UHGV virus genome: UHGV-0179803
DNA length: 64,000 bases
Reading direction: 5' to 3' (one strand)
Source of the DNA: a virus
Shown: in pieces, positions 1 to 64,000 of the stretch
Layout of the letters: each line of letters opens with the position of its first letter
How positions within the stretch are numbered: position 1 is the stretch's first letter
Position numbers and translations under genes: made by a program
Notes under the pieces: generated by a model
Databases searched by the model: none
What the model saw: only the letters and a program-made list of their open reading frames with translations
What the model was told of the DNA's origin: nothing

Positions 1-2
1 AC

Positions 3-416
3 CAGTACAAGAAAGAGTCAGGAGTACTTGACTTCTTCTGTTCAGAATGCTATGATTGGGTTATGAATGGGGAAATAGAACATTCATTTGAAGCTATTGA
101 GCACCCTCGCAAAACCTTAGGTTGGAACAGGAACGAAATCCATTACCTCGCAGGGTTTGTACCTGGTAAAGATTTAGCTCCAGTGTATGGCTATGACCCA
201 GAGAAGAACTATCAGGAATTTTTGTGGAGAGTGATCTGCGGTAACATCTGTACTACTGAGTATCATTACCCAGAGGTACAGCAGTACGTATGGGCTTATC
301 CGCAACTTATGAATGATAGTATCACATTCAGTGCGAAAGAGTCAACTGTTGTTCACATGGGGCAGACAGCCCTTAAAAGCTACACAGAAGATGTGACACC
401 ACCAGACCTTTCATAA
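3..416 (+). CDS. hypothetical protein, 5' end outside window
   Basis: Frame open from first full codon of the window to stop at 414-416; lies just upstream of the fiber genes; no motif recognised. Confidence 0.4.
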   Translation, partial: QYKKESGVLDFFCSECYDWVMNGEIEHSFEAIEHPRKTLGWNRNEIHYLAGFVPGKDLAPVYGYDPEKNYQEFLWRVICGNICTTEYHYPEVQQYVWAYPQLMNDSITFSAKESTVVHMGQTALKSYTEDVTPPDLS

Positions 417-429
417 TCAGGAGAAATAA

Positions 430-1470
430 ATGGCTAAACCTAGTTTTCCTCTGGAGATATGGGCAGCGGAGGATCAAATCCTCCCCAACTCCCATAAACA
501 GAACAAGATGCGCCCCATTGACGACCTCTGGAGAAAAGGTTGGGATAAAGGGCAGAAACCATCGTGTGAAGAACTGAACTATCTCCTGAACATGATGGCT
601 ACCTGGGCTAAATACATTTCTGAAGATCAGATCCCGTCTATGGAAGGACGTTATCTTATTAAGGACAACAACCTGAGTGATCTTCTGAATGTAGAGATTG
701 CCCGTAAAAACCTTGGCATTGTTACCCAGGCTGAGACTGACGCTCGTTACGTTAAGATCACTGGTGACACAATGACAGGCCCTCTGGGGTTGCAACGTAT
801 TAATTTTGCGGCAGCGGAAACAGATGCGGCATGGATAGAAACCACAATCAGCCCAGATAAAACCTTGTTGGACTTCTGTCTGATGGATAACGTTGGTTCA
901 TTTGACGATGGTGGTACTTCCACAGTTGATGCTTTCCGTTGGAGATTCCAGCCTACACAACCAGATATCAACCCAGAGTTTACACTGATGCACCTGAATG
1001 CTATCTCTGTTAACCGTGCACTTCTCAAAGTCATCGGTAACATTGAAGCACAAGATAACGTGCGTTCCAACACAGTCACCATCACTGGTACAGCTTCCTT
1101 CGGTAACGTCAGCGTATCGAGCCAGTTGACCACAGGTAGCTTCTATGCTAACGGTGGTTCCAACGTTGATAACATGACAGTCCGTAGCCAGTATTGTGTG
1201 GTTGGTGGTCGCCATGTAGTTCGTTCAGTCAACGGTGTGAACGCAGATGGTAATGGTAACCTGACTATCAGTATCCCAGCTTCAGGCGTTCAGGATATTC
1301 GCTGCGGCGGTATGTTGATCGATGGGGTTTCTGATAACAGGGTACGTCCGGGTTATGTTATGAGAGGATGGGCTAATGGTAATAAAAAAGAACTCCGTGG
1401 TGCAGGTTACTGGGCAGCTCCGCTACAGAAACTTGTTAACGGACAGTGGATTACCGTTCAGACATTATAA
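430..1470 (+). CDS. tail fiber protein, paralog A
   Basis: 346 aa; SD AGGAG upstream; fiber motif RYVKITGDTMTGPL; N-terminal ~130 aa and C-terminal ~45 aa shared with ORF 2509..3573, central part divergent. Confidence 0.75.
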   Translation: MAKPSFPLEIWAAEDQILPNSHKQNKMRPIDDLWRKGWDKGQKPSCEELNYLLNMMATWAKYISEDQIPSMEGRYLIKDNNLSDLLNVEIARKNLGIVTQAETDARYVKITGDTMTGPLGLQRINFAAAETDAAWIETTISPDKTLLDFCLMDNVGSFDDGGTSTVDAFRWRFQPTQPDINPEFTLMHLNAISVNRALLKVIGNIEAQDNVRSNTVTITGTASFGNVSVSSQLTTGSFYANGGSNVDNMTVRSQYCVVGGRHVVRSVNGVNADGNGNLTISIPASGVQDIRCGGMLIDGVSDNRVRPGYVMRGWANGNKKELRGAGYWAAPLQKLVNGQWITVQTL

Positions 1471-1486
1471 TTGAGGGTTATAGATT

Positions 1487-2104
1487 ATGATTAAAATAGC
1501 TACAGGTTTTGAGTTGTATGATCCGCAAGAGCCTCGCCCAGAGGTGTTGGCTCTTGATGAAGATCAGCCACAAACCTTGGAATTAACAGAGCAGGAGATT
1601 GAAGATTACGCTCGCTATTCTGCTTACTTCCTTCGCAACGAGCACGGTGACTGGTATGCCCAGACCCGAGAATTACAGCAGATTGCCCAGGAATCTGGAG
1701 TAGAATACCTGTTTGCAGTCATAGAAGCTGATGGTTTACTGAAAATTGTAACCACGGACCCAACAGGTATTTTCCCCAGCAACGGTCTTCAAGTCCTGCA
1801 TGGTAAACGAGAGGAGTTCCCGGAAGACATTGAAAACATGATCAATGCCTACCGCTGGAATGGTGAGAAATTTGTTGTTGATAACAAACCTTACATCGAT
1901 GCTGCACAACAGGTTGTCGAAGAAGAGTTGCAATGGGCTACAGCAAGGCTTGGAGCTTTCAGCGACATGCTGGACTTGGATTATATACTCTCTCCTGCAC
2001 AGGAGCAGTTTGTTAAGGAATTAAAACTTTACAGGATTCATCTACTGGAGATTGATATAAACAAAGCCCCCAACATACATATCCCTGATCGCCCAGCCCT
2101 CTAA
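1487..2104 (+). CDS. hypothetical protein, possible tail fiber assembly chaperone
   Basis: 205-aa acidic ORF directly downstream of fiber paralog A; assignment by position only. Confidence 0.45.
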   Translation: MIKIATGFELYDPQEPRPEVLALDEDQPQTLELTEQEIEDYARYSAYFLRNEHGDWYAQTRELQQIAQESGVEYLFAVIEADGLLKIVTTDPTGIFPSNGLQVLHGKREEFPEDIENMINAYRWNGEKFVVDNKPYIDAAQQVVEEELQWATARLGAFSDMLDLDYILSPAQEQFVKELKLYRIHLLEIDINKAPNIHIPDRPAL

Positions 2105-2113
2105 GGAGGTAAT

Positions 2114-2428
2114 GTGGAACTGGACTTTGGTACGCTTTTTGAGATAATCATGAGCGCTATTGTCCCTATAGGTGTCTGGATTTTTGGTCAGTGGCACGTA
2201 AAATGGAAAGCCGTCTCTAAAAGATTGGATGATTTAGAGAAGGACCTTATTTTGGTGAAAAGCAATATGGTTACGAAAGACAGACTTGACGCGGTGCTAA
2301 ATCAGCGTCTTAAAGATATTCAAGATAACCTTGACGAACTAAGGAAAGAGGTCAAAGGTGACGTTAATGGATTGCGTAGTGATATTCAACAAATTATCCA
2401 GATTCTTCTCAGTAACAAGGAGAAATAA
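2114..2428 (+). CDS. small membrane-anchored coiled-coil protein
   Basis: 104 aa; GTG start shortly after AGGAGG; N-terminal hydrophobic helix (IIMSAIVPIGVWIFGQW) then charged heptad-like region. Confidence 0.45.
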   Translation: MELDFGTLFEIIMSAIVPIGVWIFGQWHVKWKAVSKRLDDLEKDLILVKSNMVTKDRLDAVLNQRLKDIQDNLDELRKEVKGDVNGLRSDIQQIIQILLSNKEK

Positions 2429-2508
2429 CCTGCGGCAAGGAAGCCTCTGGTTGCATTTTGAGGAGTTTAGTGCTAAAATAATGTCAAGAATTTTAGTCAG
2501 GAGAAAAC

Positions 2509-3573
2509 ATGCCAAAACCAACTTATCCGCTTGAGGTGTGGGCATATCAGGATGTGATGCTTGACACCACGCGAGAATTAAATAAGGCCCAGCCTAGTAA
2601 GGAACAAAGGTTAGCTGGTTGGGACTTCAGTCAGAGAATCGCTGTTGAACATATGAATTTCGAGTTCAATATGATTAGTAACTGGCTGAAATACTTGAAC
2701 GAAGAGGTTGTTCCTGGTTGGGATGATCGATTTTTAAAAGTTGCAAATAACCTAGCAGAAATACCGGATAAAGCTGCTGCAAGACAAAACTTAGGTTGCC
2801 TGACAATAGAGGAGATGGATGACCGTTATGTTCACCTAACAGGGGATACCTTGAAAGGTACTATGACTTTAGGGGTTACAAGGATTAATTTTAAATCTGC
2901 TGATACAGACTCGTGTGCGATTTATTGTTCCACGATTGCAGATACCCCAGGGTATAAAGGTGGGGATAAAACCTATTTCGATTTTCGTATGGCAGACAAC
3001 TACGGTACAGATGACATTGAGGCATCTTACTATACAGGCACAGAAGGATTCCGCTACAGATTCCACCCCGCAGGCGGTAGCTTGTTCACATTGATGAAAT
3101 TGTGTGCTATCTCTCCAAACCGTGGGAGATTGTCCGTAGTAGGTGACATTATTGCTGCTGATAACTTACGTGCTGGTTCTATGAATGGTAACACTGTTGA
3201 TATCTGGAGTACAGCTTCTGTATCAAGTCAGACACTGTGTGGTAACCTCTATACCAACAGTTTTAACTGCGATAGCCACACAACCCGTAGTAATTACCAT
3301 GTTGTAGGTGGAAGACATGTTTGCAGGTCAGTAAACGGTGCCACAGCGGATGGTAACGGCAACTTAACATTAACACTACCTCAACCCGCTATCTCTGATG
3401 TTCGTTGTGGAGGTATGCTGATAGATGGCACAGGTGATAACCGCGTAAGGGCTGGCTACGTAATGCGTGGTTGGCAGAATGGTAATAAGAAACAATTGCG
3501 TGGCGCTGGCTATTGGGCAGCTCCACTCCAGAAACTGGTAAATGGTCAATGGATCACAGTACAGACATTGTAA
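2509..3573 (+). CDS. tail fiber protein, paralog B
   Basis: 354 aa; SD GGAGAA upstream; motif RYVHLTGDTLKGTMTLG; C-terminus (RGAGYWAAPLQKLVNGQWITVQTL) identical to paralog A at protein level with many synonymous DNA differences. Confidence 0.75.
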   Translation: MPKPTYPLEVWAYQDVMLDTTRELNKAQPSKEQRLAGWDFSQRIAVEHMNFEFNMISNWLKYLNEEVVPGWDDRFLKVANNLAEIPDKAAARQNLGCLTIEEMDDRYVHLTGDTLKGTMTLGVTRINFKSADTDSCAIYCSTIADTPGYKGGDKTYFDFRMADNYGTDDIEASYYTGTEGFRYRFHPAGGSLFTLMKLCAISPNRGRLSVVGDIIAADNLRAGSMNGNTVDIWSTASVSSQTLCGNLYTNSFNCDSHTTRSNYHVVGGRHVCRSVNGATADGNGNLTLTLPQPAISDVRCGGMLIDGTGDNRVRAGYVMRGWQNGNKKQLRGAGYWAAPLQKLVNGQWITVQTL

Positions 3574-3583
3574 AGAAGGGGTG

Positions 3584-3952
3584 ATGTTTAAGAAAACCAA
3601 AGCCTTTTTGTGGATGTTGGTCGCAGCACCAGACGATCCCGACAAGGTATCTCAGACCAAGTTGTGGTCCAATATAGGTATGCTAGCTATGACTATCGTT
3701 TTCCTGCACATGGGGTACACTAATACTTTGCAGGAATGGTATGCATGGATCTATGCTCCTTCAGTTGCTTGCCCACAACTGATCAGCAAGTTTATTTCAC
3801 TTCGTTGGGGCTGGAGAAGTCCTTCTTTTGGTGAACGCTACCCAGATGAGGAGTATCCTGGTAGCAGATACTCAGGAGATTGTAACTACAGGCATTCTGA
3901 ATGTTCTGACTCCCCCATTGAACCAGAAGATTATAGAGATTCAAGGAGATAA
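3584..3952 (+). CDS. hypothetical protein
   Basis: 122 aa from ATG at 3584 preceded by GAAGGGG; hydrophobic segments; between fiber genes. Confidence 0.4.
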   Translation: MFKKTKAFLWMLVAAPDDPDKVSQTKLWSNIGMLAMTIVFLHMGYTNTLQEWYAWIYAPSVACPQLISKFISLRWGWRSPSFGERYPDEEYPGSRYSGDCNYRHSECSDSPIEPEDYRDSRR

Positions 3953-3953
3953 C

Positions 3954-5708
3954 GTGGCTCAAGATATGACAAACTTTGAGGAGGCCGTGGATCAGGTCAT
4001 AATTGATTCTGAGCGCCTCCATCTGGTTGTCAATGGTACTGCCGTGGATGAAGTTGTGGTAGAGGATGGGACAACCATCCCTACCGTCCGTAAGGCACTA
4101 CTTGATAACCTGTATTTTAAAACTCCACCAATCCCGTGGGTATATGGTTCTTCCACCACAGTATTTAACCAGATTTATGAATACAAAGCGGATGGAAAAA
4201 TCACATGGTGGTATGCTCCTGGAGCATCTAAATCCACACCAGTGCGCTTGCCAGCAGACCCTTTCACCTCTACCGCGTGGAGGTTGTATACTGATGCCAA
4301 CGTGCTTGCTGAATTCTATGCTAAACTGAGTAGCCCACTCTTCCAGGGGGATCCGCGTGTTCCGACACCGCCGATGGATGATAAATCTCTGTCCATTGCC
4401 AACACCACATTCGTTGTTGACTATGTAGACAGCATTTTTGAAGCTATGGCTGGTATGCAGGTCACAGTTGGTTCCCTAGTTGTTCGTGGCTTATCAGAAT
4501 TAGCTAACACTATTATTGACGGTACTTTAACTGTACGTGGTCCTTTAAATGCTTCCGACTTTGCTGGGCGTTTCAAAGAGTTGACTTTAACAGGTAAAGA
4601 TTCCGCTATCAATTTTAACTGGACAGACAGGAACCATCCTAACTGGACCTCCACAGCGCTGGATCCTTACAACATCGAGACTCACCTGTTGACCTCTGAT
4701 GTGATCCACAATGGTGCTCCGGTAAGTGATAACACCACTGTTCACTTCGATGGTCGCGGTAACAACTTCTTTGACTACGTTTATATTCGGGGGAATTCTC
4801 AGAAAGATGTTCAGGAACCCACCCTGACGGTTGACGGTGTAACTCAAGTCAAAGATCTGAAAGTAACAGGTAAAGTTGAAGGTATTGTTCACTCTGTAGA
4901 TGGTCTGGATATTTACCCGAACTATCTGGAAACAACTAACGATGCCCGTGTCAACGGTGACTTGCAGGTTGGTGGATCAGTGGTTATTCAGGGTAATGCA
5001 ATGGTTCAGGATTTGTCTACCAACACATTCAGATCTAACCAGCAGGCTACTTTTGAGGGTAACGGTATTGTTGCCAATAAAGCTGCGATTACGACTTTAA
5101 CTGGTACAACTGCCACCATTGATACTGGTAACTTCACTAATTGTAATGTGAATCACAACTTGCAGGTAAATGGGGATGTAAGCCTGAACGCAGAGGGTAA
5201 TGGTACGACTTATGTTCATAACATCCAGGTCTCTGGCACACTGACAGGTTGGATGCCGGATTACACAGGTAAAACTCTCAACTGTGGCGGTGTGAACGCA
5301 TCAGGTAACATCAGCATCAATGGCGACCTCAGCGTTGGTGGTAGCACTACAATTGGGAAGATCCGTACAACCAAACTGGAATTCGAATCTGAGGATATCG
5401 CTGGCGCTACGGGGACATGGACCCCATCAGGAAATGCTAACATGTACGTTGTTGAAGTTACTGGCGACCTGAACGTAGCAACATGGCCTGGCGTTACAGC
5501 AGCTTCAGAAGAGGATAAACCTTATCCGTTCTCAGTGGTGATTTATTTCCGTCAGGATGCTACAGGGCATCAGGTCACATTCAGTGATAAGTATGCAATC
5601 TTGTCTGCAACTCCTGTAGTTAACAACAAAGCCAATAGCGTGACCCTTTGTCAACTAACCTACCCTGGCTTCGGCGACATTGTGGACGTTATTATTGCAC
5701 AACGTTAA
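3954..5708 (+). CDS. tail fiber protein with conserved collar motif
   Basis: In-frame GTG 5 nt after AAGGAG (alternative ATG at 3828 would overlap upstream ORF); motif PTPPMDDKSLSIANTTFVVDYV typical of phage fiber N-terminal domains. Confidence 0.65.
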   Translation: MAQDMTNFEEAVDQVIIDSERLHLVVNGTAVDEVVVEDGTTIPTVRKALLDNLYFKTPPIPWVYGSSTTVFNQIYEYKADGKITWWYAPGASKSTPVRLPADPFTSTAWRLYTDANVLAEFYAKLSSPLFQGDPRVPTPPMDDKSLSIANTTFVVDYVDSIFEAMAGMQVTVGSLVVRGLSELANTIIDGTLTVRGPLNASDFAGRFKELTLTGKDSAINFNWTDRNHPNWTSTALDPYNIETHLLTSDVIHNGAPVSDNTTVHFDGRGNNFFDYVYIRGNSQKDVQEPTLTVDGVTQVKDLKVTGKVEGIVHSVDGLDIYPNYLETTNDARVNGDLQVGGSVVIQGNAMVQDLSTNTFRSNQQATFEGNGIVANKAAITTLTGTTATIDTGNFTNCNVNHNLQVNGDVSLNAEGNGTTYVHNIQVSGTLTGWMPDYTGKTLNCGGVNASGNISINGDLSVGGSTTIGKIRTTKLEFESEDIAGATGTWTPSGNANMYVVEVTGDLNVATWPGVTAASEEDKPYPFSVVIYFRQDATGHQVTFSDKYAILSATPVVNNKANSVTLCQLTYPGFGDIVDVIIAQR

Positions 5709-5715
5709 TTAATTA

Positions 5716-5745
5716 GCCTCTCCTGCGGGAGAGGCTTTACTGTTT
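5716..5745 (+). terminator. intrinsic terminator
   Basis: Hairpin GCCTCTCC-TGCG-GGAGAGGC followed by T-rich run, immediately after fiber gene stop. Confidence 0.7.
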
Positions 5746-5755
5746 GGAGAACACA

Positions 5756-8700
5756 ATGCTTCCAATTCCTCTGTTAAAACTTGCTAATTTCCATCTGGAC
5801 TCGAAGGATGGGATCAAGGAACTTGCTGTTCTGTCCTACCCAATAGATAAAAGTGATGGTACTAGCAGCACAGTATCTTATGTAAACAGTCTTGCAATTC
5901 TTTATGCAGATGGTTTGCTCGTTCTGACAGGCGCTAACAAGTATGGCGAATGTGGAACAGGTAATCGCAACGAATGCATTTACCCGAACGAGTCGATCCG
6001 CAACATCGATCATGTCTGGAGAGCAGATCGTTCTTTCGTGGTTGAAACTTTTGATCATGAATTCTTTTACATCGGCTGCACAGCGGGTCTTATTGGCTCC
6101 ACAGCGGCTGGTGGTAACGATGTTTGTGTAACCCAGTGGACTGCACTACCTTCACAAATTACGACCACTCTGGGGCTTGATAAGCACCCAGAACGCTTGC
6201 TTGAAGTTTGCGGTGGGATGAACAACACTTGCTGGGTAATTGGTGCACCTGAAGGTGAAGGTATCTGGGATATCTACGGTTCAGGCAACAACACCTACGG
6301 TTCTTTGCATGTGGATAAAAACCAACATGCCAACCCTGTTAAAATTGCTGAAACTTCTCAGGATCCTGTAACAGGGCAGTGGAAAAACCCAGCACTAAAT
6401 CTGGAGGTCCACGATAACTCTGTGATCTATGGTGGCCCAGATGGCTACTGGATTGCTGGTTACGATTTCCTGCGCAATAATAGTGAGCTTAATCTGGTTT
6501 ATCCACCAGAACACGGGACATGGGCAGCTTTGACAGGCAGCAGTGAAACCTACAAATGGTTCATGTGTGGTCCGAATGGGGCTGTAGTTGCTACAGAGCG
6601 TAATCACACAGATGGTATACCTGTGTATGTATTCCGTGGACAGAATTCCTGGGGTGATAAAACCTGGCGCCCATTGAACCTCACCTATACCCATGAAGTG
6701 ATTATTGCACAAGGTCATGCTACTAACGGCATCTTCTTTAATAACGGTACAAAACAGTACAGAGGTTTCTCTCGTAACCTGTGTAACGATATTGGCTGGT
6801 CGTCTGCTGAAGCCAACCCTCGTGCACAGTTCCAGCACAAGCAGGCAATTGCTACAGCTGCATACGTCGAACAACGTACACCTGTTAGTTGGGCTGAGAA
6901 CGTATACTTCCAGGGCATCAACCGGGAAGGTTACTTGGGCACACTAACTGTGGTAAACGGTAAACTTTGGTGGTCCGGTATTCCTCGTGGCAGCTTCCCA
7001 GGAAGCAACAACCTGTTTGGAGGCCAACTCAATTCTCAAGGTTTTACACAGGTAGACCCGAACTGGATTAAGAACGTTCCAGTATCCAGTTTTGAGGTTG
7101 AAGAAGTTATTAGAGTCAACGGTTGGGGGACTGAGCGCCCTGTCAGTAACATTTATATTGGGGATACTGTTCAGCTCAGAATTAAAGCTCTACCAAGAGG
7201 TGCTACATGGTTTGTAGACAAAGTTGAGATCACAAATGCAGCACAAACTGTTGTAAGCGATCCTCTGTATACTGCAACCATTAACCACAACGTGTTTGGT
7301 GTATGGGATAGTATTGTTACCCAACAGAATAAAAACGTTGATCGTCGTGGACTGTACCATGTTAAAATCACCTACCATGATAAAAATGGTACTCACACAC
7401 ATCTAACCAGAAACATCAACTGGAACACGATTGTACCTGTGATCCCTTCGGATAGTACATGGTACACTCAAGGTCTGAGCCGCTCTTTGTCTTTGGGCAG
7501 CACAACCTATTTGGGTCTGGATACTGCACAACCTGCAACTGAAAATGCTGACGCTTTTAAAATCAGATTACACAGGAAAGATGCAGGCTCTGTGACCTAT
7601 GATGTGACACAAGAACTTTACAACCAACGCCGTGAAATGTATAACTTCCTGGTCACTCATCAGGCACTGTGGGAATACAACCCGAACGGTGCTGGTGGTA
7701 AAATGTATCAGGCCAACGAACAGAACGGGACTTCTCTGAACATCCACTCAGATAAAAACCCGTGGGCTACGCCTGAAAGACCTCCTAGCTGGGCACGTAC
7801 TCTGAAAGTTGTCAGCTACGACGCAGGTTTCTTTGGTTTGCGTTGGGAATCAACAATTGAATACTATGATGGTACTCACCAGAACATCGGGTTAACCCTT
7901 GGTGGGGATTCTGCCAGCACTTCACGTAAGATTGTCCGTACGCCACGCGGTGTGGATATCTCTGTTGATCTTGTTAAGAACAGTTATGGGGATATTCAGG
8001 CGCATGTAACACCTGCTGAGGCTGCGAATAATATATCTTATAATATTGCGGCATTCAAAGAGGATCCTCGCGTTGTTGGTGCGCACGATGCCGACTGGTA
8101 TTACACCATTACACCCACTGCTGATACTACCAACTTCATGTTAGGTATGAAACGTGACATGCAGAAAAAACTAGGTGTTACTGACCTGTGCTACGTTTGC
8201 ATTAAAGATACCCGTGTTAAAGATACGGATCCTGAAGCAAAATGGTTTACCGTTGACCCGAATACCATACGTAGTGATAAGTTTGTTAACGAATATATCC
8301 TGTGCGCTGGCGGTACTAACCTGAACTTGTTCTGGAGTGAAAACGCTGATAAATATTGTAGTTATGATTACTTACGTGATTATTGCTGTAACCAGTGGTT
8401 TACCAACGGCAACGGCTATGTGCCTCGCCAATGCCAGACACTGCCAGCCATCTTCACAGATAACCAGACATTTTTGCTGAAACAGGCTAATGAAGTTCAG
8501 GTTGATAAAAACGGGTATGATGGAACCAAATGGTTCTTTAACTGCTATGCTCAGTATTATTGGGGTCCTGGGGAGCTTCTCAGTGATGCAGGTTGCAATC
8601 TGATGGATAAAGAAATAGGCTCATGGACTCATATGAACCAAACCTGCAACTTTATTCCACAGAACGCAACATCTGAGGGGTCTTCAGTTCTGGATGCTTA

Positions 8701-16979: not shown

Positions 16980-17565
16980 TGCCATCTCCCAACAATTGAA
17001 GCAGAAGGTTGATACCTTCGTTTGGGTCATCATCCTCACCGTAGTGTTTGGCAGACATTGCATAGCCTTCACCATCCACATACTGTTTGATGTATTTGAA
17101 CAGGCTCGAACGCAGCATATCCATCCCCATCGGATCTCGCAGTAAGCGATCCAACAGTTTTGGTGCACGTTTTTCCATCACACAAGGGCCACCGTTATTG
17201 CCACAACCATTACGGTTAGTCAGGAGGTCAACTCCGAACTGTAGCAGCTCTTTCTTGTGCTTCTCGCGTTTTCTCCAGATCTTGACGTGCATTTCGCCAT
17301 CAACATCGTGGACCATGTTGCGAAGATCACTTATGCTGGGGTGCTCATTGTTCTTCAAAGCCCTTATCATTACTTTACACTTAGTAGTGTAAGTTTCTTC
17401 CCTGTAGTACCGTGGTACTGGGAAGATATACTTCTCGAATATCATCTTGAAGGCGTTGAAGCGAGAACTGGCAAAATAATTATCCCAGTAGTCCTTCCAC
17501 TCAAATTCAAGAAAAGTATCCAGATCCCTCTGGAGATTGTTAGTAAAAAATTCTACATTGCTCAT
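16972..17565 (-). CDS. hypothetical protein
   Basis: 197-aa ORF in the leftward operon; no motif recognised. Confidence 0.5.
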   Translation of the reverse strand: MSNVEFFTNNLQRDLDTFLEFEWKDYWDNYFASSRFNAFKMIFEKYIFPVPRYYREETYTTKCKVMIRALKNNEHPSISDLRNMVHDVDGEMHVKIWRKREKHKKELLQFGVDLLTNRNGCGNNGGPCVMEKRAPKLLDRLLRDPMGMDMLRSSLFKYIKQYVDGEGYAMSAKHYGEDDDPNEGINLLLQLLGDGNE

Positions 17566-17804
17566 AGCTCTACCACCGTACCTTCCAGGTCTTCTTCAAT
17601 CAGGTCATCCAGCTTAACCACCTTGATAAGGCCACGACGGATGTACAGATCCATCATCTCACGATAGTTTTTGAATGGATCGTCACTGTTACTGACTACA
17701 ACAACTTTATGGTCTTGACGAGCTTCTTGCCATACCAGACGGCAACGCATCAGGTGCCCCAGTACATCTTTATCCATTTCTGGCTTACGTGCAAACATTA
17801 TCAA
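17562..17804 (-). CDS. hypothetical protein
   Basis: 80 aa; start/stop overlap with neighbours. Confidence 0.45.
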   Translation of the reverse strand: MIMFARKPEMDKDVLGHLMRCRLVWQEARQDHKVVVVSNSDDPFKNYREMMDLYIRRGLIKVVKLDDLIEEDLEGTVVEL

Positions 17805-18235
17805 TCCCCCGTAAAATATTCTTTAAGTTTTTCTGTTAAAAAGTTTTGTAATTCCTGCTCGTCGAGCTTCTCGTCAAAGTCAGCAGCAGCTGCCTCAACA
17901 CACATATGATAGATCGCAATTTCAAGGTCGTCAAGCCCCAACATCAATTCGACCATCATATTTTCATCATCTGTTGGGTGAGCCGGATCAGAGATCATAT
18001 CCATTGGTACGATGACTTTCCAGTCTTCTTTAGTCCCCACAGGACCTTGAATTTTACGGCTAATCTCTATCAGATGCTTGGTGTAAAAGGCTTCGTACTG
18101 AACAATCTCGTAGTTATTACGGTAGTAAACGTAGTCGAGGTAAGTACCCAGCCGAAGCTGGCATACTTCAACCCCAAACCACTCCTTCTTCCACTGTTTT
18201 TCGCCTGAAGATTGGCATTGGCGTTTAGTCAGCAT
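17801..18235 (-). CDS. hypothetical protein
   Basis: 144 aa; AGGAGA upstream of ATG. Confidence 0.5.
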   Translation of the reverse strand: MLTKRQCQSSGEKQWKKEWFGVEVCQLRLGTYLDYVYYRNNYEIVQYEAFYTKHLIEISRKIQGPVGTKEDWKVIVPMDMISDPAHPTDDENMMVELMLGLDDLEIAIYHMCVEAAAADFDEKLDEQELQNFLTEKLKEYFTGD

Positions 18236-18250
18236 GGCTGGGTTCTCCTG

Positions 18251-18502
18251 TTATTGACGAGCGTATCCGCAGAGGACGATGGTTGCATTAATTTCTGTTG
18301 CAGATAAGTCCCCATCCATAATTTGTAAAGAGAAATCTTCCAGGTCTACAGTGTAGATGCCTCCGTCATAAGAGTTATCCTCCATGATTAGCACGTTGCG
18401 TACTTCAGCAGCCACTATGATTTCTACAATCGTACCTGGTTTAAAATTTTTGAGAGGTTTGACTACAGGTTCAAGCTCTCTTAAAGATACAGATGTTGCC
18501 AT
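18251..18502 (-). CDS. hypothetical protein
   Basis: 83 aa from ATG (MATSVSL) preceded by AGGAGA. Confidence 0.45.
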   Translation of the reverse strand: MATSVSLRELEPVVKPLKNFKPGTIVEIIVAAEVRNVLIMEDNSYDGGIYTVDLEDFSLQIMDGDLSATEINATIVLCGYARQ

Positions 18503-18512
18503 AATGTGTCTC

Positions 18513-19964
18513 CTATTTAACGTTTTCAATCAAATCTATAGTTCTGCCAAAAGATGGCGTATAGTCTTTGTTACCACCTTCTGTCCTAATCCAGAGCGTA
18601 TTATACTTATCCCAACCGTTGCTGTCAACCTCTTTTTCAAAACCTGATTCAAGAAACAGGTCAGTAAAGATAATAACATCCTGAACATCAGACAGATGTT
18701 TATCCAGATATTCAAACACACAACCTGCACGAGTACCGAACGTAGACTTGATCTGGTAGTCTGGCATCTGTGCAATATTCTGGTGAGTGTATACCTGAAC
18801 ATCACCAACTTCTGTTGACCAACAGAACATCGTAACTTTAAACTCTTTATACAGGCTGCACAACCCGCTGATTTCTGAAGTGATACGTTTCAGAGTCCGT
18901 GGAGAGATAGAGCCTGATACGTCGAATGCCACCACTATATCAATCGTTTTCTCCTGGTTGCGACCTGGGAGAATAACAGACTGGCGATTGTTGATAGCCC
19001 CTCTGCTACGCAATGTGTGAGTTAAAGCACCAGAGCGACGGGCCGGACGACGATAAGTCATATCAGCTTTCCGGTGTGACAACATACGTTGACGAATCAC
19101 ATCCAGATAGTTGATGATAGGCTTATTGCGATTCTTGATCCACTCACGCACCTGTGCCGGACCTTCACCACCTGCCGCTTTCATAGCAGCTTCCATCATG
19201 TCACCAGAGTCCTGCATTGCTGCATCTTTCTCTGCCTGAGTCATTGCTGGTTGGTTGCCTTTTTCGTAGCCCATAGCTTCACTGAGGTTGTCAGACTGGC
19301 CTTGTCCGTCCCCCATGTGAGTATCTGTGGCTCGTAGACCACCGCCACTAGCTTTACCTGGTTGTTGCTGTTGCTGTTGTTGTCTTTCCAGGTCTGCATA
19401 AACTTTTTCAGTTATCCACCCGTGGTATTTCTTATCACAATAACAATATTCAAGAAATGCAAACGGCTGGCCTTTTTTCAGCTGTGTGCGAATCCCGTGT
19501 GGGAACATTGCACATGGCGGTTCGGCTAAATCTACCATCAGACCAGTATTAATAACGTGGTCAGCGGCCTGATTAAACAGGTTGTGATCAGAGAAGGCTT
19601 TACCACGGCTGAGGTGATCAGCAATGATGTGACCTATCTCATGGCACAGGAGAAAAGCAACCTCTTTAAGCGTTTTAGGTGCATAGAAAGCGTCCAGCTG
19701 TTCTTTCATCTTATCATCGCACTTAGGCAGAATGATAGCACGGCGTTCCTGGCAAACACCTATGATGAACTCTGGATTGTAGTAAATCCGCTTATGGTCT
19801 GTGGCGATAGTGTCACACCATGTGTGGTTCTCAACAAATTGTAAGCCTGACAGGAGCACACCGTAGAAGCTCAATCTTTCCATGAGCCACATGCGAGCAC
19901 CCTGAAGCATACGTAGAGCTTCTGGTTTCTGTGCTAAAATCAGTTCTGAACTTCTTGCGTCCAC
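18513..19964 (-). CDS. VWA-domain protein with N-terminal HExxH metallopeptidase-like motif
   Basis: 483 aa; GTG start 6 nt after GGAGGA; HEIGHIIADH motif; VWA MIDAS-type motif VVAFDVSGSIS; poly-Gln linker. Confidence 0.65.
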   Translation of the reverse strand: MDARSSELILAQKPEALRMLQGARMWLMERLSFYGVLLSGLQFVENHTWCDTIATDHKRIYYNPEFIIGVCQERRAIILPKCDDKMKEQLDAFYAPKTLKEVAFLLCHEIGHIIADHLSRGKAFSDHNLFNQAADHVINTGLMVDLAEPPCAMFPHGIRTQLKKGQPFAFLEYCYCDKKYHGWITEKVYADLERQQQQQQQPGKASGGGLRATDTHMGDGQGQSDNLSEAMGYEKGNQPAMTQAEKDAAMQDSGDMMEAAMKAAGGEGPAQVREWIKNRNKPIINYLDVIRQRMLSHRKADMTYRRPARRSGALTHTLRSRGAINNRQSVILPGRNQEKTIDIVVAFDVSGSISPRTLKRITSEISGLCSLYKEFKVTMFCWSTEVGDVQVYTHQNIAQMPDYQIKSTFGTRAGCVFEYLDKHLSDVQDVIIFTDLFLESGFEKEVDSNGWDKYNTLWIRTEGGNKDYTPSFGRTIDLIENVK

Positions 19965-20015
19965 TACGATCCTCCAAAGGGGGCAAAAGCCCCCTCGTTG
20001 TTATTTTCTGCTATC

Positions 20016-21050
20016 TTACACCTTTTTAAAGATGTTTGCAAGCTCTGCCATCGTCATGTTAGTCGTTTTCATGAGGTCAGTCATCGCCTTTTCCATCACA
20101 GGTGTAACTACCATGAAGTTGCCTTTGACAAAACCTTTATCGCGATCAGCCACCAGGATAGATTTAAGGCCGTCACCCAGACGTTCACCAGTCAGTGCAC
20201 AACATTTTTTCTGGTACACTTGTTTGAACTGTCCGAATGTCAGATCTACTTTCATGCCTATATCATAGAAGACCTGACAGTAGAAAGCGTAAGCCTGAGC
20301 AATAGCCACATCTGGTGGTAATGCCTGAGGTAGCGGTTTAGGCTCTTCAGGAGCGTCTGTACGGTCCTCAACAACTTCGGCTTGTACTTCTTCAACTTCA
20401 GCCGTTTCTTCAACCACAGGCTCACTCATGATGTTCCTGACATGTTTTTCAGCACGTTTGTCCATGAACTCACGTAATTCCTGTGCAGGTGTCATAGGTT
20501 CTTCCTCCTTAGCTTCAATTTGTTGCAAAAGTGCTTCACCACCCAACAGGCCAAGTTCAGCTTTGTCATCTTCAGAGCCATATTGGCGCATGAAGTTTTC
20601 GAAAGAGTATTCTTCTTTCAAGGCCTCCATACTTTCTTCTGACAGGTGTAGCATCATCTGCTGAACAATTTTACGGTCAGTACGGTCTTTAATAAGGACC
20701 GCATTCTTCTTATCAACCAGCGAATCCTTGAGTTCATTACACCGTGTTCCGACCACACAGCAGTTATGCAGAGCATACGCCCCGTCATCGTCGATACGCT
20801 CTAACGATGGGTAGAACGGGTTGCCTAAACCGTTCTCGTCAGTGTGCATATCAAAAGGAAGAAGAGTGTAGTCACATACACCGTCCCCAAGTAATTTCTT
20901 ACCGAAGAACAGCCACTCTTCCCACGTCAACGTAAACATGATGCCCCTTTTCTTAGCATTACCTTGTTTACGTTTATACTTTTTATTCAGCTTCTCCAAC
21001 TCCCACGGTTGATAGCAGCCCTCCAGATATTGAATGTGTGTCTTAGCCAT
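20016..21050 (-). CDS. hypothetical protein with acidic low-complexity linker
   Basis: 344 aa; first gene of the leftward operon; Cys/His cluster (ALHNCCVVGTRCNELK) that might be HNH-like, not established. Confidence 0.5.
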   Translation of the reverse strand: MAKTHIQYLEGCYQPWELEKLNKKYKRKQGNAKKRGIMFTLTWEEWLFFGKKLLGDGVCDYTLLPFDMHTDENGLGNPFYPSLERIDDDGAYALHNCCVVGTRCNELKDSLVDKKNAVLIKDRTDRKIVQQMMLHLSEESMEALKEEYSFENFMRQYGSEDDKAELGLLGGEALLQQIEAKEEEPMTPAQELREFMDKRAEKHVRNIMSEPVVEETAEVEEVQAEVVEDRTDAPEEPKPLPQALPPDVAIAQAYAFYCQVFYDIGMKVDLTFGQFKQVYQKKCCALTGERLGDGLKSILVADRDKGFVKGNFMVVTPVMEKAMTDLMKTTNMTMAELANIFKKV

Positions 21051-21084
21051 AGCAAATGTCCTTGCTTGTGTTTATGTAAGGCGA

Positions 21085-21113
21085 ACATTAGCATGAAAAT
21101 TAATTCTTGTCAA
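21085..21113 (-). promoter_or_regulatory. candidate sigma70 promoter of the leftward operon
   Basis: Minus strand reads TTGACA-17 nt-TAATGT upstream of the gene starting at 21050. Confidence 0.45.
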
Positions 21114-21126
21114 CTGAAAAATGTTG

Positions 21127-21155
21127 TTGACTTTTGGTTCATCTTGATCTATTCT
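21127..21155 (+). promoter_or_regulatory. candidate sigma70 promoter of the rightward operon
   Basis: TTGACT-17 nt-TATTCT, back to back with the leftward promoter. Confidence 0.5.
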
Positions 21156-21187
21156 TCGCCAATAACAGAACGAGAGAGGAACCTTTC

Positions 21188-22084
21188 ATGTTTGAGCATC
21201 ATATTACACCATTTGACCCTATGAGTCAAGCCCCAACAGATGTAGGAACAATACTTTCTTCTTTGTATGAGAGTATCCTGTACCGTCGCAGACTATTTAC
21301 AGCTTGCCATCCATTCTACAACTTCATAGCAAACGCGATCAATACCACACTCAACAGTGCAGGCTTTGACGATTTCCACTGGGTCTTCACTAAAGAAGAC
21401 AAACCGGACAAGGTTTTTGTAGGCAGCTTCAGCATGGAGATCAATAAGGCTGTGTCATGGCAGCGTGCAGGTTGTGTCATGTTCCGTTTCCAACAAGGTT
21501 TTGCCTCTATAGCGGAGCATCCTTCTTTTATGAACGGCATTGAAGGTGGAGAGAAAGGTTTCTTCAAAATGCTTGCAAAAGTATTTGACATGCAGCCTTT
21601 TATGATATATGTTTATTATAGCCTGAATGGCAGGAGCGTATGCTACTCTTCAGATATCTCTATTGATCTGCTTGACTTGCCATACGTTTTCTGCTACGAT
21701 GGAAAAATAACTAGCAGGATGACTGGTAATCAGAATGTAGCAGACTTCGCCCCGTTGCAGATTAAGTCACGGGAATACACAGCTTTGGGTGGAGAACCTG
21801 TTATGTTGATCAACAAGTATCACACAACAGGGGAATTTCTGATGTTCCAGTACCGGAAGCGGGATAGCCGGATGGAGTATGCCCGTGTCAGCTCAGACAC
21901 TCTGGAGTCATTTCAGGGTGAGGATGGTAGCTATACAGCTGAATCTCTTGAAGTTATGGAAGCGATGGGAATAAAAGATCAATTATGGGTTGACAACCTG
22001 TTGGGTAATGAGTTAGAATTACTACGTCCTATGTTGAAGTGGGACGAAGAAACTAAAGCTAAATACGAAGGAGACTTCCAATGA
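21188..22084 (+). CDS. hypothetical protein
   Basis: 298 aa from ATG (MFEHHITPF) after GAGAGAGGAACC; no motif recognised. Confidence 0.55.
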   Translation: MFEHHITPFDPMSQAPTDVGTILSSLYESILYRRRLFTACHPFYNFIANAINTTLNSAGFDDFHWVFTKEDKPDKVFVGSFSMEINKAVSWQRAGCVMFRFQQGFASIAEHPSFMNGIEGGEKGFFKMLAKVFDMQPFMIYVYYSLNGRSVCYSSDISIDLLDLPYVFCYDGKITSRMTGNQNVADFAPLQIKSREYTALGGEPVMLINKYHTTGEFLMFQYRKRDSRMEYARVSSDTLESFQGEDGSYTAESLEVMEAMGIKDQLWVDNLLGNELELLRPMLKWDEETKAKYEGDFQ

Positions 22085-22359
22085 AAAAACACCAGATTTT
22101 TCACGTAGGTGAAGACGCACAGGCAGATGCTGTATGGTTCGCAATGCACCACACAACGGATGACGAACTGGCTATGGGCCATGCATTCGTTAACCCTGGT
22201 GATAAACTGCCGTATCCTGGTGATTATGTTGTGGCAGCAATGGACGGTTACACTTTGTGTTTGCGGGTAACTAAAATCTTCCTGGATCCGCGCCACAATC
22301 ATCGTCTGGTTCTGGCATTTGAAGAAGCTCCTGCATATGCTCTGGGGGATGGAGAATGA
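22081..22359 (+). CDS. hypothetical protein
   Basis: 92 aa; ATGA stop/start overlap with upstream gene. Confidence 0.5.
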   Translation: MKKHQIFHVGEDAQADAVWFAMHHTTDDELAMGHAFVNPGDKLPYPGDYVVAAMDGYTLCLRVTKIFLDPRHNHRLVLAFEEAPAYALGDGE

Positions 22360-22634
22360 AAGTAGTTGTATTACGCAATCTTGAACCTGTGATGCTGGAT
22401 CAAATTACACTTCTGAATAAAGGTGAGTGTTTAGCTGTCTGTATCCCTGAACAAGACATAGCCTACCTGATGGGATGCTTACCGGAGAATGTGGATAAAA
22501 AAATAGCTCATTTAAAGGAAAAAGGTATAGAAGATTTATTGAAGCACGGGTATGGTGATTCTATCTTTGCAGCCGAAGAGTTCATCAATCCGTCTGAATG
22601 TGTAGCAGAATTTGAAGTGGAGATCGAAGAATGA
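22356..22634 (+). CDS. hypothetical protein
   Basis: 92 aa; ATGA overlap. Confidence 0.5.
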   Translation: MKVVVLRNLEPVMLDQITLLNKGECLAVCIPEQDIAYLMGCLPENVDKKIAHLKEKGIEDLLKHGYGDSIFAAEEFINPSECVAEFEVEIEE

Positions 22635-22897
22635 AAAAAGTTGTAAACGTTTATCTGAATGCAGAAGAAGTTAAAGTTGATGGTAGCCTTTTTGAAGTTG
22701 GCGATCTGATGATTATCCACTTCGTAAAAGAGGATAAAGGATACATCTCATTGAACCTGCTGGAGTATGTTCCTGAAGAGATGATGCCTACAGTGTGTCA
22801 GGCTTTGTATGCAGGTGGTGATTCTAAACCTCTGGCAGAGCTGAATATTGGCCCTAAAAATCTGGTCATCTCTACAACAGTAGACGTGGGAGAATGA
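22631..22897 (+). CDS. hypothetical protein
   Basis: 88 aa; ATGA overlap. Confidence 0.5.
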   Translation: MKKVVNVYLNAEEVKVDGSLFEVGDLMIIHFVKEDKGYISLNLLEYVPEEMMPTVCQALYAGGDSKPLAELNIGPKNLVISTTVDVGE

Positions 22898-23268
22898 CTA
22901 TGGCACAGTGGAACAAGACGCTGGATTTATCTGACTGGTGGGCAGGACTACCACTTGGGGATGGTACAATCCAGGTATGGACTGGCAATAATGTCCACAA
23001 GTTCGCCAAACGGATAGCCCGAAAAATAGCTGAACTCTACCCACGGCAATTAAACAAAGATTGCCCAGAGTATGATTGGGTTCTTGATGATGTGGTTGAT
23101 CACTTCCTGGCAATTCTCCCACCAGAGGAGTTCAACAAACAGGTTCACGCCTACATCAACGAAGAAACTGATTTTCTGGTCACACCTATAGAAGATTTCA
23201 ATTATGCTATGTCTGAGCTTTACGACTGGGCAGACAGGCACAATCTATGGGTGAAAACAACTTTCTAA
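22894..23268 (+). CDS. hypothetical protein
   Basis: 124 aa; ATGA overlap. Confidence 0.5.
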   Translation: MTMAQWNKTLDLSDWWAGLPLGDGTIQVWTGNNVHKFAKRIARKIAELYPRQLNKDCPEYDWVLDDVVDHFLAILPPEEFNKQVHAYINEETDFLVTPIEDFNYAMSELYDWADRHNLWVKTTF

Positions 23269-23283
23269 CACGGAGGTTGATCT

Positions 23284-23535
23284 ATGTCAAACAAATACAG
23301 AGAATTAGACTTTGACAGGGACTACGAAAAGTATTATCATAGCGGCATGAGGGGTGGATCACGCAGGTGCACCCCTGCATACTTCTACGCTAATCGGGCA
23401 ATTGACCCACAAGAAGTTGTAGCTTGCAGAATGGCTTATAATTTCGACATAGCGTATGGCATCCCTGTCTTCGATGTAATGACAGAACTTGAAAACTTTG
23501 AACATACTTACGAAGTAAGAGAGGAGCTTTACTAA
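23284..23535 (+). CDS. hypothetical protein
   Basis: 83 aa; GGAGG upstream. Confidence 0.5.
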   Translation: MSNKYRELDFDRDYEKYYHSGMRGGSRRCTPAYFYANRAIDPQEVVACRMAYNFDIAYGIPVFDVMTELENFEHTYEVREELY

Positions 23536-24728
23536 TGTCAAGAAATATTTTCGAGAGTGGGCAGATTACGGTTCGTGAATTGCCCACTATGATCAAGTTT
23601 GCCAAGCGTCACGGCAAATCTTTATTTATACTGGGTTCTCCGGGCGTTGGTAAGAGCCAGGTCATCAAGCAAACTGCCGATAAACTGTTTGGAGAACGGG
23701 AAGATAACCTGATTGATATCCGTCTGTCGGATAAAGACCCAACAGACCTGTCTGGCCTGCCTGTTCCGGTGACAGAGGAAGATGGCACTACTCGCACTGT
23801 GTTTGCCACACCTAGCTTCTGGCCTACTGACCCAGACTGGGAAGGTATTATCCTGCTGGATGAAATGAACCATGCAGATAATTTTCTCCAGAAAGTAGCC
23901 ATGCAGATCATGTTGGACCACAAATGTGGTTGCTACAAATTCCCGAAAGGTGCGGTGTTTGTAGGTGCAGGTAACCGTTCTGGTGATGGTGCAGTGCTGT
24001 CTGTGTTGGAAGCACCTCTGGCAAACCGTTTAACGATTGTAGAAGTTATCCCAGATGCCAACGTCTTCCTGGAAGACTATGCATTCTCACGAGGTGTACA
24101 TTCTTCTGTGATCGGTTATCTGAAACGCCAGCCGTCATCGATTGAGAACTATGAAGCAATGGCAGACTGCAACTGTCCTGCATTCGCCACACCTCGTTCA
24201 TGGGTGACTGCTTCGGATATTATGTGGGACCTTGATCGCCATCTGGTTTCAGAAGCTGAAGCCCGTGTCTTGTTACAAGGGACGATTGGTCACACGATGA
24301 TGTTGGAGATTATGACTTACCACATGAAGAAACGCAATCTGCCGGAGATTGGGGATATCTTTGCTGGGGCTGTCAAAGAGTTCAAAGGTCAGAAATCTCC
24401 AGACCTCATCTGGATTCTGGGTTCAGAAGGTTGTATTGGTTTACGCAACATGATGGCTAACATTGAAGTTGATGATGACGAAGTGGTTAGCAGTGCTGCA
24501 AACTTCCTGGACTACTTATGGAGTAACTTCCAGAACGACAACAGAGACTTCGTATTCTCTGTGTTCAAAGCAATGATTAGCCCGAATGCACTTGGCAATG
24601 CTATTCTGGTGAACAAAGAGCATGGTCGTGAGAAAATCATGGCTAAACTGATTAAAGCGTACCCTAACCTGATGGCTATCGTCAAACAGTTTGGGGAAGA
24701 GTTCCGTGACTTGTTAGCTAAGGCTTAA
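23535..24728 (+). CDS. AAA+ ATPase, MoxR/CbbQ/CobS-like
   Basis: 397 aa; Walker A GSPGVGKSQ; Walker B IILLDEMNHAD; sensor region VFVGAGNRSGDG. Confidence 0.75.
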   Translation: MSRNIFESGQITVRELPTMIKFAKRHGKSLFILGSPGVGKSQVIKQTADKLFGEREDNLIDIRLSDKDPTDLSGLPVPVTEEDGTTRTVFATPSFWPTDPDWEGIILLDEMNHADNFLQKVAMQIMLDHKCGCYKFPKGAVFVGAGNRSGDGAVLSVLEAPLANRLTIVEVIPDANVFLEDYAFSRGVHSSVIGYLKRQPSSIENYEAMADCNCPAFATPRSWVTASDIMWDLDRHLVSEAEARVLLQGTIGHTMMLEIMTYHMKKRNLPEIGDIFAGAVKEFKGQKSPDLIWILGSEGCIGLRNMMANIEVDDDEVVSSAANFLDYLWSNFQNDNRDFVFSVFKAMISPNALGNAILVNKEHGREKIMAKLIKAYPNLMAIVKQFGEEFRDLLAKA

Positions 24729-24738
24729 GGAGTGCACA

Positions 24739-25107
24739 ATGGCTGCATTAGGTAAGAAACGCCGTGGTAATTTCCTGGTGGTCTTGACAGACCATCCAGA
24801 GGAAGAGTATCATTGCAGATCAACACGGGTTATCCCAGTCCAGGATCGTGAAGGTGATGAAATCTGGGATGAATTAATGTTGACTTGTTCTGACAGTGAA
24901 TATTTCTTCATCTACGTTAAAGACAAAGCAGGTTTCTTTGAAAATGATGATCTGCTGCGTTATGATATTGCAGATATGGTAAGAGCTTGCCACAAAGACA
25001 GTGCTGAACTCTTCGGTCTGCAACTTAAGGATAAAACTTTCTTCTATCAGGACGAATGCGTGGAGATTTACAGGGAAGTGGAAGATGAATTACTCCACGA
25101 TAACTGA
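24739..25107 (+). CDS. hypothetical protein
   Basis: 122 aa; AAGGAG upstream. Confidence 0.5.
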   Translation: MAALGKKRRGNFLVVLTDHPEEEYHCRSTRVIPVQDREGDEIWDELMLTCSDSEYFFIYVKDKAGFFENDDLLRYDIADMVRACHKDSAELFGLQLKDKTFFYQDECVEIYREVEDELLHDN

Positions 25108-25166
25108 TACTAATCCACAACACTTTGCCCCTCTTACTGAGGGGCTAACTGCTATGGAGCTGACCA

Positions 25167-27182
25167 ATGATTATTAAAAGTGACCATAAAGAAGCAACCA
25201 TTCTCGGTAAGAGTGAAGTTACCACAGGGACAATTGCGCTGAATGCTGAGACGTTTGGCCTGATTATCAAAGGTATTTACAAAGATCCTTTACTTGCTTC
25301 CTGCCGTGAGCCTATCTTTAATGCTGTGGATGCTCATGTTGAAGCGGGTCGTAAAGATGTGCCTATCAAGATCCATACACCAACCGACCTTGAGCCTTAC
25401 TTCTCTGTACAGGACGAAGGCCTCGGCATGTCTGAAGAGACTGTACGCACAATCTTTATGACATTGGGCGACTCCACTAAGCGTCAGAGCAACGAATTGG
25501 TGGGTGCCAAAGGTATTGGTTCGAAAGCACCTCTGAGCAAGGTGGAAGCCTTTAACGTTATAAGCGTCTATAACGGCACAAGAAGCGAATATCTTGTCTT
25601 TATGGACAAAGGTATACCGAAAGTCACTAAAACGCGTAGCGAGCCTTCTACGCAGCATAACGGCATCACAATCAGGTTCCCTGTGAACAAAAAAGATGTG
25701 TCTGCGTATCGCCATGCAATAGCTTCATGCCTGAACTATGCTAAGTTTCCGTTTGAGGTGTCGGATCCGATCACCACACGGATGCTGGAGCAATTTAAAA
25801 GCAACATTGACTACACATACAAAAAAGATGGGTGGACTCTGTACATCTACCACGGCAATACTTGCTCTCTGGAAAGTCGTGTTGTGATGGGGCACCAGCC
25901 TTATCGTTCAGAGTATCTTGAATCTATGATAGATTATCCGCGTCTGGTGGTAGAGATTCCGATTGGTGATTGCGATATCAACCCTGGCCGTGAATGGACG
26001 ATTGAAGGTGATGATGATGGTGGGTTCCTTGAACAACTGAAAGCCTTTGTGGACGAAGGTATCAGTAAACGTGGTGAAGAGATTGAAGTGCTGCTGAATA
26101 AAGCCACTTCTGCTATTGAAGCTCGCCGTATCATTAAAGAGTCTGGTGGCTTCTTCTCGCGTCTGGTAGGCTGGAAGTTTATGACTGCTAAATGGAAAGC
26201 CATAATGCAGGGGCATACTGTCCCAGTTATCAGTGAGTTGCCTGTGTTTGTAGGTGGTACTCGGATTGGCGCTAACTCTCTGAAACGAGATATGTACGGA
26301 CCTTCTGAGTTTTCAGCAGGTCGTAAGCTGGTACTGAATGACGCAAATGGTAAATTCAACCGGATTAAATGTAACTATCTGGCTAATGAGACTAGTCGCA
26401 ACGTCTACTATGTAGAAGACCCATACCTGTCAGAAGAGTTGGCTAAGTATGTGGACGATCCATTCTACAGTGACGTGCTGTTCCTGTTGTCTGAGCTGCC
26501 TAAGCCACCAAAAGACCAACGTCAGGCGAGCAGTACGTATCAGCCGGGTTATTTTGTCAAAAAGCTGGATGAACACGGTTGGTTCTGCCGCGAACGCATA
26601 AGCAAGCAGGATTTTAAAGATATCAAGTATTGCATCCCGTATGATGGGGATATCCAAAGAGGCCGTAGTTGGTTGGGTGAGAACAATAACATCTACCAAC
26701 AGGATCCGGTAGTCTTCCGTGAGGCCTTTGGTATCCCACAGGATGAAGATGTTTACATGGTTGCTGAAAGTCGCTTGACATGGGTGGCAGAAGATTGTAA
26801 GATTATCACAGAGGTTGATGCAAAACCTGTTCTGGAACAGGACGCCTGGAACTGGCTCTTGATGAGAGCTGCAAACACGACAGGTTACACAAAATACAAA
26901 ATGCAACTGGGTAAACTGGGTGTGAAAATGTGCATTGACCCAGAAGTAAAAGAAAACGAGTATAAGGTTCGTATGTGGATGGGATGCTACTCGTGGAAGT
27001 ACAGAGATCTGGCTGACAGAGCAGATCATCTTGTGAACCTTCATGTGAAGTGTGCTCGCCGCTACATGGATGGTGTATACCAACGCTACCCGTTGCTGAA
27101 ACGCATCCATGGGGATCACTGGGATAAACCGGAAGTTATTGAATATATTGAATTAATGAAAGCTAAGAAGGAGACTGAATAA
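25167..27182 (+). CDS. GHKL-type ATPase protein, rIIA-like
   Basis: 671 aa; Bergerat-fold motifs N-box EPIFNAVDAH, G1 VQDEGLGMS, G2 GAKGIGSKA near N-terminus; followed by overlapping partner gene as in rIIA/rIIB pairs. Confidence 0.55.
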   Translation: MIIKSDHKEATILGKSEVTTGTIALNAETFGLIIKGIYKDPLLASCREPIFNAVDAHVEAGRKDVPIKIHTPTDLEPYFSVQDEGLGMSEETVRTIFMTLGDSTKRQSNELVGAKGIGSKAPLSKVEAFNVISVYNGTRSEYLVFMDKGIPKVTKTRSEPSTQHNGITIRFPVNKKDVSAYRHAIASCLNYAKFPFEVSDPITTRMLEQFKSNIDYTYKKDGWTLYIYHGNTCSLESRVVMGHQPYRSEYLESMIDYPRLVVEIPIGDCDINPGREWTIEGDDDGGFLEQLKAFVDEGISKRGEEIEVLLNKATSAIEARRIIKESGGFFSRLVGWKFMTAKWKAIMQGHTVPVISELPVFVGGTRIGANSLKRDMYGPSEFSAGRKLVLNDANGKFNRIKCNYLANETSRNVYYVEDPYLSEELAKYVDDPFYSDVLFLLSELPKPPKDQRQASSTYQPGYFVKKLDEHGWFCRERISKQDFKDIKYCIPYDGDIQRGRSWLGENNNIYQQDPVVFREAFGIPQDEDVYMVAESRLTWVAEDCKIITEVDAKPVLEQDAWNWLLMRAANTTGYTKYKMQLGKLGVKMCIDPEVKENEYKVRMWMGCYSWKYRDLADRADHLVNLHVKCARRYMDGVYQRYPLLKRIHGDHWDKPEVIEYIELMKAKKETE

Positions 27183-28399
27183 TGTCAAACTGCTCAACCG
27201 TATCTGTATACGTGCGTACTTACAAAACTCGTAACGATGCTCGTGTAGCAAAAGCAAAATACGAAAGTCGCGGCTTTCCAGTAGGTAAACCATACCTTCT
27301 TGATGGTGAATGGTGGATAGACGTACATTCCCCAGTAAGTTGCGACATTGATAATGAATTTATGGAAGTGGAATACCACTATGCAGAGTTCCCTTCTCGT
27401 GGGGAGGCTCGTAAGTTCAAAGAGAACTGCATGGAAGGTTCCACAATTATCGACCGTGGCCCTTATGCGACTGTACCGCGTTGGGTGGTCAAATACCCTG
27501 GCGATGTAGTAGGGGTATTACACTGGGAAAATGTAAGTCCTAAAACCCTTGTTTACACCCCAGCAGAAAACGCAGTGACTTACGATGTTGGCACTTTGGT
27601 GCCAAATAATGACCCTGTGGTGGTTATCTTCGGTAGCATGATCCAGATTATCACTCGTGAAGATACCTACACTGTAGAGTCTGAGGACAACGAAGCACTC
27701 TACAAAGAGGTATTTGCAAGAGTTAGTGCTAACGACTTCGATAGTGCTATTCAACTCATTAAGGACGCTGAAAAAGAGAGTAGTGAAGGTTATGAAGTGC
27801 TGGATGAAGAGAATCATCTTATAATGCTTGATGGTGAACTCTTCTACTACGGTGTACATCTGACTTCTACTATCGCCAAACGTATTGAAAAGGATGCAGC
27901 AGAAGGTACTTTGGATGACCGCTATATTAAGTTCTTGGTCCGTCTGCTTCGTAACCCGTCTGCTAAGTCTGTAGAAATGCTCTACGACTTTATGCAGGCA
28001 AATGATATTGACATTCTACCAGATGGTCGTATAGAATGTTTCCGTGGTGTCACCCAGCTACCTGACGGAAGTTGCGTAGACTACCATTCTGGTAAAGTCC
28101 CACAATACGAAGGTTGCTTTATCTCAATGCCTCGTAACTTTGTAGAGGATAACCCAGAGGTGGCTTGCTCTCACGGTCTGCACTGTGCAAGCGCTGAGTA
28201 TGCCAAAGGTTATGGCGTGTTAACTAAAGTAGCTGTTGACCCAGCAGATGTGGTTAGCGTACCATATGACTACGATTTTGCTAAATGCCGTTGCTGCCGA
28301 TTCGAAATACTCACGGCCCCTGCTAAACGTACAGAGGGTATCCCAGATGAGTATGTAGTTGACCGAGATGGCAACGTAATAGAAGAGATCTTCTTCTAA
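27182..28399 (+). CDS. rIIB-like protein (by synteny)
   Basis: 405 aa; start overlaps stop of the GHKL gene (TAATG); no independent motif. Confidence 0.4.
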   Translation: MSNCSTVSVYVRTYKTRNDARVAKAKYESRGFPVGKPYLLDGEWWIDVHSPVSCDIDNEFMEVEYHYAEFPSRGEARKFKENCMEGSTIIDRGPYATVPRWVVKYPGDVVGVLHWENVSPKTLVYTPAENAVTYDVGTLVPNNDPVVVIFGSMIQIITREDTYTVESEDNEALYKEVFARVSANDFDSAIQLIKDAEKESSEGYEVLDEENHLIMLDGELFYYGVHLTSTIAKRIEKDAAEGTLDDRYIKFLVRLLRNPSAKSVEMLYDFMQANDIDILPDGRIECFRGVTQLPDGSCVDYHSGKVPQYEGCFISMPRNFVEDNPEVACSHGLHCASAEYAKGYGVLTKVAVDPADVVSVPYDYDFAKCRCCRFEILTAPAKRTEGIPDEYVVDRDGNVIEEIFF

Positions 28400-28408
28400 G
28401 GAGGAAGA

Positions 28409-29797
28409 GTGGGAGAACATACTTATGAGATTGGCACGGATGCCGCTCTCGCCGCTGTGTTATGTGGTGAAAACGTCTATATCAGCGGACCTGGCGGGAC
28501 CGGGAAGACTCATCTTTTACAAGATATACAGTCTTTACTTGGCGAATCCTGTATGGTTGTTGCCCCAACAGGGGTAGCCGCGCTTAACGCGGGAGGTGTT
28601 ACCGCACACAGAGCTTTTGACCTGTCAGCAGGTGTGACTGTCCCAGAAGACTTCACAGAGATTCGTTCTAAAACAGCAAAACCTCTCAAAAGTAAAGCGC
28701 TACGGACTTTAGTCATTGATGAAGTGTCTATGGTCCGTGCGGATAAGTTTGTGGAGATGGATAAGAAACTCCAGCACCTCCGTAAAACCAGTGAACCTTT
28801 CGGAGGTTTACAGGTGATCATGTTTGGGGATTTCTACCAGGCACAACCTGTTATCTCTACGCAAGAAAGGGAGGACTACTACAAATATTGGGATACTGAC
28901 CTTTGTTTCTATACCCAATCGTGGAAAGATCTTAATCTGAAATGTGTTGCCCTTGTGGAGCAATTCAGGCAAGAGTCAATCCGGTTTGCCACAATGCTGA
29001 ACTGCGTTCGTGAAGGTAGGAGAACAGGCGATGTGGTTAAAGAATTAAACTCTCGTTGTTACCACGGGGGGCAGGCCTCTGATGCTATCATCCTTTGCTC
29101 AACCAACAAAAGAGTGGAGGAGATAAACAGAGAGTTCTATGACCGTATTGATGGTGAGGAGAGGATGTATAAAGGGACGCTGAAAGGTAAATTCCCTCCC
29201 AATCAGCTACCTGTGGAAGATTTGATGTGCCTTAAAGTGGGAATGAAAGTCATGATTGTTGCCAACGACCTTAATCCTAATCACAAAGTTCCTTGTTATG
29301 TTAACGGTTCTCGTGGCACAATATTAAAATTCTATGATGATAAGGTTGACATTGAACTAGATAATGGTACACTTGTGACTGTACCTAAAAAGCTATGGGA
29401 AAGCTACGAATACAAACCGTCCCTGAAAATGGATTGGAAGGCTCGTAAACAGAAAAGAGTGATTGAGAGAATAACCACAGGGTCATTTGAACAGTTGCCT
29501 TTGAAGTCTGGATACGCGTACACAATTCACAAAAGCCAGGGTCTTACGTTAGATGCCTATAACTTGGATCTTGGTAAGAGAGGCGCATTCGCAGCGGGAA
29601 TGACTTATGTTGCTCTTAGTCGTGCTAAGAAAATTCAGAGCATTACCCTCTTGCGTCCTGTCAGAGAAAGTGATATTATTGTAGACCCAAGAGTGGTACA
29701 GTTTTACGCTGATACGTTCCCGGGGTTGGATGAAAAAGTAAGAAAAGATCTTGAAGTCAAAGTTAAAAAGGAGGCCGAGAATGAGTCTACTGGCTAA
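28409..29797 (+). CDS. SF1 DNA helicase, Dda/RecD/Pif1-like
   Basis: 462 aa; GTG start after AAGGAGG; Walker A GPGGTGKTH; VIDEVSMV; FGDFYQAQPV; C-terminal YAYTIHKSQGLT and ALSRA motifs. Confidence 0.8.
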   Translation: MGEHTYEIGTDAALAAVLCGENVYISGPGGTGKTHLLQDIQSLLGESCMVVAPTGVAALNAGGVTAHRAFDLSAGVTVPEDFTEIRSKTAKPLKSKALRTLVIDEVSMVRADKFVEMDKKLQHLRKTSEPFGGLQVIMFGDFYQAQPVISTQEREDYYKYWDTDLCFYTQSWKDLNLKCVALVEQFRQESIRFATMLNCVREGRRTGDVVKELNSRCYHGGQASDAIILCSTNKRVEEINREFYDRIDGEERMYKGTLKGKFPPNQLPVEDLMCLKVGMKVMIVANDLNPNHKVPCYVNGSRGTILKFYDDKVDIELDNGTLVTVPKKLWESYEYKPSLKMDWKARKQKRVIERITTGSFEQLPLKSGYAYTIHKSQGLTLDAYNLDLGKRGAFAAGMTYVALSRAKKIQSITLLRPVRESDIIVDPRVVQFYADTFPGLDEKVRKDLEVKVKKEAENESTG

Positions 29798-30104
29798 TGT
29801 GGTTAATTATGTCGCCGATATTGATACATCTGAACCACAAGATGTAACAGTGCACGACTTTACACAACGTCATAAAAATCATGATCTTTTGTTGGTGGCA
29901 GACAGTGAGGATTATGATGTTTACCATGCTTTTGTGTTCTCTGATACTGTTTTTGAAGTAGGTCAATTCCTGACTGTTAACTTCGGAGAAGATACAGGTG
30001 TGGAAGATATTGTAACTTTCATTATCGAAGGTCTGGATTGTGTTGACGAAGACGGTACTGCGTTTGAATTGATTCTTCGTGTTGTAGAAGAGCTTGACAT
30101 ATAA
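29781..30104 (+). CDS. small acidic protein
   Basis: 107 aa from ATG after AGGAGG; strongly acidic. Confidence 0.45.
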   Translation: MSLLANVVNYVADIDTSEPQDVTVHDFTQRHKNHDLLLVADSEDYDVYHAFVFSDTVFEVGQFLTVNFGEDTGVEDIVTFIIEGLDCVDEDGTAFELILRVVEELDI

Positions 30105-30170
30105 TCCCAACTTTGGTAACATCAGAAGCATGAAGGGGAGTAGGTGCTCCCCACTACTAAGGAGACAGTC

Positions 30171-30461
30171 ATGGCTAACAAATTACACAGTTTCTATCTA
30201 GATTTCACACACGAAGAGTATGTATGTGAATGCCTATGCCGAGTCCAATTGCCAGATTACAATGAACGGGCATCGGACATTGATTACTACGGCTTCCGCG
30301 AAATCGCAGAGATTGAAGTCTACAAAGATGGTAACAAATTACCGTTCTTACCTAAAGGTTTACGTAATAAAATCAACTTTGCAGCACACAAAGCTCTGGA
30401 AGAACACTTGCACTCTGCTGATGTGCTCTCTTCGTTTGCTGAAGAAACAGGTGGCTTTTGA
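30171..30461 (+). CDS. hypothetical protein
   Basis: 96 aa; GGAGACAGTC upstream. Confidence 0.5.
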   Translation: MANKLHSFYLDFTHEEYVCECLCRVQLPDYNERASDIDYYGFREIAEIEVYKDGNKLPFLPKGLRNKINFAAHKALEEHLHSADVLSSFAEETGGF

Positions 30462-30655
30462 TGGATGTTAAAATTCTGAGCTTCAACTTAAGTGTCAGTT
30501 ATGAGTGTGCTGAACAACAGTTGGCTAGTTACCTAAGACTTGGCTACAAGATCAAAGGTCAATCTCATAACGACAAATACCTTATTTATACTTTAGTTGA
30601 AGATTCTCCAACACTCGAAGATAAAGAACGAAAACAATGTATGGGAGGCTTCTGA
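30458..30655 (+). CDS. hypothetical small protein (tandem paralog 1)
   Basis: 65 aa; MMDVKILSFNL...; similar to the next ORF. Confidence 0.45.
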   Translation: MMDVKILSFNLSVSYECAEQQLASYLRLGYKIKGQSHNDKYLIYTLVEDSPTLEDKERKQCMGGF

Positions 30656-30936
30656 TGGCTGCTGATGTAAAAATTATCGGGGTCCCGTGTATCGATAGTT
30701 GCCTTAATTCTCTGGAAGAGGATTTAAGCAAATATGTTGACGAAGGTTATGCTATCACAGGCCAATGCATAACACCTCAGGGCAATATCATCTATACACT
30801 GGTTAAAAACGTAGACGAAGCTAAGGTTGTTCCTACGCCAACACCAGTGCTTGAAGAGATCGATATTGATTTTGTTCTGGAAACACTGGAAGCAGACTGG
30901 ATCAAAAACAAAAGTAGGAGGGTAGCTAAAAAATGA
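30655..30936 (+). CDS. hypothetical small protein (tandem paralog 2)
   Basis: 93 aa from ATG after GGGAGG; MAADVKIIGVPC...IIYTLVKNVD parallels upstream ORF. Confidence 0.45.
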   Translation: MAADVKIIGVPCIDSCLNSLEEDLSKYVDEGYAITGQCITPQGNIIYTLVKNVDEAKVVPTPTPVLEEIDIDFVLETLEADWIKNKSRRVAKK

Positions 30937-31406
30937 TTTACGAAAGTGACTATATCTGGAAGATTGGCCCTGCTGCACAAGATCTGATTGAAGTGCCACG
31001 GGAAACGCTACAAAAAGCTGCTTTTAAGTTCCGTGATCTTGCAGTGATTGGTAACAGGATCCTGAAATATCTTAAAAACAAACGTTATGTTGAAGAGAAG
31101 TTCTTCGGATTGATCAAAAAAGAAACTACAGTATGGGAACACTACTTGAAAGAGTCTCAGAGCTTCTATGCTGGGCTGGGCGTAGCTCAGATGGTGATGC
31201 ATGACGGTTACATCAACCCAACTGAAATGCGTTGCCTACGCTACGCTATAAGCGATTACCCTGGGTTCCTGAAGTATCATTTAACTGGCACAGCCTCTGA
31301 AAAGATTTATCTGACAGAGGAACATTTCGAACAACTGAATAAAATTTTAAACATAGACTTGACATTAGTCTCAACAGAGTATACAATTGGGATTCGTGTC
31401 GAGTAA
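30933..31406 (+). CDS. hypothetical protein
   Basis: 157 aa; ATGA overlap. Confidence 0.5.
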   Translation: MIYESDYIWKIGPAAQDLIEVPRETLQKAAFKFRDLAVIGNRILKYLKNKRYVEEKFFGLIKKETTVWEHYLKESQSFYAGLGVAQMVMHDGYINPTEMRCLRYAISDYPGFLKYHLTGTASEKIYLTEEHFEQLNKILNIDLTLVSTEYTIGIRVE

Positions 31407-31411
31407 TAACA

Positions 31412-31437
31412 GCCCTGCCCGAAAGGGCGGGGTTTTT
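31412..31437 (+). terminator. intrinsic terminator
   Basis: GCCCTGCCC-GAAA-GGGCGGGG hairpin followed by TTTTTGTGTTT. Confidence 0.65.
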
Positions 31438-31458
31438 GTGTTTGGAGGGCTAAATAGT

Positions 31459-32193
31459 ATGAAGCAAGGTGTAGTGTGGGCTTTATTCAATGGCTCCGAT
31501 ATTGCTGTCAAACCCTGGGCTGATGCAGGGTATTTGTGCTTCTGCTTCAATGCAGAAGGGGCAGATCACGGGAGCTATGCAGAGGTAGTAGAAGAACATC
31601 CCAACATTAAGTACATAGATTACTGGATTGACCCGTGGTTCCCACAAGAAACCTTGGGGATGTATCCTGCACCAGATTTCATCCTGTCGTTTCCACCATG
31701 TACCCACTTAGCGGTATCTGGAGCAGCACATTTCAAGAAAAAATTACAAAAAGATCCGTTGATTCAGGTCAATGCTGTAAAAGATGCACGTATTGCAGAA
31801 ACATTGGGTAACATGTATAATTGTCCGTGGCATGTGGAGAACCCTGTTGGGGTTATGTCTAATATGTGGCGTAAACCAGACTACAAGTTCCATCCGTCTG
31901 AGTATGGTGGCTATCTGCCGGAAGATGACCAGAACCCGTGGTTCCCTGACCTGATTAAGCCCAGAGATGCTTATCCGAAGCTAACCTGTGGATGGTTTGG
32001 GAATGGTTTTGTTGTCCCTGAGAAACGACCTGTGCCGCAGATTTGTGATGTAAATGGGTATTCTTTCCAACATACCAAACTGGGAGGAAAATCTCCTCGT
32101 ACCAAAATGATCAGAAGCCTGACACCTCGTGGTTGGGCATTAGCCGTGTTTGAAGCCAACGAACCCGTTGTAAGGAGCAAACTCAATGGTTGA
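31459..32193 (+). CDS. C5-cytosine methyltransferase-like protein (minimal, no obvious target-recognition domain)
   Basis: 244 aa from ATG after GGAGGG; motif I-like LFNGS, motif IV SFPPCTHLAVSGAA (Pro-Cys), motif VI HVENPVG (ENV), in the order and spacing expected for C5-MTases. Confidence 0.5.
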   Translation: MKQGVVWALFNGSDIAVKPWADAGYLCFCFNAEGADHGSYAEVVEEHPNIKYIDYWIDPWFPQETLGMYPAPDFILSFPPCTHLAVSGAAHFKKKLQKDPLIQVNAVKDARIAETLGNMYNCPWHVENPVGVMSNMWRKPDYKFHPSEYGGYLPEDDQNPWFPDLIKPRDAYPKLTCGWFGNGFVVPEKRPVPQICDVNGYSFQHTKLGGKSPRTKMIRSLTPRGWALAVFEANEPVVRSKLNG

Positions 32194-32857
32194 CTGGAGC
32201 AAATATTTCACCTACAGTGACGGTAAACTGTTCTGGGCGTATACCGCAAAAGCCGGAAGAGGCAGGGTTATACATCACGCAGGCGAGGAGGCCACAGGTA
32301 CAGACACAGATGGCTATAGGGTGATAAGTGTGTCAGGTGTTGGACGTGTTAGTAGGCATAGAATAATTTGGGAGATGCATTACGGGGAGATACCTGAAGG
32401 CCTTGTTGTGCGGCACAAGAACGACATAGCAGGCGATGATAGGATAGAGAACTTAGTCCTAGGAACACAGGGAGATAATGTACGAGACATGATCTACAGT
32501 GACAAATTGAACATTAACAATACCTCAGGGTGTCGAGGTGTATGCTACCATAGGGGTGTAAAAAGATGGATTGCATCTGCTGGAGACATATATTTAGGAT
32601 GTTTTAAGACAAAAGAGGATGCAATTACATGCAGAAAGTTATGGGAGGAGGGAAAATTCGTCCCGCAAGAATTAGATGTTAGAAATACCAGCGGTGTAAC
32701 AGGGGTGTTCTATGTGCCAAGCTCTGGAAGGTGGAGAGTTAGAGTACAAAGTGGCAAAAAGAGAAAGAGCTATGGTAGTTACAACACTTTAGAAGAAGCA
32801 AGAGCTGTAAGGGACAGAGTGATGAAAGAGATTGAGGAGTCTAAAGATGGGGAATAA
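32186..32857 (+). CDS. HNH homing endonuclease with AP2-type DNA-binding repeats
   Basis: 223 aa; HNH_3-like GYRVISVSG...RVSRHRIIWEMHYG...VVRHKNDIAGDDRIENL; two AP2-like repeats (TSGCRGVCYHRGVKRWIA, TSGVTGVFYVPSSGRWRV). Confidence 0.75.
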   Translation: MVDWSKYFTYSDGKLFWAYTAKAGRGRVIHHAGEEATGTDTDGYRVISVSGVGRVSRHRIIWEMHYGEIPEGLVVRHKNDIAGDDRIENLVLGTQGDNVRDMIYSDKLNINNTSGCRGVCYHRGVKRWIASAGDIYLGCFKTKEDAITCRKLWEEGKFVPQELDVRNTSGVTGVFYVPSSGRWRVRVQSGKKRKSYGSYNTLEEARAVRDRVMKEIEESKDGE

Positions 32858-35800
32858 GTTTATACCCTCTGCGTATAGTCGTTATGGGGAACCGAACCCA
32901 GTTGCAACAAGATACAAAAGCGGAGGCAGTATGGCACGAGACTATCGTGATGAAAAAGAGGTTGAAACTGTAGAGACTGTTTTAGAAAATACTAAAATTG
33001 TCCCTGTTCCACAACAAAATATCGGACTGACGGCTGCACAATATTTCGGTGTGCGATCAGCATTGTCCCAAGAAGATGGTGTGACAGTCGTTGCAACATA
33101 TTTCCCATATTACAACCGCTACGGCAATCTATCTGGCTTTAAAAAGCGTGATTGGTCTAAGCCAAAAGAGCAGAAAGGGCACTGGTCTGTAGTAGGCATT
33201 GTTAAGGCCAACAGCCAGTTCTTCGGTCAGAAAATGGTTGGTGAAGGCTCAGACCATCGTAAAATCATTGTCTGCGAAGGTGAAGGCGATGTTATTGCTG
33301 CGTGGCAGACTGAATGGATGATGGTCAGGAAAATAGCTACAGACCCGTCATCAAATAAGAAAGCTAAAGCGTGGGCACAAAGCGTTCTTGACGGTATTAA
33401 AGCCGTGCAGGATGGTGGTTCTGCTAAAGGTTTTCCCACAATTAACGTGGTAGGGCTTAATTGTGGTTGTGCGAATGCCGTAGACGCTTTTGCCAACAAC
33501 GAGAAGTTTATTCGTGGCTTTGATGAGATTGTCCTGGCCTTCGATAATGACGCTGCAAATGATGTTGAGAAGCTAAAACATGTCACCAAAGGTGTTGAAG
33601 CCACTCACAATGTTGCAGCTTTCCTGATGGCTGACAACGTTTTCCATGTGCAGTATCCGAGCGAGGTAAATGATCCAGAGGGTTACAAAGATATCCGTGA
33701 TTTGTTCCAGGCTAAAAAGTATGATCAAATTCACGATATGTTCAAAAACCCGATCAAATACGTGCCAGACGCTGTAGCAGGCCTGAATGATTTCTCAATT
33801 GAAGATTTACGTAAAAAATCCACCAATGGTGTTGACATTGGGGCAGAGTTCCCTAAACTCCAGAAAATGTTGAAAGGTTTGCATAAAGGCACACTGGTCA
33901 TGTTGACTGGCCCTTCCGGCGGTGGTAAGACTACGGTAGCTAAGAAGATTGAGCACCAGATAGCTAAATACCTGATGGATCCTACGGTGGCTAAAGCTGA
34001 TGACTACGACCCCGAAGACAGGTTGTGTATGATTCACCTGGAAGAGGACCCAGAAGAAGCCATCAACTCGCTGTATGCTAACCAGCTGGGGTATGATATC
34101 AAGAATTTCATGGAGGACCCAAGCAAGTATCTGACCGAGCAGGAACACTTTGAAATCCACAAAGCCTGGGTTGATGCTGATAAAATCAGAGTATTCCGGC
34201 ACTTCGGTTCAATACCTGTAAACGACCTGATCACCAAGCTGAAACAGATGGTGTGCTTGTATCATTGTCGTTACATCGTACTGGATCATCTGTCAATGGT
34301 TATTTCTGGTTTGAATGTAAAAGATGAGCGTAAAGAGCTGGACCTTGCAATGACGCAGCTTGCAGCATTCTGTAAGCAATTCAATGTGTTCATTTTGGTG
34401 ATTGCACACTTACGTCGTACAGAGATTATCCCACCGAAGGATAAAGAAGGTAGGGCTTTACCGTTCTGGTATCCTGTCCGTAAAGAAAACCTTCGTGGTT
34501 GTGTTTCTGCGGACACAGAGTTTTTAACCCCGCAGGGGTGGAAACGCATAGATAACTATGCAGAAGGGGATTTGGTTGCGCAGCACGATGAAAATGGCGT
34601 AATGACTTTCGTAACCCCGAAAGCCTACATCAATCTTCCTTGCGAAGAAATGTGGCATGTTTCCAACACTCACGTTGTAGACATGTTGTTGAGCGATGAA
34701 CATCGTGTTGTATATGTGAATGACAGAACGCCAGATGTTTTCCGTACGAAAACCATGTTGGAAGTTGTCTATGACCACAACAACAAGCCTTCAGGTATGC
34801 GTGGGAAAATACCTGCTACGTTCCTCACAGGGTGCAATGGGACGCTGGGGTTGACTGATGACCAATTACGCCTACAGGTTGCTGTAAATGCTGATGGGAC
34901 AGTTCTTACTGAGTCAACAGGAAGAGTGGCTGTGAGAATCAAAAAAGATCGGAAAAAACAACGTCTCGAGATGCTGCTGGAGAAAACAAACACCACTTAT
35001 AGGCGTCTTGATTTGCACGGGGTGCACGAAGGACGCACAGAGTACCAATTTAAAGCACCGTGTGGGTATAAAGGTGTGACTGGGGAATGGTTTAATCTCA
35101 AACAACACGAGTTGGAGATTATCTGTGATGAGGTTATGTATTGGGACGGAGATTCTGTGAACAAAAACAGGGTGTCCACCATTAACAAACTTGAAGCGGA
35201 CTTCTTACAGTTTGCCTACAGCGCCTGTGGACATAGAACATCTTTATCCATGAAGGAGAACAACAGTGGCTTTGGCGGTAGTTACAACTGTAAACCTTTG
35301 TACGAGGTAAATGTTTGCAATACTAAGTACATGCATATACGCAAAGGTAGTAATAACAAACCCTCTATTGAACGTGTACCTTCCCCAGATGGACGTAAGT
35401 ATTGCTTTACGTTACCGTCGGGTATGTGGGTGGCGCGCCGCAATGGGCATATTTTTATCACAGGAAATTCGGGGAGTATGGAACAACTCAGTTGGGTTGT
35501 CATAGGGGTAGAAGCAGAAGAGATGCCTGACAGGTCCCGTGGGCGTGTCCGTTTAGTTAGCCTAAAAAACAGGCCAGCTAAAACCTTGGGTATCGCTGAT
35601 GTGCTGATTATGAACCCTGAGACTGGTAAATTCTCCGATGCCAGTGACTGGGTGTGGGATAAAGAGACAGGTTTCTTCCTGAACAAAGATGGGGATATTG
35701 TCTGGAGGCCACAAGATATGTTCGACAATGAAGAACATGTTGTTGTGGAAACTCCTGAAGGTAAGGTTACCGCCGATGTGAAACCTCAACCAAAATCTGT

Positions 35801-35888
35801 TGACGCAGAAGGGGAAGAAGATGATGGAGTGGATGATCAGAGTGTAATCCAACAGGAGTTCCCTGAGGATGAAGATTGTCCGTTCTGA
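32847..35888 (+). CDS. primase-helicase (TOPRIM primase plus DnaB-like helicase), interrupted by an intein
   Basis: TOPRIM IIVCEGEGDVIAAW and LAFDNDAAND; Walker A LTGPSGGGKTTV; helicase motif split as ENLRG / SGSMEQLSWVVIG around a 323-aa insert. Confidence 0.8.
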   Translation: MGNKFIPSAYSRYGEPNPVATRYKSGGSMARDYRDEKEVETVETVLENTKIVPVPQQNIGLTAAQYFGVRSALSQEDGVTVVATYFPYYNRYGNLSGFKKRDWSKPKEQKGHWSVVGIVKANSQFFGQKMVGEGSDHRKIIVCEGEGDVIAAWQTEWMMVRKIATDPSSNKKAKAWAQSVLDGIKAVQDGGSAKGFPTINVVGLNCGCANAVDAFANNEKFIRGFDEIVLAFDNDAANDVEKLKHVTKGVEATHNVAAFLMADNVFHVQYPSEVNDPEGYKDIRDLFQAKKYDQIHDMFKNPIKYVPDAVAGLNDFSIEDLRKKSTNGVDIGAEFPKLQKMLKGLHKGTLVMLTGPSGGGKTTVAKKIEHQIAKYLMDPTVAKADDYDPEDRLCMIHLEEDPEEAINSLYANQLGYDIKNFMEDPSKYLTEQEHFEIHKAWVDADKIRVFRHFGSIPVNDLITKLKQMVCLYHCRYIVLDHLSMVISGLNVKDERKELDLAMTQLAAFCKQFNVFILVIAHLRRTEIIPPKDKEGRALPFWYPVRKENLRGCVSADTEFLTPQGWKRIDNYAEGDLVAQHDENGVMTFVTPKAYINLPCEEMWHVSNTHVVDMLLSDEHRVVYVNDRTPDVFRTKTMLEVVYDHNNKPSGMRGKIPATFLTGCNGTLGLTDDQLRLQVAVNADGTVLTESTGRVAVRIKKDRKKQRLEMLLEKTNTTYRRLDLHGVHEGRTEYQFKAPCGYKGVTGEWFNLKQHELEIICDEVMYWDGDSVNKNRVSTINKLEADFLQFAYSACGHRTSLSMKENNSGFGGSYNCKPLYEVNVCNTKYMHIRKGSNNKPSIERVPSPDGRKYCFTLPSGMWVARRNGHIFITGNSGSMEQLSWVVIGVEAEEMPDRSRGRVRLVSLKNRPAKTLGIADVLIMNPETGKFSDASDWVWDKETGFFLNKDGDIVWRPQDMFDNEEHVVVETPEGKVTADVKPQPKSVDAEGEEDDGVDDQSVIQQEFPEDEDCPF
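34500..35468 (+). mobile_element. intein (323 aa) within the helicase domain
   Basis: Starts CVSADTEFL (block A-like Cys1); ends NGHIFITGN followed by Ser +1; flanking extein residues reconstitute a DnaB-type RG-SG motif; size allows an endonuclease domain. Confidence 0.65.
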
Positions 35889-35952
35889 TGCTTAACTGAG
35901 AGTGGGGAGAGCAGTACAGCCAACTCCCCCTTACATGTAAGGTATTAATAAT

Positions 35953-38739
35953 ATGGCGCTTTTTTGTTATGACTTTGAGGCCTCAGGCTTGCTCGATGAG
36001 CCTGAACTGTACTACCATTGTGGACTGTTTAAACAGCACCACAAAAACAATTTCATGCTATTCCTGCCGCTAAACGACAGGACCCATTACACAGAGGAAG
36101 ATGTAGAAACAGCAAAACAATTTGCTCTCAATAAGCAGACAATTTACAAAAACTGTCAGGTGCGGGTTGCCGACTTCGGGTATCTGGAAGAGTGGTTGAC
36201 AGGACATTCTGATTGGTCACCAACAGCTCTTGCCTGCCACAACTGCTTTGATTATGACCAGATTTTGATGGAAAAACTGTCAGGCATTCATTTCGACCTG
36301 TTCGAAGATAAAGATTGCATGGGAACCATCAACGGTCACAGGGTTAACCTGTTCGATACTCTGCCGATGAGTCGTATACTGTGGCCTGATCGCCCGTTAC
36401 CGAAGGGTTGCCCAGAATCAGTATTCAACCCGGTAACGAAGAAAAGTCAAGCTGTAGGTCCACACGGGTTGATGGCCTGGGGCTATGCACTTGGCAACCA
36501 GAAAGTTAAGATTGATGACTGGCGCAATCTTCCACTCTGGAAATACGTAGACCGTGTGTGGGAAGACGTTATCATCCAGGAATTGCTCTGGGACGAACTG
36601 ATCGCCGAGTCCAAAGGGACATTCTACGGTAAATCTGACATGCAAAACTTTATGTATGATCCAGACAAAGAGAAACCTGGTGGATTCAAACAGATCACTT
36701 GGAAGTATGCTCTGCGTCGTGGGATGCTTCAGCACTTCCTGATGGGCTTACAGGCAAGACAAGGTGTTTATTTTGATATTGATGGGGCGATAGCTTTACG
36801 TCAGAAGTGTGACGACATGATGAAAGAGATCGCTGATCGTGTGGAACCGCAGCTGCCACTGAAAGAAATTTCAGAGGCCCAGAAGCCTAAGTTCCCACAG
36901 AAACCGTTTAATACGGATGGTAGTATCTCTTCTCACGGCTACAGCTGGTTGAAGAACAAACTGGGGTATCCAGTTAATGAAGCAGCTTTCGACTTCAAAC
37001 CTGCACCTAAACGGGCTTTCAACAAAGATGGTAGTGTTAGTGCCACAGGTGCTAAATGGTGTGTAGAAAGAGGTTGCACCGATCCTGAAAAACAGGCAGA
37101 CTTCCTGAGGGCAGCACGGTCAGAGGAAGCACCTAAACCTCTGCCGGATGACCTGATGCAACAGGCAATTAAGGATTTGCAGGATAAGAAAATGCCTGAT
37201 TGCATGGTGCCTATGAGAATGAATAACCAGATGGATATCAAGCGTTATCTAATCTCTGTAGGCTGGCAACCAACAATGTGGAGAACGAAAGATTTAACCC
37301 GTGATTACCACAAAAAACAGTTGCCGGATGCTGAAGTTGATGCTAAAGTAAGGGAGTATATGGATGAACTGGAAACATCTGAGTATCGTGCCCTGATCAT
37401 CCGTGAACTGAACAAGGATGCACGATTCAAAATTTCAGAAGCGAAGTTTCTGAGTCGTAAGAACTCCCCGAGGGTTGAGCAGGAGGTGTTCGCTAAGTTC
37501 CGGCGTAAAGCCAGAGGACTACCAACATCCCCGCAGCTGAAAGATAGCTTCGGGCATTTGTGTCCTAACCTGGCAAGACTGCAAGGAGAGATGGCAAAAG
37601 ATATTGTGTTCTGGCTGTCATTGCGTAACCGTAGGTCAGTACTTGACCCAATCAAGGAAGATAAAGTTGATACCGGATTGTTGAATCATCCGAGATTGCA
37701 GATCGATCACCGCTTACCCGCAGAAAGCTCTGGTTTGACTGCTACCGGACGACAGAAGCATAAAATATGTGCCAACCAGCCTAAACCTTCACCAAAAGTT
37801 GTATTGGGTAAGGAGATGCGTAGCCTCTGGAAACCTGCTCCTGGTAAGTATCAGTTGGGGGTGGATGGTTCCAACCTTGAACAGCTGATAGGTGCATGGG
37901 GTGCTTACGATTTCGACAACGGGGCGTATTACAGGATTATAAGCGAAGGGGACGCACATGCTTTGAACGCCAAAGCCTACTCTAAAGTTGTGGGCAGGGA
38001 AGTTTCCCGTGGTGATGGTAAACCAATCACCTATGGTGTGATGTATGGCGCTCAAAAGGATAAAGTAGCGGATATGCTCGACGTTGTGCCGGAGGTTGGT
38101 CAGCAGGTAATTGATGCATTCTGGGATACCAACTTCGGCCTGAAAGGTCGTAAAGAGGCACTTGAGAAATTCTGGGAGGCAACAGGTAAGAAATTTATCT
38201 ATGCTTTCGATGGTCATGCCATCTGGACACGCTCTAAACACTCCTTGCTGAATGCATATCAGCAGAATGGTGGCGCTTCATTGTGTGACTTGGTAGGCTT
38301 ACTGGTTCATCGCAACCTAGTGACCTTGAAAATAGATAATAAAACTTGGTATGACCTAGGTGTCAGAAGAATAATTTATTACCATGACGAATTTCAGTAT
38401 GAAATTCCAGATAATGGCTTATTTAAAACAGTTTATGAGTTTGATACTCTGGAAGAACTGGAAAAATTCAAAGCAGAGGAGGAAGCAAAAGGTCGTATCT
38501 TTACTGGCAACAAATACAAAAAAGCCCGTAAAGATGAAAATGGTGAAGAAGTAGTTGACAGCAACGGTAAAACCGTGTATGATCCAATCATAAACGAAAA
38601 CGGCAAATGCCAGTTGATTCATTGCAAGGTTGGTGAAATGGTTGTTAAATGCTTCCACCAGGCATCTCGCATCATGAAAGTACCTTTCCAGATCACAGGT
38701 GAAGGTCTTGTGGGATACTCGTGGGGCGAATGCCACTGA
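35953..38739 (+). CDS. DNA polymerase, family A, with N-terminal 3'-5' exonuclease
   Basis: 928 aa; Exo I-like FCYDFEASGL; motif B REVSRGDGKPITYGVMYGAQ; motif C IIYYHDEFQYE. Confidence 0.85.
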   Translation: MALFCYDFEASGLLDEPELYYHCGLFKQHHKNNFMLFLPLNDRTHYTEEDVETAKQFALNKQTIYKNCQVRVADFGYLEEWLTGHSDWSPTALACHNCFDYDQILMEKLSGIHFDLFEDKDCMGTINGHRVNLFDTLPMSRILWPDRPLPKGCPESVFNPVTKKSQAVGPHGLMAWGYALGNQKVKIDDWRNLPLWKYVDRVWEDVIIQELLWDELIAESKGTFYGKSDMQNFMYDPDKEKPGGFKQITWKYALRRGMLQHFLMGLQARQGVYFDIDGAIALRQKCDDMMKEIADRVEPQLPLKEISEAQKPKFPQKPFNTDGSISSHGYSWLKNKLGYPVNEAAFDFKPAPKRAFNKDGSVSATGAKWCVERGCTDPEKQADFLRAARSEEAPKPLPDDLMQQAIKDLQDKKMPDCMVPMRMNNQMDIKRYLISVGWQPTMWRTKDLTRDYHKKQLPDAEVDAKVREYMDELETSEYRALIIRELNKDARFKISEAKFLSRKNSPRVEQEVFAKFRRKARGLPTSPQLKDSFGHLCPNLARLQGEMAKDIVFWLSLRNRRSVLDPIKEDKVDTGLLNHPRLQIDHRLPAESSGLTATGRQKHKICANQPKPSPKVVLGKEMRSLWKPAPGKYQLGVDGSNLEQLIGAWGAYDFDNGAYYRIISEGDAHALNAKAYSKVVGREVSRGDGKPITYGVMYGAQKDKVADMLDVVPEVGQQVIDAFWDTNFGLKGRKEALEKFWEATGKKFIYAFDGHAIWTRSKHSLLNAYQQNGGASLCDLVGLLVHRNLVTLKIDNKTWYDLGVRRIIYYHDEFQYEIPDNGLFKTVYEFDTLEELEKFKAEEEAKGRIFTGNKYKKARKDENGEEVVDSNGKTVYDPIINENGKCQLIHCKVGEMVVKCFHQASRIMKVPFQITGEGLVGYSWGECH

Positions 38740-38805
38740 TAAATCAATAACTTACGTAACATACTGGAGGGGAATACTTCCCCTCCCCAATCAGGAGAGT
38801 TAGCC

Positions 38806-39057
38806 ATGACAGAACGTGAAGTAATCCCAGTAGTATGTGTTTACGCAGCAGGTGAAGATGACGGTTATCCACACCTGGAAGGTTTATTTGTTGAAGGCCA
38901 TGAGTACGTACTCGTCCGGTCAGAGGAAGAAGACGAAGAAGGGATCTACCTGGTTAAAGACGAAAGAGTACCGTTTGAATGGTCAGCAATAGAACAGGAA
39001 GATGGTGTGTGGACTGTCGAAGGTCTGGAGCTGATTGCAGAATTCGAAGAACTTTAA
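38806..39057 (+). CDS. small acidic protein
   Basis: 83 aa; ends ...LELIAEFEEL; similar to next ORF. Confidence 0.45.
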   Translation: MTEREVIPVVCVYAAGEDDGYPHLEGLFVEGHEYVLVRSEEEDEEGIYLVKDERVPFEWSAIEQEDGVWTVEGLELIAEFEEL

Positions 39058-39068
39058 GGGGCACCACA

Positions 39069-39290
39069 ATGGAAGACTGTATCTTAGTAAAAGCTAAATT
39101 CGTCAATCCTAGAGCATTTTGGTTTACAGAAGGTGGTACTTACGTACTCCAGAAGTCTCCTCAAATAGCTGGCAATTTAATAGTCATTGACGACGATGGT
39201 GAATCATGGTTCACAACTCCACAGTTTGACGGTACGTGGGAAGTAGTGGGCACTTACACTCACGCTGTATTCGAGGAGATAGAGGAATGA
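39069..39290 (+). CDS. small acidic protein (paralog of upstream ORF)
   Basis: 73 aa from ATG (MEDCILVKAK); ends ...HAVFEEIEE. Confidence 0.4.
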   Translation: MEDCILVKAKFVNPRAFWFTEGGTYVLQKSPQIAGNLIVIDDDGESWFTTPQFDGTWEVVGTYTHAVFEEIEE

Positions 39291-39664
39291 AAGTTAAAGG
39301 CACAGAACACATAGAACGCGCTGTGGAGGTTGAACTGGATGCCCGTGAAGTGGGCGAACTCATCGACAACACAGCAGAAGAAGTGCTCCTGCATTCGATT
39401 CAGTGCCGTGCAATGCAACGTTTCTATGAACGGGTTGCAGGTTTTGAAGGCTCTTTTTGTGTGCGGCAGCGGCAGGGAGATAATGGTATACTTGTGTACC
39501 AACTGTGGAAAATTGATGCTGACTGGGACTACCACAATGATGTTGGCATCGATGAAAAAATAAAAGACTTGACAACAGAGGAGGTTGTGGAGTATATTTA
39601 CCTCCGTGGTTGGGTAGAGAACGCAATATTCCAGTTAAGAATTCCAGTTGGAGAAGCCAAATGA
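39287..39664 (+). CDS. hypothetical protein
   Basis: 125 aa; ATGA overlap. Confidence 0.5.
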   Translation: MKVKGTEHIERAVEVELDAREVGELIDNTAEEVLLHSIQCRAMQRFYERVAGFEGSFCVRQRQGDNGILVYQLWKIDADWDYHNDVGIDEKIKDLTTEEVVEYIYLRGWVENAIFQLRIPVGEAK

Positions 39665-39918
39665 AAATTATTATCAAAGAAGACAAACTGATTTCTGATG
39701 AAACTTTCCGTGATTGCACTGCTGGTGCAGTCTATGAAGCGAAAATGTGTGAAAATCCGCTAATTGCACTCTGCGAACAACTCGGTATCCACCTTGACGA
39801 AGAAGATATTCGTTACGCCGAAGAAGGTCTGCAATGTCTCCTCTTCCACGACGATAAAGGAGAGGCTGTGTATTGCACTTTCAAAGACGTGGTTATTGTA
39901 AAACCTGAACATTATTGA
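39661..39918 (+). CDS. hypothetical protein
   Basis: 85 aa; ATGA overlap. Confidence 0.45.
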   Translation: MKIIIKEDKLISDETFRDCTAGAVYEAKMCENPLIALCEQLGIHLDEEDIRYAEEGLQCLLFHDDKGEAVYCTFKDVVIVKPEHY

Positions 39919-39927
39919 TATTAACTA

Positions 39928-39956
39928 TTGACAAGCGTGGCGGGGTTATGTATAAT
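39928..39956 (+). promoter_or_regulatory. consensus sigma70 promoter
   Basis: TTGACA-17 nt-TATAAT exactly, ~30 nt upstream of the gene starting at 39985. Confidence 0.7.
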
Positions 39957-39984
39957 AGCCCCGTTAACAAAGAGGAGAGCCAGA

Positions 39985-40242
39985 ATGAAAGCACAACGTG
40001 TCAAAGCTAAAGTAAAACGTTTCTGCCTTGAAGAAGACTGCGCATTTTGTGATTGTGAACTAGGTGTCATCTATGATGCTATCATCAATCTGGATGACGA
40101 AGATGATCCTCAACTGGGCAAAGAATGTGTCCTGATCGACGGGCATGGTGATGATGTTTACTGCACAACAGCAGAGCTGGAAATCGTAGAAGAAGGTGAA
40201 GTCTACGAAACTACTTACACAGAACTTTTCCGTAGCTTTTAA
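39985..40242 (+). CDS. hypothetical protein
   Basis: 85 aa from ATG after AGGAGAG. Confidence 0.5.
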   Translation: MKAQRVKAKVKRFCLEEDCAFCDCELGVIYDAIINLDDEDDPQLGKECVLIDGHGDDVYCTTAELEIVEEGEVYETTYTELFRSF

Positions 40243-40254
40243 AGGTGCCACAAG

Positions 40255-40653
40255 ATGAAAAAACTTTGGGATTTAGACCTCTTCGATCTTACTGGGTTTG
40301 ACGATTCATTCGGTGTTATCACAGTCCGTGATGGTGTGGCTGTGCTTAACTTGAATGGTCAGCAATTCCTGCTTGAAGATATGGCTTTGGTACGTGCAGA
40401 TGACAATCCAAAAGCTGATCTGTTTGACCGTTTACAGCCGTTCAATTTCCGTAAAGGTACAAAAGCAGACCTTGATTGTAAGGTCAACGTGATGGTCACA
40501 CAACAAGGTCCGTACCTGGTAATCTGCGCAGTAAAGAAAATGTGCAGCCTGAATGATCACGACCCACGGGCTAAAAACGATGTTATCATCCTCAAAGTGG
40601 GTGATGCGATGGAAGATTTGATGAATGCAACTGGAGGTACTGGTGAGGACTGA
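40255..40653 (+). CDS. hypothetical protein
   Basis: 132 aa; no motif recognised. Confidence 0.5.
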   Translation: MKKLWDLDLFDLTGFDDSFGVITVRDGVAVLNLNGQQFLLEDMALVRADDNPKADLFDRLQPFNFRKGTKADLDCKVNVMVTQQGPYLVICAVKKMCSLNDHDPRAKNDVIILKVGDAMEDLMNATGGTGED

Positions 40654-40945
40654 TTACGAAAATATGGATCCTGAAGACTTCCTGAAGATCTTACGCCGCG
40701 TAATGAACTCACAAAACGAGATCACTTTGGAAGATGAGTTACTTGCCTCTTACCTCGAAGAGGCTGGCGATGAGCTTCCAATCTATGCGGGTCCGGGGGG
40801 CATGTATGCTTTGTGGCGCAAGATAGACATTCTTGAAACAGGGAAAGATATGATTATCTGGCACCTGATCAACAATGTTGGGGTCCCTGCATTTGACAAA
40901 GCGGTTGCAGAATTTTATCAACTTGACGAAGGCTACCCAGTATGA
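40625..40945 (+). CDS. hypothetical protein (start uncertain)
   Basis: ORF overlaps upstream gene; the true start may be the internal ATG near 40664. Confidence 0.4.
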   Translation: MQLEVLVRTDYENMDPEDFLKILRRVMNSQNEITLEDELLASYLEEAGDELPIYAGPGGMYALWRKIDILETGKDMIIWHLINNVGVPAFDKAVAEFYQLDEGYPV

Positions 40946-41202
40946 AACGCTTAACAGACCATGTATTCAAAGAAGGTGACAAAATCGTATTCGATGAGTT
41001 AGGTCCTGGCGCTGAAGCATGTGAAAACCTGACAGTAGGTAAAGAGTATGAAGTTGTAACTCCTACTTACAAACACACACAGCTGTTCGGTATTGATGCT
41101 GAAATCTTACTACCAGGTATGTTTGAAATCCGTGATGATGCAGGTGATCTGATCGTAGGCGTACTTGGTGACGGCCTGTGGGGTGTTGCACGCCCAGTGT
41201 GA
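40942..41202 (+). CDS. hypothetical protein
   Basis: 86 aa; ATGA overlap. Confidence 0.5.
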   Translation: MKRLTDHVFKEGDKIVFDELGPGAEACENLTVGKEYEVVTPTYKHTQLFGIDAEILLPGMFEIRDDAGDLIVGVLGDGLWGVARPV

Positions 41203-41223
41203 TACTGTATAAACAATCAGTAT

Positions 41224-41260
41224 TGTTATTCCTGTAGGGAAGTGCTATAATGGTACTTCC
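41224..41260 (+). promoter_or_regulatory. sigma70-like promoter with dyad-symmetric operator over the -10
   Basis: TTGTTA-16 nt-TATAAT; palindrome GGGAAGT...ACTTCCC brackets the -10 element. Confidence 0.5.
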
Positions 41261-41298
41261 CTTTAATACGTTGTTCAACTAATCGGAGATTTCCTATA

Positions 41299-41694
41299 AT
41301 GGAACAAATGAACGATCAAGAAACGGTGGCAATGAACGTGCCAAACGAAGAACAACCTCAAGAAGCTGTATTCTTAGGGTTATCACGAGATCAGGTAGCT
41401 TTGCTGGCTGTTCTCTCTTCCTTCTTCTCCAACCTTACCGAAGTCATGAAGCAACAAGATGCTGATCGACTCTTCCAGGCACTGGTTGAAGAACCAAATT
41501 ACAGACGCTTAGATTATGCTTTAGGTTGGGTAGCTCGCAACCGGGATGATATCCTTGCTTTGGTGGGAACCTGCAACTTTGCACTGGGCCTACTGGCTAA
41601 AGTACAGGATACCTTAATCAAAGTCGGCTTCCAGGCTGGTGATCAGCAACAAGAAGCAGAGCAACCACAACAAACTGAAGGAGACAAACAATGA
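41299..41694 (+). CDS. hypothetical protein
   Basis: 131 aa; acidic Gln-rich C-terminus. Confidence 0.5.
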   Translation: MEQMNDQETVAMNVPNEEQPQEAVFLGLSRDQVALLAVLSSFFSNLTEVMKQQDADRLFQALVEEPNYRRLDYALGWVARNRDDILALVGTCNFALGLLAKVQDTLIKVGFQAGDQQQEAEQPQQTEGDKQ

Positions 41695-42944
41695 GTGTTG
41701 TACAAGAATTCAAAAACCCAATGAATCCCCGTGAAACTATTCTCATGGCTCACGGTATCATCAAACGGGTAAGTATTAAACCTATCAAAGGGGCTGATCC
41801 TGAAACAGGCATCAAAACTACTGTGTGGCAAGGTAAGAAAATAGAATCCTCACACACTATTGCTCTTCTAATCGCTGAAGTGGATGAGAACGACAAACTG
41901 CTCCAGGGCGGTGAAGAGATGTGGGTTAGCATGGGCGATAAACTCCTGAAACCTGGTCATCAGGATTCTGTTAGCGTTAAGATTAATGACAAATGGGAAA
42001 CTGTAGTACCTGGCTGGATTGTTAACATCCCGCTTAAATCCAACGAGTACAACGGTAAAACCTATTACAAAGGATCTCTGGCTAAAATTGTTGTGTTAGG
42101 GGCTGGTGAAGTACCTGCAAGTGCTCCTAAAGCGCAGCAGAAAGGCCAACAACAGCCTAAACATGGTCAGGGTAAGCAACCACAAGGCAACCAACAAAAA
42201 CCTGCTCAGAAAGGGGCTAATGACGTTTTACGCATTTATGGTACTATCACCGCCATTGATGGTAAATCCGTAACCGTTGATGATCAGAAGATTGGTGTTG
42301 GTGTGATGGTTGTCAACAACCCAAATCAGTTGAAAGAGCTGGTTGTAGGTGGTCGTGTTGCAGCTGTATGCGATACAGCGGGTAATGTCCTGAGTGGTTT
42401 TAAAGCATATCCACCACTGGAAAACAAAACACCTCGTAAGTCAACCTACGACCCTATTGGTGTGAGCACTGGTCATGCTCTTAATGCAATGCAAATTCTT
42501 CTGGATCGTGGATTGAATCCGGGGAGTACGACAGATTTAGGTATCGCAATGCAACTCCACACCTTGACAATTGACCTTAAAATGGAGTATGCTAAGGCAA
42601 CAGGGAATGAAGAGGATGCTGTTGGGGCAACTGTAGGTAATGCTGTACTTAATGCATGTCGCCGTGTTAACATCGACAACCTACAGAATCTTGATTGTCT
42701 GTTCAAAGATATCAAAGCTGAAGCCAATAACGTTCTGGTAAATCTGGCTGAACCTTTGTATCAGTGGATCAAAACTGGCAGCACAACCGCTGTTTCTAAA
42801 CAGGGAACCAAACAGGAACCTGTGCCGGAACAGAAGCCAGAACCGCAACCGGAGCCTCAGCAGAATACTGTAGATGCTCCACCAGTAGAAGAGGAGGAAC
42901 CTGATCCTACAGAGTGGGCCTTTGATGAAGACATACCCTTCTGA
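41691..42944 (+). CDS. single-stranded DNA-binding protein-like, with E. coli SSB-type acidic tip
   Basis: 417 aa; Gln/Pro-rich linkers; C-terminus EWAFDEDIPF resembles the DDDIPF tip of bacterial SSB. Confidence 0.5.
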   Translation: MSVVQEFKNPMNPRETILMAHGIIKRVSIKPIKGADPETGIKTTVWQGKKIESSHTIALLIAEVDENDKLLQGGEEMWVSMGDKLLKPGHQDSVSVKINDKWETVVPGWIVNIPLKSNEYNGKTYYKGSLAKIVVLGAGEVPASAPKAQQKGQQQPKHGQGKQPQGNQQKPAQKGANDVLRIYGTITAIDGKSVTVDDQKIGVGVMVVNNPNQLKELVVGGRVAAVCDTAGNVLSGFKAYPPLENKTPRKSTYDPIGVSTGHALNAMQILLDRGLNPGSTTDLGIAMQLHTLTIDLKMEYAKATGNEEDAVGATVGNAVLNACRRVNIDNLQNLDCLFKDIKAEANNVLVNLAEPLYQWIKTGSTTAVSKQGTKQEPVPEQKPEPQPEPQQNTVDAPPVEEEEPDPTEWAFDEDIPF

Positions 42945-43008
42945 TAAGTCATTGATTTATAGAGGATTTTAGCCATGTTCAACGAAGAAAACTGGGATGT
43001 GTAACGAT

Positions 43009-43035
43009 AAGGCCACCTTCGGGTGGCCTTTTTTA
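43009..43035 (+). terminator. intrinsic terminator
   Basis: AAGGCCACC-TTCG-GGTGGCCTT followed by TTTTTTATT. Confidence 0.7.
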
Positions 43036-43064
43036 TTGACAAGAGAAAAATTTTAGGCTATAAT
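43036..43064 (+). promoter_or_regulatory. consensus sigma70 promoter
   Basis: TTGACA-17 nt-TATAAT immediately after the terminator; ~300-nt leader before the next well-supported start at 43367. Confidence 0.65.
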
Positions 43065-43366
43065 GCGACCACTAAGAGAAAGATAAGGACTACCACTAGG
43101 ATTAAGCAAGACATTATCAAAGCACGCAAACAGTTGACAGCGGAAGAAGCTCTTGATCGGGGTTATCGTTTTGCACAGACTTATAAAGCTATTCGTGAAG
43201 CACTGACTGATATGGTCAATGGGCAGCGGGAAGTGATGAAAAACAATATCAGCATTAAAATTTCTGAGTACACAATTTGCAGGTTAGAAAGTTTAGGCAT
43301 CACTGTTCGTGATTTTGCTTTCAAAGTCTTGTTCCGTTTGGAACGTTTGTGAGAGGGAGGTATTCC

Positions 43367-44005
43367 ATGAAAAAGTTTATTGGCAAGGTAGTGGCTGTAG
43401 ATGTGGACCTTACTTTTGTTGATTCTGGTCGTGCATGGTTAGACTGGTGTCAGAAAAGGACTGGTCTACCTATTAACGTTTTTCTGCCGCCACAGAATCC
43501 ACAGATGCGTTTCTATTATGACCTGACAAAATACTTCCCTGAATGCTACAAGAAAGATTTGAGGCTTTTCTGGAAGTTGGGTGGCATCTATGACAACCTT
43601 GAGCCGTTGCCTGGTGCTGTTGACACTATCAAGTGGTTGCATGATGAAGGAGCCATCATCTGGTTTTTAACTGGGTCTTTAAGCCACAAACAACATGTTA
43701 ATAAATTCGATTTCATTAACAAGTGGTGTCCTTTCCTGGAGATAAAATGGGGAGGCCACGGAAACAGGAACGAAAACGAACTGATCCGTGTGAAAGATAT
43801 GTACGAGAAGGTAAATTTCGAGTGGGACGTGCTCATAGATGATCGCATAGAGGCATTTCCTCCTCGGAAAGATTCTCACGCCGGAAGCACGATTCTGATG
43901 GATACTCCTTACGATCAGAGTTGTACGGATTGGACACGTGTTGACGCTGTTGTTAACGGTTGGGGTGATAAAATGAAAGAGCACCTTGAATGGGCTTTAG
44001 CTTGA
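43367..44005 (+). CDS. HAD-family phosphatase, 5'(3')-deoxyribonucleotidase-like
   Basis: 212 aa from ATG after GGGAGG; motif I VVAVDVDLTF; motif IV VLIDDRIEAF. Confidence 0.55.
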   Translation: MKKFIGKVVAVDVDLTFVDSGRAWLDWCQKRTGLPINVFLPPQNPQMRFYYDLTKYFPECYKKDLRLFWKLGGIYDNLEPLPGAVDTIKWLHDEGAIIWFLTGSLSHKQHVNKFDFINKWCPFLEIKWGGHGNRNENELIRVKDMYEKVNFEWDVLIDDRIEAFPPRKDSHAGSTILMDTPYDQSCTDWTRVDAVVNGWGDKMKEHLEWALA

Positions 44006-44463
44006 TGCCTTCCCACAAAGCAGAGGTACACCACATGTGCAAATGTAAATCTTACAATAAGAAAGTGAAGGGCGCTAAACACCCAAATGTTATTCTGGAA
44101 GTTCCTAAACGTCTTCGTACAAAACGGTTAGATGGGACGGAACAACGCACTATTGCAGTTGATAAATGCATGGCTAAACGGCTGGTTAGTTTGTGGGCAG
44201 CAGGTTTGCAGACTATGAACTGTTGCTGTGGTCACAACAAGTTTATGCCTACAATAATCATTCCAGAAGATGCTTGTCTGGAAGATTATTTCAAGATTCT
44301 TGATCGCTATGAGCAAACTTGTGTTGCACAGTGGCGTAAGTTCAAAGGTGAGTTTAGTCTGTTCTACTACATTAAGGTGGGTTCAGCTATACTTTGTATC
44401 AGTGAGCCTCCAAAAGTTCATGGCCCAGATTTTTATATAGCCACCAAAGTGTTCAATCAATAA
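43990..44463 (+). CDS. Cys/His-rich hypothetical protein (possible zinc-binding)
   Basis: 157 aa; HHMCKCK...AVDKCMAK...NCCCGHNKF cluster. Confidence 0.45.
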   Translation: MGFSLMPSHKAEVHHMCKCKSYNKKVKGAKHPNVILEVPKRLRTKRLDGTEQRTIAVDKCMAKRLVSLWAAGLQTMNCCCGHNKFMPTIIIPEDACLEDYFKILDRYEQTCVAQWRKFKGEFSLFYYIKVGSAILCISEPPKVHGPDFYIATKVFNQ

Positions 44464-44480
44464 GTTAAGATATTAAGTTC

Positions 44481-44738
44481 ATGAAAAGAAAACTAATTAA
44501 GCGCAATAAGGCATTTTTAAGTAAGTGTATTAAGGACGCTAAGGGCTGGCCTCTATACCTCTTCCTTTATGACAGGTATTCTAAAATGTCGGTTATGGAA
44601 ATGCGGTACTACAAGAAGCTCAGAAAGGAATCATATACGAAACAGGGCCGCATTAACGGACTTTACCTGATGTGGTACGGTAAAGAACCGTCCAGAATCT
44701 GTGTTGGGTTAAAGGGGCGTATACGGAACAAAAATTAA
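44481..44738 (+). CDS. hypothetical basic protein
   Basis: 85 aa; Lys/Arg-rich. Confidence 0.45.
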   Translation: MKRKLIKRNKAFLSKCIKDAKGWPLYLFLYDRYSKMSVMEMRYYKKLRKESYTKQGRINGLYLMWYGKEPSRICVGLKGRIRNKN

Positions 44739-44788
44739 TATTTTGCAACTTTACCTCTTGACAACACCAACAAAAAAGAGTACATTAA

Positions 44789-44815
44789 AGGCCAACAAAG
44801 ATTGTTGGCCTTTTT
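44789..44815 (+). terminator. hairpin plus T-run (terminator or attenuator)
   Basis: GGCCAACAA-AGAT-TTGTTGGCC followed by TTTTTATTTT; a TTGACA-17-TACATT promoter-like site lies immediately upstream (44758..44786). Confidence 0.5.
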
Positions 44816-44834
44816 ATTTTCGGAGAGACATATC

Positions 44835-45338
44835 ATGGCACTTAGTCTGAAACACGAATTTGGCGGTCTTGTTAACAGAGAACTTTTCGGTATTGACTGG
44901 TGTGTAGAGAAGTTTACTGGTTATCAAGACAAGGAAGAGGCTTACGTTACGCTGTCTGTACAAATTTACACTACAAGAATCACTATCCACCAGGGTGATG
45001 GAAATGTAACTCTTGACGAAATGTATGCCAAATACGATCTTATCCGTGATATGATCGAGCGCTGGATGTTTGCTCTGGATAACAACATCAAATGTAGTGA
45101 TCGTATCTGGTTAGACAACTCTCACGCCAAAGGGCACATGCACGGGAATTGCACTTTCGAGGTCTGTGTTGACGGCGACAGTAGTGATGACACTTTCACT
45201 TTAGCTGATTGTCAAAAACGGCTGTATTTTTCTCCTTACCAAATAGACCAAGTAAAATTACTGCATAAAGAACTTTGCAACCTTCTTAAAGCAATCAAGT
45301 ATTGCAAAACTCATGACGTTTATGGGGGTGCATTATGA
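44835..45338 (+). CDS. hypothetical protein
   Basis: 167 aa from ATG after GGAGAG. Confidence 0.5.
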   Translation: MALSLKHEFGGLVNRELFGIDWCVEKFTGYQDKEEAYVTLSVQIYTTRITIHQGDGNVTLDEMYAKYDLIRDMIERWMFALDNNIKCSDRIWLDNSHAKGHMHGNCTFEVCVDGDSSDDTFTLADCQKRLYFSPYQIDQVKLLHKELCNLLKAIKYCKTHDVYGGAL

Positions 45339-45790
45339 TTTTTGGTAGTGACGGTGGCAAATGGTACGGTGATGACTACTACGGAATCAGCTACCACATA
45401 GAACTGAACAAAAAGCTGCCTTGTGTGTTTGAACTGTGCATTAAAAAGGCAGAACGTGTTGTTCGCCTGCACAATGATCATTTTGCAGACTTCCTGATAA
45501 AAATCGAAAGACTGCAAGACTGTTTGTGTGATTTTTTACAAGCAGTAGATAACGGTGAGAAAAGTTACGGCAGGGTTGATCTCGACAGCAGTGATGAATT
45601 TTTCAAAATGCTGGCGCGTTGTTGCTGGCATGTCGGGATGGAAGGGGCTTGCTATCCAGAGTTTTGTATCTCTGATTGCTACCGCATCAATCATTTTACT
45701 TCTATCGAGTTTTTAAAAGACCTCGAAAACGAGTTAAAGGTTGTGTTAGACTACCTGCACAAACACGCAGCAGAGTACGGAGATCGTTAA
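45335..45790 (+). CDS. hypothetical Cys-rich protein
   Basis: 151 aa; ATGA overlap. Confidence 0.5.
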   Translation: MIFGSDGGKWYGDDYYGISYHIELNKKLPCVFELCIKKAERVVRLHNDHFADFLIKIERLQDCLCDFLQAVDNGEKSYGRVDLDSSDEFFKMLARCCWHVGMEGACYPEFCISDCYRINHFTSIEFLKDLENELKVVLDYLHKHAAEYGDR

Positions 45791-45811
45791 GCTAAGTAGA
45801 AGAGGGGCACT

Positions 45812-46273
45812 ATGATTATCGGTACTGTAAATGGGGATTTAATCTCTATCTTTAAAAGCGGGGCTGGTCACCTGATCCACGGTTGCAACTGCTTCCACAC
45901 AATGGGTGCAGGCATAGCAAGGCAGATTGCCAAAGAGTTTCCTCAAGCGTTGGAGACTGATAGGATGACTGCTTACGGTGATCCAGACAAGTTGGGCACG
46001 CTCTCTTGTTGGGAGCATTTTGCCAAGAACAGGATTGTATACGGGATTAACATGTATACTCAATTCCGACCAGGGCCTAATGCTGATTACTCTTCAATCA
46101 TGAATGGTTTTGAGCAAGTCAATGAGGTATTCGAAGGTATGTCGTTACCGTTCTACATCCCTAAGATTGGGTGCGGTATAGGAGGTCTTATGTGGGAGCA
46201 TGTAGAGAATATCATCAACCTCACGACTCCTGATATAAAAGTGATCGTAGTGGAATACTGCAAAAAAGGTTGA
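45812..46273 (+). CDS. macro-domain protein (ADP-ribose binding / ADP-ribosyl hydrolase-like)
   Basis: 153 aa; N-terminal GDLISIFKSGAGHLIHGCNCFHTMGAGIARQIA matches the macro-domain GDI..DAIVNAAN..GGGVDGAI pattern; later IPKIGCGIGGL matches the second glycine-rich loop. Confidence 0.6.
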   Translation: MIIGTVNGDLISIFKSGAGHLIHGCNCFHTMGAGIARQIAKEFPQALETDRMTAYGDPDKLGTLSCWEHFAKNRIVYGINMYTQFRPGPNADYSSIMNGFEQVNEVFEGMSLPFYIPKIGCGIGGLMWEHVENIINLTTPDIKVIVVEYCKKG

Positions 46274-46297
46274 CACCGGAAAATTATGGTGTATAAT
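46270..46297 (+). promoter_or_regulatory. consensus sigma70 promoter
   Basis: TTGACA-16 nt-TATAAT. Confidence 0.65.
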
Positions 46298-46330
46298 GCA
46301 AACACATAAACCAACAGAGAGCGACATGTT

Positions 46331-46522
46331 ATGGTAATTTTTAATCGAGATGGTATTATTGTCCAACAGCACCCGTTCCTCGAATACTATCAGGTTGAGC
46401 AATGGAGCTACGGTGATTGCAGCCACACTTACGGTCAAGGCTGGGGGTATCATGTAGTTTTTGAATCAACTGACCTTAATGAAGTAAAACAGAAAGTTTT
46501 AGAACTCCTTAACAGCAAGTAA
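46331..46522 (+). CDS. hypothetical small protein
   Basis: 63 aa downstream of promoter. Confidence 0.4.
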   Translation: MVIFNRDGIIVQQHPFLEYYQVEQWSYGDCSHTYGQGWGYHVVFESTDLNEVKQKVLELLNSK

Positions 46523-46548
46523 GTATTACCGCACCAGTTAAAAATTGG

Positions 46549-46577
46549 TTGACAACAGGTGTGGAATCTGGTACAGT
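46549..46577 (+). promoter_or_regulatory. sigma70-like promoter
   Basis: TTGACA-17 nt-TACAGT. Confidence 0.55.
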
Positions 46578-46609
46578 ACATCCTATACAAAAGAGAAGGA
46601 GCACACACT

Positions 46610-46837
46610 ATGTTGTATCGAGTTAAAGTTGCAGCGGATGTTCAGGGTCCGTGGGCTGAGTGGGCAGGCTGGTATTTACTTGCTCCAATGGAGGGTTGTA
46701 CTGATATTAAGTACAATGCTTGCCTCTACAACGAAGAGGAACTTGAAGAGGAACTCTTCATTGCAGATGGTATAGAGCACGGCCTGTTTGAAGTAGAGCC
46801 AGCTTTCGACTCTATACCGGGTTATTATTCTTATTGA
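46610..46837 (+). CDS. hypothetical small protein
   Basis: 75 aa from ATG after GAAGGAG. Confidence 0.5.
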   Translation: MLYRVKVAADVQGPWAEWAGWYLLAPMEGCTDIKYNACLYNEEELEEELFIADGIEHGLFEVEPAFDSIPGYYSY

Positions 46838-46848
46838 GGGGACGAAAA

Positions 46849-47067
46849 ATGAGCATTCAAGAACATGCAGCACATATGTGCCATATGATCACAACTCAGT
46901 ACCCTCAGCAAATGGCATCAGACTTACGTCTGATCGAGATCCATAGCCGCTTTGCCAATATTGTAGAGGATCCTGTTTATTACTCTGGTGTACACGGTGA
47001 ACGTGCATTTGATGCCGCTTGCAACGATTTTGTAGACTGGGAAGATGCACTTTGCTACCAGAGTTAA
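46849..47067 (+). CDS. hypothetical small protein
   Basis: 72 aa from ATG after GAGGGGA. Confidence 0.5.
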   Translation: MSIQEHAAHMCHMITTQYPQQMASDLRLIEIHSRFANIVEDPVYYSGVHGERAFDAACNDFVDWEDALCYQS

Positions 47068-47088
47068 GATGGTTGAGGAGGTTCTCCG

Positions 47089-47247
47089 ATGGAAGTTTTA
47101 GGTTTATCAGTAATGCTCTGTGTTTTTGTGGTATTTTGTATTAGCTTTATGCCACTATCAACAGCTAACAAGGCGTTCTTCATCACGCTGATTCTGCTAT
47201 TTATTATCGGCGGCACTATGTATGAAGCTGGAATTATCTTTCACTAG
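47089..47247 (+). CDS. small membrane protein (52 aa)
   Basis: ATG after GAGGAGG; two hydrophobic helices; below ORF-track cutoff. Confidence 0.4.
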   Translation: MEVLGLSVMLCVFVVFCISFMPLSTANKAFFITLILLFIIGGTMYEAGIIFH

Positions 47248-47258
47248 GAGGACGTACA

Positions 47259-47453
47259 ATGGGTGATTTACAGAAAATCTTATTTACTGTCCTGCTCCTT
47301 GTCGGTATGTTTGCGGCAGTAGGCTTTGTGGCTATTAGTGCTGCACACTACGCAGACTTTCCTGCATGGGTACGTGCTTCGTATTCAGCTATTATGTTGG
47401 GGGGTTTGTGCGGTTTCTTAAAATATATAGGACGTGAGGTGCCTGAAAAATGA
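47259..47453 (+). CDS. small membrane protein
   Basis: 64 aa; two hydrophobic helices; AGGAGG upstream. Confidence 0.5.
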   Translation: MGDLQKILFTVLLLVGMFAAVGFVAISAAHYADFPAWVRASYSAIMLGGLCGFLKYIGREVPEK

Positions 47454-47878
47454 TCTACCCTGTACCTAAACTAATTCCGGTATATGACAACGATTCTCGC
47501 TTTCAGGTAATGATTGCAGGTATCCTTGTCACTGGTAAAATCGATAGCTATGTGTTCAATGGTGAACGTTTTAAAGAATACTCTATTGAATGGGATGGCT
47601 ATGACTATAACGTCTACTTCGATGAAAACGGGGAGATGTACTTCGAAGAAGTAGAAATGTTGTTAGGTGTTGCAGGTATCATCAAACCTAAGGATGTAGA
47701 ATTTGCTGAAGGGGAATGCGATGACTGCGGTGACTATTGCGTCTGCGATATCCACTTACCTTCAGGGGAAACTATCTATTTTGAAACGCATTTCGGTGAA
47801 ACGAACTTCCCTAATGATTGGGAAGAGTTTTTCGAGATTGTGGAAAAAGAAAGGGAAGTGTTAAGAAGCCGTCGATAA
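47450..47878 (+). CDS. hypothetical protein
   Basis: 142 aa; ATGA overlap; Cys cluster CDDCGDYCVC. Confidence 0.5.
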   Translation: MIYPVPKLIPVYDNDSRFQVMIAGILVTGKIDSYVFNGERFKEYSIEWDGYDYNVYFDENGEMYFEEVEMLLGVAGIIKPKDVEFAEGECDDCGDYCVCDIHLPSGETIYFETHFGETNFPNDWEEFFEIVEKEREVLRSRR

Positions 47879-47909
47879 ACCCAGTGTAATAATTTTCACT
47901 TATTTGCTA

Positions 47910-47945
47910 TTGACAACTGTGTGGGAGAGTGTTATACTCTCCCCA
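47910..47945 (+). promoter_or_regulatory. sigma70-like promoter with dyad-symmetric operator over the -10
   Basis: TTGACA-17 nt-TATACT; palindrome GGGAGAGT...ACTCTCCC overlaps the -10, same architecture as 41224..41260. Confidence 0.55.
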
Positions 47946-47967
47946 TCTTAAAAAGAAGGAGAGAGTT

Positions 47968-48162
47968 ATGGCAACAGTACATCTTATGGCTATCAAACGT
48001 CACAATACTTTGTATGGCCCGATTTATGAAACTGTTCTCGGCAATCTGTATATCATCAATGGGACTAGCTTCAGCAAAATTGACATTCACCACATCGAAG
48101 CGTTTCGTGTAGCAGAGCCAGAGTTAGGTTGCTGGTTCCTTCCTGTAGAATGCAATTTATGA
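47968..48162 (+). CDS. hypothetical small protein
   Basis: 64 aa from ATG after AAGGAGAGAG. Confidence 0.5.
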   Translation: MATVHLMAIKRHNTLYGPIYETVLGNLYIINGTSFSKIDIHHIEAFRVAEPELGCWFLPVECNL

Positions 48163-48170
48163 GGTGCAGC

Positions 48171-48383
48171 ATGGCTACTGCAACATGTGTATCTACGCAG
48201 CATGACAAATGGGAACTCTTCGAAGAGTATGAGGTCATCGGTGAGCCAAATGAATTTACTATACTGGTAAAAGCCTGTGATGGTGAAACATGGTGGTTCC
48301 ATAAGAGCTGTGATTACCCTGGTTACCATTTTGCACGTACTTCAACTGGCAAATACATTTACTTACTGGTGAACGAGGACTGA
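48171..48383 (+). CDS. hypothetical small protein
   Basis: 70 aa from ATG after GAGGTG. Confidence 0.45.
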   Translation: MATATCVSTQHDKWELFEEYEVIGEPNEFTILVKACDGETWWFHKSCDYPGYHFARTSTGKYIYLLVNED

Positions 48384-48384
48384 T

Positions 48385-48729
48385 ATGAAAAACCGTACAC
48401 ATCCGCTCTATCTTCGAGAACGTAATAGTATTGCTATGGTACTGTGCGATATCTTCAATGTTTCAGATCCGTACGATACTCACAATATGTGGGAGACAGC
48501 ACGCATCCTGTTCCCAACACCAGTGATTGTAGCCATCTCAAAGAATGGCTTGGTGAAAAGAGCATGGGATAAGTTTGGGCAGTCTTACGTCTGGGCTGAT
48601 CAACTGGGGTGCTGGTTTGAAGAAAGAAACCCTGTTAGCCTGAACAATGAACGTATGCGGGGAATTGATATCATCACGGGCAAAAACATTCGCCTGAAAG
48701 GCGAGATTGTTTTCTGGCTTCCACAATAA
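48385..48729 (+). CDS. hypothetical protein
   Basis: 114 aa. Confidence 0.5.
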   Translation: MKNRTHPLYLRERNSIAMVLCDIFNVSDPYDTHNMWETARILFPTPVIVAISKNGLVKRAWDKFGQSYVWADQLGCWFEERNPVSLNNERMRGIDIITGKNIRLKGEIVFWLPQ

Positions 48730-48741
48730 CAGGAGAGATCA

Positions 48742-49083
48742 ATGAAGAATCAAACAGTAACAATGCAATGGGTAGATGTTGATGGCGTGGAGAACATGCC
48801 AATCGGTGTATATTTCGTATGTATGCGGGACTGTAATGGTCTGCAACAATATGGTGTATGCGAAGTTGTTATGGCTGGGCAGGGCAAATATGCACATAAA
48901 GTTGGCGTGATCAGTGGTCAATTTTATTTTGAATTCCCACCAATCGTAGCATACATGGTTATCCCAGACTATGTGCCGATTCAGGACGGAAAACGCCGTT
49001 GCCCACACTGTGGTAGCACTGATATCGGTATGGCGCGGGACGATTTATTCTGCTTCTGCTGCCGCCGTTTCCTGGTGGAATAA
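48742..49083 (+). CDS. hypothetical protein with C-terminal zinc-ribbon
   Basis: 113 aa; CPHCGS...CFCCRR pattern at C-terminus. Confidence 0.5.
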   Translation: MKNQTVTMQWVDVDGVENMPIGVYFVCMRDCNGLQQYGVCEVVMAGQGKYAHKVGVISGQFYFEFPPIVAYMVIPDYVPIQDGKRRCPHCGSTDIGMARDDLFCFCCRRFLVE

Positions 49084-49093
49084 GGAGTGTACT

Positions 49094-49288
49094 ATGTTCG
49101 AGCTTAAATCTTGCACAATCGTAGCACCAGGGGATCGTATCCGTATCCCAGGCCGTCACGAAATCCTACAGGTTAAAAGCATCGAGTCTGTAGGTAACCG
49201 TGTTCTCCTGTTCAAATTTGAAAATGGACACCAGGTGTACATGAGAATGAGAAGCAAAGTGTACATTGACAGGGGTGCTAAAGAATGA
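49094..49288 (+). CDS. hypothetical small protein
   Basis: 64 aa from ATG after TAAGGAG. Confidence 0.45.
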   Translation: MFELKSCTIVAPGDRIRIPGRHEILQVKSIESVGNRVLLFKFENGHQVYMRMRSKVYIDRGAKE

Positions 49289-49611
49289 ATGAAGTATGGG
49301 AAATCTGTGTAGACGTAGCAGGAATCACGCTTATAGGTGCTCTGGTTATTGCTCTGGCGCTGGTAGGATACAAGATGGCACTTCTGCCTTTCCTGGAAGC
49401 ATTCAGCCTGTGTCATTGCTGGCGTAGAGCATATGGACCACAACCTGTAAAAGACTGGTTCACTTTGTACCGTATTGCACTATCTTACACGTTTGATCAT
49501 TCACGCTTAAACTGCATTGAAAGCTATCATGCTGATGGTTGGTGGTGGGTAGGATTATTCAGATGGGAGGTGACAGAGGTAACTCCGAAACGAATGCTTA
49601 AGAAAAATTGA
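49285..49611 (+). CDS. membrane protein
   Basis: 108 aa; hydrophobic N-terminal helix (VAGITLIGALVIALALVGY); ATGA overlap. Confidence 0.5.
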   Translation: MNEVWEICVDVAGITLIGALVIALALVGYKMALLPFLEAFSLCHCWRRAYGPQPVKDWFTLYRIALSYTFDHSRLNCIESYHADGWWWVGLFRWEVTEVTPKRMLKKN

Positions 49612-49939
49612 TTTTAGAATTATAAAAGTTTTAGATGACAAGGGGAAATCTGTAATAGATTTTCCCTTATTTATCAGATATTTGCAGATATTTGAAAATC
49701 ATTAGAAACTTAGGTAATTAGGAGCGTACGAAAATGGATTTTTTAAAAGCATAAGCAATCATTTAGCAAATTAGCCAAATAGATTTTAGCCTATTGCTAT
49801 TGTGTATGCATGTATTTGCATATGCCTTGCACATATCCCCACACACCTCTTCCCACATTCCCACACAGTTCTCGGTTGACCCGCCAATCTCCCCTCCACA
49901 ACTCTCCCAGTAATTTCCTTAAGTACTCGATCTGTTTTT

Positions 49940-50047
49940 CAAAATCGAAATCGGATTCTGAAAATCTCGACAGCTTTTCTCCTCGGTTCTCGATAGGTTT
50001 TTTATTTTCGATTTTGGATTCTGGATCTCGGTCTGGTTCTGGCTAGG
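49940..50047. repeat. direct repeats of a GG(A/T)TTCTG-type unit
   Basis: tcggattctg, cggttctcg, tggattctgg, cggtctgg, tggttctgg within about 110 bp of non-coding DNA. Confidence 0.5.
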
Positions 50048-50185
50048 CCTGCGCCTGAGGAACGAAAGCACTTTTTTATTTTTGAAAGTGGATTTTGAAT
50101 TTCTATATAGAAAAAATTTACCCCCTACCATTTTTGGTAGATAGTCACGGTACGTAATTAGCCTGCTAACTAAATTTTAGATAGT

Positions 50186-50380
50186 TTCATGAGTGATTAT
50201 CACCGTTACTATAAATTGCCGTAACTATAAATCACCGTGCGTTACTATTTTAATTTCACCATGCAACTATAAATCACGGGCCGTTATTATTTATATAGAA
50301 AACTATTACTAACCGTGCGTTATTACCTCAATTTGCTTAGGTTACTATTAATCACCGTAAGTAACTATTTTTTAAATGAT
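50186..50380. repeat. iteron array, ~9 units at ~20-bp period (candidate origin or regulator-binding array)
   Basis: Units such as GTAACTATAAATCACCGTG, GTTACTATTTTAATTTCACCATG, GCAACTATAAATCACGGG, GTTACTATTAATCACCGTAAG spaced 15-22 bp. Confidence 0.65.
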
Positions 50381-50399
50381 AATCATTCTCAAAATATAT

Positions 50400-50700
50400 T
50401 GCGTGCATCCCCGGTGATTGTCTCCCGGCCCCTGGTGCCCCGGCTTGATTATATAATAACAGATCCGGCCCCCATGTCAACAGCTTTTTTAGAAAAATAT
50501 TAGTTACAACATCCTGGCGCCACCTGGCAGGGCCATCATGACCATGATCCGGTCCGGCGCTTGCGCCCTGGTCCATCCTCCGCACATTAGTTACAGCATT
50601 CCAACGACCGATCCCCGATAGTCTGCAACCTGGCGGGGCCGCCTGGTCCACTGGACCGCCTCCCCTGGTCCGGTGGGGAGTCCGGCTTGCAATTCAAAAT
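50400..50700. other. GC-rich island of palindromes rich in CCTGG
   Basis: GGTCCACTGGACC palindrome, CTCCCC...GGGGAG and GGCGCTTGCGCC inverted repeats, about seven CCTGG sites in about 250 bp, inside otherwise AT-rich non-coding DNA. Confidence 0.5.
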
Positions 50701-50732
50701 GTGATCTGTGTCAACCTTTCACCATGTAGCTA

Positions 50733-50760
50733 TTGATCAGGTTACGGCCTAGTGTATTCT
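50733..50760 (+). promoter_or_regulatory. sigma70-like promoter of first micro-gene
   Basis: TTGATC-16 nt-TATTCT. Confidence 0.45.
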
Positions 50761-50828
50761 ATAGGTGAAGGGAAACAAAGGGGAAACGGAAAGCAAAACA
50801 CCAGGCCGCAAGGCAGGAGGAAAATAAA

Positions 50829-51005
50829 ATGAAAGGCATGGTTAACAACAACAACGTAAAAGAGAGGGAAATTATTGTTAATGGTCGTGAGATTGACAAT
50901 AAACGCCGGAAAGCTATGCGTGATGCCCTGGTCAACTGGTTGGATTATGAAAAAATGATGGTAATGGCAGCGGGTGCCGCAGCTGGTGAATTTAACCACA
51001 GATAA
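50829..51005 (+). CDS. micro-gene product (58 aa)
   Basis: ATG after AGGAGGAAAATAAA; below ORF-track cutoff. Confidence 0.4.
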   Translation: MKGMVNNNNVKEREIIVNGREIDNKRRKAMRDALVNWLDYEKMMVMAAGAAAGEFNHR

Positions 51006-51021
51006 CCACAGGGGGGCAAAG

Positions 51022-51216
51022 GTGTTAGCTTATAATCTTCCAGGCCGTCGCCGTACGGTTGCCGACCAGGTAACGGCAAAGGCAGACGTAACAATCAACA
51101 ACGGGCAGGGCCTTTACAAGTTTAAACGGGGGAACAGCTATACGATCCAGTTTCTTAACCGTTGTGCTTTAACACCTGGTCAGATCAACCATTGGTTTAA
51201 AGCTAAAAAATTTTAA
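51022..51216 (+). CDS. micro-gene product (start uncertain)
   Basis: GTG after AGGGGGG; ORF-track frame 50974..51216. Confidence 0.35.
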   Translation: MLAYNLPGRRRTVADQVTAKADVTINNGQGLYKFKRGNSYTIQFLNRCALTPGQINHWFKAKKF

Positions 51217-51224
51217 AAAATTAG

Positions 51225-51255
51225 TTGACACCAGAAAGAAATAAAGTATTATAGA
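51225..51255 (+). promoter_or_regulatory. sigma70 promoter
   Basis: TTGACA-17 nt-ATTATA followed by conserved GAAAGCAGTA box. Confidence 0.6.
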
Positions 51256-51301
51256 TAGTGAAAGCAGTACACAAGGTTAACAAAATATAAGGAGTAACAT
51301 C

Positions 51302-51703
51302 ATGAGCGCTTTTAACACTGATTTCGATTTCTCTGGTCTGGAAGAAGTTCGCGATCTTCGTAACTGCCGCCGCGAAAACGGTTTTTATAAATCTCTGGAC
51401 CTGGTGGCACTGGACCACAAAATGGACCTGGAAGAAGTAGCAACGATTCGTTTCTACCAGTCACCGCGCGGTAACACTGTTTACTGTGTAGTATGGGTAC
51501 ATGAAGCAGGGCACGAATTTTATGCCACTGCTGGCGGGAAAGCTGGTGGCTATGGTTACGATAAAGAGGAGGCCGCATTACGGGAAGCTATCGAGGCGAT
51601 GGGTGTAAAAGCTGGCGATTATGCTCACCCTGAAAAATTTTTAATCCAGCTTGCTCGCTACTTCGGATATGAAAAAGCTAAAGTGATTGAAGCACACGCA
51701 TAA
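51302..51703 (+). CDS. hypothetical protein
   Basis: 133 aa; AAGGAG upstream. Confidence 0.55.
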   Translation: MSAFNTDFDFSGLEEVRDLRNCRRENGFYKSLDLVALDHKMDLEEVATIRFYQSPRGNTVYCVVWVHEAGHEFYATAGGKAGGYGYDKEEAALREAIEAMGVKAGDYAHPEKFLIQLARYFGYEKAKVIEAHA

Positions 51704-51744
51704 GCTGCCTTTTAGATGGCCCCCTGGTGGGGCCATTGATAAAG
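51704..51744 (+). repeat. conserved intergenic hairpin element, copy a
   Basis: GCTGCCTTTTAGATGGCCCCCTGGTGGGGCCATTGATAAAG directly after a stop codon. Confidence 0.5.
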
Positions 51745-51780
51745 GTAACTTGGGGCAACAATAACCGAGAGAAAGAAAAT

Positions 51781-52215
51781 ATGAAACGTTTACCACGCTG
51801 GATCCGCTTTATTAATAAACTTGCCGCAGATGAAAAAATCCAGGCTATGCATAAAGATAACCGCGAACGCCGTGCTGCCTTACGAGATTATCGCCGCATG
51901 TTGGCAAAGTTAGCCAATAAAAATGGCGTTCTTAAACCGTTCCGCAAAGTGATCCACCTGGTCGCTATGGGAGCGCCTAAGGTGGCAAACGTTCCAAACG
52001 TCCATAAGATTGATGACCGCGACGTTGTAAGAGATATTGATAAAGATTTTTCTCCGAAGGCCATCAATCAGCGGATCAACAGCTGCAAAAATAAGAAAGA
52101 TCTTGATAATTTGTTAGATAGCCTCGACGCTTTAGGGTGTGATTATGATTTCTTAGATGACAAGATTAATAAAAAATACCGCGAATTGGCTGGTTATCGC
52201 GTCAACCGGATTTAA
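51781..52215 (+). CDS. hypothetical basic protein
   Basis: 144 aa from ATG (MKRLPRW) after GAGAGAAAG. Confidence 0.5.
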   Translation: MKRLPRWIRFINKLAADEKIQAMHKDNRERRAALRDYRRMLAKLANKNGVLKPFRKVIHLVAMGAPKVANVPNVHKIDDRDVVRDIDKDFSPKAINQRINSCKNKKDLDNLLDSLDALGCDYDFLDDKINKKYRELAGYRVNRI

Positions 52216-52428
52216 CATATCAGAATAGTTGGCCCTGGTGGATCCGATCCGTGCACGGTCCAGGGTATGCCCGAAAACCTCCCCCATTACGCCGCTACGC
52301 CTGTTTTGAAGGTGTGGCGGTGTAGTTGCACCTCTTTGCAAAACACCTCGCCATAATACTTATTTGATGCCTTATTTTCGATACGCTCAAATAATGACCA
52401 ATCAATCGCCCCCACCATGATTTTTTTC

Positions 52429-52456
52429 TTGCAATCCCCCAATGTATGAATACAAT
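52429..52456 (+). promoter_or_regulatory. sigma70-like promoter
   Basis: TTGCAA-16 nt-TACAAT. Confidence 0.5.
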
Positions 52457-52502
52457 AACAATTGAAGGCAGTATTAACAAAAACACAAGAAGGGGAAACA
52501 AA

Positions 52503-52673
52503 ATGGATAAAATCTATTACGTTGTTTATCGCGGCCTTAATGTTGCCTGGTACGACAATTTGGCTGAGGCAATGGAAGAGGCGCACGACCGTTACGACCT
52601 GGGGCGTAACCGCCTTGAAGTGGTGGATAGCGACGGCGTGATCTATTGGTGTAGTGAGGATCTGGAATACTGA
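52503..52673 (+). CDS. micro-gene product (56 aa)
   Basis: ATG (MDKIYYVVY) after AAGGGGAAAC. Confidence 0.45.
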   Translation: MDKIYYVVYRGLNVAWYDNLAEAMEEAHDRYDLGRNRLEVVDSDGVIYWCSEDLEY

Positions 52674-52684
52674 AAAAAAAATAG

Positions 52685-52715
52685 TTGACACGACCGTTTG
52701 AAAGTGTAGTATATA
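52685..52715 (+). promoter_or_regulatory. sigma70 promoter
   Basis: TTGACA then AGTATA/TATATA at 16-19 nt. Confidence 0.6.
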
Positions 52716-52768
52716 AACCGAAGGGGAAAGAAATTTCCCAGAGGTAAAAAACAAAGAGGATAAAAATC

Positions 52769-53044
52769 ATGGCTATCATCGAAAAAGTAAACGTTCCAGC
52801 CACTTATAATAAAGGTTATAACGGTTGGAAAAATTACAATCAGTGGAACGTTGCACTGTGGATCAATAACGACGAAAGTTTATACTTCTTTGCCCTGGGC
52901 TTGATTAATGAGTGTGGCAATAAAGACGCGGCAGCTGATTTGATGGTTTACCGCTTGAAAGAAGAGGGGATCACTCATACGCCTGATGGGGTGCCTTACA
53001 ATAAAACTAACATCCGCGCCGCTATGGTCGGAATGCCGCACTGA
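52769..53044 (+). CDS. hypothetical protein
   Basis: 91 aa; AAGAGGA upstream. Confidence 0.55.
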   Translation: MAIIEKVNVPATYNKGYNGWKNYNQWNVALWINNDESLYFFALGLINECGNKDAAADLMVYRLKEEGITHTPDGVPYNKTNIRAAMVGMPH

Positions 53045-53120
53045 TAGCCGCCTTACCCTGGGGCCGTGGCAGCGCCCCATGAATAAGGTTACTACCCCCA
53101 CAATAACAGGAGGTAACATT

Positions 53121-53231
53121 ATGAACATTATCGCGGCAATCATTGTAGGCTATGCCCTCTTTTTGCTGGGCTTGCACCTGGCGGCAGTTATCAAAGGCCT
53201 GATCGATTTCTTTAAAAAAGATGAAAAATAG
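53121..53231 (+). CDS. small membrane peptide (36 aa)
   Basis: MNIIAAIIVGYALFLLGLHLAAVIKGLIDFFKKDEK; ATG after AGGAGGTAACATT. Confidence 0.4.
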   Translation: MNIIAAIIVGYALFLLGLHLAAVIKGLIDFFKKDEK

Positions 53232-53233
53232 TG

Positions 53234-53261
53234 TTGACAGGTGAGAGAAAATAAATATACT
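53234..53261 (+). promoter_or_regulatory. sigma70 promoter
   Basis: TTGACA-16 nt-TATACT followed by GAAAGCAGTAAAC box. Confidence 0.6.
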
Positions 53262-53311
53262 TAACCATGAAAGCAGTAAACGAGATTAATAAAACACAGG
53301 AGAAAAAGATC

Positions 53312-53722
53312 ATGAAAACTACTTTCCGTAATGCAAATGGTTTAACTGCATTCGCTTTAGCTTGTGGATATGTTCAAATGGTAGAGGGGCGGGATCGTGA
53401 AATGGTGGATCTGTTTAAAGCCCACGGTTGCTACCATGTTCGCGCTTTTAATGCTGATGGCGAGCGGCAAGCATGGTTTAGTGTGCCATCTTTAACTGAT
53501 GCCCGTCGCCATTGGAAAGAACTGGTAAAACTGATTTTCGGTGCACGCATTGCACAAGTGAAACGCTGCAAACGTTACGAAGTGCGCCACGTCCTGGACC
53601 TGAGAGGGGAGGCAGTTTACCAGGTTATCTATCGCTACGATGGGGAGTCTCGCCACGTCGGCTACTGTGAAAACGTGGACGCGGCATGGATGATTGCACA
53701 CCGCGACTATGTAAGCCTATAG
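53312..53722 (+). CDS. hypothetical protein
   Basis: 136 aa from ATG (MKTTFRNANG) after CAGGAGAAAAAG. Confidence 0.55.
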   Translation: MKTTFRNANGLTAFALACGYVQMVEGRDREMVDLFKAHGCYHVRAFNADGERQAWFSVPSLTDARRHWKELVKLIFGARIAQVKRCKRYEVRHVLDLRGEAVYQVIYRYDGESRHVGYCENVDAAWMIAHRDYVSL

Positions 53723-53806
53723 GTTATTTTTCGGTGGCCTGGGTATTGACACCGGGCCATCTATAAAGTAACCTAAAGATCCACACAACGAAGGGGGGGA
53801 ACAATC

Positions 53807-53899
53807 ATGAAAAACTATTCTCACTATTTGATCCGTCGTGATGTTATGATTATGGCCCTGGGCTACCTGGTTATGTTTGCTTTTCGTGTAATGCTGTAA
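53807..53899 (+). CDS. small membrane peptide (30 aa)
   Basis: MKNYSHYLIRRDVMIMALGYLVMFAFRVML; GAAGGGGGGG upstream. Confidence 0.3.
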   Translation: MKNYSHYLIRRDVMIMALGYLVMFAFRVML

Positions 53900-53917
53900 A
53901 ATAAATTAAAAAATTAG

Positions 53918-53946
53918 TTGACACAGTAGCAAAAATAAGTAAACTT
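53918..53946 (+). promoter_or_regulatory. sigma70 promoter
   Basis: TTGACA-17 nt-AAACTT followed by GAAAGAAGTAATTAG box. Confidence 0.5.
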
Positions 53947-53990
53947 AAAACTGAAAGAAGTAATTAGTAAACCACAAAGAGGAAAACATC

Positions 53991-54350
53991 ATGAAACGCA
54001 TCAATAAGGCTATGGCTAACGCAATCCGTGCTTATGTAGTTGACAGCTTAAACTTTGACGACATGGAACACGACAACGACGTTGAGGAACTGAAAGCACG
54101 CTTTGAAGCTGAGCATTTTGACGGCTATTATATCCGTCGCTTTAACGGCAACCGTGTAAAAGCAATGGCCGACTGGTTAGCAGGACTGCCGAGCGGTGTA
54201 GACATTGACTTCTGTAATGATGACATTTTAAACCGCTTGCGTGAGTTCGGAATCATTGACGAAAAAACTAAAGAAGACACTAAAGATCGCTACATTGACG
54301 AATGGTTTGAACTGATGGCGCGGTTTTATGTGGAACTAGCATACAAATAA
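53991..54350 (+). CDS. hypothetical protein
   Basis: 119 aa; AGAGGAAAAC upstream. Confidence 0.55.
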   Translation: MKRINKAMANAIRAYVVDSLNFDDMEHDNDVEELKARFEAEHFDGYYIRRFNGNRVKAMADWLAGLPSGVDIDFCNDDILNRLREFGIIDEKTKEDTKDRYIDEWFELMARFYVELAYK

Positions 54351-54388
54351 AATAGCTTGCTTTTAGATGGCCTCGAAAAAAAAAATAG

Positions 54389-54417
54389 TTGACACGGGGC
54401 CATCGATAAAGTAAACT
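54389..54417 (+). promoter_or_regulatory. sigma70 promoter embedded in conserved hairpin element
   Basis: TTGACA-17 nt-TAAACT; the spacer is the GGGGCCATCGATAAAG arm of the recurrent hairpin element. Confidence 0.55.
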
Positions 54418-54455
54418 AACACACAGTAAGAAGTAACAACAAAGGAGAAAACATT

Positions 54456-54794
54456 ATGAACGCTAACATTGAACTGATTGCACGTCGTGCCGCCCTGGTT
54501 GCAGCTATCGAACAATTGAACAATAAAATTGAAAACTTTGAAATTGATCCAGATGACTACGAAAACGACTACGATGATTTACTAGACGAAGGCGGTGCGG
54601 TAGTGGTAGGCGGTTGCGAATTTCTCCCGTCTAGAATCCTCCGCGAACTGGATCCGATTGCTTATCGTTGCGGCCTGAATGATTATATAGACAACATTGA
54701 TGTAAGCGATGACGCAAACTATTGTGATTTGTGTGACGATCTGGCTGACCTTGAGGCAGAACTAGGGGAAGTCGAGGAAGCGCTACGTAACTAA
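54456..54794 (+). CDS. highly acidic small protein (candidate DNA mimic)
   Basis: 112 aa; about a quarter Asp/Glu, few basic residues; AAAGGAGAAAAC upstream. Confidence 0.55.
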   Translation: MNANIELIARRAALVAAIEQLNNKIENFEIDPDDYENDYDDLLDEGGAVVVGGCEFLPSRILRELDPIAYRCGLNDYIDNIDVSDDANYCDLCDDLADLEAELGEVEEALRN

Positions 54795-54836
54795 GTTGCC
54801 TTTTAGATGGCCTCCCTGGCGGGGCCATCCATAAAG
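54795..54836 (+). repeat. conserved intergenic hairpin element, copy c
   Basis: GTTGCCTTTTAGATGGCCTCCCTGGCGGGGCCATCCATAAAG directly after a stop codon. Confidence 0.5.
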
Positions 54837-54873
54837 ATAATTTAGTGTAACCACAATAAAAAGGAGTTACGCA

Positions 54874-55122
54874 ATGGCAAAATTAATTAACTTTGCAGCG
54901 GTGGACCTGGTAAAAGCTGATTGGTATTATAGCAATGGTCGCGCCGTTTGGTGGCGTGAAGGGGGTGCCGAGGGCAAAGTAAAAGCGCGTATGATTAAAG
55001 GTTACCATTTAGATCGCCCTGTAATTCGTATCAATGGGAAGCTGGTCGCTTTCATGCATATCAAAGCGGTTGACGATATTGAAAAAATTTTGAACGTCAA
55101 CTATTTTAAAATGTTAGGGTGA
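54874..55122 (+). CDS. hypothetical protein
   Basis: 82 aa; AAAAGGAG upstream. Confidence 0.5.
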   Translation: MAKLINFAAVDLVKADWYYSNGRAVWWREGGAEGKVKARMIKGYHLDRPVIRINGKLVAFMHIKAVDDIEKILNVNYFKMLG

Positions 55123-55211
55123 CATGCCAGGCGGGGGCCGTTAGTCCGGCCCCCTCTATCCAACCAGGAGGAGGTGACACTATGCCCAGTTAACAACAGA
55201 GAGGAAAATAT

Positions 55212-55550
55212 ATGGACCTCATGACGTGCATACTCGCATTTATTGCAATAGGTGTAGTCTGGAACAAAGTAAAAAACCAGAGTTATTACGCCAGATGCCA
55301 GGCTTTTCGGGTGAATCCGTGGGATATTGATCCGGGTGCTGATTATGTTATCAAGTACCAGGACCGACACGGCAAACAATATGTAACGCCGTCGCCGATA
55401 CCGGCCTATTGCTTGCTGGAATACACAGACAAGATAAAACAGGCAGGTTTTTTAATTGTTGACCTGTGGGGCCGCCACGGTGACGCGAAAAAATTTATTA
55501 AAGCAGTGGCTGCAAATATTGCAGCACAAGAAAACGACGATGAAGAGTAA
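55212..55550 (+). CDS. hypothetical protein with N-terminal hydrophobic helix
   Basis: 112 aa; GAGAGGAAAA upstream. Confidence 0.5.
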   Translation: MDLMTCILAFIAIGVVWNKVKNQSYYARCQAFRVNPWDIDPGADYVIKYQDRHGKQYVTPSPIPAYCLLEYTDKIKQAGFLIVDLWGRHGDAKKFIKAVAANIAAQENDDEE

Positions 55551-55564
55551 CAGGAGCGCCGATT

Positions 55565-55786
55565 ATGAACATGGTAAACTTTGAAAAAATTACTAAGCGC
55601 AATCATTTATCTGACGAACTACCGGAACGCCGCCAGCGTAACAACAAGCTGAATAAACCGCGTCGATTTGGTAAACTGTGGCGCAACTATTACGACCGTA
55701 ATTTACGCCGCCTGTTACTTGAACGTGAACGCCAACAAATGAGATACGCAGCACGGCGGGAACGGATGAAAGCAGACGAAATTTAA
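55565..55786 (+). CDS. highly basic small protein (Arg-rich)
   Basis: 73 aa; Arg/Lys-rich, nucleic-acid-binding-like composition. Confidence 0.5.
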   Translation: MNMVNFEKITKRNHLSDELPERRQRNNKLNKPRRFGKLWRNYYDRNLRRLLLERERQQMRYAARRERMKADEI

Positions 55787-55792
55787 CCGATA

Positions 55793-55818
55793 GGCCCCCA
55801 GGTGGGGGCCTTTCTTCA
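55793..55818 (+). terminator. intrinsic terminator
   Basis: GGCCCCC-AGGT-GGGGGCC followed by TTTCTTCATTT. Confidence 0.6.
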
Positions 55819-56026
55819 TTTGTAACATAGCGCAATCAATTTTAAGGCCCTTAAAACGCCCTACAACGCAAAGAAGCCTAAAGGTGAACAATTGCATTAC
55901 CCGCCCCCAATTAGTAATTTGTGATCAAGATCTCACAAAAATTAATAGGTAAAAACCTTATTTACTTCTTATAGGATCTGCATACCATTTTAATTGAAAG
56001 AAGAAACACAGCAGGAGGAAAATAAA

Positions 56027-56236
56027 ATGGTCTACTGTGATTATGCCAATGATGCACTGGGCCGCTATGAGAAAGGCCGTTATTATGACCTGAGCGAAAT
56101 AATTGATAACGAGGATTATTACATCGATAAGAATGATGATCATCTAGTCGTTATCCATCGCGTAGTCGATCCGATGTGCTTCGTGGACGTTAGCCCGATT
56201 GTGGCACGCTTTGAAATTATGGTATTGGAGGCTTGA
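56027..56236 (+). CDS. hypothetical small acidic protein
   Basis: 69 aa from ATG (MVYCDYAND) after AGGAGGAAAATAAA. Confidence 0.5.
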   Translation: MVYCDYANDALGRYEKGRYYDLSEIIDNEDYYIDKNDDHLVVIHRVVDPMCFVDVSPIVARFEIMVLEA

Positions 56237-56238
56237 TT

Positions 56239-56340
56239 ATGTTACTTGAAATGCTGATGAATCCGATTATTTCTATGGGCCTGATCTTTGTAGTTGTCTG
56301 CCTGGTTGTTGGTTTTATCTTGAGCAATATGCGGAAGTAA
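56239..56340 (+). CDS. small membrane peptide (33 aa)
   Basis: MLLEMLMNPIISMGLIFVVVCLVVGFILSNMRK; ATG after GGAGG. Confidence 0.35.
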   Translation: MLLEMLMNPIISMGLIFVVVCLVVGFILSNMRK

Positions 56341-56367
56341 AAATTTTTAAAAAGCTATGAAAAAGTG

Positions 56368-56396
56368 TTGACACGGCCCCCCGGTTTGGTATTCTA
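56368..56396 (+). promoter_or_regulatory. sigma70 promoter driving a non-coding purine-rich transcript
   Basis: TTGACA-16/17 nt-TATTCT; no ORF for ~250 nt downstream. Confidence 0.55.
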
Positions 56397-56399
56397 TAG

Positions 56400-56540
56400 C
56401 TGAAAGGAAAAGAAAGGGAACAAGAAGGAAAGTTCCGGGAGCGGGAAAAGAAGGGTAAGGGAAAAGCCTTGAAGCATAGCTAACCGAAGGACCGAGGGAG
56501 CCGGGAGCGGCCCTAAAAGATACTCAAAGAAGTAAAAAGA
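56400..56540 (+). ncRNA. candidate GGA-rich purine-tract non-coding RNA
   Basis: ~140 nt almost entirely A/G with repeated GGA motifs and short hairpins (CCG-GGAG-CGG, GCCG-GGAG-CGGC); promoter upstream, no ORF, next promoter at 56543. Confidence 0.3.
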
Positions 56541-56542
56541 AG

Positions 56543-56571
56543 TTGACAAGGTAACACAAAGCAGTAAAATA
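56543..56571 (+). promoter_or_regulatory. sigma70-like promoter
   Basis: TTGACA-16 nt-TAAAAT; purine-rich leader continues to the next start codon. Confidence 0.5.
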
Positions 56572-56649
56572 AAGTTGAAAGGGAAGGATGCAGGGAGCAA
56601 CAAGGACCGGATAAACCGGGGGGAGCTGAAAGAAAACGAGGAAAATAAA

Positions 56650-56736
56650 ATGAAAGACTACTACAAAGCAAACGAATATGAAAGGGTAGCAGATTTCATT
56701 AAAGAAATGTTAAAAGGTCTGAATAATAAAAAATGA
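56650..56736 (+). CDS. micro-ORF (28 aa)
   Basis: MKDYYKANEYERVADFIKEMLKGLNNKK; ATG after CGAGGAAAATAAA, same start context as neighbouring genes. Confidence 0.3.
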   Translation: MKDYYKANEYERVADFIKEMLKGLNNKK

Positions 56737-56744
56737 GGTGGGGT

Positions 56745-56858
56745 ATGAAAAACAAGCAAGAAAGGCCCGAAGATGACAAATTTACATGGCGTGAGCTTTT
56801 AAACATCTGGTACATCATTTACGGGCAACATTATAAACACAGAGGAGGGAGGTTATAA
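56745..56858 (+). CDS. micro-ORF (37 aa)
   Basis: ATG after GAGGTGGGG; followed by hairpin GGGAGG-TTATAAA-CCTCCC. Confidence 0.3.
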   Translation: MKNKQERPEDDKFTWRELLNIWYIIYGQHYKHRGGRL

Positions 56859-56905
56859 ACCTCCCACCACAAAGAAAGAAACAACAACCAAGCGAGGAAA
56901 ATAAA

Positions 56906-57133
56906 ATGAGCAACGTTATCAAGTTCCCCATGAATCGTGTAAAACCATCTAAAGGTGTGGTTAATTTCGATAATAAGGTTTACCGCATGGCCTGGATCGT
57001 TAGAAACAGCGACAATAAGGGCGATATCTGGGTAGAGGCATTCAGGCGGGAGGTTGATGCTATTTTTTCAAGAAGTGTAAGGGGAGGCCGGATCATTAGA
57101 GGATTTTTCAAAGCGGCACCGGAAGAGGTTTAA
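56906..57133 (+). CDS. hypothetical small protein
   Basis: 75 aa; CGAGGAAAATAAA upstream. Confidence 0.5.
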   Translation: MSNVIKFPMNRVKPSKGVVNFDNKVYRMAWIVRNSDNKGDIWVEAFRREVDAIFSRSVRGGRIIRGFFKAAPEEV

Positions 57134-57138
57134 AAAGG

Positions 57139-57166
57139 TTGACAAATCATAAAAAACAAGTAGACT
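57139..57166 (+). promoter_or_regulatory. sigma70 promoter
   Basis: TTGACA-16 nt-TAGACT followed by GAAAGCAGTAAAC box. Confidence 0.55.
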
Positions 57167-57208
57167 GATAATCGAAAGCAGTAAACAATTTAAAAGGAGA
57201 ACATAATC

Positions 57209-57403
57209 ATGAAACACATCAACATCGTAAACCTGAAAAAAGTTTGCAAAATTGCAATTTTTGTGGAAGGTGTCGAGGCTTATCGTTGCGACTACGAAGA
57301 TTATAAAGATGCGTTAGCTTTCCTCCTGGACGTGGCACACCACAACAATCTAGACTATGAAGCCATCGAGGCAGCCGAAAAAGTTATGGCAATTGCCGCA
57401 TGA
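57209..57403 (+). CDS. hypothetical small protein
   Basis: 64 aa; AAGGAGAACATAATC upstream. Confidence 0.5.
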   Translation: MKHINIVNLKKVCKIAIFVEGVEAYRCDYEDYKDALAFLLDVAHHNNLDYEAIEAAEKVMAIAA

Positions 57404-57450
57404 GTTAGCTTTTAGATGGTCCACGATGCGAAAGTGGATCATCAATAAAG
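57404..57450 (+). repeat. conserved intergenic hairpin element, copy d (with compensatory changes)
   Basis: GTTAGCTTTTAGATGGTCCACGATGCGAAAGTGGATCATCAATAAAG; arms changed but still complementary. Confidence 0.5.
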
Positions 57451-57484
57451 AAAACTCAACCACGAAGCAAGAAGGAGAAACATC

Positions 57485-57715
57485 ATGGACCTTATGACAG
57501 CTGTTGCAACATACGACTATAAAAACTTTTTTGATGTAGTCATGATTAAAAAACCAGCTAACGCCCGGATGCCTGCAAATGGTTACGGTAAAAAATTACC
57601 GACTAACTGGATGATCAATTTCGAGGGCCGTATGCGCCGCGTCTATGTTGATATCTGTGGCAATTCTGGACACAGGTACATCATGGTTAAAGGCCGTAAA
57701 TTTACTATCATGTAA
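57485..57715 (+). CDS. hypothetical small protein
   Basis: 76 aa; AAGGAGAAACATC upstream. Confidence 0.5.
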   Translation: MDLMTAVATYDYKNFFDVVMIKKPANARMPANGYGKKLPTNWMINFEGRMRRVYVDICGNSGHRYIMVKGRKFTIM

Positions 57716-57776
57716 CACGATTTCAACCAGGGCCGGAAGTCCGGCCCTATCATCAACCAACAAAGGGGATCAAAAA

Positions 57777-57896
57777 ATGAAAGACAAGCCTCGACCTTGC
57801 AGCGATACAATTTACCATCTGATAGCATGGTGTGAGATCCTGGCAATTGAAGCCCTTATGGGTGTTGGCATTTACTTTATAGCGATCTATAATTAA
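57777..57896 (+). CDS. small membrane peptide (39 aa)
   Basis: ATG after AAAGGGGATCAAAAA; C-terminal hydrophobic helix. Confidence 0.35.
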   Translation: MKDKPRPCSDTIYHLIAWCEILAIEALMGVGIYFIAIYN

Positions 57897-57929
57897 CGCG
57901 AAAGGAAATAGCCATGAGGAATAAAAGCA

Positions 57930-58286
57930 ATGAGAATCATCGACCTGTTAAACCGTATGCCGGACGTCAACGAGATGGCCCCCGATATGAACGAAATTGA
58001 TCGAGAAGCTGCCGAAAAAGCGGCCCGTAAAATTAAATGCCGTGGGGCCGCTATCGGTGCGGTGCTTTTTGGCCTTGCTTATGCTCATATTGATTTGGTC
58101 CATAACATTTTCCACAATGCACCGATCAAAATCGTGTTAGCCTGGATTGTCTGCTACGTGTGCGGTGAGTACATTTACCCGGTTGCCAAAAAATTGGCCC
58201 CGTGGGCCGTCCTGGGTGCGGTGATCTATTATGTTGCGCCTGTGATTATTGCAATCGTAAAACATTACACAGCGCAACAAATGTAA
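57930..58286 (+). CDS. membrane protein
   Basis: 118 aa; three hydrophobic segments. Confidence 0.5.
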   Translation: MRIIDLLNRMPDVNEMAPDMNEIDREAAEKAARKIKCRGAAIGAVLFGLAYAHIDLVHNIFHNAPIKIVLAWIVCYVCGEYIYPVAKKLAPWAVLGAVIYYVAPVIIAIVKHYTAQQM

Positions 58287-58296
58287 GAGATTCTAA

Positions 58297-58321
58297 GGGC
58301 CGCAAATAAGCGGCCTTTTTT
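58297..58321 (+). terminator. intrinsic terminator (copy 1 of an exactly repeated hairpin)
   Basis: GGCCGC-AAATAA-GCGGCC followed by TTTTTTAT. Confidence 0.7.
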
Positions 58322-58547
58322 ATGGCCCCGCCTCCTGTGTTTAAAATCCTTCCTGTAAGCCCCGCCATTGAGATTTACCCGCAAGATAAGCAAGTGTAAA
58401 GCCCCACCATTCCAGGCCGTTGCAGGCCCTGCCAGGTGCCTAAAAATCGATTTATACGCTTCCACTATTGCCAACCTTCAAAGCGATCCAGACTTAAAAG
58501 TGTTGCCCCTGCAAAATGAGAATAGTTATCATCTTATAAATTTTTCT

Positions 58548-58575
58548 TGCAATGTGGTCTGTTGTGTGTATACTT
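58548..58575 (+). promoter_or_regulatory. sigma70-like promoter
   Basis: TTGCAA-16 nt-TATACT; followed by GGGGAATACCTCCCC hairpin in the leader. Confidence 0.5.
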
Positions 58576-58625
58576 ATTCTTGAAAGGGGAATACCTCCCC
58601 CACCAACAACAAAGGAGTTAAAATT

Positions 58626-58907
58626 ATGTTCCCTAACCTATTCCCTGGTGCGGTTATCAATTTTGAAGCCCGTTATTTGCAAGCTGGTATGATTATCATT
58701 CGAAATGATCGCCCATTGAAATTAACTAGGGTAGAATACAATGAAGGCCAGGCCCCTGGCGAGGAAACTGTAGACTACTTCTTCATGTATGCAGATGAGG
58801 ATCCAAATGATAACACTGGCGAATGGTTTAACTTCTTCCTGCCGGACGAAATGATTAAAGTGCTTTATTATCCTGGTAACCGTTATCCGCTTCATGCGCT
58901 TTTCTAA
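58626..58907 (+). CDS. hypothetical protein
   Basis: 93 aa; AAAGGAG upstream. Confidence 0.55.
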   Translation: MFPNLFPGAVINFEARYLQAGMIIIRNDRPLKLTRVEYNEGQAPGEETVDYFFMYADEDPNDNTGEWFNFFLPDEMIKVLYYPGNRYPLHALF

Positions 58908-58923
58908 AAAAAATCTTCATAAA

Positions 58924-58947
58924 GGCTTGCAATGTGCAGGCCTTTTT
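58924..58947 (+). terminator. intrinsic terminator overlapping a promoter-like site
   Basis: GGCTTGCA-ATG-TGCAGGCC followed by TTTTT; TTGCAA-17 nt-TACTAT spans the same bases. Confidence 0.5.
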
Positions 58948-59002
58948 CCTACTATAAAGGTGAAGAAAGAAGTAAGGCCAACAGTTAGAGGAGTAACAAA
59001 TT

Positions 59003-59212
59003 ATGGGCATGGGAAGAGATAAACGTAAAGCGGCGAAAGCAAGAAAAGCGGCAGCAAAGGCCGCACCTGTTAAAGCTGTACCGTACCACGTCAATATAAA
59101 CAACCTGGAAGTAATGAACAATCCGGCCCCTATGGAAGAATTTAACGATGCGGATTGGAGGGCGGTAGCAAGAATGGTTATCCGGCTTGAACGCCTTGCC
59201 AGGGAAGAGTAA
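59003..59212 (+). CDS. hypothetical small basic protein
   Basis: 69 aa; N-terminal Lys/Ala/Arg-rich segment. Confidence 0.5.
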   Translation: MGMGRDKRKAAKARKAAAKAAPVKAVPYHVNINNLEVMNNPAPMEEFNDADWRAVARMVIRLERLAREE

Positions 59213-59233
59213 AAAAGTTAGAAAAAAAAACGG

Positions 59234-59261
59234 TTGACACAGAATAGAGAAGGCCTATAAT
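59234..59261 (+). promoter_or_regulatory. consensus sigma70 promoter
   Basis: TTGACA-16 nt-TATAAT followed by GAAAGAAGTAATTAG box. Confidence 0.65.
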
Positions 59262-59311
59262 TAAAGTGAAAGAAGTAATTAGAAACAACAAAATAAGAAG
59301 AGGTAAGTATC

Positions 59312-59578
59312 ATGAAAATGGTAGACGTTAAAGGCATCAAGAACGTTAAAATGCAAAAAAATACTCCCGCAAACGTTCTTAAAAAAGCCCTGAGCATCCT
59401 AGAAGCACACAACGCAAAAACGGTGCATCCTGTTAAATTAAATTGCGGTTATGGCTATAAATACAATATTAATAAAGACTGGAGGCTGTTAAACCGTGAT
59501 GGCGAATTTAAAGATTGGTTAATTGTTGAGCACTTGGAGTATAATCGTCTGGTTGGCGTAAAAGGCGCTCATAAATAA
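59312..59578 (+). CDS. hypothetical protein
   Basis: 88 aa; AGAGG upstream. Confidence 0.5.
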   Translation: MKMVDVKGIKNVKMQKNTPANVLKKALSILEAHNAKTVHPVKLNCGYGYKYNINKDWRLLNRDGEFKDWLIVEHLEYNRLVGVKGAHK

Positions 59579-59623
59579 CGCCAGAACATGAAAACACAGC
59601 ATAAAACACTAAGAGGGAACGCC

Positions 59624-59803
59624 ATGATTAGAGAATCCCAAATACTTTACGAAAATGGCAACTACTGGATCCTTGAGGCTAAACCGGGGGTTTACCAGGT
59701 GATGGTAAAAGGTTTAACGCATTCGACTTGCGATAGCGCCTACGCAGATTTTGATCTAGCATTGGCCCGGTGTGAGTACCTGGCACGAAGAGAAAACGCA
59801 TAA
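59624..59803 (+). CDS. hypothetical small protein
   Basis: 59 aa from ATG after AGAGGGA. Confidence 0.45.
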   Translation: MIRESQILYENGNYWILEAKPGVYQVMVKGLTHSTCDSAYADFDLALARCEYLARRENA

Positions 59804-59809
59804 AAGAAA

Positions 59810-59834
59810 GGCCCCACCCAGGGGCCTTAACTTT
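59810..59834 (+). terminator. hairpin, probable terminator
   Basis: GGCCCC-ACCCA-GGGGCC followed by TTAACTTT. Confidence 0.5.
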
Positions 59835-59858
59835 ATGAAAAAAAATCTGAAAAAATAG

Positions 59859-59887
59859 TTGACACCTTGCTGGGATAGTATATTATT
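59859..59887 (+). promoter_or_regulatory. sigma70 promoter
   Basis: TTGACA followed by AT-rich -10 region and GAAAGCAGTA box. Confidence 0.5.
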
Positions 59888-59929
59888 AAATTGAAAGCAG
59901 TACTAAACCACTTGAAAGAGGAAAAGATC

Positions 59930-60412
59930 ATGAAAGCGTTCAAATATGTTTTAGCGGCCCTGGCGATGGTTATCGGTGTAAATGTGAATGCTGGCGGTTT
60001 TAGAGTCGAGGCCCCCGAGCATATCAATCCGGTTTATGTGAAAGAAATTTTAATGAATTGCGCCGGGGAAATGGTTGCACCTGATGCGGTGTTTAATCCT
60101 GATGCACCGATCAACGTTAAAAAAGGTTGGCTGGCTAAAGCTGACAAAGAATGTAAAACATTGGTAAATAATGTTATCGTTCACGCCCTGATTGTTGACC
60201 TGATTATCAAGAAAGGCCCTGAAAATATGAAGGGCATGGACGAAGAGGAGTTTAAAGAGTATTTCTATAACGAAGAAATGAAAGTGGAGAATTACCATTT
60301 TGATGAAAACGGTTATGAAGATGTTAAAGCTAACTTGAAAGATGTTTACAATCTTGCGCTTGAAAATCCTAAAGCCGCCCATGCTATCAAGGTGCGAATG
60401 ATGGGAAAATAA
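59930..60412 (+). CDS. secreted/periplasmic protein
   Basis: 160 aa from ATG after AAGAGGAAAAG; signal-peptide-like MKAFKYVLAALAMVIGVNVNA. Confidence 0.55.
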   Translation: MKAFKYVLAALAMVIGVNVNAGGFRVEAPEHINPVYVKEILMNCAGEMVAPDAVFNPDAPINVKKGWLAKADKECKTLVNNVIVHALIVDLIIKKGPENMKGMDEEEFKEYFYNEEMKVENYHFDENGYEDVKANLKDVYNLALENPKAAHAIKVRMMGK

Positions 60413-60417
60413 AAGTA

Positions 60418-60445
60418 TTGACAAGCTGCCAGGTTGTTGTAAGAT
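60418..60445 (+). promoter_or_regulatory. sigma70-like promoter
   Basis: TTGACA-16 nt-TAAGAT. Confidence 0.55.
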
Positions 60446-60489
60446 GTAAATAAAAGAAGTACCACACCAAATAAGAGGAGTACCAAATC

Positions 60490-60669
60490 ATGAAACGGAA
60501 TATTAAAAAGGTCAACAACCTGGTAAATGTTGCAATGCGTGAACGTGAAAATGCTCTAGACCTTCTCCCCGATGACGATATCGATGAGGAGGTGGCAGAA
60601 AAAGCCGTCTACCTGGCTAAAAACCTTGAGAATTTCGACATGCACGAACTGTTAAAAATGGCCCTGTAA
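60490..60669 (+). CDS. micro-gene product (59 aa)
   Basis: ATG after AAGAGGAG; acidic middle (DLLPDDDIDEE); below ORF-track cutoff. Confidence 0.4.
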   Translation: MKRNIKKVNNLVNVAMRERENALDLLPDDDIDEEVAEKAVYLAKNLENFDMHELLKMAL

Positions 60670-60721
60670 GGCGGGGCCGATACCCCGCCAGCTATCCACC
60701 AAATCGAAAGGAGTGATTATT

Positions 60722-61018
60722 ATGTTTATCCCTGCAAACGGTTTATTCTTCTTTGACGGTATGATCGACAATGCCGCCGTAATGGTCGAGATTGCCAACA
60801 AAAACGGCGGCCAGGTGATGGCATTCCGTGATGACCATGACCATGATCGATGGTTAGAGGTCGAGATCCAAAAAGTGGACGAAAAAAGCTATCTAGTGAT
60901 CTACCGCCTCTTTGAAGACGGTCGCCAGGAGGCAGGGGATCAGGCCATCTTCCCGCGCTACATGGTCCAGGGTGCGATCATCGCTTTCGTGAACGATGTT
61001 TTCCCTGTTGAAGAATAA
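60722..61018 (+). CDS. hypothetical protein
   Basis: 98 aa from ATG 8 nt after AAGGAG. Confidence 0.5.
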   Translation: MFIPANGLFFFDGMIDNAAVMVEIANKNGGQVMAFRDDHDHDRWLEVEIQKVDEKSYLVIYRLFEDGRQEAGDQAIFPRYMVQGAIIAFVNDVFPVEE

Positions 61019-61225
61019 CCGACTATACTCGAAAGCTGAAAATCAAAAAATAGCCCATCTAATCGCCACACAGGCGGGATAAACCTGGGGAGGCCTTGCA
61101 AGTGCATAGCCTCCTTTTTCATGCCCTTAAAACGCTTCCTGTTGCGTTTCCTGCGATACGGTCCAGGCCGTGACGGCGGTCCGGTCCGGTGTAGGGTGTT
61201 CAAATGTTGTAACTAAAAATAATCC

Positions 61226-61253
61226 TTGCACCGATTCACAAATAGGCTATAAT
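61226..61253 (+). promoter_or_regulatory. sigma70-like promoter
   Basis: TTGCAC-16 nt-TATAAT followed by GAAAGAGGTAATTACC box. Confidence 0.55.
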
Positions 61254-61297
61254 AAAAATGAAAGAGGTAATTACCTCACATAATAAGGGGCAAAATC

Positions 61298-61555
61298 ATG
61301 AAAGGCTGGATTAAAAAGGTGACCGAAAAACGTTTTAACGCCATTTGGGATCTTATTGAAAAGGAAGAAGGTGCCTCAAGCCGCTACCTCAATAATCTTG
61401 AATTTCATTACGTGGAAGCGATGAATGCAGAACATGACCACAAAGGCGGCGCGGATGATTTTGCAAAAAGGTACGGTTTTAATAATGCCAACGAGATGAT
61501 CGAGGCGGTTGTACTCCAGGCAGAAGAAGACTACGCAGAAAGGGCGCTTGGTTAA
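61298..61555 (+). CDS. hypothetical protein
   Basis: 85 aa; AAGGGGCAAAATC upstream. Confidence 0.5.
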   Translation: MKGWIKKVTEKRFNAIWDLIEKEEGASSRYLNNLEFHYVEAMNAEHDHKGGADDFAKRYGFNNANEMIEAVVLQAEEDYAERALG

Positions 61556-61598
61556 TACACGGGCCGAAAGGCCCACCACACAAAGAGGAGTAAAAATT

Positions 61599-61793
61599 AT
61601 GGCACTTAAAAAATTAACTGAAAAAACTCGTTGGGATATGATCGACGGGGAAGTCTATATTTTCGCCCGTAAACCTGGCGATCAAAAATGGGTAAAAGCG
61701 TTCACTTGTCACCCTGCTGTTATTGACCTCATTAAAAGTAAAGGCCTACGTGAAGCAGTGGCACGTAGTCTATTAATCCCTTGCAAAGAATAA
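61599..61793 (+). CDS. hypothetical small protein
   Basis: 64 aa from ATG after AAGAGGAG. Confidence 0.5.
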   Translation: MALKKLTEKTRWDMIDGEVYIFARKPGDQKWVKAFTCHPAVIDLIKSKGLREAVARSLLIPCKE

Positions 61794-61815
61794 TATAACT
61801 GACGAAATAATAAGA

Positions 61816-64000: not shown

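Follow-up and report, generated by a model that had tools for sequence, protein, structure and literature searches.

What function, if any, does a tandem array of some nine ~20-bp repeats serve in the genome of a large gut phage? The array lies in the last 64,000 bases (hereafter the window) of a 139,523-bp phage contig assembled from a gut metagenome (ENA ERZ1034815 NODE_8), and two readings had been proposed for it from the letters alone: iterons bound by an initiator at an origin of replication, or an array bound cooperatively by a phage regulator. The question has some practical weight, as rV5-like phages (Vequintavirinae), for which neither the replication origin nor the cis-acting control regions are known, figure widely in collections for therapy and biocontrol. 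The array is of a known general kind, iteron- or operator-like, found here in an uncharacterised phage lineage. The reading we prefer, with a probability of roughly 45%, is that it forms an accessory, expandable cluster of putative binding sites for one sequence-specific DNA-binding protein.

By sequence comparison, the window phage is a divergent myophage relative of Vequintavirus (rV5-like), an E. coli phage. Nucleotide identity to GenBank phages is limited to patches of 71-84%, and the proteins encoded in the window are mostly 35-75% identical to those of phage Bas52. The gene order is also that of Bas52, running from the tail fibres to a minus-strand early block with tRNAs, then to the replication genes, and finally to ~35 small early genes, which have strong sigma-70 promoters of the AAAAAATAGTTGACAC type. 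Adjoining the tRNA cluster is a gene without a Bas52 counterpart (12490-14073, minus strand), the 527-aa coiled-coil product of which has a membrane anchor domain resembling that of YadA (Pfam E=4.7e-18) and falls under 'adhesin' in PHROG; an anchor of the trimeric autotransporter type is unusual for a phage. A ParE-like protein of 88 aa is encoded at 59312-59578.

The array occupies positions 50205 to 50376 of the plus strand and has a GC content of 31%. Nine sub-units could be mapped, starting at 50207, 50223, 50243, 50265, 50285, 50301, 50321, 50343, and 50363, which bears out the original prediction of about nine ~20-bp units at 50186-50380. Their spacing (16, 20, 22, 20, 16, 20, 22, and 20 bp) is that of a diverged duplication of a 78-bp block plus one extra unit. 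The full consensus is found only in the even-numbered units (50223, 50265, 50301, and 50343), while the odd-numbered units keep little beyond a GTWAYTAT core; the true repeat is therefore a super-unit of ~40 bp, four of which, spaced 42, 36, and 42 bp apart and preceded by one weak leading unit, make up the array. A periodicity of two helical turns had also been proposed; it holds for the sub-units, which are 16-22 bp apart, but only approximately, and the distances between the strong sites imply that these are not all on one helix face. From 18 copies, drawn from the window and from related genomes, we derived the super-unit consensus AACTATWAATCACnGTGnGTWACTAT(TT), in which two WACTAT hexamers 20 bp apart are arranged around an imperfect palindrome, TWAATCAC-n-GTGnGTWA. 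The first super-unit (50223-50248; AACTATAAATCACCGTGCGTTACTAT) matches the consensus without mismatches, the second (50265-50290) has three, and the fourth (50343-50368) two; the third (50301-50326), with four, is both the most degenerate and, among relatives, the most variable. All four are on the plus strand.

The array is real and statistically solid, far above what chance would produce. When the 26-mer consensus was searched across the 64 kb with up to six mismatches, there were six matches, all on the plus strand: the four super-units of the array and two more at 63685 and 63705. The 17-mer put forward in the original prediction likewise gives six matches with up to three mismatches (five within the array and one at 63705), compared with 1.19 expected, and none of 100 shuffled sequences reached six. 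The shorter string ACTATWAAT is present six times, again always on the plus strand, with four occurrences in the array followed by 62069 and 63706. The motif is restricted to the two large non-coding regions of the window and keeps a single orientation throughout this genome. In IMG/VR contig 159287, a 140.6-kb relative, the strict motif is found at the same two loci only.

At the second locus, where further copies had been noticed at 63688-63744, there is one complete super-unit (63705-63730, plus strand; AACTATTAATCACTGTGAGTAACTAC), preceded by a partial 20-bp unit (63685-63704, plus strand) and followed by a degenerate tail that extends to ~63744. The complete sister super-unit is conserved in three phages (the window phage, L008 at 12439, and L023 at 11734 on the minus strand), which are identical over it save for the central n and one pyrimidine (Y). 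The partial unit is a 20-bp tandem duplication (TRF period 20) present in this genome only; relatives carry GTAAACAGCC at that position. A single copy had further been placed near 62066, and the motif is indeed present there (62068-62078, plus strand; AACTATAAATC) and conserved in L008, but as an isolated half-site without the CACnGTG part.

The sister site lies within a 2.5-kb intergenic region, from 61870 to ~64344, where plus- and minus-strand gene blocks converge. In phage Bas54, an intergenic region of ~2 kb between the oppositely transcribed genes bas54_0134 and bas54_0135 has been reported to be free of transposon insertions, and we infer from gene order that it is the counterpart of this region. 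About 230 bp upstream of the sister site are three perfect DnaA boxes (TGTGGATAA), arranged as a direct repeat within 40 bp on the minus strand (63440-63479). The trio is specific to this lineage, being found also in L008 (12175-12214) and L023 and absent from the classical-type L006-L014; a 33%-GC tract and several other repeat families in the region are likewise confined to the lineage. We considered and rejected a positional homologue of the sister site in the classical-type L006, as the alignment places the sister units in a ~95-nt segment that L006 lacks.

The main array sits in an ORF-free stretch of ~1.2 kb (49612-50828), the flanks of which are conserved genus-wide while the array itself is not. 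To the left of the array, this stretch contains a conserved block of 140 bp, a C-rich tract, three 38-nt repeats, and the flank with a proto-site; to the right are a Fur-like palindrome, a GC-rich element, a leftward promoter, and a zone of CCWGG-dense repeats. The three 38-nt repeats (49923-50097, plus strand) lie at spacings of 63 and 74 bp and are conserved in classical relatives, and the first contains GATCTGTTTTTCA, which resembles the oriC 13-mer; this AT-rich repeat module is 100-260 bp to the left of the array. The proto-site (50145-50157, plus strand; TCACGGTACGTAA) lies in the invariant left flank and shares the core TCACnGTRnGTWA with the array units. It is conserved in classical Vequintavirus, which has no array (50145 in the window, 3042 in L001, 653 in L031). 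The 140-bp block (49608-49748) carries CAGATATTTG twice and is the best-conserved DNA of the ORF-free stretch relative to classical Vequintavirus, providing the sole megablast-level match (83-84%) to these phages within 49-52 kb.

Abutting the last unit of the array is a palindrome resembling a Fur box (50372-50390, plus strand; TTAAATGATAATCATTCTC). It agrees with the Fur consensus at 15 of 19 positions, and is the only match in the window at that level or better, with 0.43 expected by chance; paired with 50191-50202, it makes up an inverted repeat on either side of the array. In classical Vequintavirus the box reaches 17 of 19 positions (GATAATGATAATCGTTCTC) and is present in two copies (L001 3105 and 3241), each followed by the same GC-rich element; a further example is at 2451 in L004. 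This conservation suggests an iron/Fur input into the control region of a lytic phage. The array units themselves do not qualify as Fur boxes: none reaches 13 of 19 positions to GATAATGATAATCATTATC, where at least 13-14 of 19 was taken as the criterion, and the adjacent palindrome is the only element that does.

The conserved GC-rich element (50409-50444; CCCCGGTGATTGTCTCCCGGCCCCTGGTGCCCCGGC), present in two copies in classical relatives, separates the Fur-like box from a predicted strong leftward sigma-70 promoter (50453-50480, minus strand; TTGACA-16-TGnTATTAT, 11 of 12 positions) that has an A-rich upstream element. This promoter points against the flanking genes and through the Fur-like box into the array, which is 65-240 nt downstream. 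It is conserved in L004, L005, and L033, and a weaker form is present in L001. There is also a weak rightward promoter-like site, TTTAAA-18-TATATT, that encloses the Fur-like box, and the array ends at its -35. On the minus strand the strong units read TATAGT (listed in the promoter scan, for example, as 50253>50224). No DnaA boxes are found beside the main array, the perfect boxes in the window being those near the sister site, and inspection by eye revealed no IHF consensus.

Two further features of this control region deserve mention in their own right. In some relatives (L004 2717-3405, L005 ~2725, L056/L058/L060), a gene for an HNH endonuclease (HNH_2, 229 aa) is inserted between the GC-rich repeat zone and a 58-aa gene. 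The window phage lacks it, so that the control region is polymorphic for the presence of a homing-type gene. In addition, the density of CCWGG, the Dcm site, peaks at 50500-50700, where it reaches 8 per 500 bp compared with a window mean of 1.2; these sites lie within ACCTGGCRGGGCC repeats. The phage encodes a Dcm-like methyltransferase (31387-32193) that is 79% identical to that of Bas52.

Comparison with relatives revealed a copy-number series. Five direct super-units are present in L047-L049 and L052, and four in the window, L005, and L033; L044 and L060 have three direct and one inverted, L004 and L040 one direct and one inverted, and L041 and L061 none. The inverted super-units (L004, L040, L044, L060) keep the same hexamers, and only their centre varies. 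In classical Vequintavirus (SYGMH1, Bas52, and one IMG/VR contig), which has a single proto-site, 33 nt take the place of the array between flank and Fur-like box, and in CR3, Av-05, and KP13-16 there is no comparable non-coding region upstream of the homologue of the 133-aa gene. L041 and L061 represent a near-identical, array-less relative from two independent assemblies, with a contig that ends before the position of the sister site. Their junction, gctAACTA|TTTTTTTTTTAAATGATAATC, falls exactly between two AACTA cores; the two independent assemblies share it, and an assembly collapse would require longer and less diverged repeats than these. A clean loss, together with copy numbers from 0 to 5 and some inverted copies, indicates that the array is dispensable, under some conditions at least, and is remodelled by unit-to-unit recombination, these states being read from assemblies and not from phenotypes. 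As far as the compared sequences go, the array is lineage-specific and unstable.

The ancestry of the array can be approached through the proto-site. In the classical-type contig 3300010279_000001, the two non-coding regions share an identical stretch of 13 nt, AATTGTCACGGTA (L031; L006 11669), and Bas52 has a near-copy of it at 92318. Given the 13-bp core in the proto-site and this 13-nt stretch common to both regions, the shared site looks ancestral and the array looks like its amplification. Within the array, we asked how variation is distributed in the three genomes that have the same 9-unit layout: with the core defined post hoc, after inspection of the data, 3 of 72 columns in the GTWACTAT core are variable versus 20 of 96 in the linkers (Fisher p=0.0025). 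Units of the same genome are 65-85% alike overall, yet all nine keep at least six of the eight core positions. Drifted units with retained cores are the pattern expected from selection on the cores, and not from uniform neutral decay. The immediate flanks of the array are, however, more conserved than the cores (3 of 106 columns variable), so that part of the contrast may come from relaxation of the linkers within a region that is under constraint as a whole.

What might bind these sites? Pfam and PHROGs searches of ~30 neighbouring or lineage-specific proteins encoded in the 64 kb identified no Rep, initiator, or DNA-binding (HTH) domain. The one protein that we infer to be a candidate cognate binder is a basic helical protein of 144 aa (51781-52215, plus strand), a member of phrog_13245. 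This family, with members of 144 or 230 aa, is the only one found alongside the array in all covered genomes, although the number of independent gains or losses behind the association is very small and this very protein was the query with which several of the array loci were found. It is present in the window phage, L004/L032, L005, L040, L047-L052, and L060, whereas neither the array-less L041/L061 nor Bas52 has it. The AF2 model of the 144-aa protein is poor (pLDDT 55), Foldseek returned no match for it, and no fold could be assigned; PDB sequence searches were empty. As a binder of the array, the phrog_13245 protein is therefore best regarded as a lead, not a finding. A neighbouring protein of 64 aa (51022-51216) that appeared HTH-like by eye was rejected, as its AF2 model (pLDDT 77) is an SH3-like barrel with two helices and has no significant PDB match. 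The neighbouring genes for 136-aa and 119-aa proteins do not track the array, since they are absent from L060, which carries it. Both belong to a ~2.7-kb block of small early genes (51727-54400, encoding proteins of 144 aa and 56 aa, a DUF7249 protein, and proteins of 136 aa and 119 aa), the whole of which is missing from L041/L061 and from Bas52.

According to the reading we prefer, the functional unit would be a site of ~26 bp, AACTAT-WAATCAC-n-GTGnGT-WACTAT. From one ancestral site, for which the proto-site at 50145 is the candidate, the array would have grown by replication slippage or by unit-to-unit recombination, in a conserved control region, with the AT-rich repeat module to one side of it and a strong leftward promoter of the early type to the other. 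Several neighbouring sites would be expected to raise the local occupancy of the factor. This could modulate the leftward transcript that runs through the sites; alternatively, the factor could be titrated by the array, or bridged to its single site at 63705. Since viable-looking relatives have between 0 and 5 copies, the role of the array would be to tune a function that can proceed without it. The proposal that a phage regulator binds the array cooperatively sits more comfortably with these observations than an origin core does, as would an incA-like cluster, even though our searches yielded no binder.

A more specific version is conceivable, in which the array, the sister site, and the phrog_13245 gene constitute a lineage-specific module of three parts, the protein binding the 26-bp sites, bridging the two regions, and thereby looping or handcuffing the segment between them. 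We consider this elaboration improbable. The two non-coding regions do exactly bracket a ~10.6-kb cluster (51.2-61.8 kb) in which small early genes are served by strong sigma-70 promoters. If the module exists, bridging could time the shut-off of early genes, or control initiation or packaging at an essential intergenic region, and would represent control of the iteron-handcuffing type in a virulent phage.

One rival is the first of the two options in the original prediction, namely that these are true origin iterons: an initiator of the phage or the host would bind the array and open the adjacent AT-rich module, and the sister locus would be a second origin or cis-acting replication region. 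Consistent with this, the sub-units are direct, asymmetric repeats 16-22 bp apart, within or close to the 17-22 bp and two-turn spacing of origin iterons, although the full consensus recurs only every 36-42 bp, and the motif is common to two loci. The AT-rich repeat module with its 13-mer-like sequence (GATCTnTTnTT-like) lies 100-260 bp leftward, the sister site has three perfect DnaA boxes and a 33%-GC stretch in its vicinity, and the counterpart of its region has been reported as essential in Bas54. What speaks against the array as a required origin core is natural deletion: it is missing from the near-identical relative, in both assemblies, and from all classical Vequintavirus, which keep the surrounding module. 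Where the array is retained, the number and orientation of its copies are free to vary; the non-coding region as a whole is lacking in other genera of the subfamily; the main array has no adjoining DnaA boxes; and no Rep- or initiator-like gene, which an origin iteron system would be expected to include, was detected among ~30 proteins in the 64 kb of the 139.5-kb genome. On these grounds we judge the origin interpretation of the array itself improbable; it retains some weight, given that the module around the array has an origin-like appearance and that no origin is known for rV5-like phages.

That the array might have no role at all, being the neutral slippage product of one functional site duplicated in an AT-rich tract and gained and lost at random, is unlikely in our judgement, while accounting simply for several observations: 0-5 copies in close relatives, junctions exactly at repeated AACTA cores, a fresh 20-bp duplication at the sister site of this genome only, and the empty searches for a binder. 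Random gain and loss does not sit well with a 9-unit layout that predates the split of three genomes differing by ~8-10%, with units that are 65-85% identical and have kept their cores, with inverted copies that retain the same hexamers, or with the composite 26-bp motif having been maintained, in three phages, at a second locus 13 kb from the array. This last point bears equally on the proposal that the array is a purely local transcription element, unlinked to the sister locus. Such an element could be an operator or roadblock array, or a set of sigma-70-dependent pause sites (TATAGT, non-template strand), acting on the leftward transcript, or else upstream activating or curved DNA for the weak rightward promoter. 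The geometry is suggestive: the array begins ~65 nt after the point, near 50446, where transcription from the strong, conserved leftward promoter is predicted to start, its end falls on the -35 of the rightward promoter-like site enclosing the Fur-like box, and each strong unit has TATAGT on the minus strand. But the promoters are unchanged in relatives without the array, and the conserved, identical site at 63705, with no comparable promoter context, is left unexplained, making a strictly local role doubtful.

Other interpretations were rejected outright. In some units the core CTATAAAT resembles the T4-type late promoter TATAAATA, but unlike such promoters the copies are tandem and limited to the two non-coding regions, where all six occurrences of ACTATWAAT are found, with none before the tail-fibre genes; the dismissal of late promoters in the original prediction was sound, and the motif does not form a promoter class. 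The late motif of rV5 has been given as TggTAaAAtA (PMC3606486). A structured RNA or known RNA family is not indicated, as fold z-scores relative to shuffled sequences are -1.41 and -1.29 and there is no Rfam match within the array at the gathering threshold or at E<=1. A 39-aa ORF (50193-50312) does not represent coding sequence, since it cannot survive unit lengths of 16, 20, and 22 bp and the indels between relatives. The units abut without unique spacers, unlike a CRISPR-like array, and blastn against PLSDB plasmids and 5,426 genomes of E. coli gave no match at E<=1, so that iterons borrowed from a known plasmid or from the host are rejected as well. An informal comparison of the unit with the motifs for IHF, DnaA, CRP, Fis, OmpR, ArcA, NarL, MarA, SlmA, and MatP gave no convincing resemblance.

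The architecture invites comparison with several known systems, in which we claim likeness of layout only and not membership of a family. Plasmid iteron clusters with auxiliary copies include P1 oriR/incA, F incB/incC, R6K, and RK2. The phage array resembles these in its tandem, asymmetric direct repeats ~20 bp apart, in the presence of the motif at a second locus, and in the AT-rich repeats nearby. It differs from them in that no Rep gene is located beside the repeats or detected in the window, in its true period of ~40 bp with irregular sub-spacing of 16-22 bp, and in its residence in a virulent 139.5-kb myophage. The resemblance extends to auxiliary clusters such as P1 incA: the array is dispensable with a variable copy number (0, 1+1, 3+1, 4, or 5 super-units), and the same motif is found at a second important locus (the super-unit at 63705, in a region with an insertion-free Bas54 counterpart).

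In SPP1 (oriL/oriR, bound by G38P) and P4 (ori/crr, bound by the alpha protein), short repeats shared by two loci that are kilobases apart are recognised by a single DNA-binding replication protein. The window phage has a comparable arrangement in a phage genome, with putative binding, but a homologue of G38P or of P4 alpha was not detected, its main array is dispensable, and the sister locus is a single site, with no matching array. Centromere or operator arrays bound by ParB or RHH proteins form a third group, including F sopC, with 12 repeats of 43 bp, the omega heptads (WATCACW), and R1 parC. As in arrays of the F sopC type, the tandem repeats here are ~40 bp long, each has a short imperfect palindrome, and both orientations are tolerated; the hexamer AATCAC is also reminiscent of the omega heptad, a similarity over 6-7 bp that could be due to chance. 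Unlike in those systems, no ParA, ParB, or RHH gene was detected, and a lytic phage has no need of partition.

These comparisons provide a candidate protein-binding site of 26 bp common to a region recently reported as essential and a second conserved non-coding region, a natural allelic series with 0 to 5 copies, and one candidate gene. Were the array a product of neutral expansion only, it would still mark a slippage hot-spot and caution against calling every ~20-bp repeat an origin.

The large intergenic region around the sister site holds several additional repeats. At one and the same place in it, different lineages carry different tandem arrays: GGGGAAGTATA four times in the window (63089-63131), GTGGAAACAGTTGCAGG three times in L023 (~12350-12420, minus strand), and about eight GCATGTAAACnnTTAA units of 16-17 bp in L006 (12080-12240). 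Judged by sequence, this looks like a second, lineage-specific protein-DNA recognition system. A dense repeat cluster at 62486-62930 includes perfect 17-nt inverted repeats, GACATAATAACGCTGAG and CTCAGCGTTATTATGTC (62536/62635), and more copies of TAACGCTGAG, and is bracketed by two 24-nt direct repeats, TATGCAACGATAACATGGCGC (62502 and 62903); TATTCCGCGTAGCGTCATG is present three times, at 62148, 62829, and 63415. The source contig stops inside this region (position 64000 of the window), just short of a run of 14 A (L045 10703-10740), while scaffold_9 of ERZ28630675, which is 100% identical to the window phage across the 10.7 kb compared, runs on beyond the window end. In KPP-1, a relative within the Vequintavirinae, direct terminal repeats of 514 bp have been reported (PMC9862379), and the physical ends of the genome may be located in the large intergenic region.

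Follow-up and report, generated by a model that had tools for sequence, protein, structure and literature searches.

Within the AT-rich non-coding DNA of the phage genome analysed here (64,000 nucleotides, referred to below as the window) lies a GC-rich island, 50400-50700, and the question raised by this locus is what such an island is for. An earlier note had drawn attention to its composition, its palindromes, and its CCTGG sites, and as a description this holds. The GC fraction is 0.578 in 50400-50700 versus 0.309 in 50050-50399 and 0.438 in the whole window, and no other 300-bp stretch of the 64 kb is as rich in GC. The estimate of about seven CCTGG sites proves to be exact (50431, 50513, 50523, 50567, 50629, 50642, and 50664, with zero CCAGG), and the resulting CCWGG density is the maximum for any 300-bp stretch, the runner-up outside the island having five sites. 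The listed motifs (GGTCCACTGGACC at 50645, CTCCCC-N9-GGGGAG at 50660, GGCGCTTGCGCC at 50556, and ATTAGTTACA(A/G)CAT at 50499 and 50586) are all present, each being confined to this region of the window, and the related palindrome reported for the distal hub is GGACCTGCGGTCC, which occurs once, at ~63897. The region had also been taken to be non-coding; the longest open reading frames across it (62 amino acids on the plus strand and 99 on the minus strand) are without conservation. Both the base composition and the motif cluster go beyond what chance would produce.

The window represents a new rV5-like myovirus, whose core genes share ~67% DNA identity with Vequintavirus. When the region was compared with phage records by megablast, nothing matched, and relatives of the region were found only by blastn, at ~75% identity. 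The 1.2 kb around the island (49611-50829) contain no credible gene, and this gap is surrounded by a long plus-strand block of early genes with strong sigma-70 promoters. The same gap is present in rV5 (L001), in Phapecoctavirus (L002), in Certrevirus (L003, L004, and L011, the last being putative phiTE), in Mydovirus (L070), Seunavirus (L072 and L089), and Justusliebigvirus (L073), and in several metagenomic relatives. A minus-strand HTH-like gene found in other genera has no homologue in the window or in rV5. A search of viral contigs with the pattern CAACCTGGCGGGGCC returned mostly chance matches in unrelated contigs, and the few GenBank records that start near the hub were judged unreliable as evidence of genome ends.

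The island is two parts rather than one object: a conserved left edge and, to its right, a fast-changing repeat filler. In both Vequintavirinae and Stephanstirmvirinae, the left ~80 bp (50392-50480) and a Fur-type box next to it (50377-50391) are conserved. The suggestion that the island might be a binding platform is partly right, but on account of features that had not been named (the Fur-type operator at 50377-50391, a minus-strand sigma-70 promoter at 50480..50453, and a 12-mer at 50413-50424, all conserved across genera) and fails for the palindromes that had been flagged. The features of the left part are as follows.

50371..50400, plus strand: weak promoter-like site of putative function, TTTAAA-18-TATATT, score 9/12, with a Fur-type box in its spacer
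50377..50391, no strand assigned: Fur-type operator TGATAATCATTCTCA, a 7-1-7 palindrome, 14/15 against the Fur core consensus TGATAATNATTATCA
50392..50446, minus strand: predicted 5' leader, rich in purines and poor in U, GC 0.60, four G-runs, its start placed from the position of the promoter
50413..50424, no strand assigned: 12-mer GGTGATTGTCTC (family form GGTGNTTGTCTC), invariant in 29 distinct sequences
50453..50480, minus strand: predicted strong sigma-70 promoter TTGACA-16-TATTAT with a TG extension (TTGACA-16-TGtTATTAT), score 11/12

The core was aligned for 29 distinct sequences from about seven genera, and for a reduced set as well. Across the 29 sequences, the DNA on either side of the 12-mer is variable and the 12-mer itself is fixed; the window has one copy of it. 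The elements keep a constant order in which one to four palindromes of the type AATGAGAATCATTCTCATT (one in the window, TGATAATCATTCTCA) are followed after ~20 nt by the 12-mer GGTGNTTGTCTC and, after another 25-30 nt, by the -10 and -35 of the minus-strand promoter. In rV5 and in Bas54, there are two copies of the core, each with its own leftward promoter, in tandem; by eye, there are apparently three leftward promoters in P7_Pc (Certrevirus) and two in CR8. No description of the element was found in Rfam or in the literature searched. It is a conserved, previously undescribed non-coding element of rV5-like phages, with a presumed role in control.

Several other accounts of the 12-mer were tried and rejected. 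A short peptide starting at a GTG inside the motif does not fit, as third-codon positions are invariant within the motif, the frame is lost in L002 and P7, and there is no ribosome-binding site. A universal stem around the 12-mer is not found either; Certrevirus alone has a strong one (z about -3), and the clade of the window has none. A mimic of ToxI or of the pseudo-ToxI of phiTE, prompted by the comparison of GGTGATTTGCTACC with GGTGATTGTCTC, shows no similarity, and the 36-nt ToxI repeat, with up to 9 substitutions allowed, has no match in the window or in 22 related loci, which include putative phiTE (L011).

The minus-strand promoter stands out in its surroundings. Among the sites in 44001-64000 that score at least 11/12, it is the sole one on the minus strand, and the other eight are plus-strand early promoters. 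A UP-like A-tract lies upstream of its -35 (50484-50498). In nearly all lineages the -10 ends 25-30 nt to the right of the 12-mer, the spacers differ, and the scores range from 6.5 to 11 of 12, often with the TG extension. The predicted leader, averaged over 46 nt in 29 lineages, has 18 G, 13 C, 11 A, and 3.8 U; it is U-poor and purine-rich in all lineages, with a mean G-C skew of 0.15. The four G-runs are limited to the window and rV5 clades; a G-quadruplex, possible in those two clades only, was rejected as a general feature of the leader. A second minus-strand promoter suggested by TTGACA at 50713-50718 was also rejected, as it has no acceptable -10.

To the left of the 12-mer lies the Fur-type box. 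Apart from its 14/15 match to the core consensus, it agrees at 15/19 positions, counted by hand, with the 19-bp Fur consensus GATAATGATAATCATTATC cited in PMC4506495. A search of the window with TGATAATNATTATCA gave four matches with up to two mismatches versus 0.45 expected, three of the four being in the non-coding hubs. Relatives have one to four Fur-type boxes at the equivalent place, and some of these come closer to the consensus, such as GATAATGATAATCGTTCTC in rV5 (17/19 by eye) and GATGATAATCATTATT in L069. The assignment to Fur follows from similarity to the consensus only, and these palindromes could equally be sites for a protein of the phage; a literature search found nothing that links Fur boxes to the non-coding DNA of rV5-like phages or of T5. 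The box lies in the spacer of the weak plus-strand site, whose counterpart in many lineages, TTGAAT-18-CAGAAT, ends 12-13 nt to the left of the 12-mer, and it lies also at about +55 to +69 relative to the strong minus-strand promoter. The arrangement resembles that of enterobacterial Fur-repressed promoters in that relatives have two to four adjacent boxes, as at strongly Fur-controlled promoters, and in that the phage box is inside a promoter-like spacer. It differs in that the box belongs to a virulent phage and has no iron-related gene nearby, in that it is downstream (+55 to +69) of a strong opposing promoter, and in that the common phage variant is TGAGAAT/ATTCTCA.

Downstream of the minus-strand promoter, past the Fur-type box, the GC fraction drops from the 0.60 of the leader to 0.31-0.33 for 330 bp. 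Two features occupy this DNA.

50059..50190, no strand assigned: AT-rich block, GC 0.33, ending in the palindrome TTAGCCTGCTAA and homologous to DNA of rV5 and Bas54
50150..50376, no strand assigned: ~7 iteron-like repeats (AATCACCGTnnGTTACTAT), a lineage-specific array, read from the sequence

The iteron-like array is missing from the close relative L091 and from rV5, and is thus dispensable for the core element. The AT-rich block, in contrast, has a counterpart in Bas54 (MZ501093), for which transposon insertions have been mapped in the HIDEN-SEQ preprint (bioRxiv 10.1101/2025.11.20.689424). In that work, bas54_0101 had none of its 11 TA sites hit and was classed as "Essential", bas54_0102 had 5 of 15 sites hit and was classed as having a "Strong fitness defect", and bas54_0099 as well as bas54_0103 to bas54_0109 tolerated insertions (bioRxiv 10.1101/2025.11.20.689424). 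When these are mapped on the sequence, bas54_0101 is the AT-rich block, and bas54_0102 begins at an ATG within the first Fur-type box and spans both copies of the core and both antisense promoters. A real gene at rV5 ORF198/bas54_0102 was considered and rejected, since the corresponding frame of the window is open for 13 codons only and meets its stop inside the 12-mer. Furthermore, tblastn found only short pieces over the conserved DNA motifs. Because these are not conserved proteins, the essential entity in Bas54 is most likely the non-coding element itself rather than the two genes as which the preprint treats them. A conserved sequence element is in this way tied to published insertion-intolerance data, and what have been called "essential genes" of unknown function, bas54_0101 and bas54_0102, are suggested to be a cis-acting element, in which the candidate bases can be pinpointed as the 12-mer, the antisense -10, and the Fur-type box. 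The same preprint also notes an insertion-free intergenic region of ~2 kb in Bas54 (bioRxiv 10.1101/2025.11.20.689424); judged by its position at the end of the plus-strand block, this seems to be the distal hub of the window (61830 onwards).

Taken together, these observations have led to a model, to which we give a probability of about 0.4, in which the left part is the promoter and leader of a transcription-activated replication origin, with Fur-type operators between the promoter and the AT-rich block. In this model, the host-type minus-strand promoter would fire leftwards, opposing the direction of the early genes. The transcript would start near 50446, its U-poor, purine-rich leader bearing the invariant motif (GAGACAANCACC on the minus strand), and would then pass the Fur-type operator(s) and enter the AT-rich block. 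Rich in G and purines, the RNA would remain paired with its C-rich template, so that the AT-rich DNA is opened or primed, and firing would be gated or organised by host Fur, or by another protein of like specificity, bound between the promoter and the AT-rich block. Transcription, Fur binding, formation of an R-loop or primer, and origin function are all things that we infer. The same reading could also be worded less specifically, as another essential cis element with a Fur-type operator, acting by a mechanism that is likewise conjectural. If the origin model is true, the locus would combine a promoter-driven origin with the operator of a host repressor.

One thing to be expected of such an origin, a promoter aimed at an AT-rich region, is indeed found (50480..50453, followed by the GC-rich leader and then the 330 bp of low GC). 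According to the rV5 paper, the phage family encodes a T7 gp4-like helicase and a PolA-type polymerase (PMC3606486); its origin has not been located, and skew analysis could not define one (PMC3606486). The model also has precedents. It resembles the primary origin of T7, where the tandem promoters phi1.1A and phi1.1B are followed by an AT-rich region, in that one or more promoters lead into an AT-rich block, and the tandem promoters of rV5, Bas54, and the Certrevirus relatives add to the likeness. T4 oriF and oriG and the promoter of the ColE1 RNA II primer are further precedents for a transcription-activated origin, and the purine/G-rich leader predicted here might suit a persistent RNA-DNA hybrid. 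There are differences from the T7 primary origin as well: the promoters here are for the host sigma-70 polymerase rather than for one made by the phage, the DNA that separates promoter from AT-rich block holds Fur-type operators, the leader contains an invariant 12-mer, and the T7 primary origin is dispensable, whereas the element here, from the Bas54 insertion data, apparently is not.

Other considerations weigh against an origin. The Bas54 insertion-free result would be explained equally well if the locus were a signal for packaging, or if it were a regulatory switch or small RNA that the phage cannot do without. Strong G-runs in the leader are a feature of the window and rV5 clades only. 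The distal hub, which is larger, apparently insertion-free, and non-coding and has DnaA boxes, is an equally good or better candidate for the origin. In addition, the T5-like phages have a homologous vocabulary in their terminal repeat, away from the mapped T5 origins, which lie near the centre of the genome (Davison, bioRxiv 10.1101/866236).

A more sweeping version of the origin model would be that, in rV5-like and partly in T5-like phages, arrays of Fur operators between a primer-type promoter and an AT-rich block form an essential element that couples the start of replication (or another essential early cis event) to host iron, with bas54_0101/0102 being that element; we regard this generalisation as unlikely. 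Apart from this generalisation, the analysis points to a connection, overlooked so far, to the iron regulation of the host and to the repeat region of T5, which has long lacked an explanation. The rV5-like phages are candidates for therapy with a broad host range.

The alternatives to the origin model are ranked in the order transcriptional switch, packaging or entry signal, plus-strand small RNA, and methylation cluster. In the first of these, which is doubtful but survives best, the locus would be a transcriptional switch only and would have no role in replication. The two promoters (a weak, Fur-repressible one at 50371-50400 on the plus strand and the strong one at 50480..50453 on the minus strand) would stand face to face, overlapping by ~40 nt, and would act by transcriptional interference or through a short antisense RNA, so that upstream early units are insulated from those downstream or the downstream early genes are made iron-responsive. 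Consistent with this, both promoter-like sites hold their position around the 12-mer, the plus-strand site has the Fur-type box in its spacer, where a repressor classically binds, another Fur-like box lies directly upstream of a plus-strand early promoter (58517-58574), and insertions near here are deleterious in Bas54. However, a promoter of their own serves the downstream genes, which Bas54 can do without (0103-0109), so the loss of a local switch should not kill. Furthermore, the plus-strand promoter is weak and, by score, absent in several lineages, and it is the AT-rich block, not a promoter, that took zero insertions.

In the second alternative, which is quite unlikely, the locus would be a signal for packaging or entry, that is, a pac-type site for a headful terminase or a counterpart of the "injection stop" of T5, built from sites for host proteins (Fur-type and DnaA) and repeats. 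This idea draws on repeat region 3 in the left terminal repeat of T5, which is a candidate for the signal that stops injection (Davison, bioRxiv 10.1101/866236). In T5-like phages, repeat region 3 of the first-step-transfer DNA shares the vocabulary of the element: its Fur-type palindromes number six, and it also has DnaA boxes, a CA/CT tract, a TTAGCnnGCTAA palindrome, and CCCCGTGATTAT after a box. The likeness to the T5 region, which by eye includes much of the order, extends to a CA/CT-rich tract, short "cggatt" direct repeats, Fur-type palindromes, DnaA boxes (which in the window are in the distal hub), the TTAGCnnGCTAA palindrome, and CCCC(G)GTGATT after a box, and a 47-nt BLAST match of ~85% connects Certrevirus with T5-like phages. 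A need for a pac site follows from the terminally redundant, circularly permuted genome of the relative phiTE (PMC3475682), and the Bas54 element is, from the insertion data, apparently essential in cis. On the other hand, T5 has fixed ends and a two-step injection, and permuted genomes such as that of phiTE have no fixed entry point, so that there would be no set place for a stop signal of the T5 kind. The hub is also far from the terminase genes, and the conserved strong promoter and purine-rich leader are left unexplained; the strong antisense promoter and the GC modules, in turn, are not found at the T5-like locus. Finally, the function of T5 repeat region 3 is itself unproven.

The remaining alternatives depend on the right part of the island, where nearly all of the flagged palindromes and CCTGG sites fall (50481-50700). 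These ~220 bp consist of two modules, each of which opens with ATTAGTTACA(A/G)CAT and contains ACCTGGC(A/G)GGGCC, and they are followed by a promoter that forms the border of the island.

50499..50512, plus strand: repeat ATTAGTTACAACAT, copy 1, start of module C1, present in 5/6 close relatives, with the variant TTGGTTACAACAT in L085
50513..50585, plus strand: GC-rich module C1, with ACCTGGCAGGGCC at 50522-50534, the hairpin ATCAT-GACC-ATGAT at 50535-50548, and GGCGCTTGCGCC at 50556-50567
50586..50599, plus strand: repeat ATTAGTTACAGCAT, copy 2, start of module C2
50600..50697, plus strand: GC-rich module C2, with ACCTGGCGGGGCC at 50628-50640, GGTCCACTGGACC at 50645-50657, and CTCCCC-N9-GGGGAG at 50660-50680
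50733..50760, plus strand: probable promoter TTGATC-16-TATTCT of the early genes that follow, bordering the island on the right, found by eye at 8/12, which is below the threshold of the scan

Close relatives of the window (L006, L079, L085, L090, L091, and L092) were those with a flanking protein 92-98% identical or a core nearly identical, and the window was aligned with five of these six. In this six-way alignment, the core is almost unchanged up to CGCCACCTGGCGGGGCC. Between CGCCACCTGGCGGGGCC and the next plus-strand promoter, it gives way to a mosaic of insertions and deletions with five architectures in the six genomes. Module C1 is truncated or missing in L079, L090, and L085, and module C2 is replaced or deleted in L079, L085, L090, and L091; the plus-strand promoter at 50733..50760 is retained in L079, L090, and L091. 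Conservation, by which the palindromes of the earlier note were to be judged, thus fails: GGTCCACTGGACC and CTCCCC-N9-GGGGAG are found in the window only, GGCGCTTGCGCC is kept in 3/6 genomes, and the number of CCTGG sites ranges from 1 to 7 among six near-identical relatives. Individual palindromes are unconserved even in the closest relatives, and the modules of the window have no recognisable promoter, stable fold, or conserved palindrome. They probably act at most as a spacer or insulator. Seen in this way, the flagged palindromes and the CCTGG cluster are quickly evolving repeat filler and a poor prospect for an RNA gene.

The third alternative, a very improbable one, is that the plus strand carries one or more genes for structured non-coding RNA, for example a Fur-regulated small RNA that would start at ~50407, with the seed GGUGAUUGUCUC followed by structured modules. 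The Fur-type box that overlaps the plus-strand promoter-like site would fit such a gene, as would the 12-mer, which would sit at about +6 to +17. In addition, changes compatible with G.U pairing favour the plus strand in two hairpins. In the first (50535-50548), one pair changes from U-A to U.G to C-G across the window, L006, and L085; in the second, a hairpin proposed manually for module B, the equivalent of these modules in other genera (CCCCGC/GUGGGG), C-G changes to A-U in 3 sequences and G.U occurs in 12. However, RNAalifold of 14 module-B sequences gave -8.7 kcal/mol with zero compensatory pairs, and the stem enclosing the 12-mer is, as noted above, a Certrevirus feature. The earlier suggestion that the island as a whole might encode a structured RNA fares no better. 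Folding of 50481-50700 is no better than that of dinucleotide shuffles (z = +0.91 for the plus strand and +1.33 for the minus strand), there is no terminator-like site in or beside the island, and covariation comes down to the one small hairpin at 50535-50548. Rfam, at the gathering threshold, gave three tRNAs elsewhere in the whole window and nothing more, and at E<=10 for 49600-51100, chance matches only. Modules gained, lost, and rewritten between near-identical relatives speak against the small RNA as well, and the strong opposing promoter would interfere with its synthesis. Thus, although there may be small local hairpins, these results do not make a case for a gene of structured RNA.

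With regard to the CCTGG sites themselves, the window as a whole has 100 versus 113 expected from a Markov model; since the sites are not enriched across the genome, the cluster is a local one. For the repeated motif ACCTGGCGGGGCC, there are seven matches with up to two mismatches in the window versus 0.6 expected, and several of the CCTGG sites are there because they are part of this motif. That the CCWGG cluster has a role of its own as a Dcm/EcoRII-type epigenetic mark or decoy is hardly credible, for although all of its sites are CCTGG-oriented across six relatives (22:0), the density of sites is the sole support for methylation, the number of sites is unstable among near-identical relatives, CCWGG is neither enriched nor avoided genome-wide, a C5-methyltransferase motif was looked for in the 64 kb and none was found, and the repeated motif accounts for several sites.

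A modular filler of this kind invites comparison with the PeSL-type cassettes of T4-type phages, which are mobile units of promoter and stem-loop. In both, short repeated GC-rich units of the early region appear to mediate recombination and modular shuffling. The units described here differ in that a single non-coding hub holds them all, whereas those of T4-type phages are spread between many genes, in that those of the window are without a promoter, and in that the breakpoints are at CCTGGCGGGGCC-type repeats. In other genera, copy 1 of ATTAGTTACAACAT has a counterpart in CTTTACA-N4-CTTTACA, and the same position is occupied by module B (CTACCGGCGATCCACC...GCCCCGCCTTTTCGCCGTGGGGTGGCG), to which module C2 is partly similar through short motifs (CTACCGGCGATCCACC...ACCTGGCCCC). 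Module B is itself followed by a further leftward promoter, the spacer of which is GC-rich and often palindromic.

The elements that make up repeat region 3 of T5-like phages and those of the rV5-like hub, the non-coding region around the GC-rich island of the window (50400-50700), form an identical vocabulary. In Salmonella phage Spc35, a T5-like phage, the first-step-transfer 'repeat region 3' lies at L068 1960-3010. It contains six Fur-type palindromes, located at 2450-2620 and 2937-2960, together with DnaA boxes, a CA/CT tract, and the TTAGCAGGCTAA palindrome, and GCGCCCCGTGATTATTAG is found after the last box. Fur is absent from Davison's account of repeat region 3 of T5 (bioRxiv 10.1101/866236). 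A CA/CT-rich tract, ccccacacacctcttcccacattcccacaca..., is present at 49830-49915 of the window, and tracts of the same kind are found in rV5 (L001 ~2750-2800) and in the T5-like repeat region (L068 ~2020-2190).

About seven iteron-like repeats, AATCACCGTnnGTTACTAT, occupy 50150-50376 of the window, with the conserved AT-rich block on one side and the Fur-type box on the other; this array is missing in the close relative L091 and in rV5, and repeats related to it are also present in the distal hub. The number of CCWGG sites per island ranges from 1 to 7 among the window and five close relatives (L006, L079, L085, L090, and L091), and in these six genomes every site is CCTGG on the plus strand (22:0). 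In L090, a relative with 98% identity in the flanking protein, the interval 1860-2160 carries two copies of the core, one of the rV5 type without the box and one of the window type; consequently, the hub recombines between lineages. In many other genera, a minus-strand gene of 89-94 aa adjoins module B, the GC-rich module to the right of the core (L002 1782-2048; L071 1496-1777; L073 1360-1626). Its motif LGWQGGTVHQVA..TGL looks like a helix-turn-helix, and the gene is not present in the window or in rV5. Across the hub locus, 16 phage records labelled 'Campylobacter phage' (MG0656xx, ~128-141 kb) are ~92% identical to coliphage rV5, and their host labels look doubtful.

In phage Bas54, the HIDEN-SEQ tables list bas54_0101 as 'Essential' and bas54_0102 as having a 'Strong fitness defect' (bioRxiv 10.1101/2025.11.20.689424). 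These two reading frames (L094 821-1258 = MZ501093 81627-82064) cover the AT-rich block and the core, that is, the Fur box, the 12-mer, and the antisense promoter. Their start codons are either non-ATG or lie within the box, and no protein homologues were found beyond the genus. It is probable that neither bas54_0101 nor bas54_0102 is a gene.

Further Fur-like sites and an additional set of iterons are located elsewhere in the window:

39662-39676, TGAAAATTATTATCA, one mismatch to the Fur core consensus, outside the hubs
58517-58531, Fur-like box directly upstream of the plus-strand promoter at 58547-58574
62225 and 63796, Fur-like boxes in the distal hub
~63690-63735, iterons CACTGTGnGnAACTA in the distal hub

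An additional non-coding stretch within the early block, at 58287-58625, has a terminator and, beyond it, a GC-rich portion in which ACCTGGCAGGGCC occurs inverted, on the minus strand, at 58425-58437; the Fur-like box at 58517-58531 and the promoter at 58547-58574 belong to this stretch. The plus-strand early block is closed by the distal hub (61830-64000), more than 2.2 kb of non-coding DNA in which AT-rich repeats are numerous. Three perfect DnaA boxes fall here within 40 bp (63440-63479), and the whole window has seven DnaA boxes compared with 0.8 expected. The distal hub is a separate candidate replication origin, independent of the island, and judged by position, it seems to be the counterpart of the insertion-free intergenic region of ~2 kb in Bas54. 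Elsewhere, a minus-strand cluster at 14557-14800 encodes three tRNAs, Met-CAT, Thr-TGT, and Arg-CCT.

Follow-up and report, generated by a model that had tools for sequence, protein, structure and literature searches.

Related hairpin elements

Hairpins lying between genes are known from several systems. In phage T7, mutually similar irregular hairpins (R0.3, R0.5, R1, R1.1 and R1.3) stand directly behind early genes on polycistronic transcripts of the host polymerase and are proven sites of RNase III cleavage. REP elements are intercistronic stabiliser hairpins of the host with a different consensus; placed between co-transcribed genes, they could block 3' exonucleases and raise upstream expression. 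Intrinsic (Rho-independent) terminators are G+C-rich hairpins found right after the stop codon, with a U-rich tract expected within 0-2 nt of the stem. The T4-type phages carry promoter-early stem-loops, PeSLs (Arbiol et al. 2010, PMC2839356; Comeau et al. 2014, PMC4122927), and promoter-coupled terminators are DNA stretches that end one transcription unit and promote the next (Fletcher et al. 2026 preprint, 10.64898/2026.08.19.745784).

The locus compared here with these systems lies in the window, i.e. the whole stretch of 64,000 nucleotides that was analysed, from a phage that is rV5-related and Vequintavirinae-like. It contains five copies of a short element that probably marks the end of the message of one gene and, in some copies, starts the next one. 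The element shares its size and setting with the PeSLs, as in both a cassette of about 50-100 nt recurs between small early genes and reaches from the stop codon to the Shine-Dalgarno sequence. Degraded “half” copies are known from both, and both go together with insertions, deletions and swaps of gene cassettes among close relatives. As in the PeSLs, a G+C-rich stem-loop is joined to a strong sigma-70 promoter clearly in copy 3, probably in copy 2 and not in copies 1, 4 and 5. The differences relate to the phage lineage, which is not T4-type, and to the construction of the element. The PeSL stem-loop is located just upstream of an AT-rich region and the -35 hexamer (PMC4122927), whereas the helix of the present element encloses the -35, and its lower part pairs an upstream T-rich tract with the spacer and the -10 region. 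Moreover, no U-rich tail is present and copies lacking a promoter are conserved between genomes.

The promoter-coupled terminators also resemble the element in that the stem-loop DNA lies over a -35 of the same strand, as in copies 2 and 3 and in the copies of rV5-like phages. They possess a T-tract directly before the -10, and their 3' ends have been mapped about 10 bp ahead of the start site (Fletcher et al. 2026), whereas here ATAAAG occupies the position of the T-tract and three copies have no promoter. The T7 regions R0.3-R1.3 were folded for a comparison of architecture with the hairpin copies, which revealed no sequence similarity; only the architecture is held in common, namely a G+C-rich upper stem (predicted at about 9-13 bp in T7), interrupted pairing below it and the lack of a U-tail. 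Some of the T7 sites adjoin promoters but are not themselves host promoters, and their internal loops are larger.

Identification and location of the copies

A covariance model scan of the whole window with the filters off detected all five copies on the + strand, scoring 57-75 bits against 12.7 bits for the next + strand match, although these scores are inflated by construction, the model having been built from the same five copies. Independent support comes from the copies of one rV5-like phage, which were outside the seed alignment and score 50-59 bits. The 13-mer CTTTTAGATGGYC is found with 0 mismatches at 51709, 54360, 54800 and 57409, and the right arm GGNYCATCNATAAAG at 51730 (1 mismatch), 53754, 54397, 54822 and 57436; the paired-arm pattern gives 2 matches where 0.02 are expected by chance. 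The arm and model matches confirm the copies that the first-pass annotation had placed at 51704, 54795 and 57404. Another one, proposed at 50483, does not belong to the family: it has no covariance-model match even at E<=10, and its resemblance is lost in the relative L110/L040. The copy at 53730, previously regarded as degenerate, is in fact the best-scoring of all (75 bits) and also bears TTGACA in its loop.

The copies lie in the gaps that separate the stop codon of one small early ORF from the start codon of the next; they start at the stop codon or 0-8 nt after it, and 20-45 nt remain between their end and the following ATG. Their length of 58-74 nt exceeds the extent originally assigned, as the stop codon and the bases that follow ATAAAG belong to the lower helix. 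The flanking ORFs match only PHROG families of unknown function. The search of the 50-60 kb region against Rfam gave no match with E<=10 at the elements, and in the window its gathering score was reached by three tRNAs only.

Three of the copies have no sigma-70-like -35/-10 promoter. Copy 1 (51699..51756, + strand, 57 bits) folds into 20 bp at -27.2 kcal/mol (z -3.5); the TAA stop codon of gene 51302-51703 is part of its lower helix, and its upper helix is GAUGGCCCC/GGGGCCAUU with the loop CUGGU. The downstream gene starts at 51781 without a promoter of its own, and the promoter scan of 51252-52429 revealed no promoter-like site. Copy 4 (54790..54848, + strand, 60.3 bits, 22 bp, -25.2 kcal/mol, z -4.1) has the arms GAUGGCCUC/GGGGCCAUC, identical to those of copy 3, but a different loop, CCUGGC. 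It separates gene 54456-54794 from gene 54874-55122, which likewise has no own promoter: no promoter-like site was found from 54417 to the start at 54874, and the sole nearby match (first hexamer at 54902, 9/12) is inside gene 54874-55122. Copy 5 (57399..57462, + strand, 64.7 bits, -24.6 kcal/mol, z -6.8) is located between genes 57209-57403 and 57485-57715, and its upper helix has covaried to GAUGGUCCAC/GUGGAUCAUC. The complementary change of both arms reported earlier for this copy is real, and the orthologues in L109 and L108, with GGUCCGC/GCGGAUC, add a further compensatory A-U to G-C swap. The motif CCTGG, earlier taken as a constant part of the loop, is common among the copies and not universal, being absent from the one at 57409.

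RNA structure and selection

The helix into which each copy folds is 20-25 bp long and made up of three segments; it is interrupted by a conserved 2x3 internal loop (UA opposite NAU), above which stands a G+C-rich upper helix of 9-10 bp. Folding energies of the five copies lie between -24 and -32 kcal/mol, and comparison with shuffles gives z-scores from -3.5 to -7.6. That the family is selected for its structure, as had been proposed along with a covariance analysis across related phages, is borne out by 31 copies from relatives. Compensatory changes on both sides were identified in 16 of 23 pairs, and pairing is retained in 87.7% of cells versus 34-52% with the partners slid; none of 500 shuffles reached any pairing or covariation measure. 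The lower A/U-rich helix covaries too (pairs 4-73, 6-70, 7-69, 9-67 and 10-66), so that selection acts on the total helix length and not only on a G+C clamp.

Among the non-Watson-Crick pairs read on the sense strand, G.U outnumbers A.C by 80 to 26 overall and by 49 to 0 in the core helices, where G.U is spread over 9 pair columns and A.C occurs in none. That all such pairs in the core are sense-strand G.U suggests an RNA structure; the bias by itself cannot separate RNA from single-stranded DNA of the sense strand.

Promoter fusion

Copy 2 (53717..53780, + strand, 75 bits; -31.6 kcal/mol, z -7.6) lies between gene 53312-53722 and a 30-codon ORF at 53807. Its -35 TTGACA (53746-53751) occupies the loop and the top of the helix, and is followed by a 17-nt spacer, made of the right arm and ATAAAG, and by a -10 TAACCT (53769-53774) matching the consensus at 3/6 bases; it is a probable promoter. 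In copy 3 (54350..54423, + strand, 65.8 bits; -24.4 kcal/mol, z -6.3), between genes 53991-54350 and 54456-54794, the loop consists of an A-tract and TAGTTGACAC, with the -35 at 54389-54394, the spacer CGGGGCCATCGATAAAG and the -10 TAAACT at 54412-54417. The promoter scan scores it 10/12 with a 17-nt spacer, which bears out the earlier proposal that the right arm at 54355 serves as promoter spacer.

The fusion first described for this one copy is real but not single. It is present in two of the five window copies (clear in copy 3, only probable in copy 2) and in three of four copies of an rV5-like phage, and appears to be a core property of the family. In the promoter form the -35 lies within the helix, the 3' arm of which serves as the spacer; in all copies ATAAAG is found directly upstream of the -10 position. 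The same site may occur with or without the promoter, depending on the lineage: the one with the signature TTTTTCGGTGG...CCATCTATAAAG has TTGACA in the present lineage and not in rV5-like phages, so the hairpin does not depend on the promoter.

Termination at the hairpins

No U-tract follows the stem on either strand in any of the five copies. The tail after the stem is CNAUAAAG, and the flanks are T-rich on the 5' side and A-rich on the 3' side on both strands, the reverse of the polarity of intrinsic terminators. A terminator scan of both strands listed none of the five copies, and the true terminators of the region, at 55792 and 61812, are unlike them. The identity of the element as an intrinsic terminator was rejected on these grounds, in agreement with the first-pass annotation, which had pointed to the A-rich tail. 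As consensus scanning reveals no separate promoter for the genes behind copies 1, 4 and 5, read-through at these copies would be required. Together with the lack of a U-tract, this indicates that the hairpins are not efficient terminators.

Attenuation by the hairpin, one of the roles suggested earlier, is possible. As a full account, a non-canonical attenuator or “promoter-coupled” terminator, which partly stops or pauses incoming polymerases and insulates neighbouring cassettes, is rather unlikely. In its promoter-bearing copies, a polymerase on the overlapping promoter would aid release despite the missing U-tract. The PeSL stem-loops of T4-type phages, found at the same type of junction, have been tested as terminators (PMC2839356), and in the elements of Fletcher et al. 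(2026; 10.64898/2026.08.19.745784) the DNA of the stem-loop overlaps the -35 of the following promoter, the activity of which was shown to raise termination. The corresponding overlap is present in copies 2 and 3 and in the rV5 copies. However, the tract after the stem is not U-rich, three copies have no promoter that could aid release and precede genes dependent on read-through, and a selected lower helix of about 12 bp is unexpected in a terminator.

Conservation and shuffling among relatives

The same element, so far unannotated, is present in at least 121 rV5-like phages in GenBank, mostly with TTGACA in the loop. Its core is nearly identical between phages whose RIIA proteins are only 53% identical, and the conservation of the near-invariant CUUUUAG...AUAAAG is above what pairing alone requires. 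Instead of processing, this may reflect demands of the promoter, a protein that reads the sequence, or gene conversion among the copies. A structured RNA bound by such a protein (a phage regulator or nuclease, or a host factor), which reads the internal loop and its flanks, is improbable as the main role. In its favour, the CUUUUAG/CNAUAAAG core and the bases U15, A16, A60 and U61 hardly vary across lineages at about 50% protein identity, unlike the neighbouring pairs, which covary. Against it, no candidate for an RNA-binding protein emerged, the flanking genes matching PHROG families of unknown function only, and the invariant bases overlap the promoter spacer and UP-like positions, a possible cause of their conservation.

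Synteny with the relatives breaks at 51765-51776, at about 52675 and at about 53224. L108 and L109 have an insertion after copy 1, and in L110 copy 4 has been relocated, with its downstream gene, behind a different gene. Such indels and exchanges of cassettes between close relatives are associated with the element. A role at the DNA level only, in which the copies are recombination linkers that shuffle cassettes (as proposed for the PeSLs), cruciforms or operators without any RNA function, is nevertheless quite unlikely. It agrees with the synteny breaks, which fall at elements or promoters, and with an identical hairpin variant at non-orthologous sites (copy 4 of the window and copy 1 of L109). 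Also consistent with it, the loop segment GA10TAGTTGACACG of copy 3 is almost the same as that of an ordinary promoter of the same genome (52675-52697). Recombination does not explain the compensatory changes or the bias of 49 G.U to 0 A.C, and the shuffling may result from the repeats without being their function. An arm spacing varying from 3 to 21 nt and arms that covary, with no single sequence kept, speak against a dimeric DNA-binding protein and disfavour the regulator binding site on double-stranded DNA suggested at first.

It is very improbable that a phage-modified polymerase uses the copies without a -35 as promoters, with an activator replacing the -35 as in T4 middle promoters and the PmSLs known in phage nt-1 (PMC4122927): ATAAAG precedes a loosely -10-like hexamer in all copies (GTAACT, ATAATT, AAAACT), but the L110 hexamer, GCAGTT or AAAACG, is not -10-like while the left-flank pairing is kept, and an activator bound to DNA would not need the complementary left arm.

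Proposed function

Among the roles suggested in the first-pass annotation, processing of the RNase III type fits the anatomy best, because the helix has 20-25 bp and a central internal loop, its lower part is under selection and read-through is needed. The cleft of RNase III holds about 22 bp (PMC6212723). As in T7-type RNase III sites, the copies are irregular hairpins with about two helical turns and an internal loop at the centre, and copies 1, 4 and 5 stand between cistrons with no promoter between the flanking genes by consensus scanning. Selection over about 22 bp of helix, together with a fixed internal loop, is also more than a REP-type exonuclease block needs.

With confidence falling a little short of even, we favour a composite cassette, the RNA hairpin of which is an intercistronic processing and 3'-stabilising signal with a predicted RNase III cut. 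As the polymerase leaves the upstream early gene, the transcript would fold into the 20-25 bp helix, composed of the lower helix with the stop codon, the 2x3 internal loop and the G+C-rich upper helix. Instead of efficient termination, the host RNase III, reading about two turns of double-stranded RNA, would cut at or near the central internal loop, and the remaining stem would protect the 3' end of the upstream message and separate the cistrons. At the DNA level the same sequence can also serve as a sigma-70 promoter for the downstream gene, with the -35 TTGACA in the hairpin loop, the right arm and ATAAAG as the spacer, and a -10 TAAnnT. The -35 has been gained or lost site by site with the hairpin kept.

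A wider reading is possible at best and is put forward tentatively. The element would be a dual-coded module of about 60 nt, a sigma-70 promoter as DNA and a predicted RNase III-type processing and stabilising hairpin as RNA. Gain or loss of the loop -35 would switch the junction between a “new transcription unit” and a “processed operon”, leaving the end of the upstream mRNA undisturbed, and the repeats of the module would drive the shuffling of cassettes across Vequintavirinae-like phages.

If so, this large group of coliphages, of which the rV5-type phages include therapeutic candidates, would pack the end of an early message and the next start into about 60 bases, and edits to a hairpin loop could change its operon structure. 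The element carries the notion of regulatory cassettes as shuffling units beyond the T4-type phages, and provides a natural test case for the recently proposed coupling of promoter and terminator in a form without the T-tract. The feature could also be added to the annotation of the GenBank genomes mentioned above. The literature search on these phages found no cleavage, transcript-end or stability data. The parent of the characterised phage rV5 is V5, and the deposited V5 genome (DQ832317.1) contains the element, which should put the key experiments within reach.

Further points count against the processing reading. The sequence rules of RNase III are loose, and the match to the T7 sites is anatomical only. 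Terminating ribosomes would repeatedly melt the lower helix, in which the stop codon is contained.

A diverged relative

A tentative member of the family, with the same layout, is located at 53042..53098 (+ strand), behind gene 52769-53044. It was not detected by the covariance model scan of the window, and its fold reaches -20.2 kcal/mol with a z-score of only -1.7. Its 3' half, CCCCATGAATAAGGTTAC, is similar to that of the five copies and its left half is different. The L040 orthologues carry a compensatory change from CCUUA/UAAGG to CCUCA/UGAGG, and also GCUUUUA/UAAAAGC.

Copies of the hairpin element

Through a covariance model built from an alignment of 17 copies, drawn from three related viral contigs as well as the window, and applied to the whole window with filters off, five + strand copies of the hairpin element have been identified at 51699–51756, 53717–53780, 54350–54423, 54790–54848 and 57399–57462 (copies 1 to 5, respectively). 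Their scores are 57–75 bits, the next + strand score being 12.7 bits. On the + strand, the left arm CTTTTAGATGGYC is matched exactly at 51709, 54360, 54800 and 57409, and the right arm sequence at 51730, 53754, 54397, 54822 and 57436; the paired-arm pattern gave two matches, compared with 0.02 by chance. The five copies, together with the selection on their structure, bear out the family of hairpins behind early genes proposed in the first-pass annotation. The hairpin layout given there stands, but its extent does not, the real length of 58–74 nt exceeding the description. The copy at 53730, described as degenerate, is instead the best-scoring of the five. The supposed degenerate copy at 50483 is rejected: the model gives no match there (filters off, E ≤ 10), the left arm GATGGCC is missing and the resemblance is not kept in the related contigs L040 and L110. 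A variant at 53042–53098, where the model finds nothing and the fold z-score is only −1.7, is regarded as a tentative homologue.

No known RNA family in Rfam matches the element, its arms do not figure among the promoters and terminators tabulated in the rV5 genome paper, and a full-text literature search found no prior description of these elements. The metagenome scan gives many chance matches in other sequence, and only those confirmed by the model have been used. The element is unannotated, widespread and real. Most of the first collection scan was taken up by an unrelated match of 49 nt with exact spacing, which recurs in 104 small viral contigs (4–15 kb) of IMG/VR, is represented by CTTTTAGATGGATAACCTAGCTTATGATTATCCGACTTCATCCATAAAG in contig L001 (465–513), and lies outside the hairpin family.

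Anatomy and selection of the structure

The element consists of three helices, 20–25 bp in total, and is organized as follows: (i) outer and lower helices, in which the stretch between the stop codon and CUUU, both included, pairs with AAAG and the next 6–10 bases; (ii) a conserved internal loop in which UA (5′ strand) faces NAU (3′ strand); (iii) a G+C-rich upper helix of 9–10 bp; (iv) a terminal loop of 3–21 nt. The fold energies of the five copies lie between −24 and −32 kcal/mol, and their z-scores between −3.5 and −7.6.

As the first-pass annotation supposed, covariance in related phages shows that the structure is under selection. On 31 copies, rV5-like ones included, 87.7% of cells are paired, against 34–52% after sliding the 3′ partners by 1–3 columns; 16 of the 23 pairs have changed on both sides, and none of 500 shuffles reaches any pairing measure. 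The measures were also run on the smaller 17-copy set. Compensatory changes comprise GGUCCAC/GUGGAUC to GGUCCGC/GCGGAUC at orthologous sites, GAUGG/CCAUC to GCUGG/CCAGC in contig L110, and a further arm pair, AAGCC/GGCUU, in contig L108 (8037). Since the lower A/U-rich helix also covaries, the total helix length is selected, beyond a G+C clamp.

The model derives from the + strand, so its scores on the two strands are no evidence of strand, and the count of G·U pairs and A·C mismatches was used instead. An A·C mismatch on one strand is a G·U pair on the opposite strand. There are 80 G·U pairs versus 26 A·C mismatches overall, and 49 versus 0 in the core helices, where they are spread over nine pair columns versus none. 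This excess places the selection on the sense strand, and the selected structure is most simply RNA.

Overlap with promoters

The promoter scan revealed near-consensus sigma-70 promoters, A-tract-TAGTTGACA-N16-TAnnnT, ahead of many small early genes. Copy 3 carries an A-tract and TAGTTGACAC in the loop and a −10 TAAACT; its 17-nt spacer is formed from the right arm and ATAAAG, and it scores 10/12, which upholds the earlier claim of a promoter fused to the hairpin at 54355, with the right arm as spacer. The loop segment is almost identical to the ordinary promoter at 52675–52697. In copy 2, a spacer of 17 nt separates the TTGACA of the loop from the −10 TAACCT; since this −10 is weak, the promoter is only probable.

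In the early region of the rV5-like Escherichia phage MiataMamis the element occurs four times, all confirmed by the model at 50–59 bits, and three of these copies read TTTTTAGATGGCC-TTGACA-CCAGGGCCATCAATAAAG-TAAACT. This form was found by blastn in 121 GenBank records, all rV5-like and V5 among them, at about three places in each genome and almost never under an annotated feature. The consensus of the distal UP-element is AAAWWTWTTTT, and the left lower arm of the rV5 form, AAATTTATTTT, matches it, so the left flank, rich in T, and the spacer and −10 region, rich in A, pair with one another as well as serving the promoter.

Copies 1, 4 and 5 have no −35, and their orthologues, present in two to four related contigs, lack it as well but keep the helix with compensatory changes. 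The site with the signature TTTTTCGGTGG...CCATCTATAAAG possesses a −35 in the lineage of the window and none in rV5-like phages, and the copy 3 site has two different −35-bearing loops among close relatives. By these comparisons, the helix is what stays constant and the −35 is optional, the hairpin being independent of the promoter.

Most early promoters of Cronobacter phage CR3 (Certrevirus) have a G+C-rich hairpin within the spacer (TTGAC-GGGGCC...GGCCCC-ATAAT), so the merging of hairpins with early promoters seems to be a general tendency in this group of phages. By eye, a hairpin lies between the −35 and −10 in about 12 of 17 early promoters of CR3 (JQ691612.1, 74901–95287), as in TTGACGGGGCCAGCGATAGGCCCCATAAT; two promoters have the −10 inside the hairpin loop.

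Proposed function

The transcript would fold into an RNA helix of roughly two turns, interrupted near its centre by an internal loop, and the hairpin would act as a processing signal between cistrons needing co-transcription. The mechanism is most likely that of a T7-type RNase III processing signal, the likeness residing in the helix of about two turns, the central loop, the selection over the full length, the intercistronic place and the several conserved copies behind early genes. In T7, RNase III processing leaves a 3′ stem stabilising the upstream message. The T7 RNase III sites, folded for comparison, share the plan of the element but no sequence homology with it. The RNase III cleft accommodates about 22 bp (PMC6212723). 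By this analogy, an RNA-processing role of the element is plausible.

The chief competing explanation is that the hairpin partially terminates or attenuates transcription, as suggested by analogy to the promoter-early stem-loops (PeSLs) of T4-type phages and to promoter-coupled terminators, in which a polymerase bound at the promoter increases termination at a stem-loop overlapping it (Fletcher et al. 2026). Copies 1, 4 and 5, which have no promoter, lack such help. Their downstream genes possess no promoter-like site of their own in the promoter scan, and transcription must therefore read through.

An operator for a dimeric DNA-binding protein is disfavoured, as the gap between the arms varies from 3 to 21 nt and the arms differ yet stay complementary (GATGGCC, GATGGTCCAC, GCTGGCC, AAGCCCCC). 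Also considered, and counted with the rejected readings, is a DNA hairpin promoter of the N4 type, which a virion RNA polymerase would use; the stems of N4 hairpins are short and their loops fixed at 3 nt, and none of the seven large ORFs scanned in the window matches an RNA polymerase family. An intrinsic terminator is rejected on either strand for want of a U-tract: the upper stem is followed by CNAUAAAG, and the T-rich 5′ flank and A-rich 3′ flank on both strands are the reverse of a terminator. The terminator scan skips the copies, yet finds canonical terminators at 55792 and 61812, in agreement with the earlier statement that these hairpins are not canonical terminators.

Evolution and relation to known cassettes

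Synteny between the window and its relatives breaks at elements or at promoters. Copy 1 is followed, within about 15 nt, by the start of an insertion of about 0.7 kb in L108 and of about 1.2 kb in L109. Copy 4 and its downstream gene stand behind a different gene in L110, one upper-hairpin variant occurs at non-orthologous sites (copy 4 of the window and copy 1 of L109), and the arms of copies 3 and 4 are identical. Such behaviour fits PeSL-like modular shuffling. The PeSL cassette is the closest known kind, but its stem lies upstream of the promoter, whereas the helix of the element encloses the −35; the element also lacks the U-rich tail and belongs to another phage lineage. Promoter-coupled terminators share with it the overlap of stem-loop and −35 and differ in having a T-tract.

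At the end of the 0.7-kb insertion in L108, which starts directly after the copy 1 orthologue, an element of the same architecture with other arms is located (8037–8098: AAGCCCCC-TATTGACAC-GGGGGCTT, then TATAAAG and TATGAT).

The phage and its early region

Megablast of the first 25 kb of the window against GenBank gives no match, and 51–58 kb gives only short matches to rV5-like phages; by sequence, the phage is without a close GenBank relative. Its RIIA protein has 53% identity with RIIA of rV5-like Vequintavirus phages, and one early protein has homologues at 34–45% identity in Certrevirus and related phages. The window encodes tail genes, three tRNAs, helicases, a primase and a DNA polymerase, and from about 46 kb on small + strand genes lie in a row. 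All genes flanking the element copies match PHROG families of unknown function.

The Dcm/EcoRII site CCWGG is about three-fold over-represented in 44000–64000 (76 observed versus 25.6 expected from base composition), often at the apex of G+C-rich hairpins, several element copies included. A G+C-rich non-coding block at 50400–50720, with seven CCWGG sites versus 0.4 expected and several GGCC/CCGG hairpins, contains the rejected 50483 site. It is flanked by a − strand consensus promoter (50480–50453) and the first + strand early genes, and may be a divergent control region of the early cluster.

Other hairpin and RNA features

A second kind of hairpin is located behind stop codons at 55130–55165, 57729–57765 and 60669–60705. 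The stems are G+C-rich (GGGGGCCG/CGGCCCCC, GGGCCGG/CCGGCCC and GGCGGGG/CCCCGCC) and are followed, with no U-tail, by CTATC(C/A)-ACCA and then a ribosome-binding site. The long intergenic region 52216–52500 holds a very stable 17-bp hairpin with several G·U pairs (52286–52326; −30.8 kcal/mol for the containing 56-nt fold window), and the block around it has 88% identity in L108.

Downstream of the promoter at 56368, a 255-nt segment (56396–56650) has no convincing ORF, no Rfam match and a second promoter inside (56543). It is 77% purine, with 16 GGA motifs (6.3 per 100 nt versus 1.4 in the surroundings), and may represent a leader or a non-coding RNA with many GGA or Shine-Dalgarno-like motifs. 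L110 has two similar segments and L108 one more.

In MiataMamis, a G+C-rich hairpin opens many early 5′ untranslated regions, and a CA-rich tract (CACCAACCACAAAGAGG) lies between it and the start codon, for example at 7093–7182, 10892–10981 and 14016–14090; these leader hairpins may be 5′ stabilisers.

Follow-up and report, generated by a model that had tools for sequence, protein, structure and literature searches.

The gene at positions 54456..54794 (+ strand) of the 64,000-nucleotide stretch of viral DNA analysed here, hereafter the window, encodes a small, very acidic protein from a large family that is confined to phages within the collections searched. We tentatively read it as an acidic protein that is expressed early, acts on its own and serves as a decoy for, or inhibitor of, a host defence that varies between strains, an explanation that we consider plausible, if somewhat short of probable. 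Under this explanation, host RNA polymerase would transcribe the gene soon after infection from its own sigma70 promoter, and the product is predicted to fold as a small, strongly acidic head bearing an LDPxAYRCGLxDY motif on a coiled-coil stalk. Two heads would act together, probably as a dimer. The protein would be dispensable for the basic lytic cycle and would neutralize a strain-variable host factor, most likely a nucleic-acid-binding anti-phage defence protein. The acidic head may bind this factor stoichiometrically, competing as a decoy or in the manner of a DNA mimic. Among the small genes that phages express early, most are of unknown function and few have been tied to any phenotype, whilst this gene joins a huge unannotated family, a confidently predicted fold with no specific match among solved structures and a reported host-specific fitness need of its ortholog.

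Gene, phage and promoter cassettes

The open reading frame runs from an ATG start to a TAA stop and encodes 112 amino acids. Consistent with the initial annotation, which had described a protein of about one quarter Asp and Glu with few basic residues, the product contains 17 Asp and 13 Glu (30/112, 26.8% acidic), only seven basic residues (6 Arg and 1 Lys) and no His, with a calculated pI of ~4.05 and a charge at pH 7 of ~-23.5. Among the window's 435 mechanically called ORFs of 40 aa or more it ranks second by acidic fraction, and its net charge is the most negative among the 25 most acidic ORFs listed. Comparison with a 94%-identical metagenomic copy gave a dN/dS of 0.05 (28 synonymous and 7 non-synonymous differences), placing the gene under strong purifying selection, and the same 112-aa product was obtained when genes were called independently on the source contig (ENA ERZ1034815 NODE_8, 139,523 bp). 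The gene is therefore real, and a match to PHROG 9294, detailed below, accompanies these lines of evidence for the coding sequence.

No phage record matched the window at the nucleotide level (megablast), the DNA polymerase of the window phage is 74% identical to that of Vequintavirus (rV5-like), and the proteins encoded in 45.8-61.5 kb of the window are collinear with those encoded in 78.9-91.6 kb of Escherichia phage MaxBurger (Bas54). By these comparisons, the window is best placed as an uncultured, roughly genus-level relative of Vequintavirus. The acidic gene sits between the orthologs of bas54_0106 and bas54_0110 in the collinear region, where bas54_0108 is its positional ortholog (52% identity over 98 aa, E = 1.5e-23). 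The Bas54 gene (83882-84232 of that genome) encodes 116 aa with a net charge of -27.

The sequence fits the proposal that the gene has its own promoter within an early array. A sigma70-type promoter (TTGACA-17 nt-TAAACT) was located at 54389..54417 (+ strand; consensus scan, 10/12 matches), and a Shine-Dalgarno sequence, AAGGAG, can be read at 54442..54447 (+ strand), 8 nt before the ATG. Between 50 and 60 kb the window holds 38 promoter-like sites, compared with 20.3 +/- 5.0 in shuffled sequences, and the strong sites in this interval lie mostly on the + strand. TTGACA and TATAAT hexamers are likewise present directly upstream of the ortholog bas54_0108.

The promoter is embedded in a hairpin-plus-promoter cassette (54353..54418, + strand; RNA fold -24.4 kcal/mol, z = -6.8 against shuffles), which has an inner stem of GATGGCCTC / GGGGCCATC and an outer stem of CTTTT / AAAG, the loop containing the -35 hexamer and the 3' arm the -10 hexamer. 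The same element is repeated in the window at ~51715, 53754 and 54822, and is also found upstream of bas54_0107 in phage Bas54. Downstream, a hairpin cassette of the form GATGGCCTCC...GGGGCCATC (54790..54846, + strand; RNA fold -25.2 kcal/mol, z = -4.2; identified also in the repeat listing) ends the gene unit, with the next gene at 54874. The gene is thus flanked by two copies of the repeated hairpin TTTTAGATGGCC...GGCCATCxATAAAG. Promoter-early stem-loop (PeSL) cassettes have been described for T4-type phages. The arrangement resembles them in that repeated elements combining a hairpin with a sigma70 promoter, which are present in Bas54 too, stand on either side of the gene, and in that local gene content differs from Bas54 through inserted genes, the window having four additional small genes (52446-54350) just upstream of the acidic gene. 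The element sequence, however, is specific to this phage group. By analogy, we infer that the hairpin elements may have a role in gene shuffling.

The genes immediately adjacent in the window all fall into PHROGs without a known function. No recurrent neighbouring gene family was detected across 71 IMG/VR loci, suggesting that the gene acts as a single-gene module; a pentapeptide-repeat neighbour was present in only 2 loci. Of 49 contigs that were at least 30 kb long, 14 carried the gene within 5% of one end, where 4.9 would be expected (p = 2e-4). In the Autographiviridae phage PS3, an annotated host-type promoter precedes the family member, which comes second in gene order from the left end. 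Both the near-end position and the PS3 host promoter fit an early, first-expressed accessory gene. The early genes of PS3 gave no match to Ocr or SAM-hydrolase models.

Protein family, acidic head and predicted fold

The window protein matched PHROG 9294 ('unknown function') with E = 2.9e-28, residues 16-109 aligning to profile positions 25-118 of 127, and the family HMM scored the window ORF at 6e-42 and bas54_0108 at 1e-44. Motif and architecture are the same in the window protein, bas54_0108 and the PHROG 9294 family, although the window protein is ~50% diverged from bas54_0108 and the other Vequintavirus orthologs. A tblastn search recovered 132 phage records, mostly Vequintavirus, with ~59% identity over residues 21-83, in which every annotation was either 'hypothetical' or a spurious name. 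When 1.84 billion cluster representatives were searched by profile, the family grew to 3179 proteins at E<=1e-3, each representing a cluster at 50% identity, and 917 of these were retained at E<=1e-10. A second search, of 5.8 billion proteins, returned 1163 members at E<=1e-5, whose records contained neither informative names nor precomputed Pfam domains. Family members were found in phages of Escherichia, Vibrio, Providencia, Proteus, Stenotrophomonas, Pseudoalteromonas, Clavibacter, Microbacterium and Gordonia. The family was absent from true plasmids, the lone 'plasmid' match being a 137.6-kb record, as large as these phage genomes.

Existing resources offered little annotation for this family. 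No Pfam family was assigned to the window protein (hmmscan at E<=10), a head-only Pfam scan was negative, and NCBIfam gave no match for the window protein, whilst some relatives matched it through coiled-coil noise alone. Searches of PDB sequences with the full and head-only profiles were negative beyond coiled-coil noise. Fusion partners found in some members (Kyano_Gp96, DUF7222 and long N-terminal extensions) were considered as functional clues and provided none. Full-text literature searches under the motif or the locus tags yielded no characterization and surfaced only the HIDEN-SEQ preprint, as did a search for a Vequintavirus antirestriction factor.

Three segments were distinguished within the protein. 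An N-terminal amphipathic helix (residues 3-26; 54462..54533, + strand) was delimited from AlphaFold secondary structure and per-column family conservation, with hydrophobic positions 7, 11, 14, 18, 21, 25 and 28 forming a heptad pattern family-wide. The conserved acidic head (residues 29-86; 54540..54713, + strand), defined by alignment A1, family-wide conservation and head-only homologs, comprises a helix (32-46), a beta-hairpin (49-56) and two further helices (58-65 and 67-79). A C-terminal acidic helix (residues 87-111; 54714..54788, + strand) has its own heptad pattern, with hydrophobic positions 89, 92, 96, 99, 103, 106 and 110. Net charge is 0 in the N-terminal helix, -15 in the head and -8 in residues 87-112, and the two terminal helices may pack antiparallel as a coiled-coil stalk.

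The head motif LDPIAYRCGLNDY occupies residues 65-77 and has the family form L-D-P-x-A-Y-R-C-G-L-x-D-Y. In alignment A1, D44, D66, P67, A69, Y70, R71, C72, G73 and D76 are invariant. Family-wide, the motif residues among these (D66, P67, A69, Y70, R71, C72, G73 and D76) are conserved at 72-98%, reaching ~90% or more for D66, A69, Y70 and G73 and 72-79% for R71 and C72, within a central segment of consensus FExDPDDYxxxYDxxLDExGxVxIGGxxYxPSxxLKExDPIAYRCGLNDYVD. A zinc site built from the four cysteines was considered and judged unlikely, since C72 is the sole conserved one, the others (C54, C90 and C93) being lineage-specific; a weak Zn_ribbon_IFT122 match was noise.

Several family members consist of the head only, including Stuart_2 of the Providencia phage PS3 (67 aa) and an 83-aa protein of Stenotrophomonas phage Jojan60, whilst P0115 and P0153 contain two tandem heads without a stalk, and others carry extra N- or C-terminal extensions. 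These natural head-only and tandem-head variants show the head to be the apparent essential unit of the family, and the tandem-head variants suggest that the stalked form would work as a dimer presenting two heads. Acidity is retained along with the head. In 156 small members, most of which share <50% identity with each other, acidic residues average 30% of the sequence and net charge averages -27 (sd 5.7), with one member alone above -10. The conserved acidic columns cover residues 29-45 and 76-85, plus the exposed face of the C-terminal helix. Acidity is thus a selected trait, net negative charge being kept while the sequence drifts.

The AlphaFold model was confident (pLDDT 94.3, pTM 0.75) and gave no specific match to any solved structure, nor to any known DNA mimic. 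The weak Foldseek matches included prefoldin beta subunits (TM 0.42-0.47, probability 0.2-0.33), which the topology of the protein also recalls, with a small beta-hairpin unit between long helices at the two termini, and sequence matches were dominated by coiled-coil noise. The protein could on these grounds be a phage-internal helper, for example a chaperone or scaffold resembling prefoldin, or a protein that regulates another phage protein, whose acidity is a by-product of the coiled coil. We consider this very unlikely, however, as the prefoldin matches were not significant (E > 1), no conserved phage partner gene lies alongside, head-only homologs occur without any coiled coil, and a host-specific need, described below for the ortholog, would be hard to explain.

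Known DNA mimics and type I restriction

The initial annotation had likened the protein to the DNA mimics Ocr and ArdA, and that comparison holds for Ocr-like size and charge but not for family membership. T7 gp0.3 Ocr, an inhibitor of type I R-M and BREX systems, has 117 aa with 34 acidic (29.1%) and 6 basic residues and a net charge of -28 (NC_001604), which compares closely with the 112 aa, 30 acidic and 7 basic residues of the window protein. Ocr further resembles it in having a host-type promoter, in forming a single-gene module and in being dispensable in permissive hosts. No Ocr profile (PF08684) was matched in the Pfam hmmscan at E<=10, and hhalign of alignment A2 against T7 Ocr returned a probability of 0.4% over 11 columns. 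Ocr was not among the best fold matches, though solved Ocr structures are present in the PDB. For ArdA (PF07275), there was no Pfam match and no PDB sequence match, and it too was missing from the best fold matches. Membership of either the Ocr or the ArdA family is therefore rejected.

Resemblance to ArdA, an antirestriction protein of plasmids and transposons, is confined to general features, ArdA being a very acidic, elongated, stand-alone antagonist expressed first on entry, as the window protein may be. ArdA differs in being plasmid-borne, as opposed to the family described here, and no match to its three-domain fold was obtained. The RecBCD blockers T7 gp5.9 and lambda Gam are also small, acidic, helical proteins, and as dimers with charged helices they offer a plausible analogy for the acidic stalk. 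They differ in that no sequence or specific fold match links them to the window protein, and in that the window family conserves a globular head, with the helices optional.

As DNA mimics have no common fold, the lack of homology to Ocr or ArdA does not decide the mode of action, and DNA mimicry by the acidic protein is a reasonable but putative mode. Glu-rich coiled-coil proteins are common and are usually not mimics. Furthermore, a motif with conserved Arg, Cys and Gly is not required by pure charge mimicry.

Published plating data for Vequintavirus relatives bear on a more specific possibility, namely that the protein is an Ocr-like mimic directed against type I R-M, and possibly BREX, an acidic dimer filling the DNA groove of the methyltransferase core and so blocking restriction of the incoming genome. 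Vequintavirinae were called 'exceptionally susceptible' to R-M systems in the BASEL paper (PMC8594841). In the raw data of that collection, Bas53-56, which carry 11-15 EcoKI and 4-6 EcoCFT_I sites, plate with EOP values of 0.1-0.75 on EcoKI and 0.23-4.7 on EcoCFT_I, thereby largely escaping both systems despite their sites, as an Ocr-type phenotype would entail. Type II and type III systems, in contrast, hit these phages ~1000-fold or more, or completely, with EOP of ~5e-4 on EcoRI, essentially no plaques on EcoRV and EcoCFT_II, and ~1e-3 to 1e-2 on EcoP1 for Bas53-55, the exception being Bas56 on EcoP1 (0.19-0.5). A siphovirus with 3 EcoKI sites was restricted to an EOP of ~1e-4.

This escape is shared by a phage that does not carry the gene. 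Bas61 (EmilieFrey), with 12 EcoKI and 7 EcoCFT_I sites, plates at EOP 0.1-0.36 and ~1, respectively, and a six-frame HMM scan of its whole genome detected no family member, the best match (E = 0.003) being a 54-aa ORF antisense to an annotated gene. Since Bas61 resists EcoKI equally well without the gene, type I resistance does not track it. BW25113, the HIDEN-SEQ reference host, is hsdR-deficient, a host in which the phage could do without an anti-type-I gene, just as it does without bas54_0108. This agreement, the early promoter and a size and charge nearly those of Ocr are all in keeping with a type I target. We nevertheless regard such a target as quite unlikely, given the EcoKI plating of Bas61, the missing profile and fold evidence for Ocr or ArdA, the absence of the family from true plasmids, which commonly carry type I antirestriction genes, and the neutrality of bas54_0108 in the clinical strain CFE311.

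Reported host-specific need of the ortholog

The HIDEN-SEQ preprint, in which transposon insertions were mapped in Bas54, provides phenotypic information on the ortholog (bioRxiv 10.1101/2025.11.20.689424). In K-12, bas54_0108 was classified as 'Non-essential', with 18/19 TA sites disrupted, and in the clinical strain CFE311 it was unaffected (log2FC -0.52, p = 0.58), whilst one sentence of the Methods reports its 'clear depletion' in the clinical strain CFE303, a uropathogenic E. coli. A passage of the same preprint gives insertions at the 3' end of the gene as abundant, which agrees with the head, rather than the C-terminal helix, as the core unit. In the supplement, the sheet labelled CFE303 repeats the CFE311 run. 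The preprint pairs bas54_0108 with no defence system and gives no knockout of it. Dispensability in K-12 combined with a need in one isolate is the signature expected of a counter-defence gene, and suggests a counter-defence role for this member of the acidic gene family.

Druantia III, the only CFE303 system cloned by the preprint authors (bioRxiv 10.1101/2025.11.20.689424), was considered as the target and set aside. The generic DNA mimics Ocr and Gam fail to inhibit it, and its sole link to the gene is its presence in CFE303.

The CFE303-specific need could also reflect something besides immunity. The protein might serve general host takeover, binding some conserved and basic protein of the host (for example RNA polymerase, RecBCD or a nucleoid-associated protein) and redirecting resources, its importance varying with host physiology. 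T7 gp5.5, T7 gp5.9 and lambda Gam are precedents for acidic early proteins with nucleoid proteins or RecBCD as their partners, and the gene lies among early small genes of unknown function. Spread across phages of both Proteobacteria and Actinobacteria (the latter including those of Clavibacter, Microbacterium and Gordonia) would fit a widely conserved target, and the strongly conserved motif would suit a single conserved partner. Dispensability in K-12 and neutrality in CFE311 would, however, be unexpected if the target were universal and consequential, and the patchy distribution among close relatives, with none in Bas61, is typical of arms-race accessory genes. We therefore consider general takeover unlikely, and retain inhibition of a strain-variable defence as the preferred explanation.

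A broader proposition, which we regard as possible though doubtful, is that the protein is a founding member of a very widespread and previously unrecognized counter-defence class, built from an acidic 'DPxAYRCG' head with an optional acidic coiled-coil stalk, that disables a CFE303 defence system, or a component shared by several, untargeted by known anti-defence proteins. Small acidic phage antagonists are already known; what is new here is the family and a fold without a solved match. If the proposition is true, a family of >3000 clusters spanning phages of Gram-negative and Gram-positive hosts would be among the commonest anti-defence families. Bas54 on CFE303 combines a cultured, genetically tractable phage with an available clinical strain, making the question directly testable. 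Identification of the target would allow thousands of phage genes to be annotated at once, and could add an inhibitor for phage therapy against defence-rich E. coli.

Additional small acidic proteins had been proposed elsewhere in the window, and these fared unevenly. Nothing markedly acidic starts at 39069 among the 25 most acidic ORFs, and for the protein placed near 29781 the mechanical listing gives an ORF at 29751..30104 that is 21% acidic. The ORF at 38806..39057 was confirmed as an acidic protein of 83 aa, 30% of which are acidic residues.

Gene order and repeated hairpins in the early region

Around the acidic 112-aa early protein (54456-54794, + strand), the window is collinear with the genome of Bas54 (BASEL phage MaxBurger, a Vequintavirus), in which bas54_0108 is the positional ortholog. 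Two orthologous positions upstream lies the 162-aa ORF at 51727-52215 (+ strand), orthologous to bas54_0106 (33% identity, E = 2e-13). In the data of the HIDEN-SEQ transposon-sequencing preprint (bioRxiv 10.1101/2025.11.20.689424), bas54_0106 shows significant depletion in the clinical E. coli strain CFE311 (log2FC -3.18, adjusted p displayed as 0). On account of this depletion, we consider the 162-aa product a second counter-defence candidate. Inserted between its gene and the bas54_0108 ortholog are four small + strand genes (52446-54350) that lack a counterpart in the collinear Bas54 region, with products of 75, 91, 151 and 119 aa assigned to PHROGs 20874, 871, 16510 and 11100, respectively, all four of unknown function. 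Downstream, a homolog of bas54_0111 (55565-55786, + strand, 73 aa, 78% identity) gave a weak precomputed match to Pfam PF08200 (phage T7 gene 1.1), a further sign that the surrounding block comprises early genes.

The small early genes are flanked by an intergenic hairpin repeat, TTTTAGATGGCC...GGCCATCxATAAAG(T)AA, with copies at 51700-51750, 53730-53775, 54353-54418 and 54790-54846 (fold z-scores of -3.3 to -6.8). Some copies contain sigma70 hexamers, with the -35 in the loop and the -10 in the 3' arm, and the element is kept in Bas54 (9610-9650 of the region designated L008). The repeat has the appearance of a mobile PeSL-type (promoter-early stem-loop) promoter/terminator cassette, presumably akin to those of T4-type phages.

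Transposon insertions in bas54_0108

The sheet titled 'resampling_K-12_vs_CFE303' holds, by its console line and values, the CFE311 run (B54_2_311), and the inspected values of the resampling table that follows are identical to it (bioRxiv 10.1101/2025.11.20.689424, Extended Data Table 8, S6/S7); the Bas54 statistics for CFE303, including those for bas54_0108, are therefore absent from the copy of the supplement analysed here. In the K-12 control, bas54_0108 averaged 3479 transposon reads per TA site, compared with about 200-800 for its neighbours (HIDEN-SEQ Extended Data Table 8). This several-fold excess over neighbouring genes could stem from an insertion hotspot; alternatively, since the transposon bears a selectable anti-CRISPR gene, selection could have favoured insertions that lie behind a strong early promoter.

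Type I restriction in cultured relatives

EcoKI sites number 11-15 per genome in the Vequintaviruses Bas53-56 and the phi92-like Bas60 and Bas61 (PMC8594841, S1 Data, S5 Table). Bas53-56 and the phi92-like Bas60-62 nevertheless reached plating efficiencies of 0.1-0.75 against EcoKI and of about 1 against EcoCFT_I, whilst type II and III systems restricted these phages about 1000-fold or more, or completely, except for EcoCFT_II on Bas60-62 and EcoP1 on Bas56 (PMC8594841). Both groups seem to evade type I restriction by some means, in contrast to their summary as exceptionally R-M sensitive (PMC8594841).

Neighbours of family members and other acidic proteins

Downstream of the family member (PHROG 9294), two of the 71 IMG/VR loci encode a pentapeptide-repeat protein (L046 2569-3282 and L076 5978-6214; Pfam PF00805, E = 9e-43, plus DUF5758). 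The DNA mimics MfpA and Qnr share this fold, and at two loci the association is anecdotal.

The most acidic ORF of the window lies at 38806-39057 (+ strand, 83 aa, 30% Asp+Glu, net charge -21), confirming the acidic small protein that the initial annotation had placed there; a search for a PHROG match to it returned none. Another, proposed to start at 39069, was not recovered among the 25 most acidic ORFs. Also markedly acidic are the small ORFs at 47450-47878 (142 aa, net charge -20), which has a homolog in Bas54, at 29751-30104 and at 24739-25107. Elsewhere in the window, the genes for tRNA-Met(CAT), tRNA-Thr(TGT) and tRNA-Arg(CCT) form a minus-strand cluster of three (14557-14800).

Follow-up and report, generated by a model that had tools for sequence, protein, structure and literature searches.

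Within a 64,000-nt stretch of the virus genome UHGV-0179803 (referred to as the window), a near-consensus promoter with TTGACA at 56368 is followed by about 250 nt rich in purines. An initial annotation, made from these letters alone, proposed that this tract specifies a CsrB/RsmZ-type RNA that titrates CsrA/RsmA and listed two alternatives, i.e., an unusually long leader for the micro-ORFs at 56650 and 56745 or a polypurine DNA structure. Here, we asked which of these descriptions fits the tract and its relatives best. We favor the long leader. In this reading, to which we assign a probability of roughly 55%, the tract would be a cis-acting, expanded 5′ leader that has two tandem early promoters, serves two micro-ORFs, and contains three small hairpins under selection. 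The features of the locus are listed in Table 1.

Table 1. Features of the purine-rich tract locus and of the related cassette at 50.7 kb
Feature	Coordinates	Strand	Description	Basis
UP-like region of P1	56341..56367	+	A/T-rich; mosaic boundary at which L002 switches its upstream gene module	Position upstream of P1
Promoter P1 (predicted)	56368..56395	+	TTGACA 56368-56373, 16-nt spacer with TG, TATTCT 56390-56395	Consensus scan, 10/12 with TG
Unit A	56402..56542	+	Purine-rich non-coding leader between P1 and P2, G 32%	Frame-shifting indels
Hairpin H1	56417..56436	+	GGAAC[AAGAAGGAAA]GUUCC, GGA within 10-nt loop, −5.4 kcal/mol	RNAalifold
Hairpin H3	56496..56514	+	GGG(A)GCCG[GGAG]CGGCCCU, 7-bp stem, bulged A, −11.1 kcal/mol	RNAalifold
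UP-like region of P2	56516..56542	+	A-rich, indel-prone	Mean pairwise identity 70%
Promoter P2 (predicted)	56543..56582	+	TTGACA 56543-56548, TAAAAT 56565-56570, start region TGAAAGG	Consensus scan, 11/12
Unit B	56583..56649	+	Leader from P2 to micro-ORF1; 3′ end is the common ribosome site GAGGAAAATAAA ahead of ATG	
Hairpin H4	56607..56619	+	CCGG[AUAAA]CCGG, −6.0 kcal/mol	RNAalifold
Micro-ORF1	56650..56736	+	28 aa (MKDYYKANEYERVADFIKEMLKGLNNKK)	ORF retained in all relatives
Micro-ORF2	56745..56858	+	37 aa	Homologous to C-terminal half of 70-aa phrog_16356 proteins (rV5-like phages)
Sister cassette	50733..50831	+	−10 region TATTCTATAG, leader start TGAAgGGaAA..AAGGGgAA..GGAAAG	Same ribosome site

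The window forms the final 64 kb of a 139.5-kb contig from a metagenome (ERZ1034815 NODE_8). The source phage is an uncultured myovirus and distant kin of the rV5-like Vequintavirinae, with which it shares 53% identity in the rIIA protein and about 50% in one early protein. Beginning at ~50.8 kb and as far as the window reaches, small plus-strand genes follow one another, each behind a strong sigma-70-type promoter. About twelve of these promoters have a common design: TTGACA and TAnnnT are separated by 16 nt and preceded by an A-rich region, and the conserved start region tGAAAGcAGTAa, a 30- to 55-nt leader, a ribosome site, and ATG follow. Comparison of the tract DNA with 50,697 phage records gave zero matches, and megablast of the 50- to 64-kb region returned only scraps, in rV5-like phages. 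By looking up exact proteins, scanning IMG/VR twice, and scanning metagenomes once, we gathered six more distinct forms of the locus (L002, L003/L006, L004/L005/L010, L007/L008, L009, and L011); the IMG/VR and metagenome pattern scans contributed five relatives, all close. Over positions 56340 to 56910, these versions are 85 to 94% identical to the window, and all column variabilities given below refer to the alignment of these seven sequences. The 75-aa protein encoded downstream of the micro-ORFs matched only two near-identical clusters and no distant homologues among 5.8 billion proteins; therefore, a deeper and stronger comparison of conservation is out of reach. In L002, a different gene module lies upstream of P1, and P1, the tract, and the micro-ORFs are all kept. 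The rV5-like phages MiataMamis and RudolfGeigy have a syntenic early region and a homologue of micro-ORF2; in both, the long purine tract is absent and the syntenic promoters have short leaders.

The 240 nt from 56402 to 56641 are the most purine-rich of the window, with a purine fraction of 0.775 versus a mean of 0.527 (standard deviation, 0.053), i.e., a deviation of 4.7 SD. The ~250 nt from 56400 to 56650 are 77 to 78% purine, with a GC skew of +0.41 and an AT skew of +0.63. The initial description of these ~250 nt as almost pure A/G was too strong, as pyrimidines make up 23% of the bases and purines run unbroken for at most 19 nt. The tract also has the highest GGA density of the window (16 per 240 nt versus 3.5 ± 2.1), and the word that is truly overrepresented in the window is GGGAGC, with five copies versus 0.2 expected, two of which read GGAAGC in most relatives. 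Across all seven distinct sequences, tract length (244 to 255 nt) and purine content (76.5 to 77.9%) are nearly constant. The claim that the tract lacks an ORF is correct: stops occur in all three frames, and no plus-strand ORF of at least 25 aa is found except for a TTG-started in-frame extension of micro-ORF1. The tract is non-coding because the six distinct close relatives differ in it by 1-, 2-, and 3-nt indels, which would shift any frame. Coding potential was rejected for both strands; the indels break the frame, and both minus-strand ORFs (69 and 52 aa) span them. The tract is, thus, a genuine, non-coding, purine-rich segment of ~250 nt. Its composition is that of an ordinary early leader of this phage: all 12 other early leaders in the window are 67 to 81% purine and 32 to 57 nt long, and the tract departs from them by its length (~250 nt) and its G content (32% versus about 20%).

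The promoter at 56368 (P1) was confirmed by its spacer with TG and its −10 element and by its conservation, including in L002; its predicted start lies near 56402, and only 2 of its 28 columns are variable. Its −10 context, TATTCTATAG, occurs at two sites in the window, P1 and 50755. A second promoter (P2) lies 175 nt from P1 on the same strand, within a 32-nt tandem duplication (56522 to 56551 and 56554 to 56583). In the P2 core and start region, 1 of 40 columns is variable and pairwise identity is 99.3%, which exceeds the conservation of every flanking gene. This almost invariant promoter inside the tract had been missed in the initial annotation, and the near-invariance of its spacer goes beyond promoter needs. 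No segment of the locus is better conserved than the two promoter cores, in which the fraction of variable columns is 0.07 (P1) and 0.03 (P2) compared with 0.30 at third codon positions, and the locus has tandem, same-strand, conserved, consensus-like promoters. Judged from their sequences, P1 and P2 are predicted to be early promoters of the sigma-70 type, with firing and RNA ends likewise predicted.

The genes that follow the tract are genuinely coding. The micro-ORF1 of L011 differs at 25 nucleotides and has gained 3 nt in frame, and its peptide is still similar. Micro-ORF2 matches phrog_16356 with an E value of 3.5e-7, in agreement with tblastn matches and the RudolfGeigy locus, and the phrog_16356 protein of rV5-like phages comes after a small membrane protein, as it does here. 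The variable columns of micro-ORF2 number 3, 2, and 12 of 37 at the first, second, and third codon positions, respectively, and this ORF also has an in-frame 3-nt indel; the corresponding numbers for the 75-aa gene are 2, 5, and 27 of 75. A fusion of the two micro-ORFs by frameshifting was rejected, as a 2-nt indel makes their relative frame differ between relatives. Searching for plus-strand terminator-like sites between 55811 and 58047, we identified none, and so none lies between P1 and the genes. Thus, a non-coding leader, as predicted from the promoters, would be joined to translated genes with no terminator between them.

The rate of change differs sharply between segments of the leader. 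With the pooled third codon positions (0.30 variable columns) as the reference, Unit A from 56396 to 56494 has a matching fraction of 0.29, the segment around H3 has 0.52, and the region upstream of P2 has 0.59, while Unit B (56583 to 56649) has 0.16, i.e., about half the third-position rate. The primary sequence of Unit A is in near-neutral drift, and the last 67 nt before micro-ORF1 are under moderate constraint. Unit A begins with a 10-nt GAAAGGAAAA tandem repeat; four direct repeats are common to Units A and B, and a fifth, CCGGGAGCGG, recurs inside Unit A. The arm of an inverted repeat, CCCCCGGTTT, was considered as a recurrent operator and rejected, as its sole other exact copy sits inside a gene. 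Variability at the level of third codon positions, the tandem and internal direct repeats, the many indels of Unit A, the absence of the tract from rV5-like phages, and the mosaic nature of the region are all compatible with Unit A being an evolutionary by-product, that is, young filler generated by slippage and duplication between duplicated promoters with no function of its own beyond carrying P1. The near-constant length and purine content of the tract in all seven distinct sequences argue against this explanation, and so do compensatory changes that preserve pairing in H1 and H3, which neutral filler would not be expected to show. We therefore consider it unlikely.

The compensatory changes come from three hairpins. 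In H1, a G-C pair is replaced by A-U through a double change in L003 and L011, and 100% of the cells are paired. In H3, a single pair occurs as C-G, G-C, U-G, and G-U among the relatives, and two other pairs change from G-C to A-U in L011. H4 has a C-G to U-G change in L002 and is otherwise invariant. Over the seven sequences, 99.1% of the cells of H1, H3, and H4 are paired, and four pairs have changes on both sides; 0 of 500 shuffles matched the observed pairing percentage, the number of double-change cells, or the covariation score for the three hairpins, and sliding the hairpin partners by one column lowered pairing to 55%. The folded molecule is the plus-strand RNA because the wobble pairs would be mismatched on the minus strand. 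Based on this covariation, some plus-strand RNA structure, comprising H1, H3, and H4, is under selection. With H1 and H3 selected within an otherwise freely drifting segment, Unit A is more than a spacer. The structure is local: the stability of the whole-leader fold is no better than that of shuffles (z = −0.28), and the paired fraction of the leader is 0.35.

Two GGAG-loop hairpins had been named at the outset, and they fared differently. GCCG-GGAG-CGGC is part of H3 and is backed by the compensatory changes. CCG-GGAG-CGG (56435 to 56444) overlaps H1; its 81% of paired cells do not exceed the level of shuffles, and in 4 of the 7 sequences it is disrupted with no compensating change. In H3 itself, 2 of the 7 lineages have lost the GGAG loop: L007/L008 carry UGAAAA, on a stem that is shorter, and L009 carries GGGC. 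The GGAG loop is dispensable. The 3′ flank of H3 is CCCUAAAAG, with no U run. Eleven nt formed by the 3′ half of H4 and the G run are perfectly complementary to 56377 to 56387 in the P1 spacer.

The closest parallel to the tract lies in the same genome. The sister cassette at 50.7 kb drives a 58-aa gene from a leader of only ~60 nt that contains no internal promoter. Forty-three nt at the 5′ leader start can be aligned between the two cassettes, a small GC hairpin precedes the ribosome site in both, and the 19-nt ribosome site and start, GAGGAAAATAAAATGAAAG, is identical at 19 of 19 positions. Because the −10 context, leader start, hairpin, and ribosome site are common to both, the tract looks like the 50.7-kb cassette with ~190 extra nt. 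In the leader reading, the tract would be an enlarged version of a promoter-leader-ribosome-site cassette, the normal form of which, ~60 nt in length, is represented at 50.7 kb, and the extra ~190 nt, including P2, would have been born of local duplications. Micro-ORF1, micro-ORF2, and the 75-aa gene would form a small early operon fed by both P1 and P2. As the RNA would be purine-rich, G-rich, C-poor, and mostly unpaired, we infer that it may function as an open leader that is a poor substrate for Rho and has many Shine-Dalgarno-like words. H1, H3, and H4 probably act on the RNA itself through stability, processing, or as a binding site for a factor; the covariation-backed hairpins mark a cis-acting RNA element. 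At 250 nt, the leader is six times the norm of this phage and has no rV5-like counterpart, a length that the leader reading does not explain.

Phage T7 offers a known case of strong early promoters in tandem, with A1, A2, and A3 and a long untranslated leader ahead of gene 0.3. The T7 arrangement and the tract locus both have tandem consensus-like promoters for the host RNA polymerase, a non-coding leader, and the first gene of an early unit. They differ in that the tract lacks a long hairpin of the RNase III type, is extremely purine-rich, and drives micro-ORFs of 28 and 37 aa. Should the leader reading be correct, the locus would clearly illustrate, in nature, how a phage assembles early expression cassettes from a promoter, an open purine-rich leader, and a fixed ribosome site and then enlarges them, and very small early genes (28 and 37 aa) would receive the strongest expression signals. 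It would also aid the annotation of uncultured rV5-like genomes and the search for promoter and leader parts.

The proposal of a CsrB/RsmZ-type sponge was not supported. No Rfam Csr/Rsm family was found in the window at the gathering threshold, and none in 55700 to 57300 at an E value of ≤10. Using E. coli CsrB and CsrC as positive controls in the same scripts, we observed that the GGA excess over composition in the tract (z = 1.8) is lower than in CsrB (3.5) and CsrC (2.7), that its paired fraction of 0.35 compares with 0.56 and 0.60, respectively, and that 2 of its 16 GGA triplets lie wholly inside hairpin loops compared with 9 of 22 in CsrB and 4 of 14 in CsrC. The claimed GGA richness is real in that the 16 triplets give the highest density in the window, but enrichment is not clear once base composition is considered: 11.7 ± 2.4 triplets are expected from mononucleotide shuffles and 12.4 ± 2.2 from dinucleotide shuffles (p about 0.05 to 0.08), and the relatives have 13 to 16, with p values of 0.05 to 0.27 versus composition. 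The initial annotation had also pointed to conservation of the GGA motifs among related phages; 31 to 33% of the GGA columns are variable versus 28.5% of the others, a comparison with limited power among seven sequences that are 85 to 94% identical. Moreover, the tract has no terminator, its composition is typical of the early leaders, and, in contrast to CsrB/CsrC, it has an internal promoter and is followed by translated genes. Its likeness to the two E. coli RNAs lies in GGA density, purine richness, some GGA in loops, and short local matches, CAGGGAGCAACAA in the case of csrB and GAAAgGGAAC..GGA..GTTCCGG in the case of csrC. By any feature tested, the tract is not a member of the CsrB/RsmZ family.

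We also considered the local matches to csrB and csrC. When both genes were compared with the whole window by BLAST, the top three matches all fell in the tract or the sister leader. In Smith-Waterman comparisons against shuffles preserving di-, tri-, or tetranucleotides, the p values were 0.0 to 0.01 for csrC (0/400 to 4/400) and 0.014 to 0.04 for csrB, and the 50.7-kb leader compared with csrB gave a p value of ≤0.005. Reversed csrC scores 17, however, compared with 18 for true csrC; L009 has GUAA in place of the GCAA loop by which the sister leader resembles csrB; the other relatives carry altered forms of the csrB-like word CAGGGAGCAACAA (GGAAGCGA in most); and a genome-wide scan with the csrC-like hairpin pattern identified csrC of Escherichia and Shigella and scattered unrelated taxa, and none nearer the phage. 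For these reasons, the local similarities to csrC and csrB are weak.

These matches bear on a broader alternative, in which the purine- and GGA-rich RNA would titrate CsrA or another purine-motif protein, or translation of the micro-ORFs would be controlled via GGA motifs, including the one in the Shine-Dalgarno sequence. We consider a role of either kind, as a protein decoy or as a leader under CsrA control, unlikely. At 6.4 GGA per 100 nt, the tract is as dense in this motif as E. coli CsrB (6.0) and CsrC (5.7), ANGGA is mildly enriched (10 versus 5.6 ± 2.0 expected; p = 0.03), the GGA triplets have a mean unpaired probability of 0.78, and the covariation-backed H1 and H3 carry GGA in their loops. 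The BLAST and local alignment results also point this way. In Unit B, five to six GGA motifs lie ≤75 nt from the start codon, one of them within the Shine-Dalgarno sequence, a layout resembling that of CsrA-repressed leaders such as those of pgaA and glgC. CsrA-repressed leaders (glgC, cstA, and pgaA) and leader-type sponges (the Salmonella fim leader) are long and have several GGA motifs, one over the Shine-Dalgarno sequence; by analogy, a tract with the same layout could be both CsrA-regulated and CsrA-titrating. The GGA motifs of the tract, however, follow a composition common to all early leaders and are not preferentially conserved, and their excess is not significant across the relatives. 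In addition to the missing family match and terminator, the few GGA in hairpin loops relative to CsrB, the loss of the H3 GGAG loop in L007/L008 and L009, and the ambiguous csrB and csrC matches, Unit A drifts at the rate of third codon positions, and the single AAGGAUG site is missing from most relatives. For Hfq, (ARN)n tracts of the distal-face type are not enriched, with a longest run of four to six triplets versus 5.1 to 5.6 in shuffles (p = 0.4 to 0.99).

In its most specific form, this alternative holds that the leader, in a lytic phage, is a decoy for CsrA or another purine/GGA-motif protein, made from two strong promoters in the first minutes of infection, that it resets host post-transcriptional control, and that H1 and the CAGGGAGCAACAA segment either imitate host csrC and csrB or are pieces captured from them. 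We regard this version as improbable. In a literature search, we found no phage-encoded CsrA sponge and no account of the present element; if this minority reading were true, the tract would be the first phage RNA known to titrate CsrA and would represent a new route for phage takeover of host regulation. The ANGGA enrichment and the csrC/csrB similarities are not predicted by a pure leader reading.

Finally, the tract could act at the DNA level, with strong transcription into a purine-rich non-template strand giving rise to a stable RNA-DNA hybrid that primes replication, or with the polypurine tract forming H-DNA or a G-quadruplex. Transcription-primed origins include those of ColE1, T4 oriF, and the tandem-promoter origin of T7. 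Tandem promoters followed by pronounced GC and AT skews would suit such an element, and the window sequence has one canonical G-quadruplex motif at 56437 to 56461. This motif is absent in the six relatives, and the 19-nt purine run, already short, is interrupted in L002 and L011; we rejected a G-quadruplex or H-DNA on these grounds. The wobble pairs of H3 and H4 (G-U and U-G) indicate a plus-strand RNA fold rather than a DNA structure. A replication origin at the tract was also rejected as unsupported, as there is no skew inflection at 56.4 kb and iteron-like repeats that make a better candidate lie elsewhere. Overall, an R-loop or other DNA-level element is very improbable, and the long leader for the micro-ORFs, named as an alternative in the initial annotation, is the reading that we favor. 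The origin candidate is a 1.2-kb non-coding region at 49.6 to 50.8 kb that contains iteron-like repeats at 50205 to 50371.

Approximately twelve plus-strand early promoters between positions 51225 and 60445 of the window share a common design, in which TTGACA-N16-TAnnnT is preceded by an A-rich stretch and followed by a conserved start region (tGAAAGcAGTAa). The start-region motif is missing from the leaders of the rV5-like phage MiataMamis; it is seen again at this locus, as AAAGCAGTAAAA, within the spacer of the second predicted promoter, P2 (56558-56569). The only perfect-consensus promoter of the early region, TTGACA-16-TATAAT at 59234, lies ahead of the gene for an 88-aa early protein (59312-59578; 8407-8673 in sequence L001), which has a precomputed Pfam match to ParE_like (PF24732).

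We compared positions 1-5440 of L002, one of the six further distinct versions of the locus, with 55700-56340 of the window. In L002, unrelated sequence replaces the genes for the 69-aa and 33-aa proteins upstream of the first promoter, P1, and the A/T-rich stretch that precedes P1 is exactly where homology restarts. The position of this restart suggests that promoters serve as recombination joints between early-gene modules. Ahead of the 69-aa gene, a 215-nt gap without a strong promoter extends from a terminator at 55792-55811 and contains the palindrome TTGTGATCAAGATCTCACAA (55929-55948; TGTGA-N8-TCACA), which is CRP-like but has the wrong spacing for CRP. The 73-aa protein encoded at 55565-55786 matches Pfam Phage_1_1 (T7 gene 1.1 protein) with an E value of 3.4e-9, above the curated cut-off, and also matches phrog_8176.

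Downstream of P1, the 37-aa micro-ORF ORF2 (56745-56858) matches only the C-terminal half of a 70-aa rV5-like phage protein, phrog_16356, represented in RudolfGeigy by bas52_0134 (1390-1602 in sequence L013). The acidic N-terminal half of the 70-aa protein has no counterpart at this locus, and its place is taken by P1, the purine-rich leader, P2, and the 28-aa micro-ORF ORF1. The stop codon of ORF2 lies within the loop of a strong hairpin (56844-56868; -15.5 kcal/mol, z -4.2) that is kept in the relatives and has no U run 3' of the stem. This hairpin may be a processing, stabilising, or coupling element ahead of the gene for the 75-aa protein.

The P1 spacer (56377-56387; CCCCCCGGTTT) forms a perfect 11-nt inverted repeat, 10 nt in the relatives, with 56613-56623 (AAACCGGGGGG), which comprises the 3' half of the leader hairpin H4 and its G run. 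The arms are 225 nt apart. RNA pairing could occur only in read-through transcripts from upstream; alternatively, the arms could form a paired DNA site.

Directly upstream of the first early gene, approximately 1.2 kb (49612-50828) lacks a convincing ORF; with its repeats and leftward promoter, this region is a putative origin of replication or regulatory hub.

Features of the non-coding region upstream of the early genes, and the tRNA cluster of the window
Feature	Position	Strand
CU-rich stretch	~49830-49915	
38-nt repeat, three copies	49923-50097	
Iteron-like direct repeats, ~31 nt, 4-5 copies, spacing 36-42 nt	50205-50371	
Strong leftward promoter, TTGACA-16-TATTAT with TG	50480-50453	minus
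tRNA cluster, three genes (Met-CAT, Thr-TGT, Arg-CCT)	14557-14800	minus
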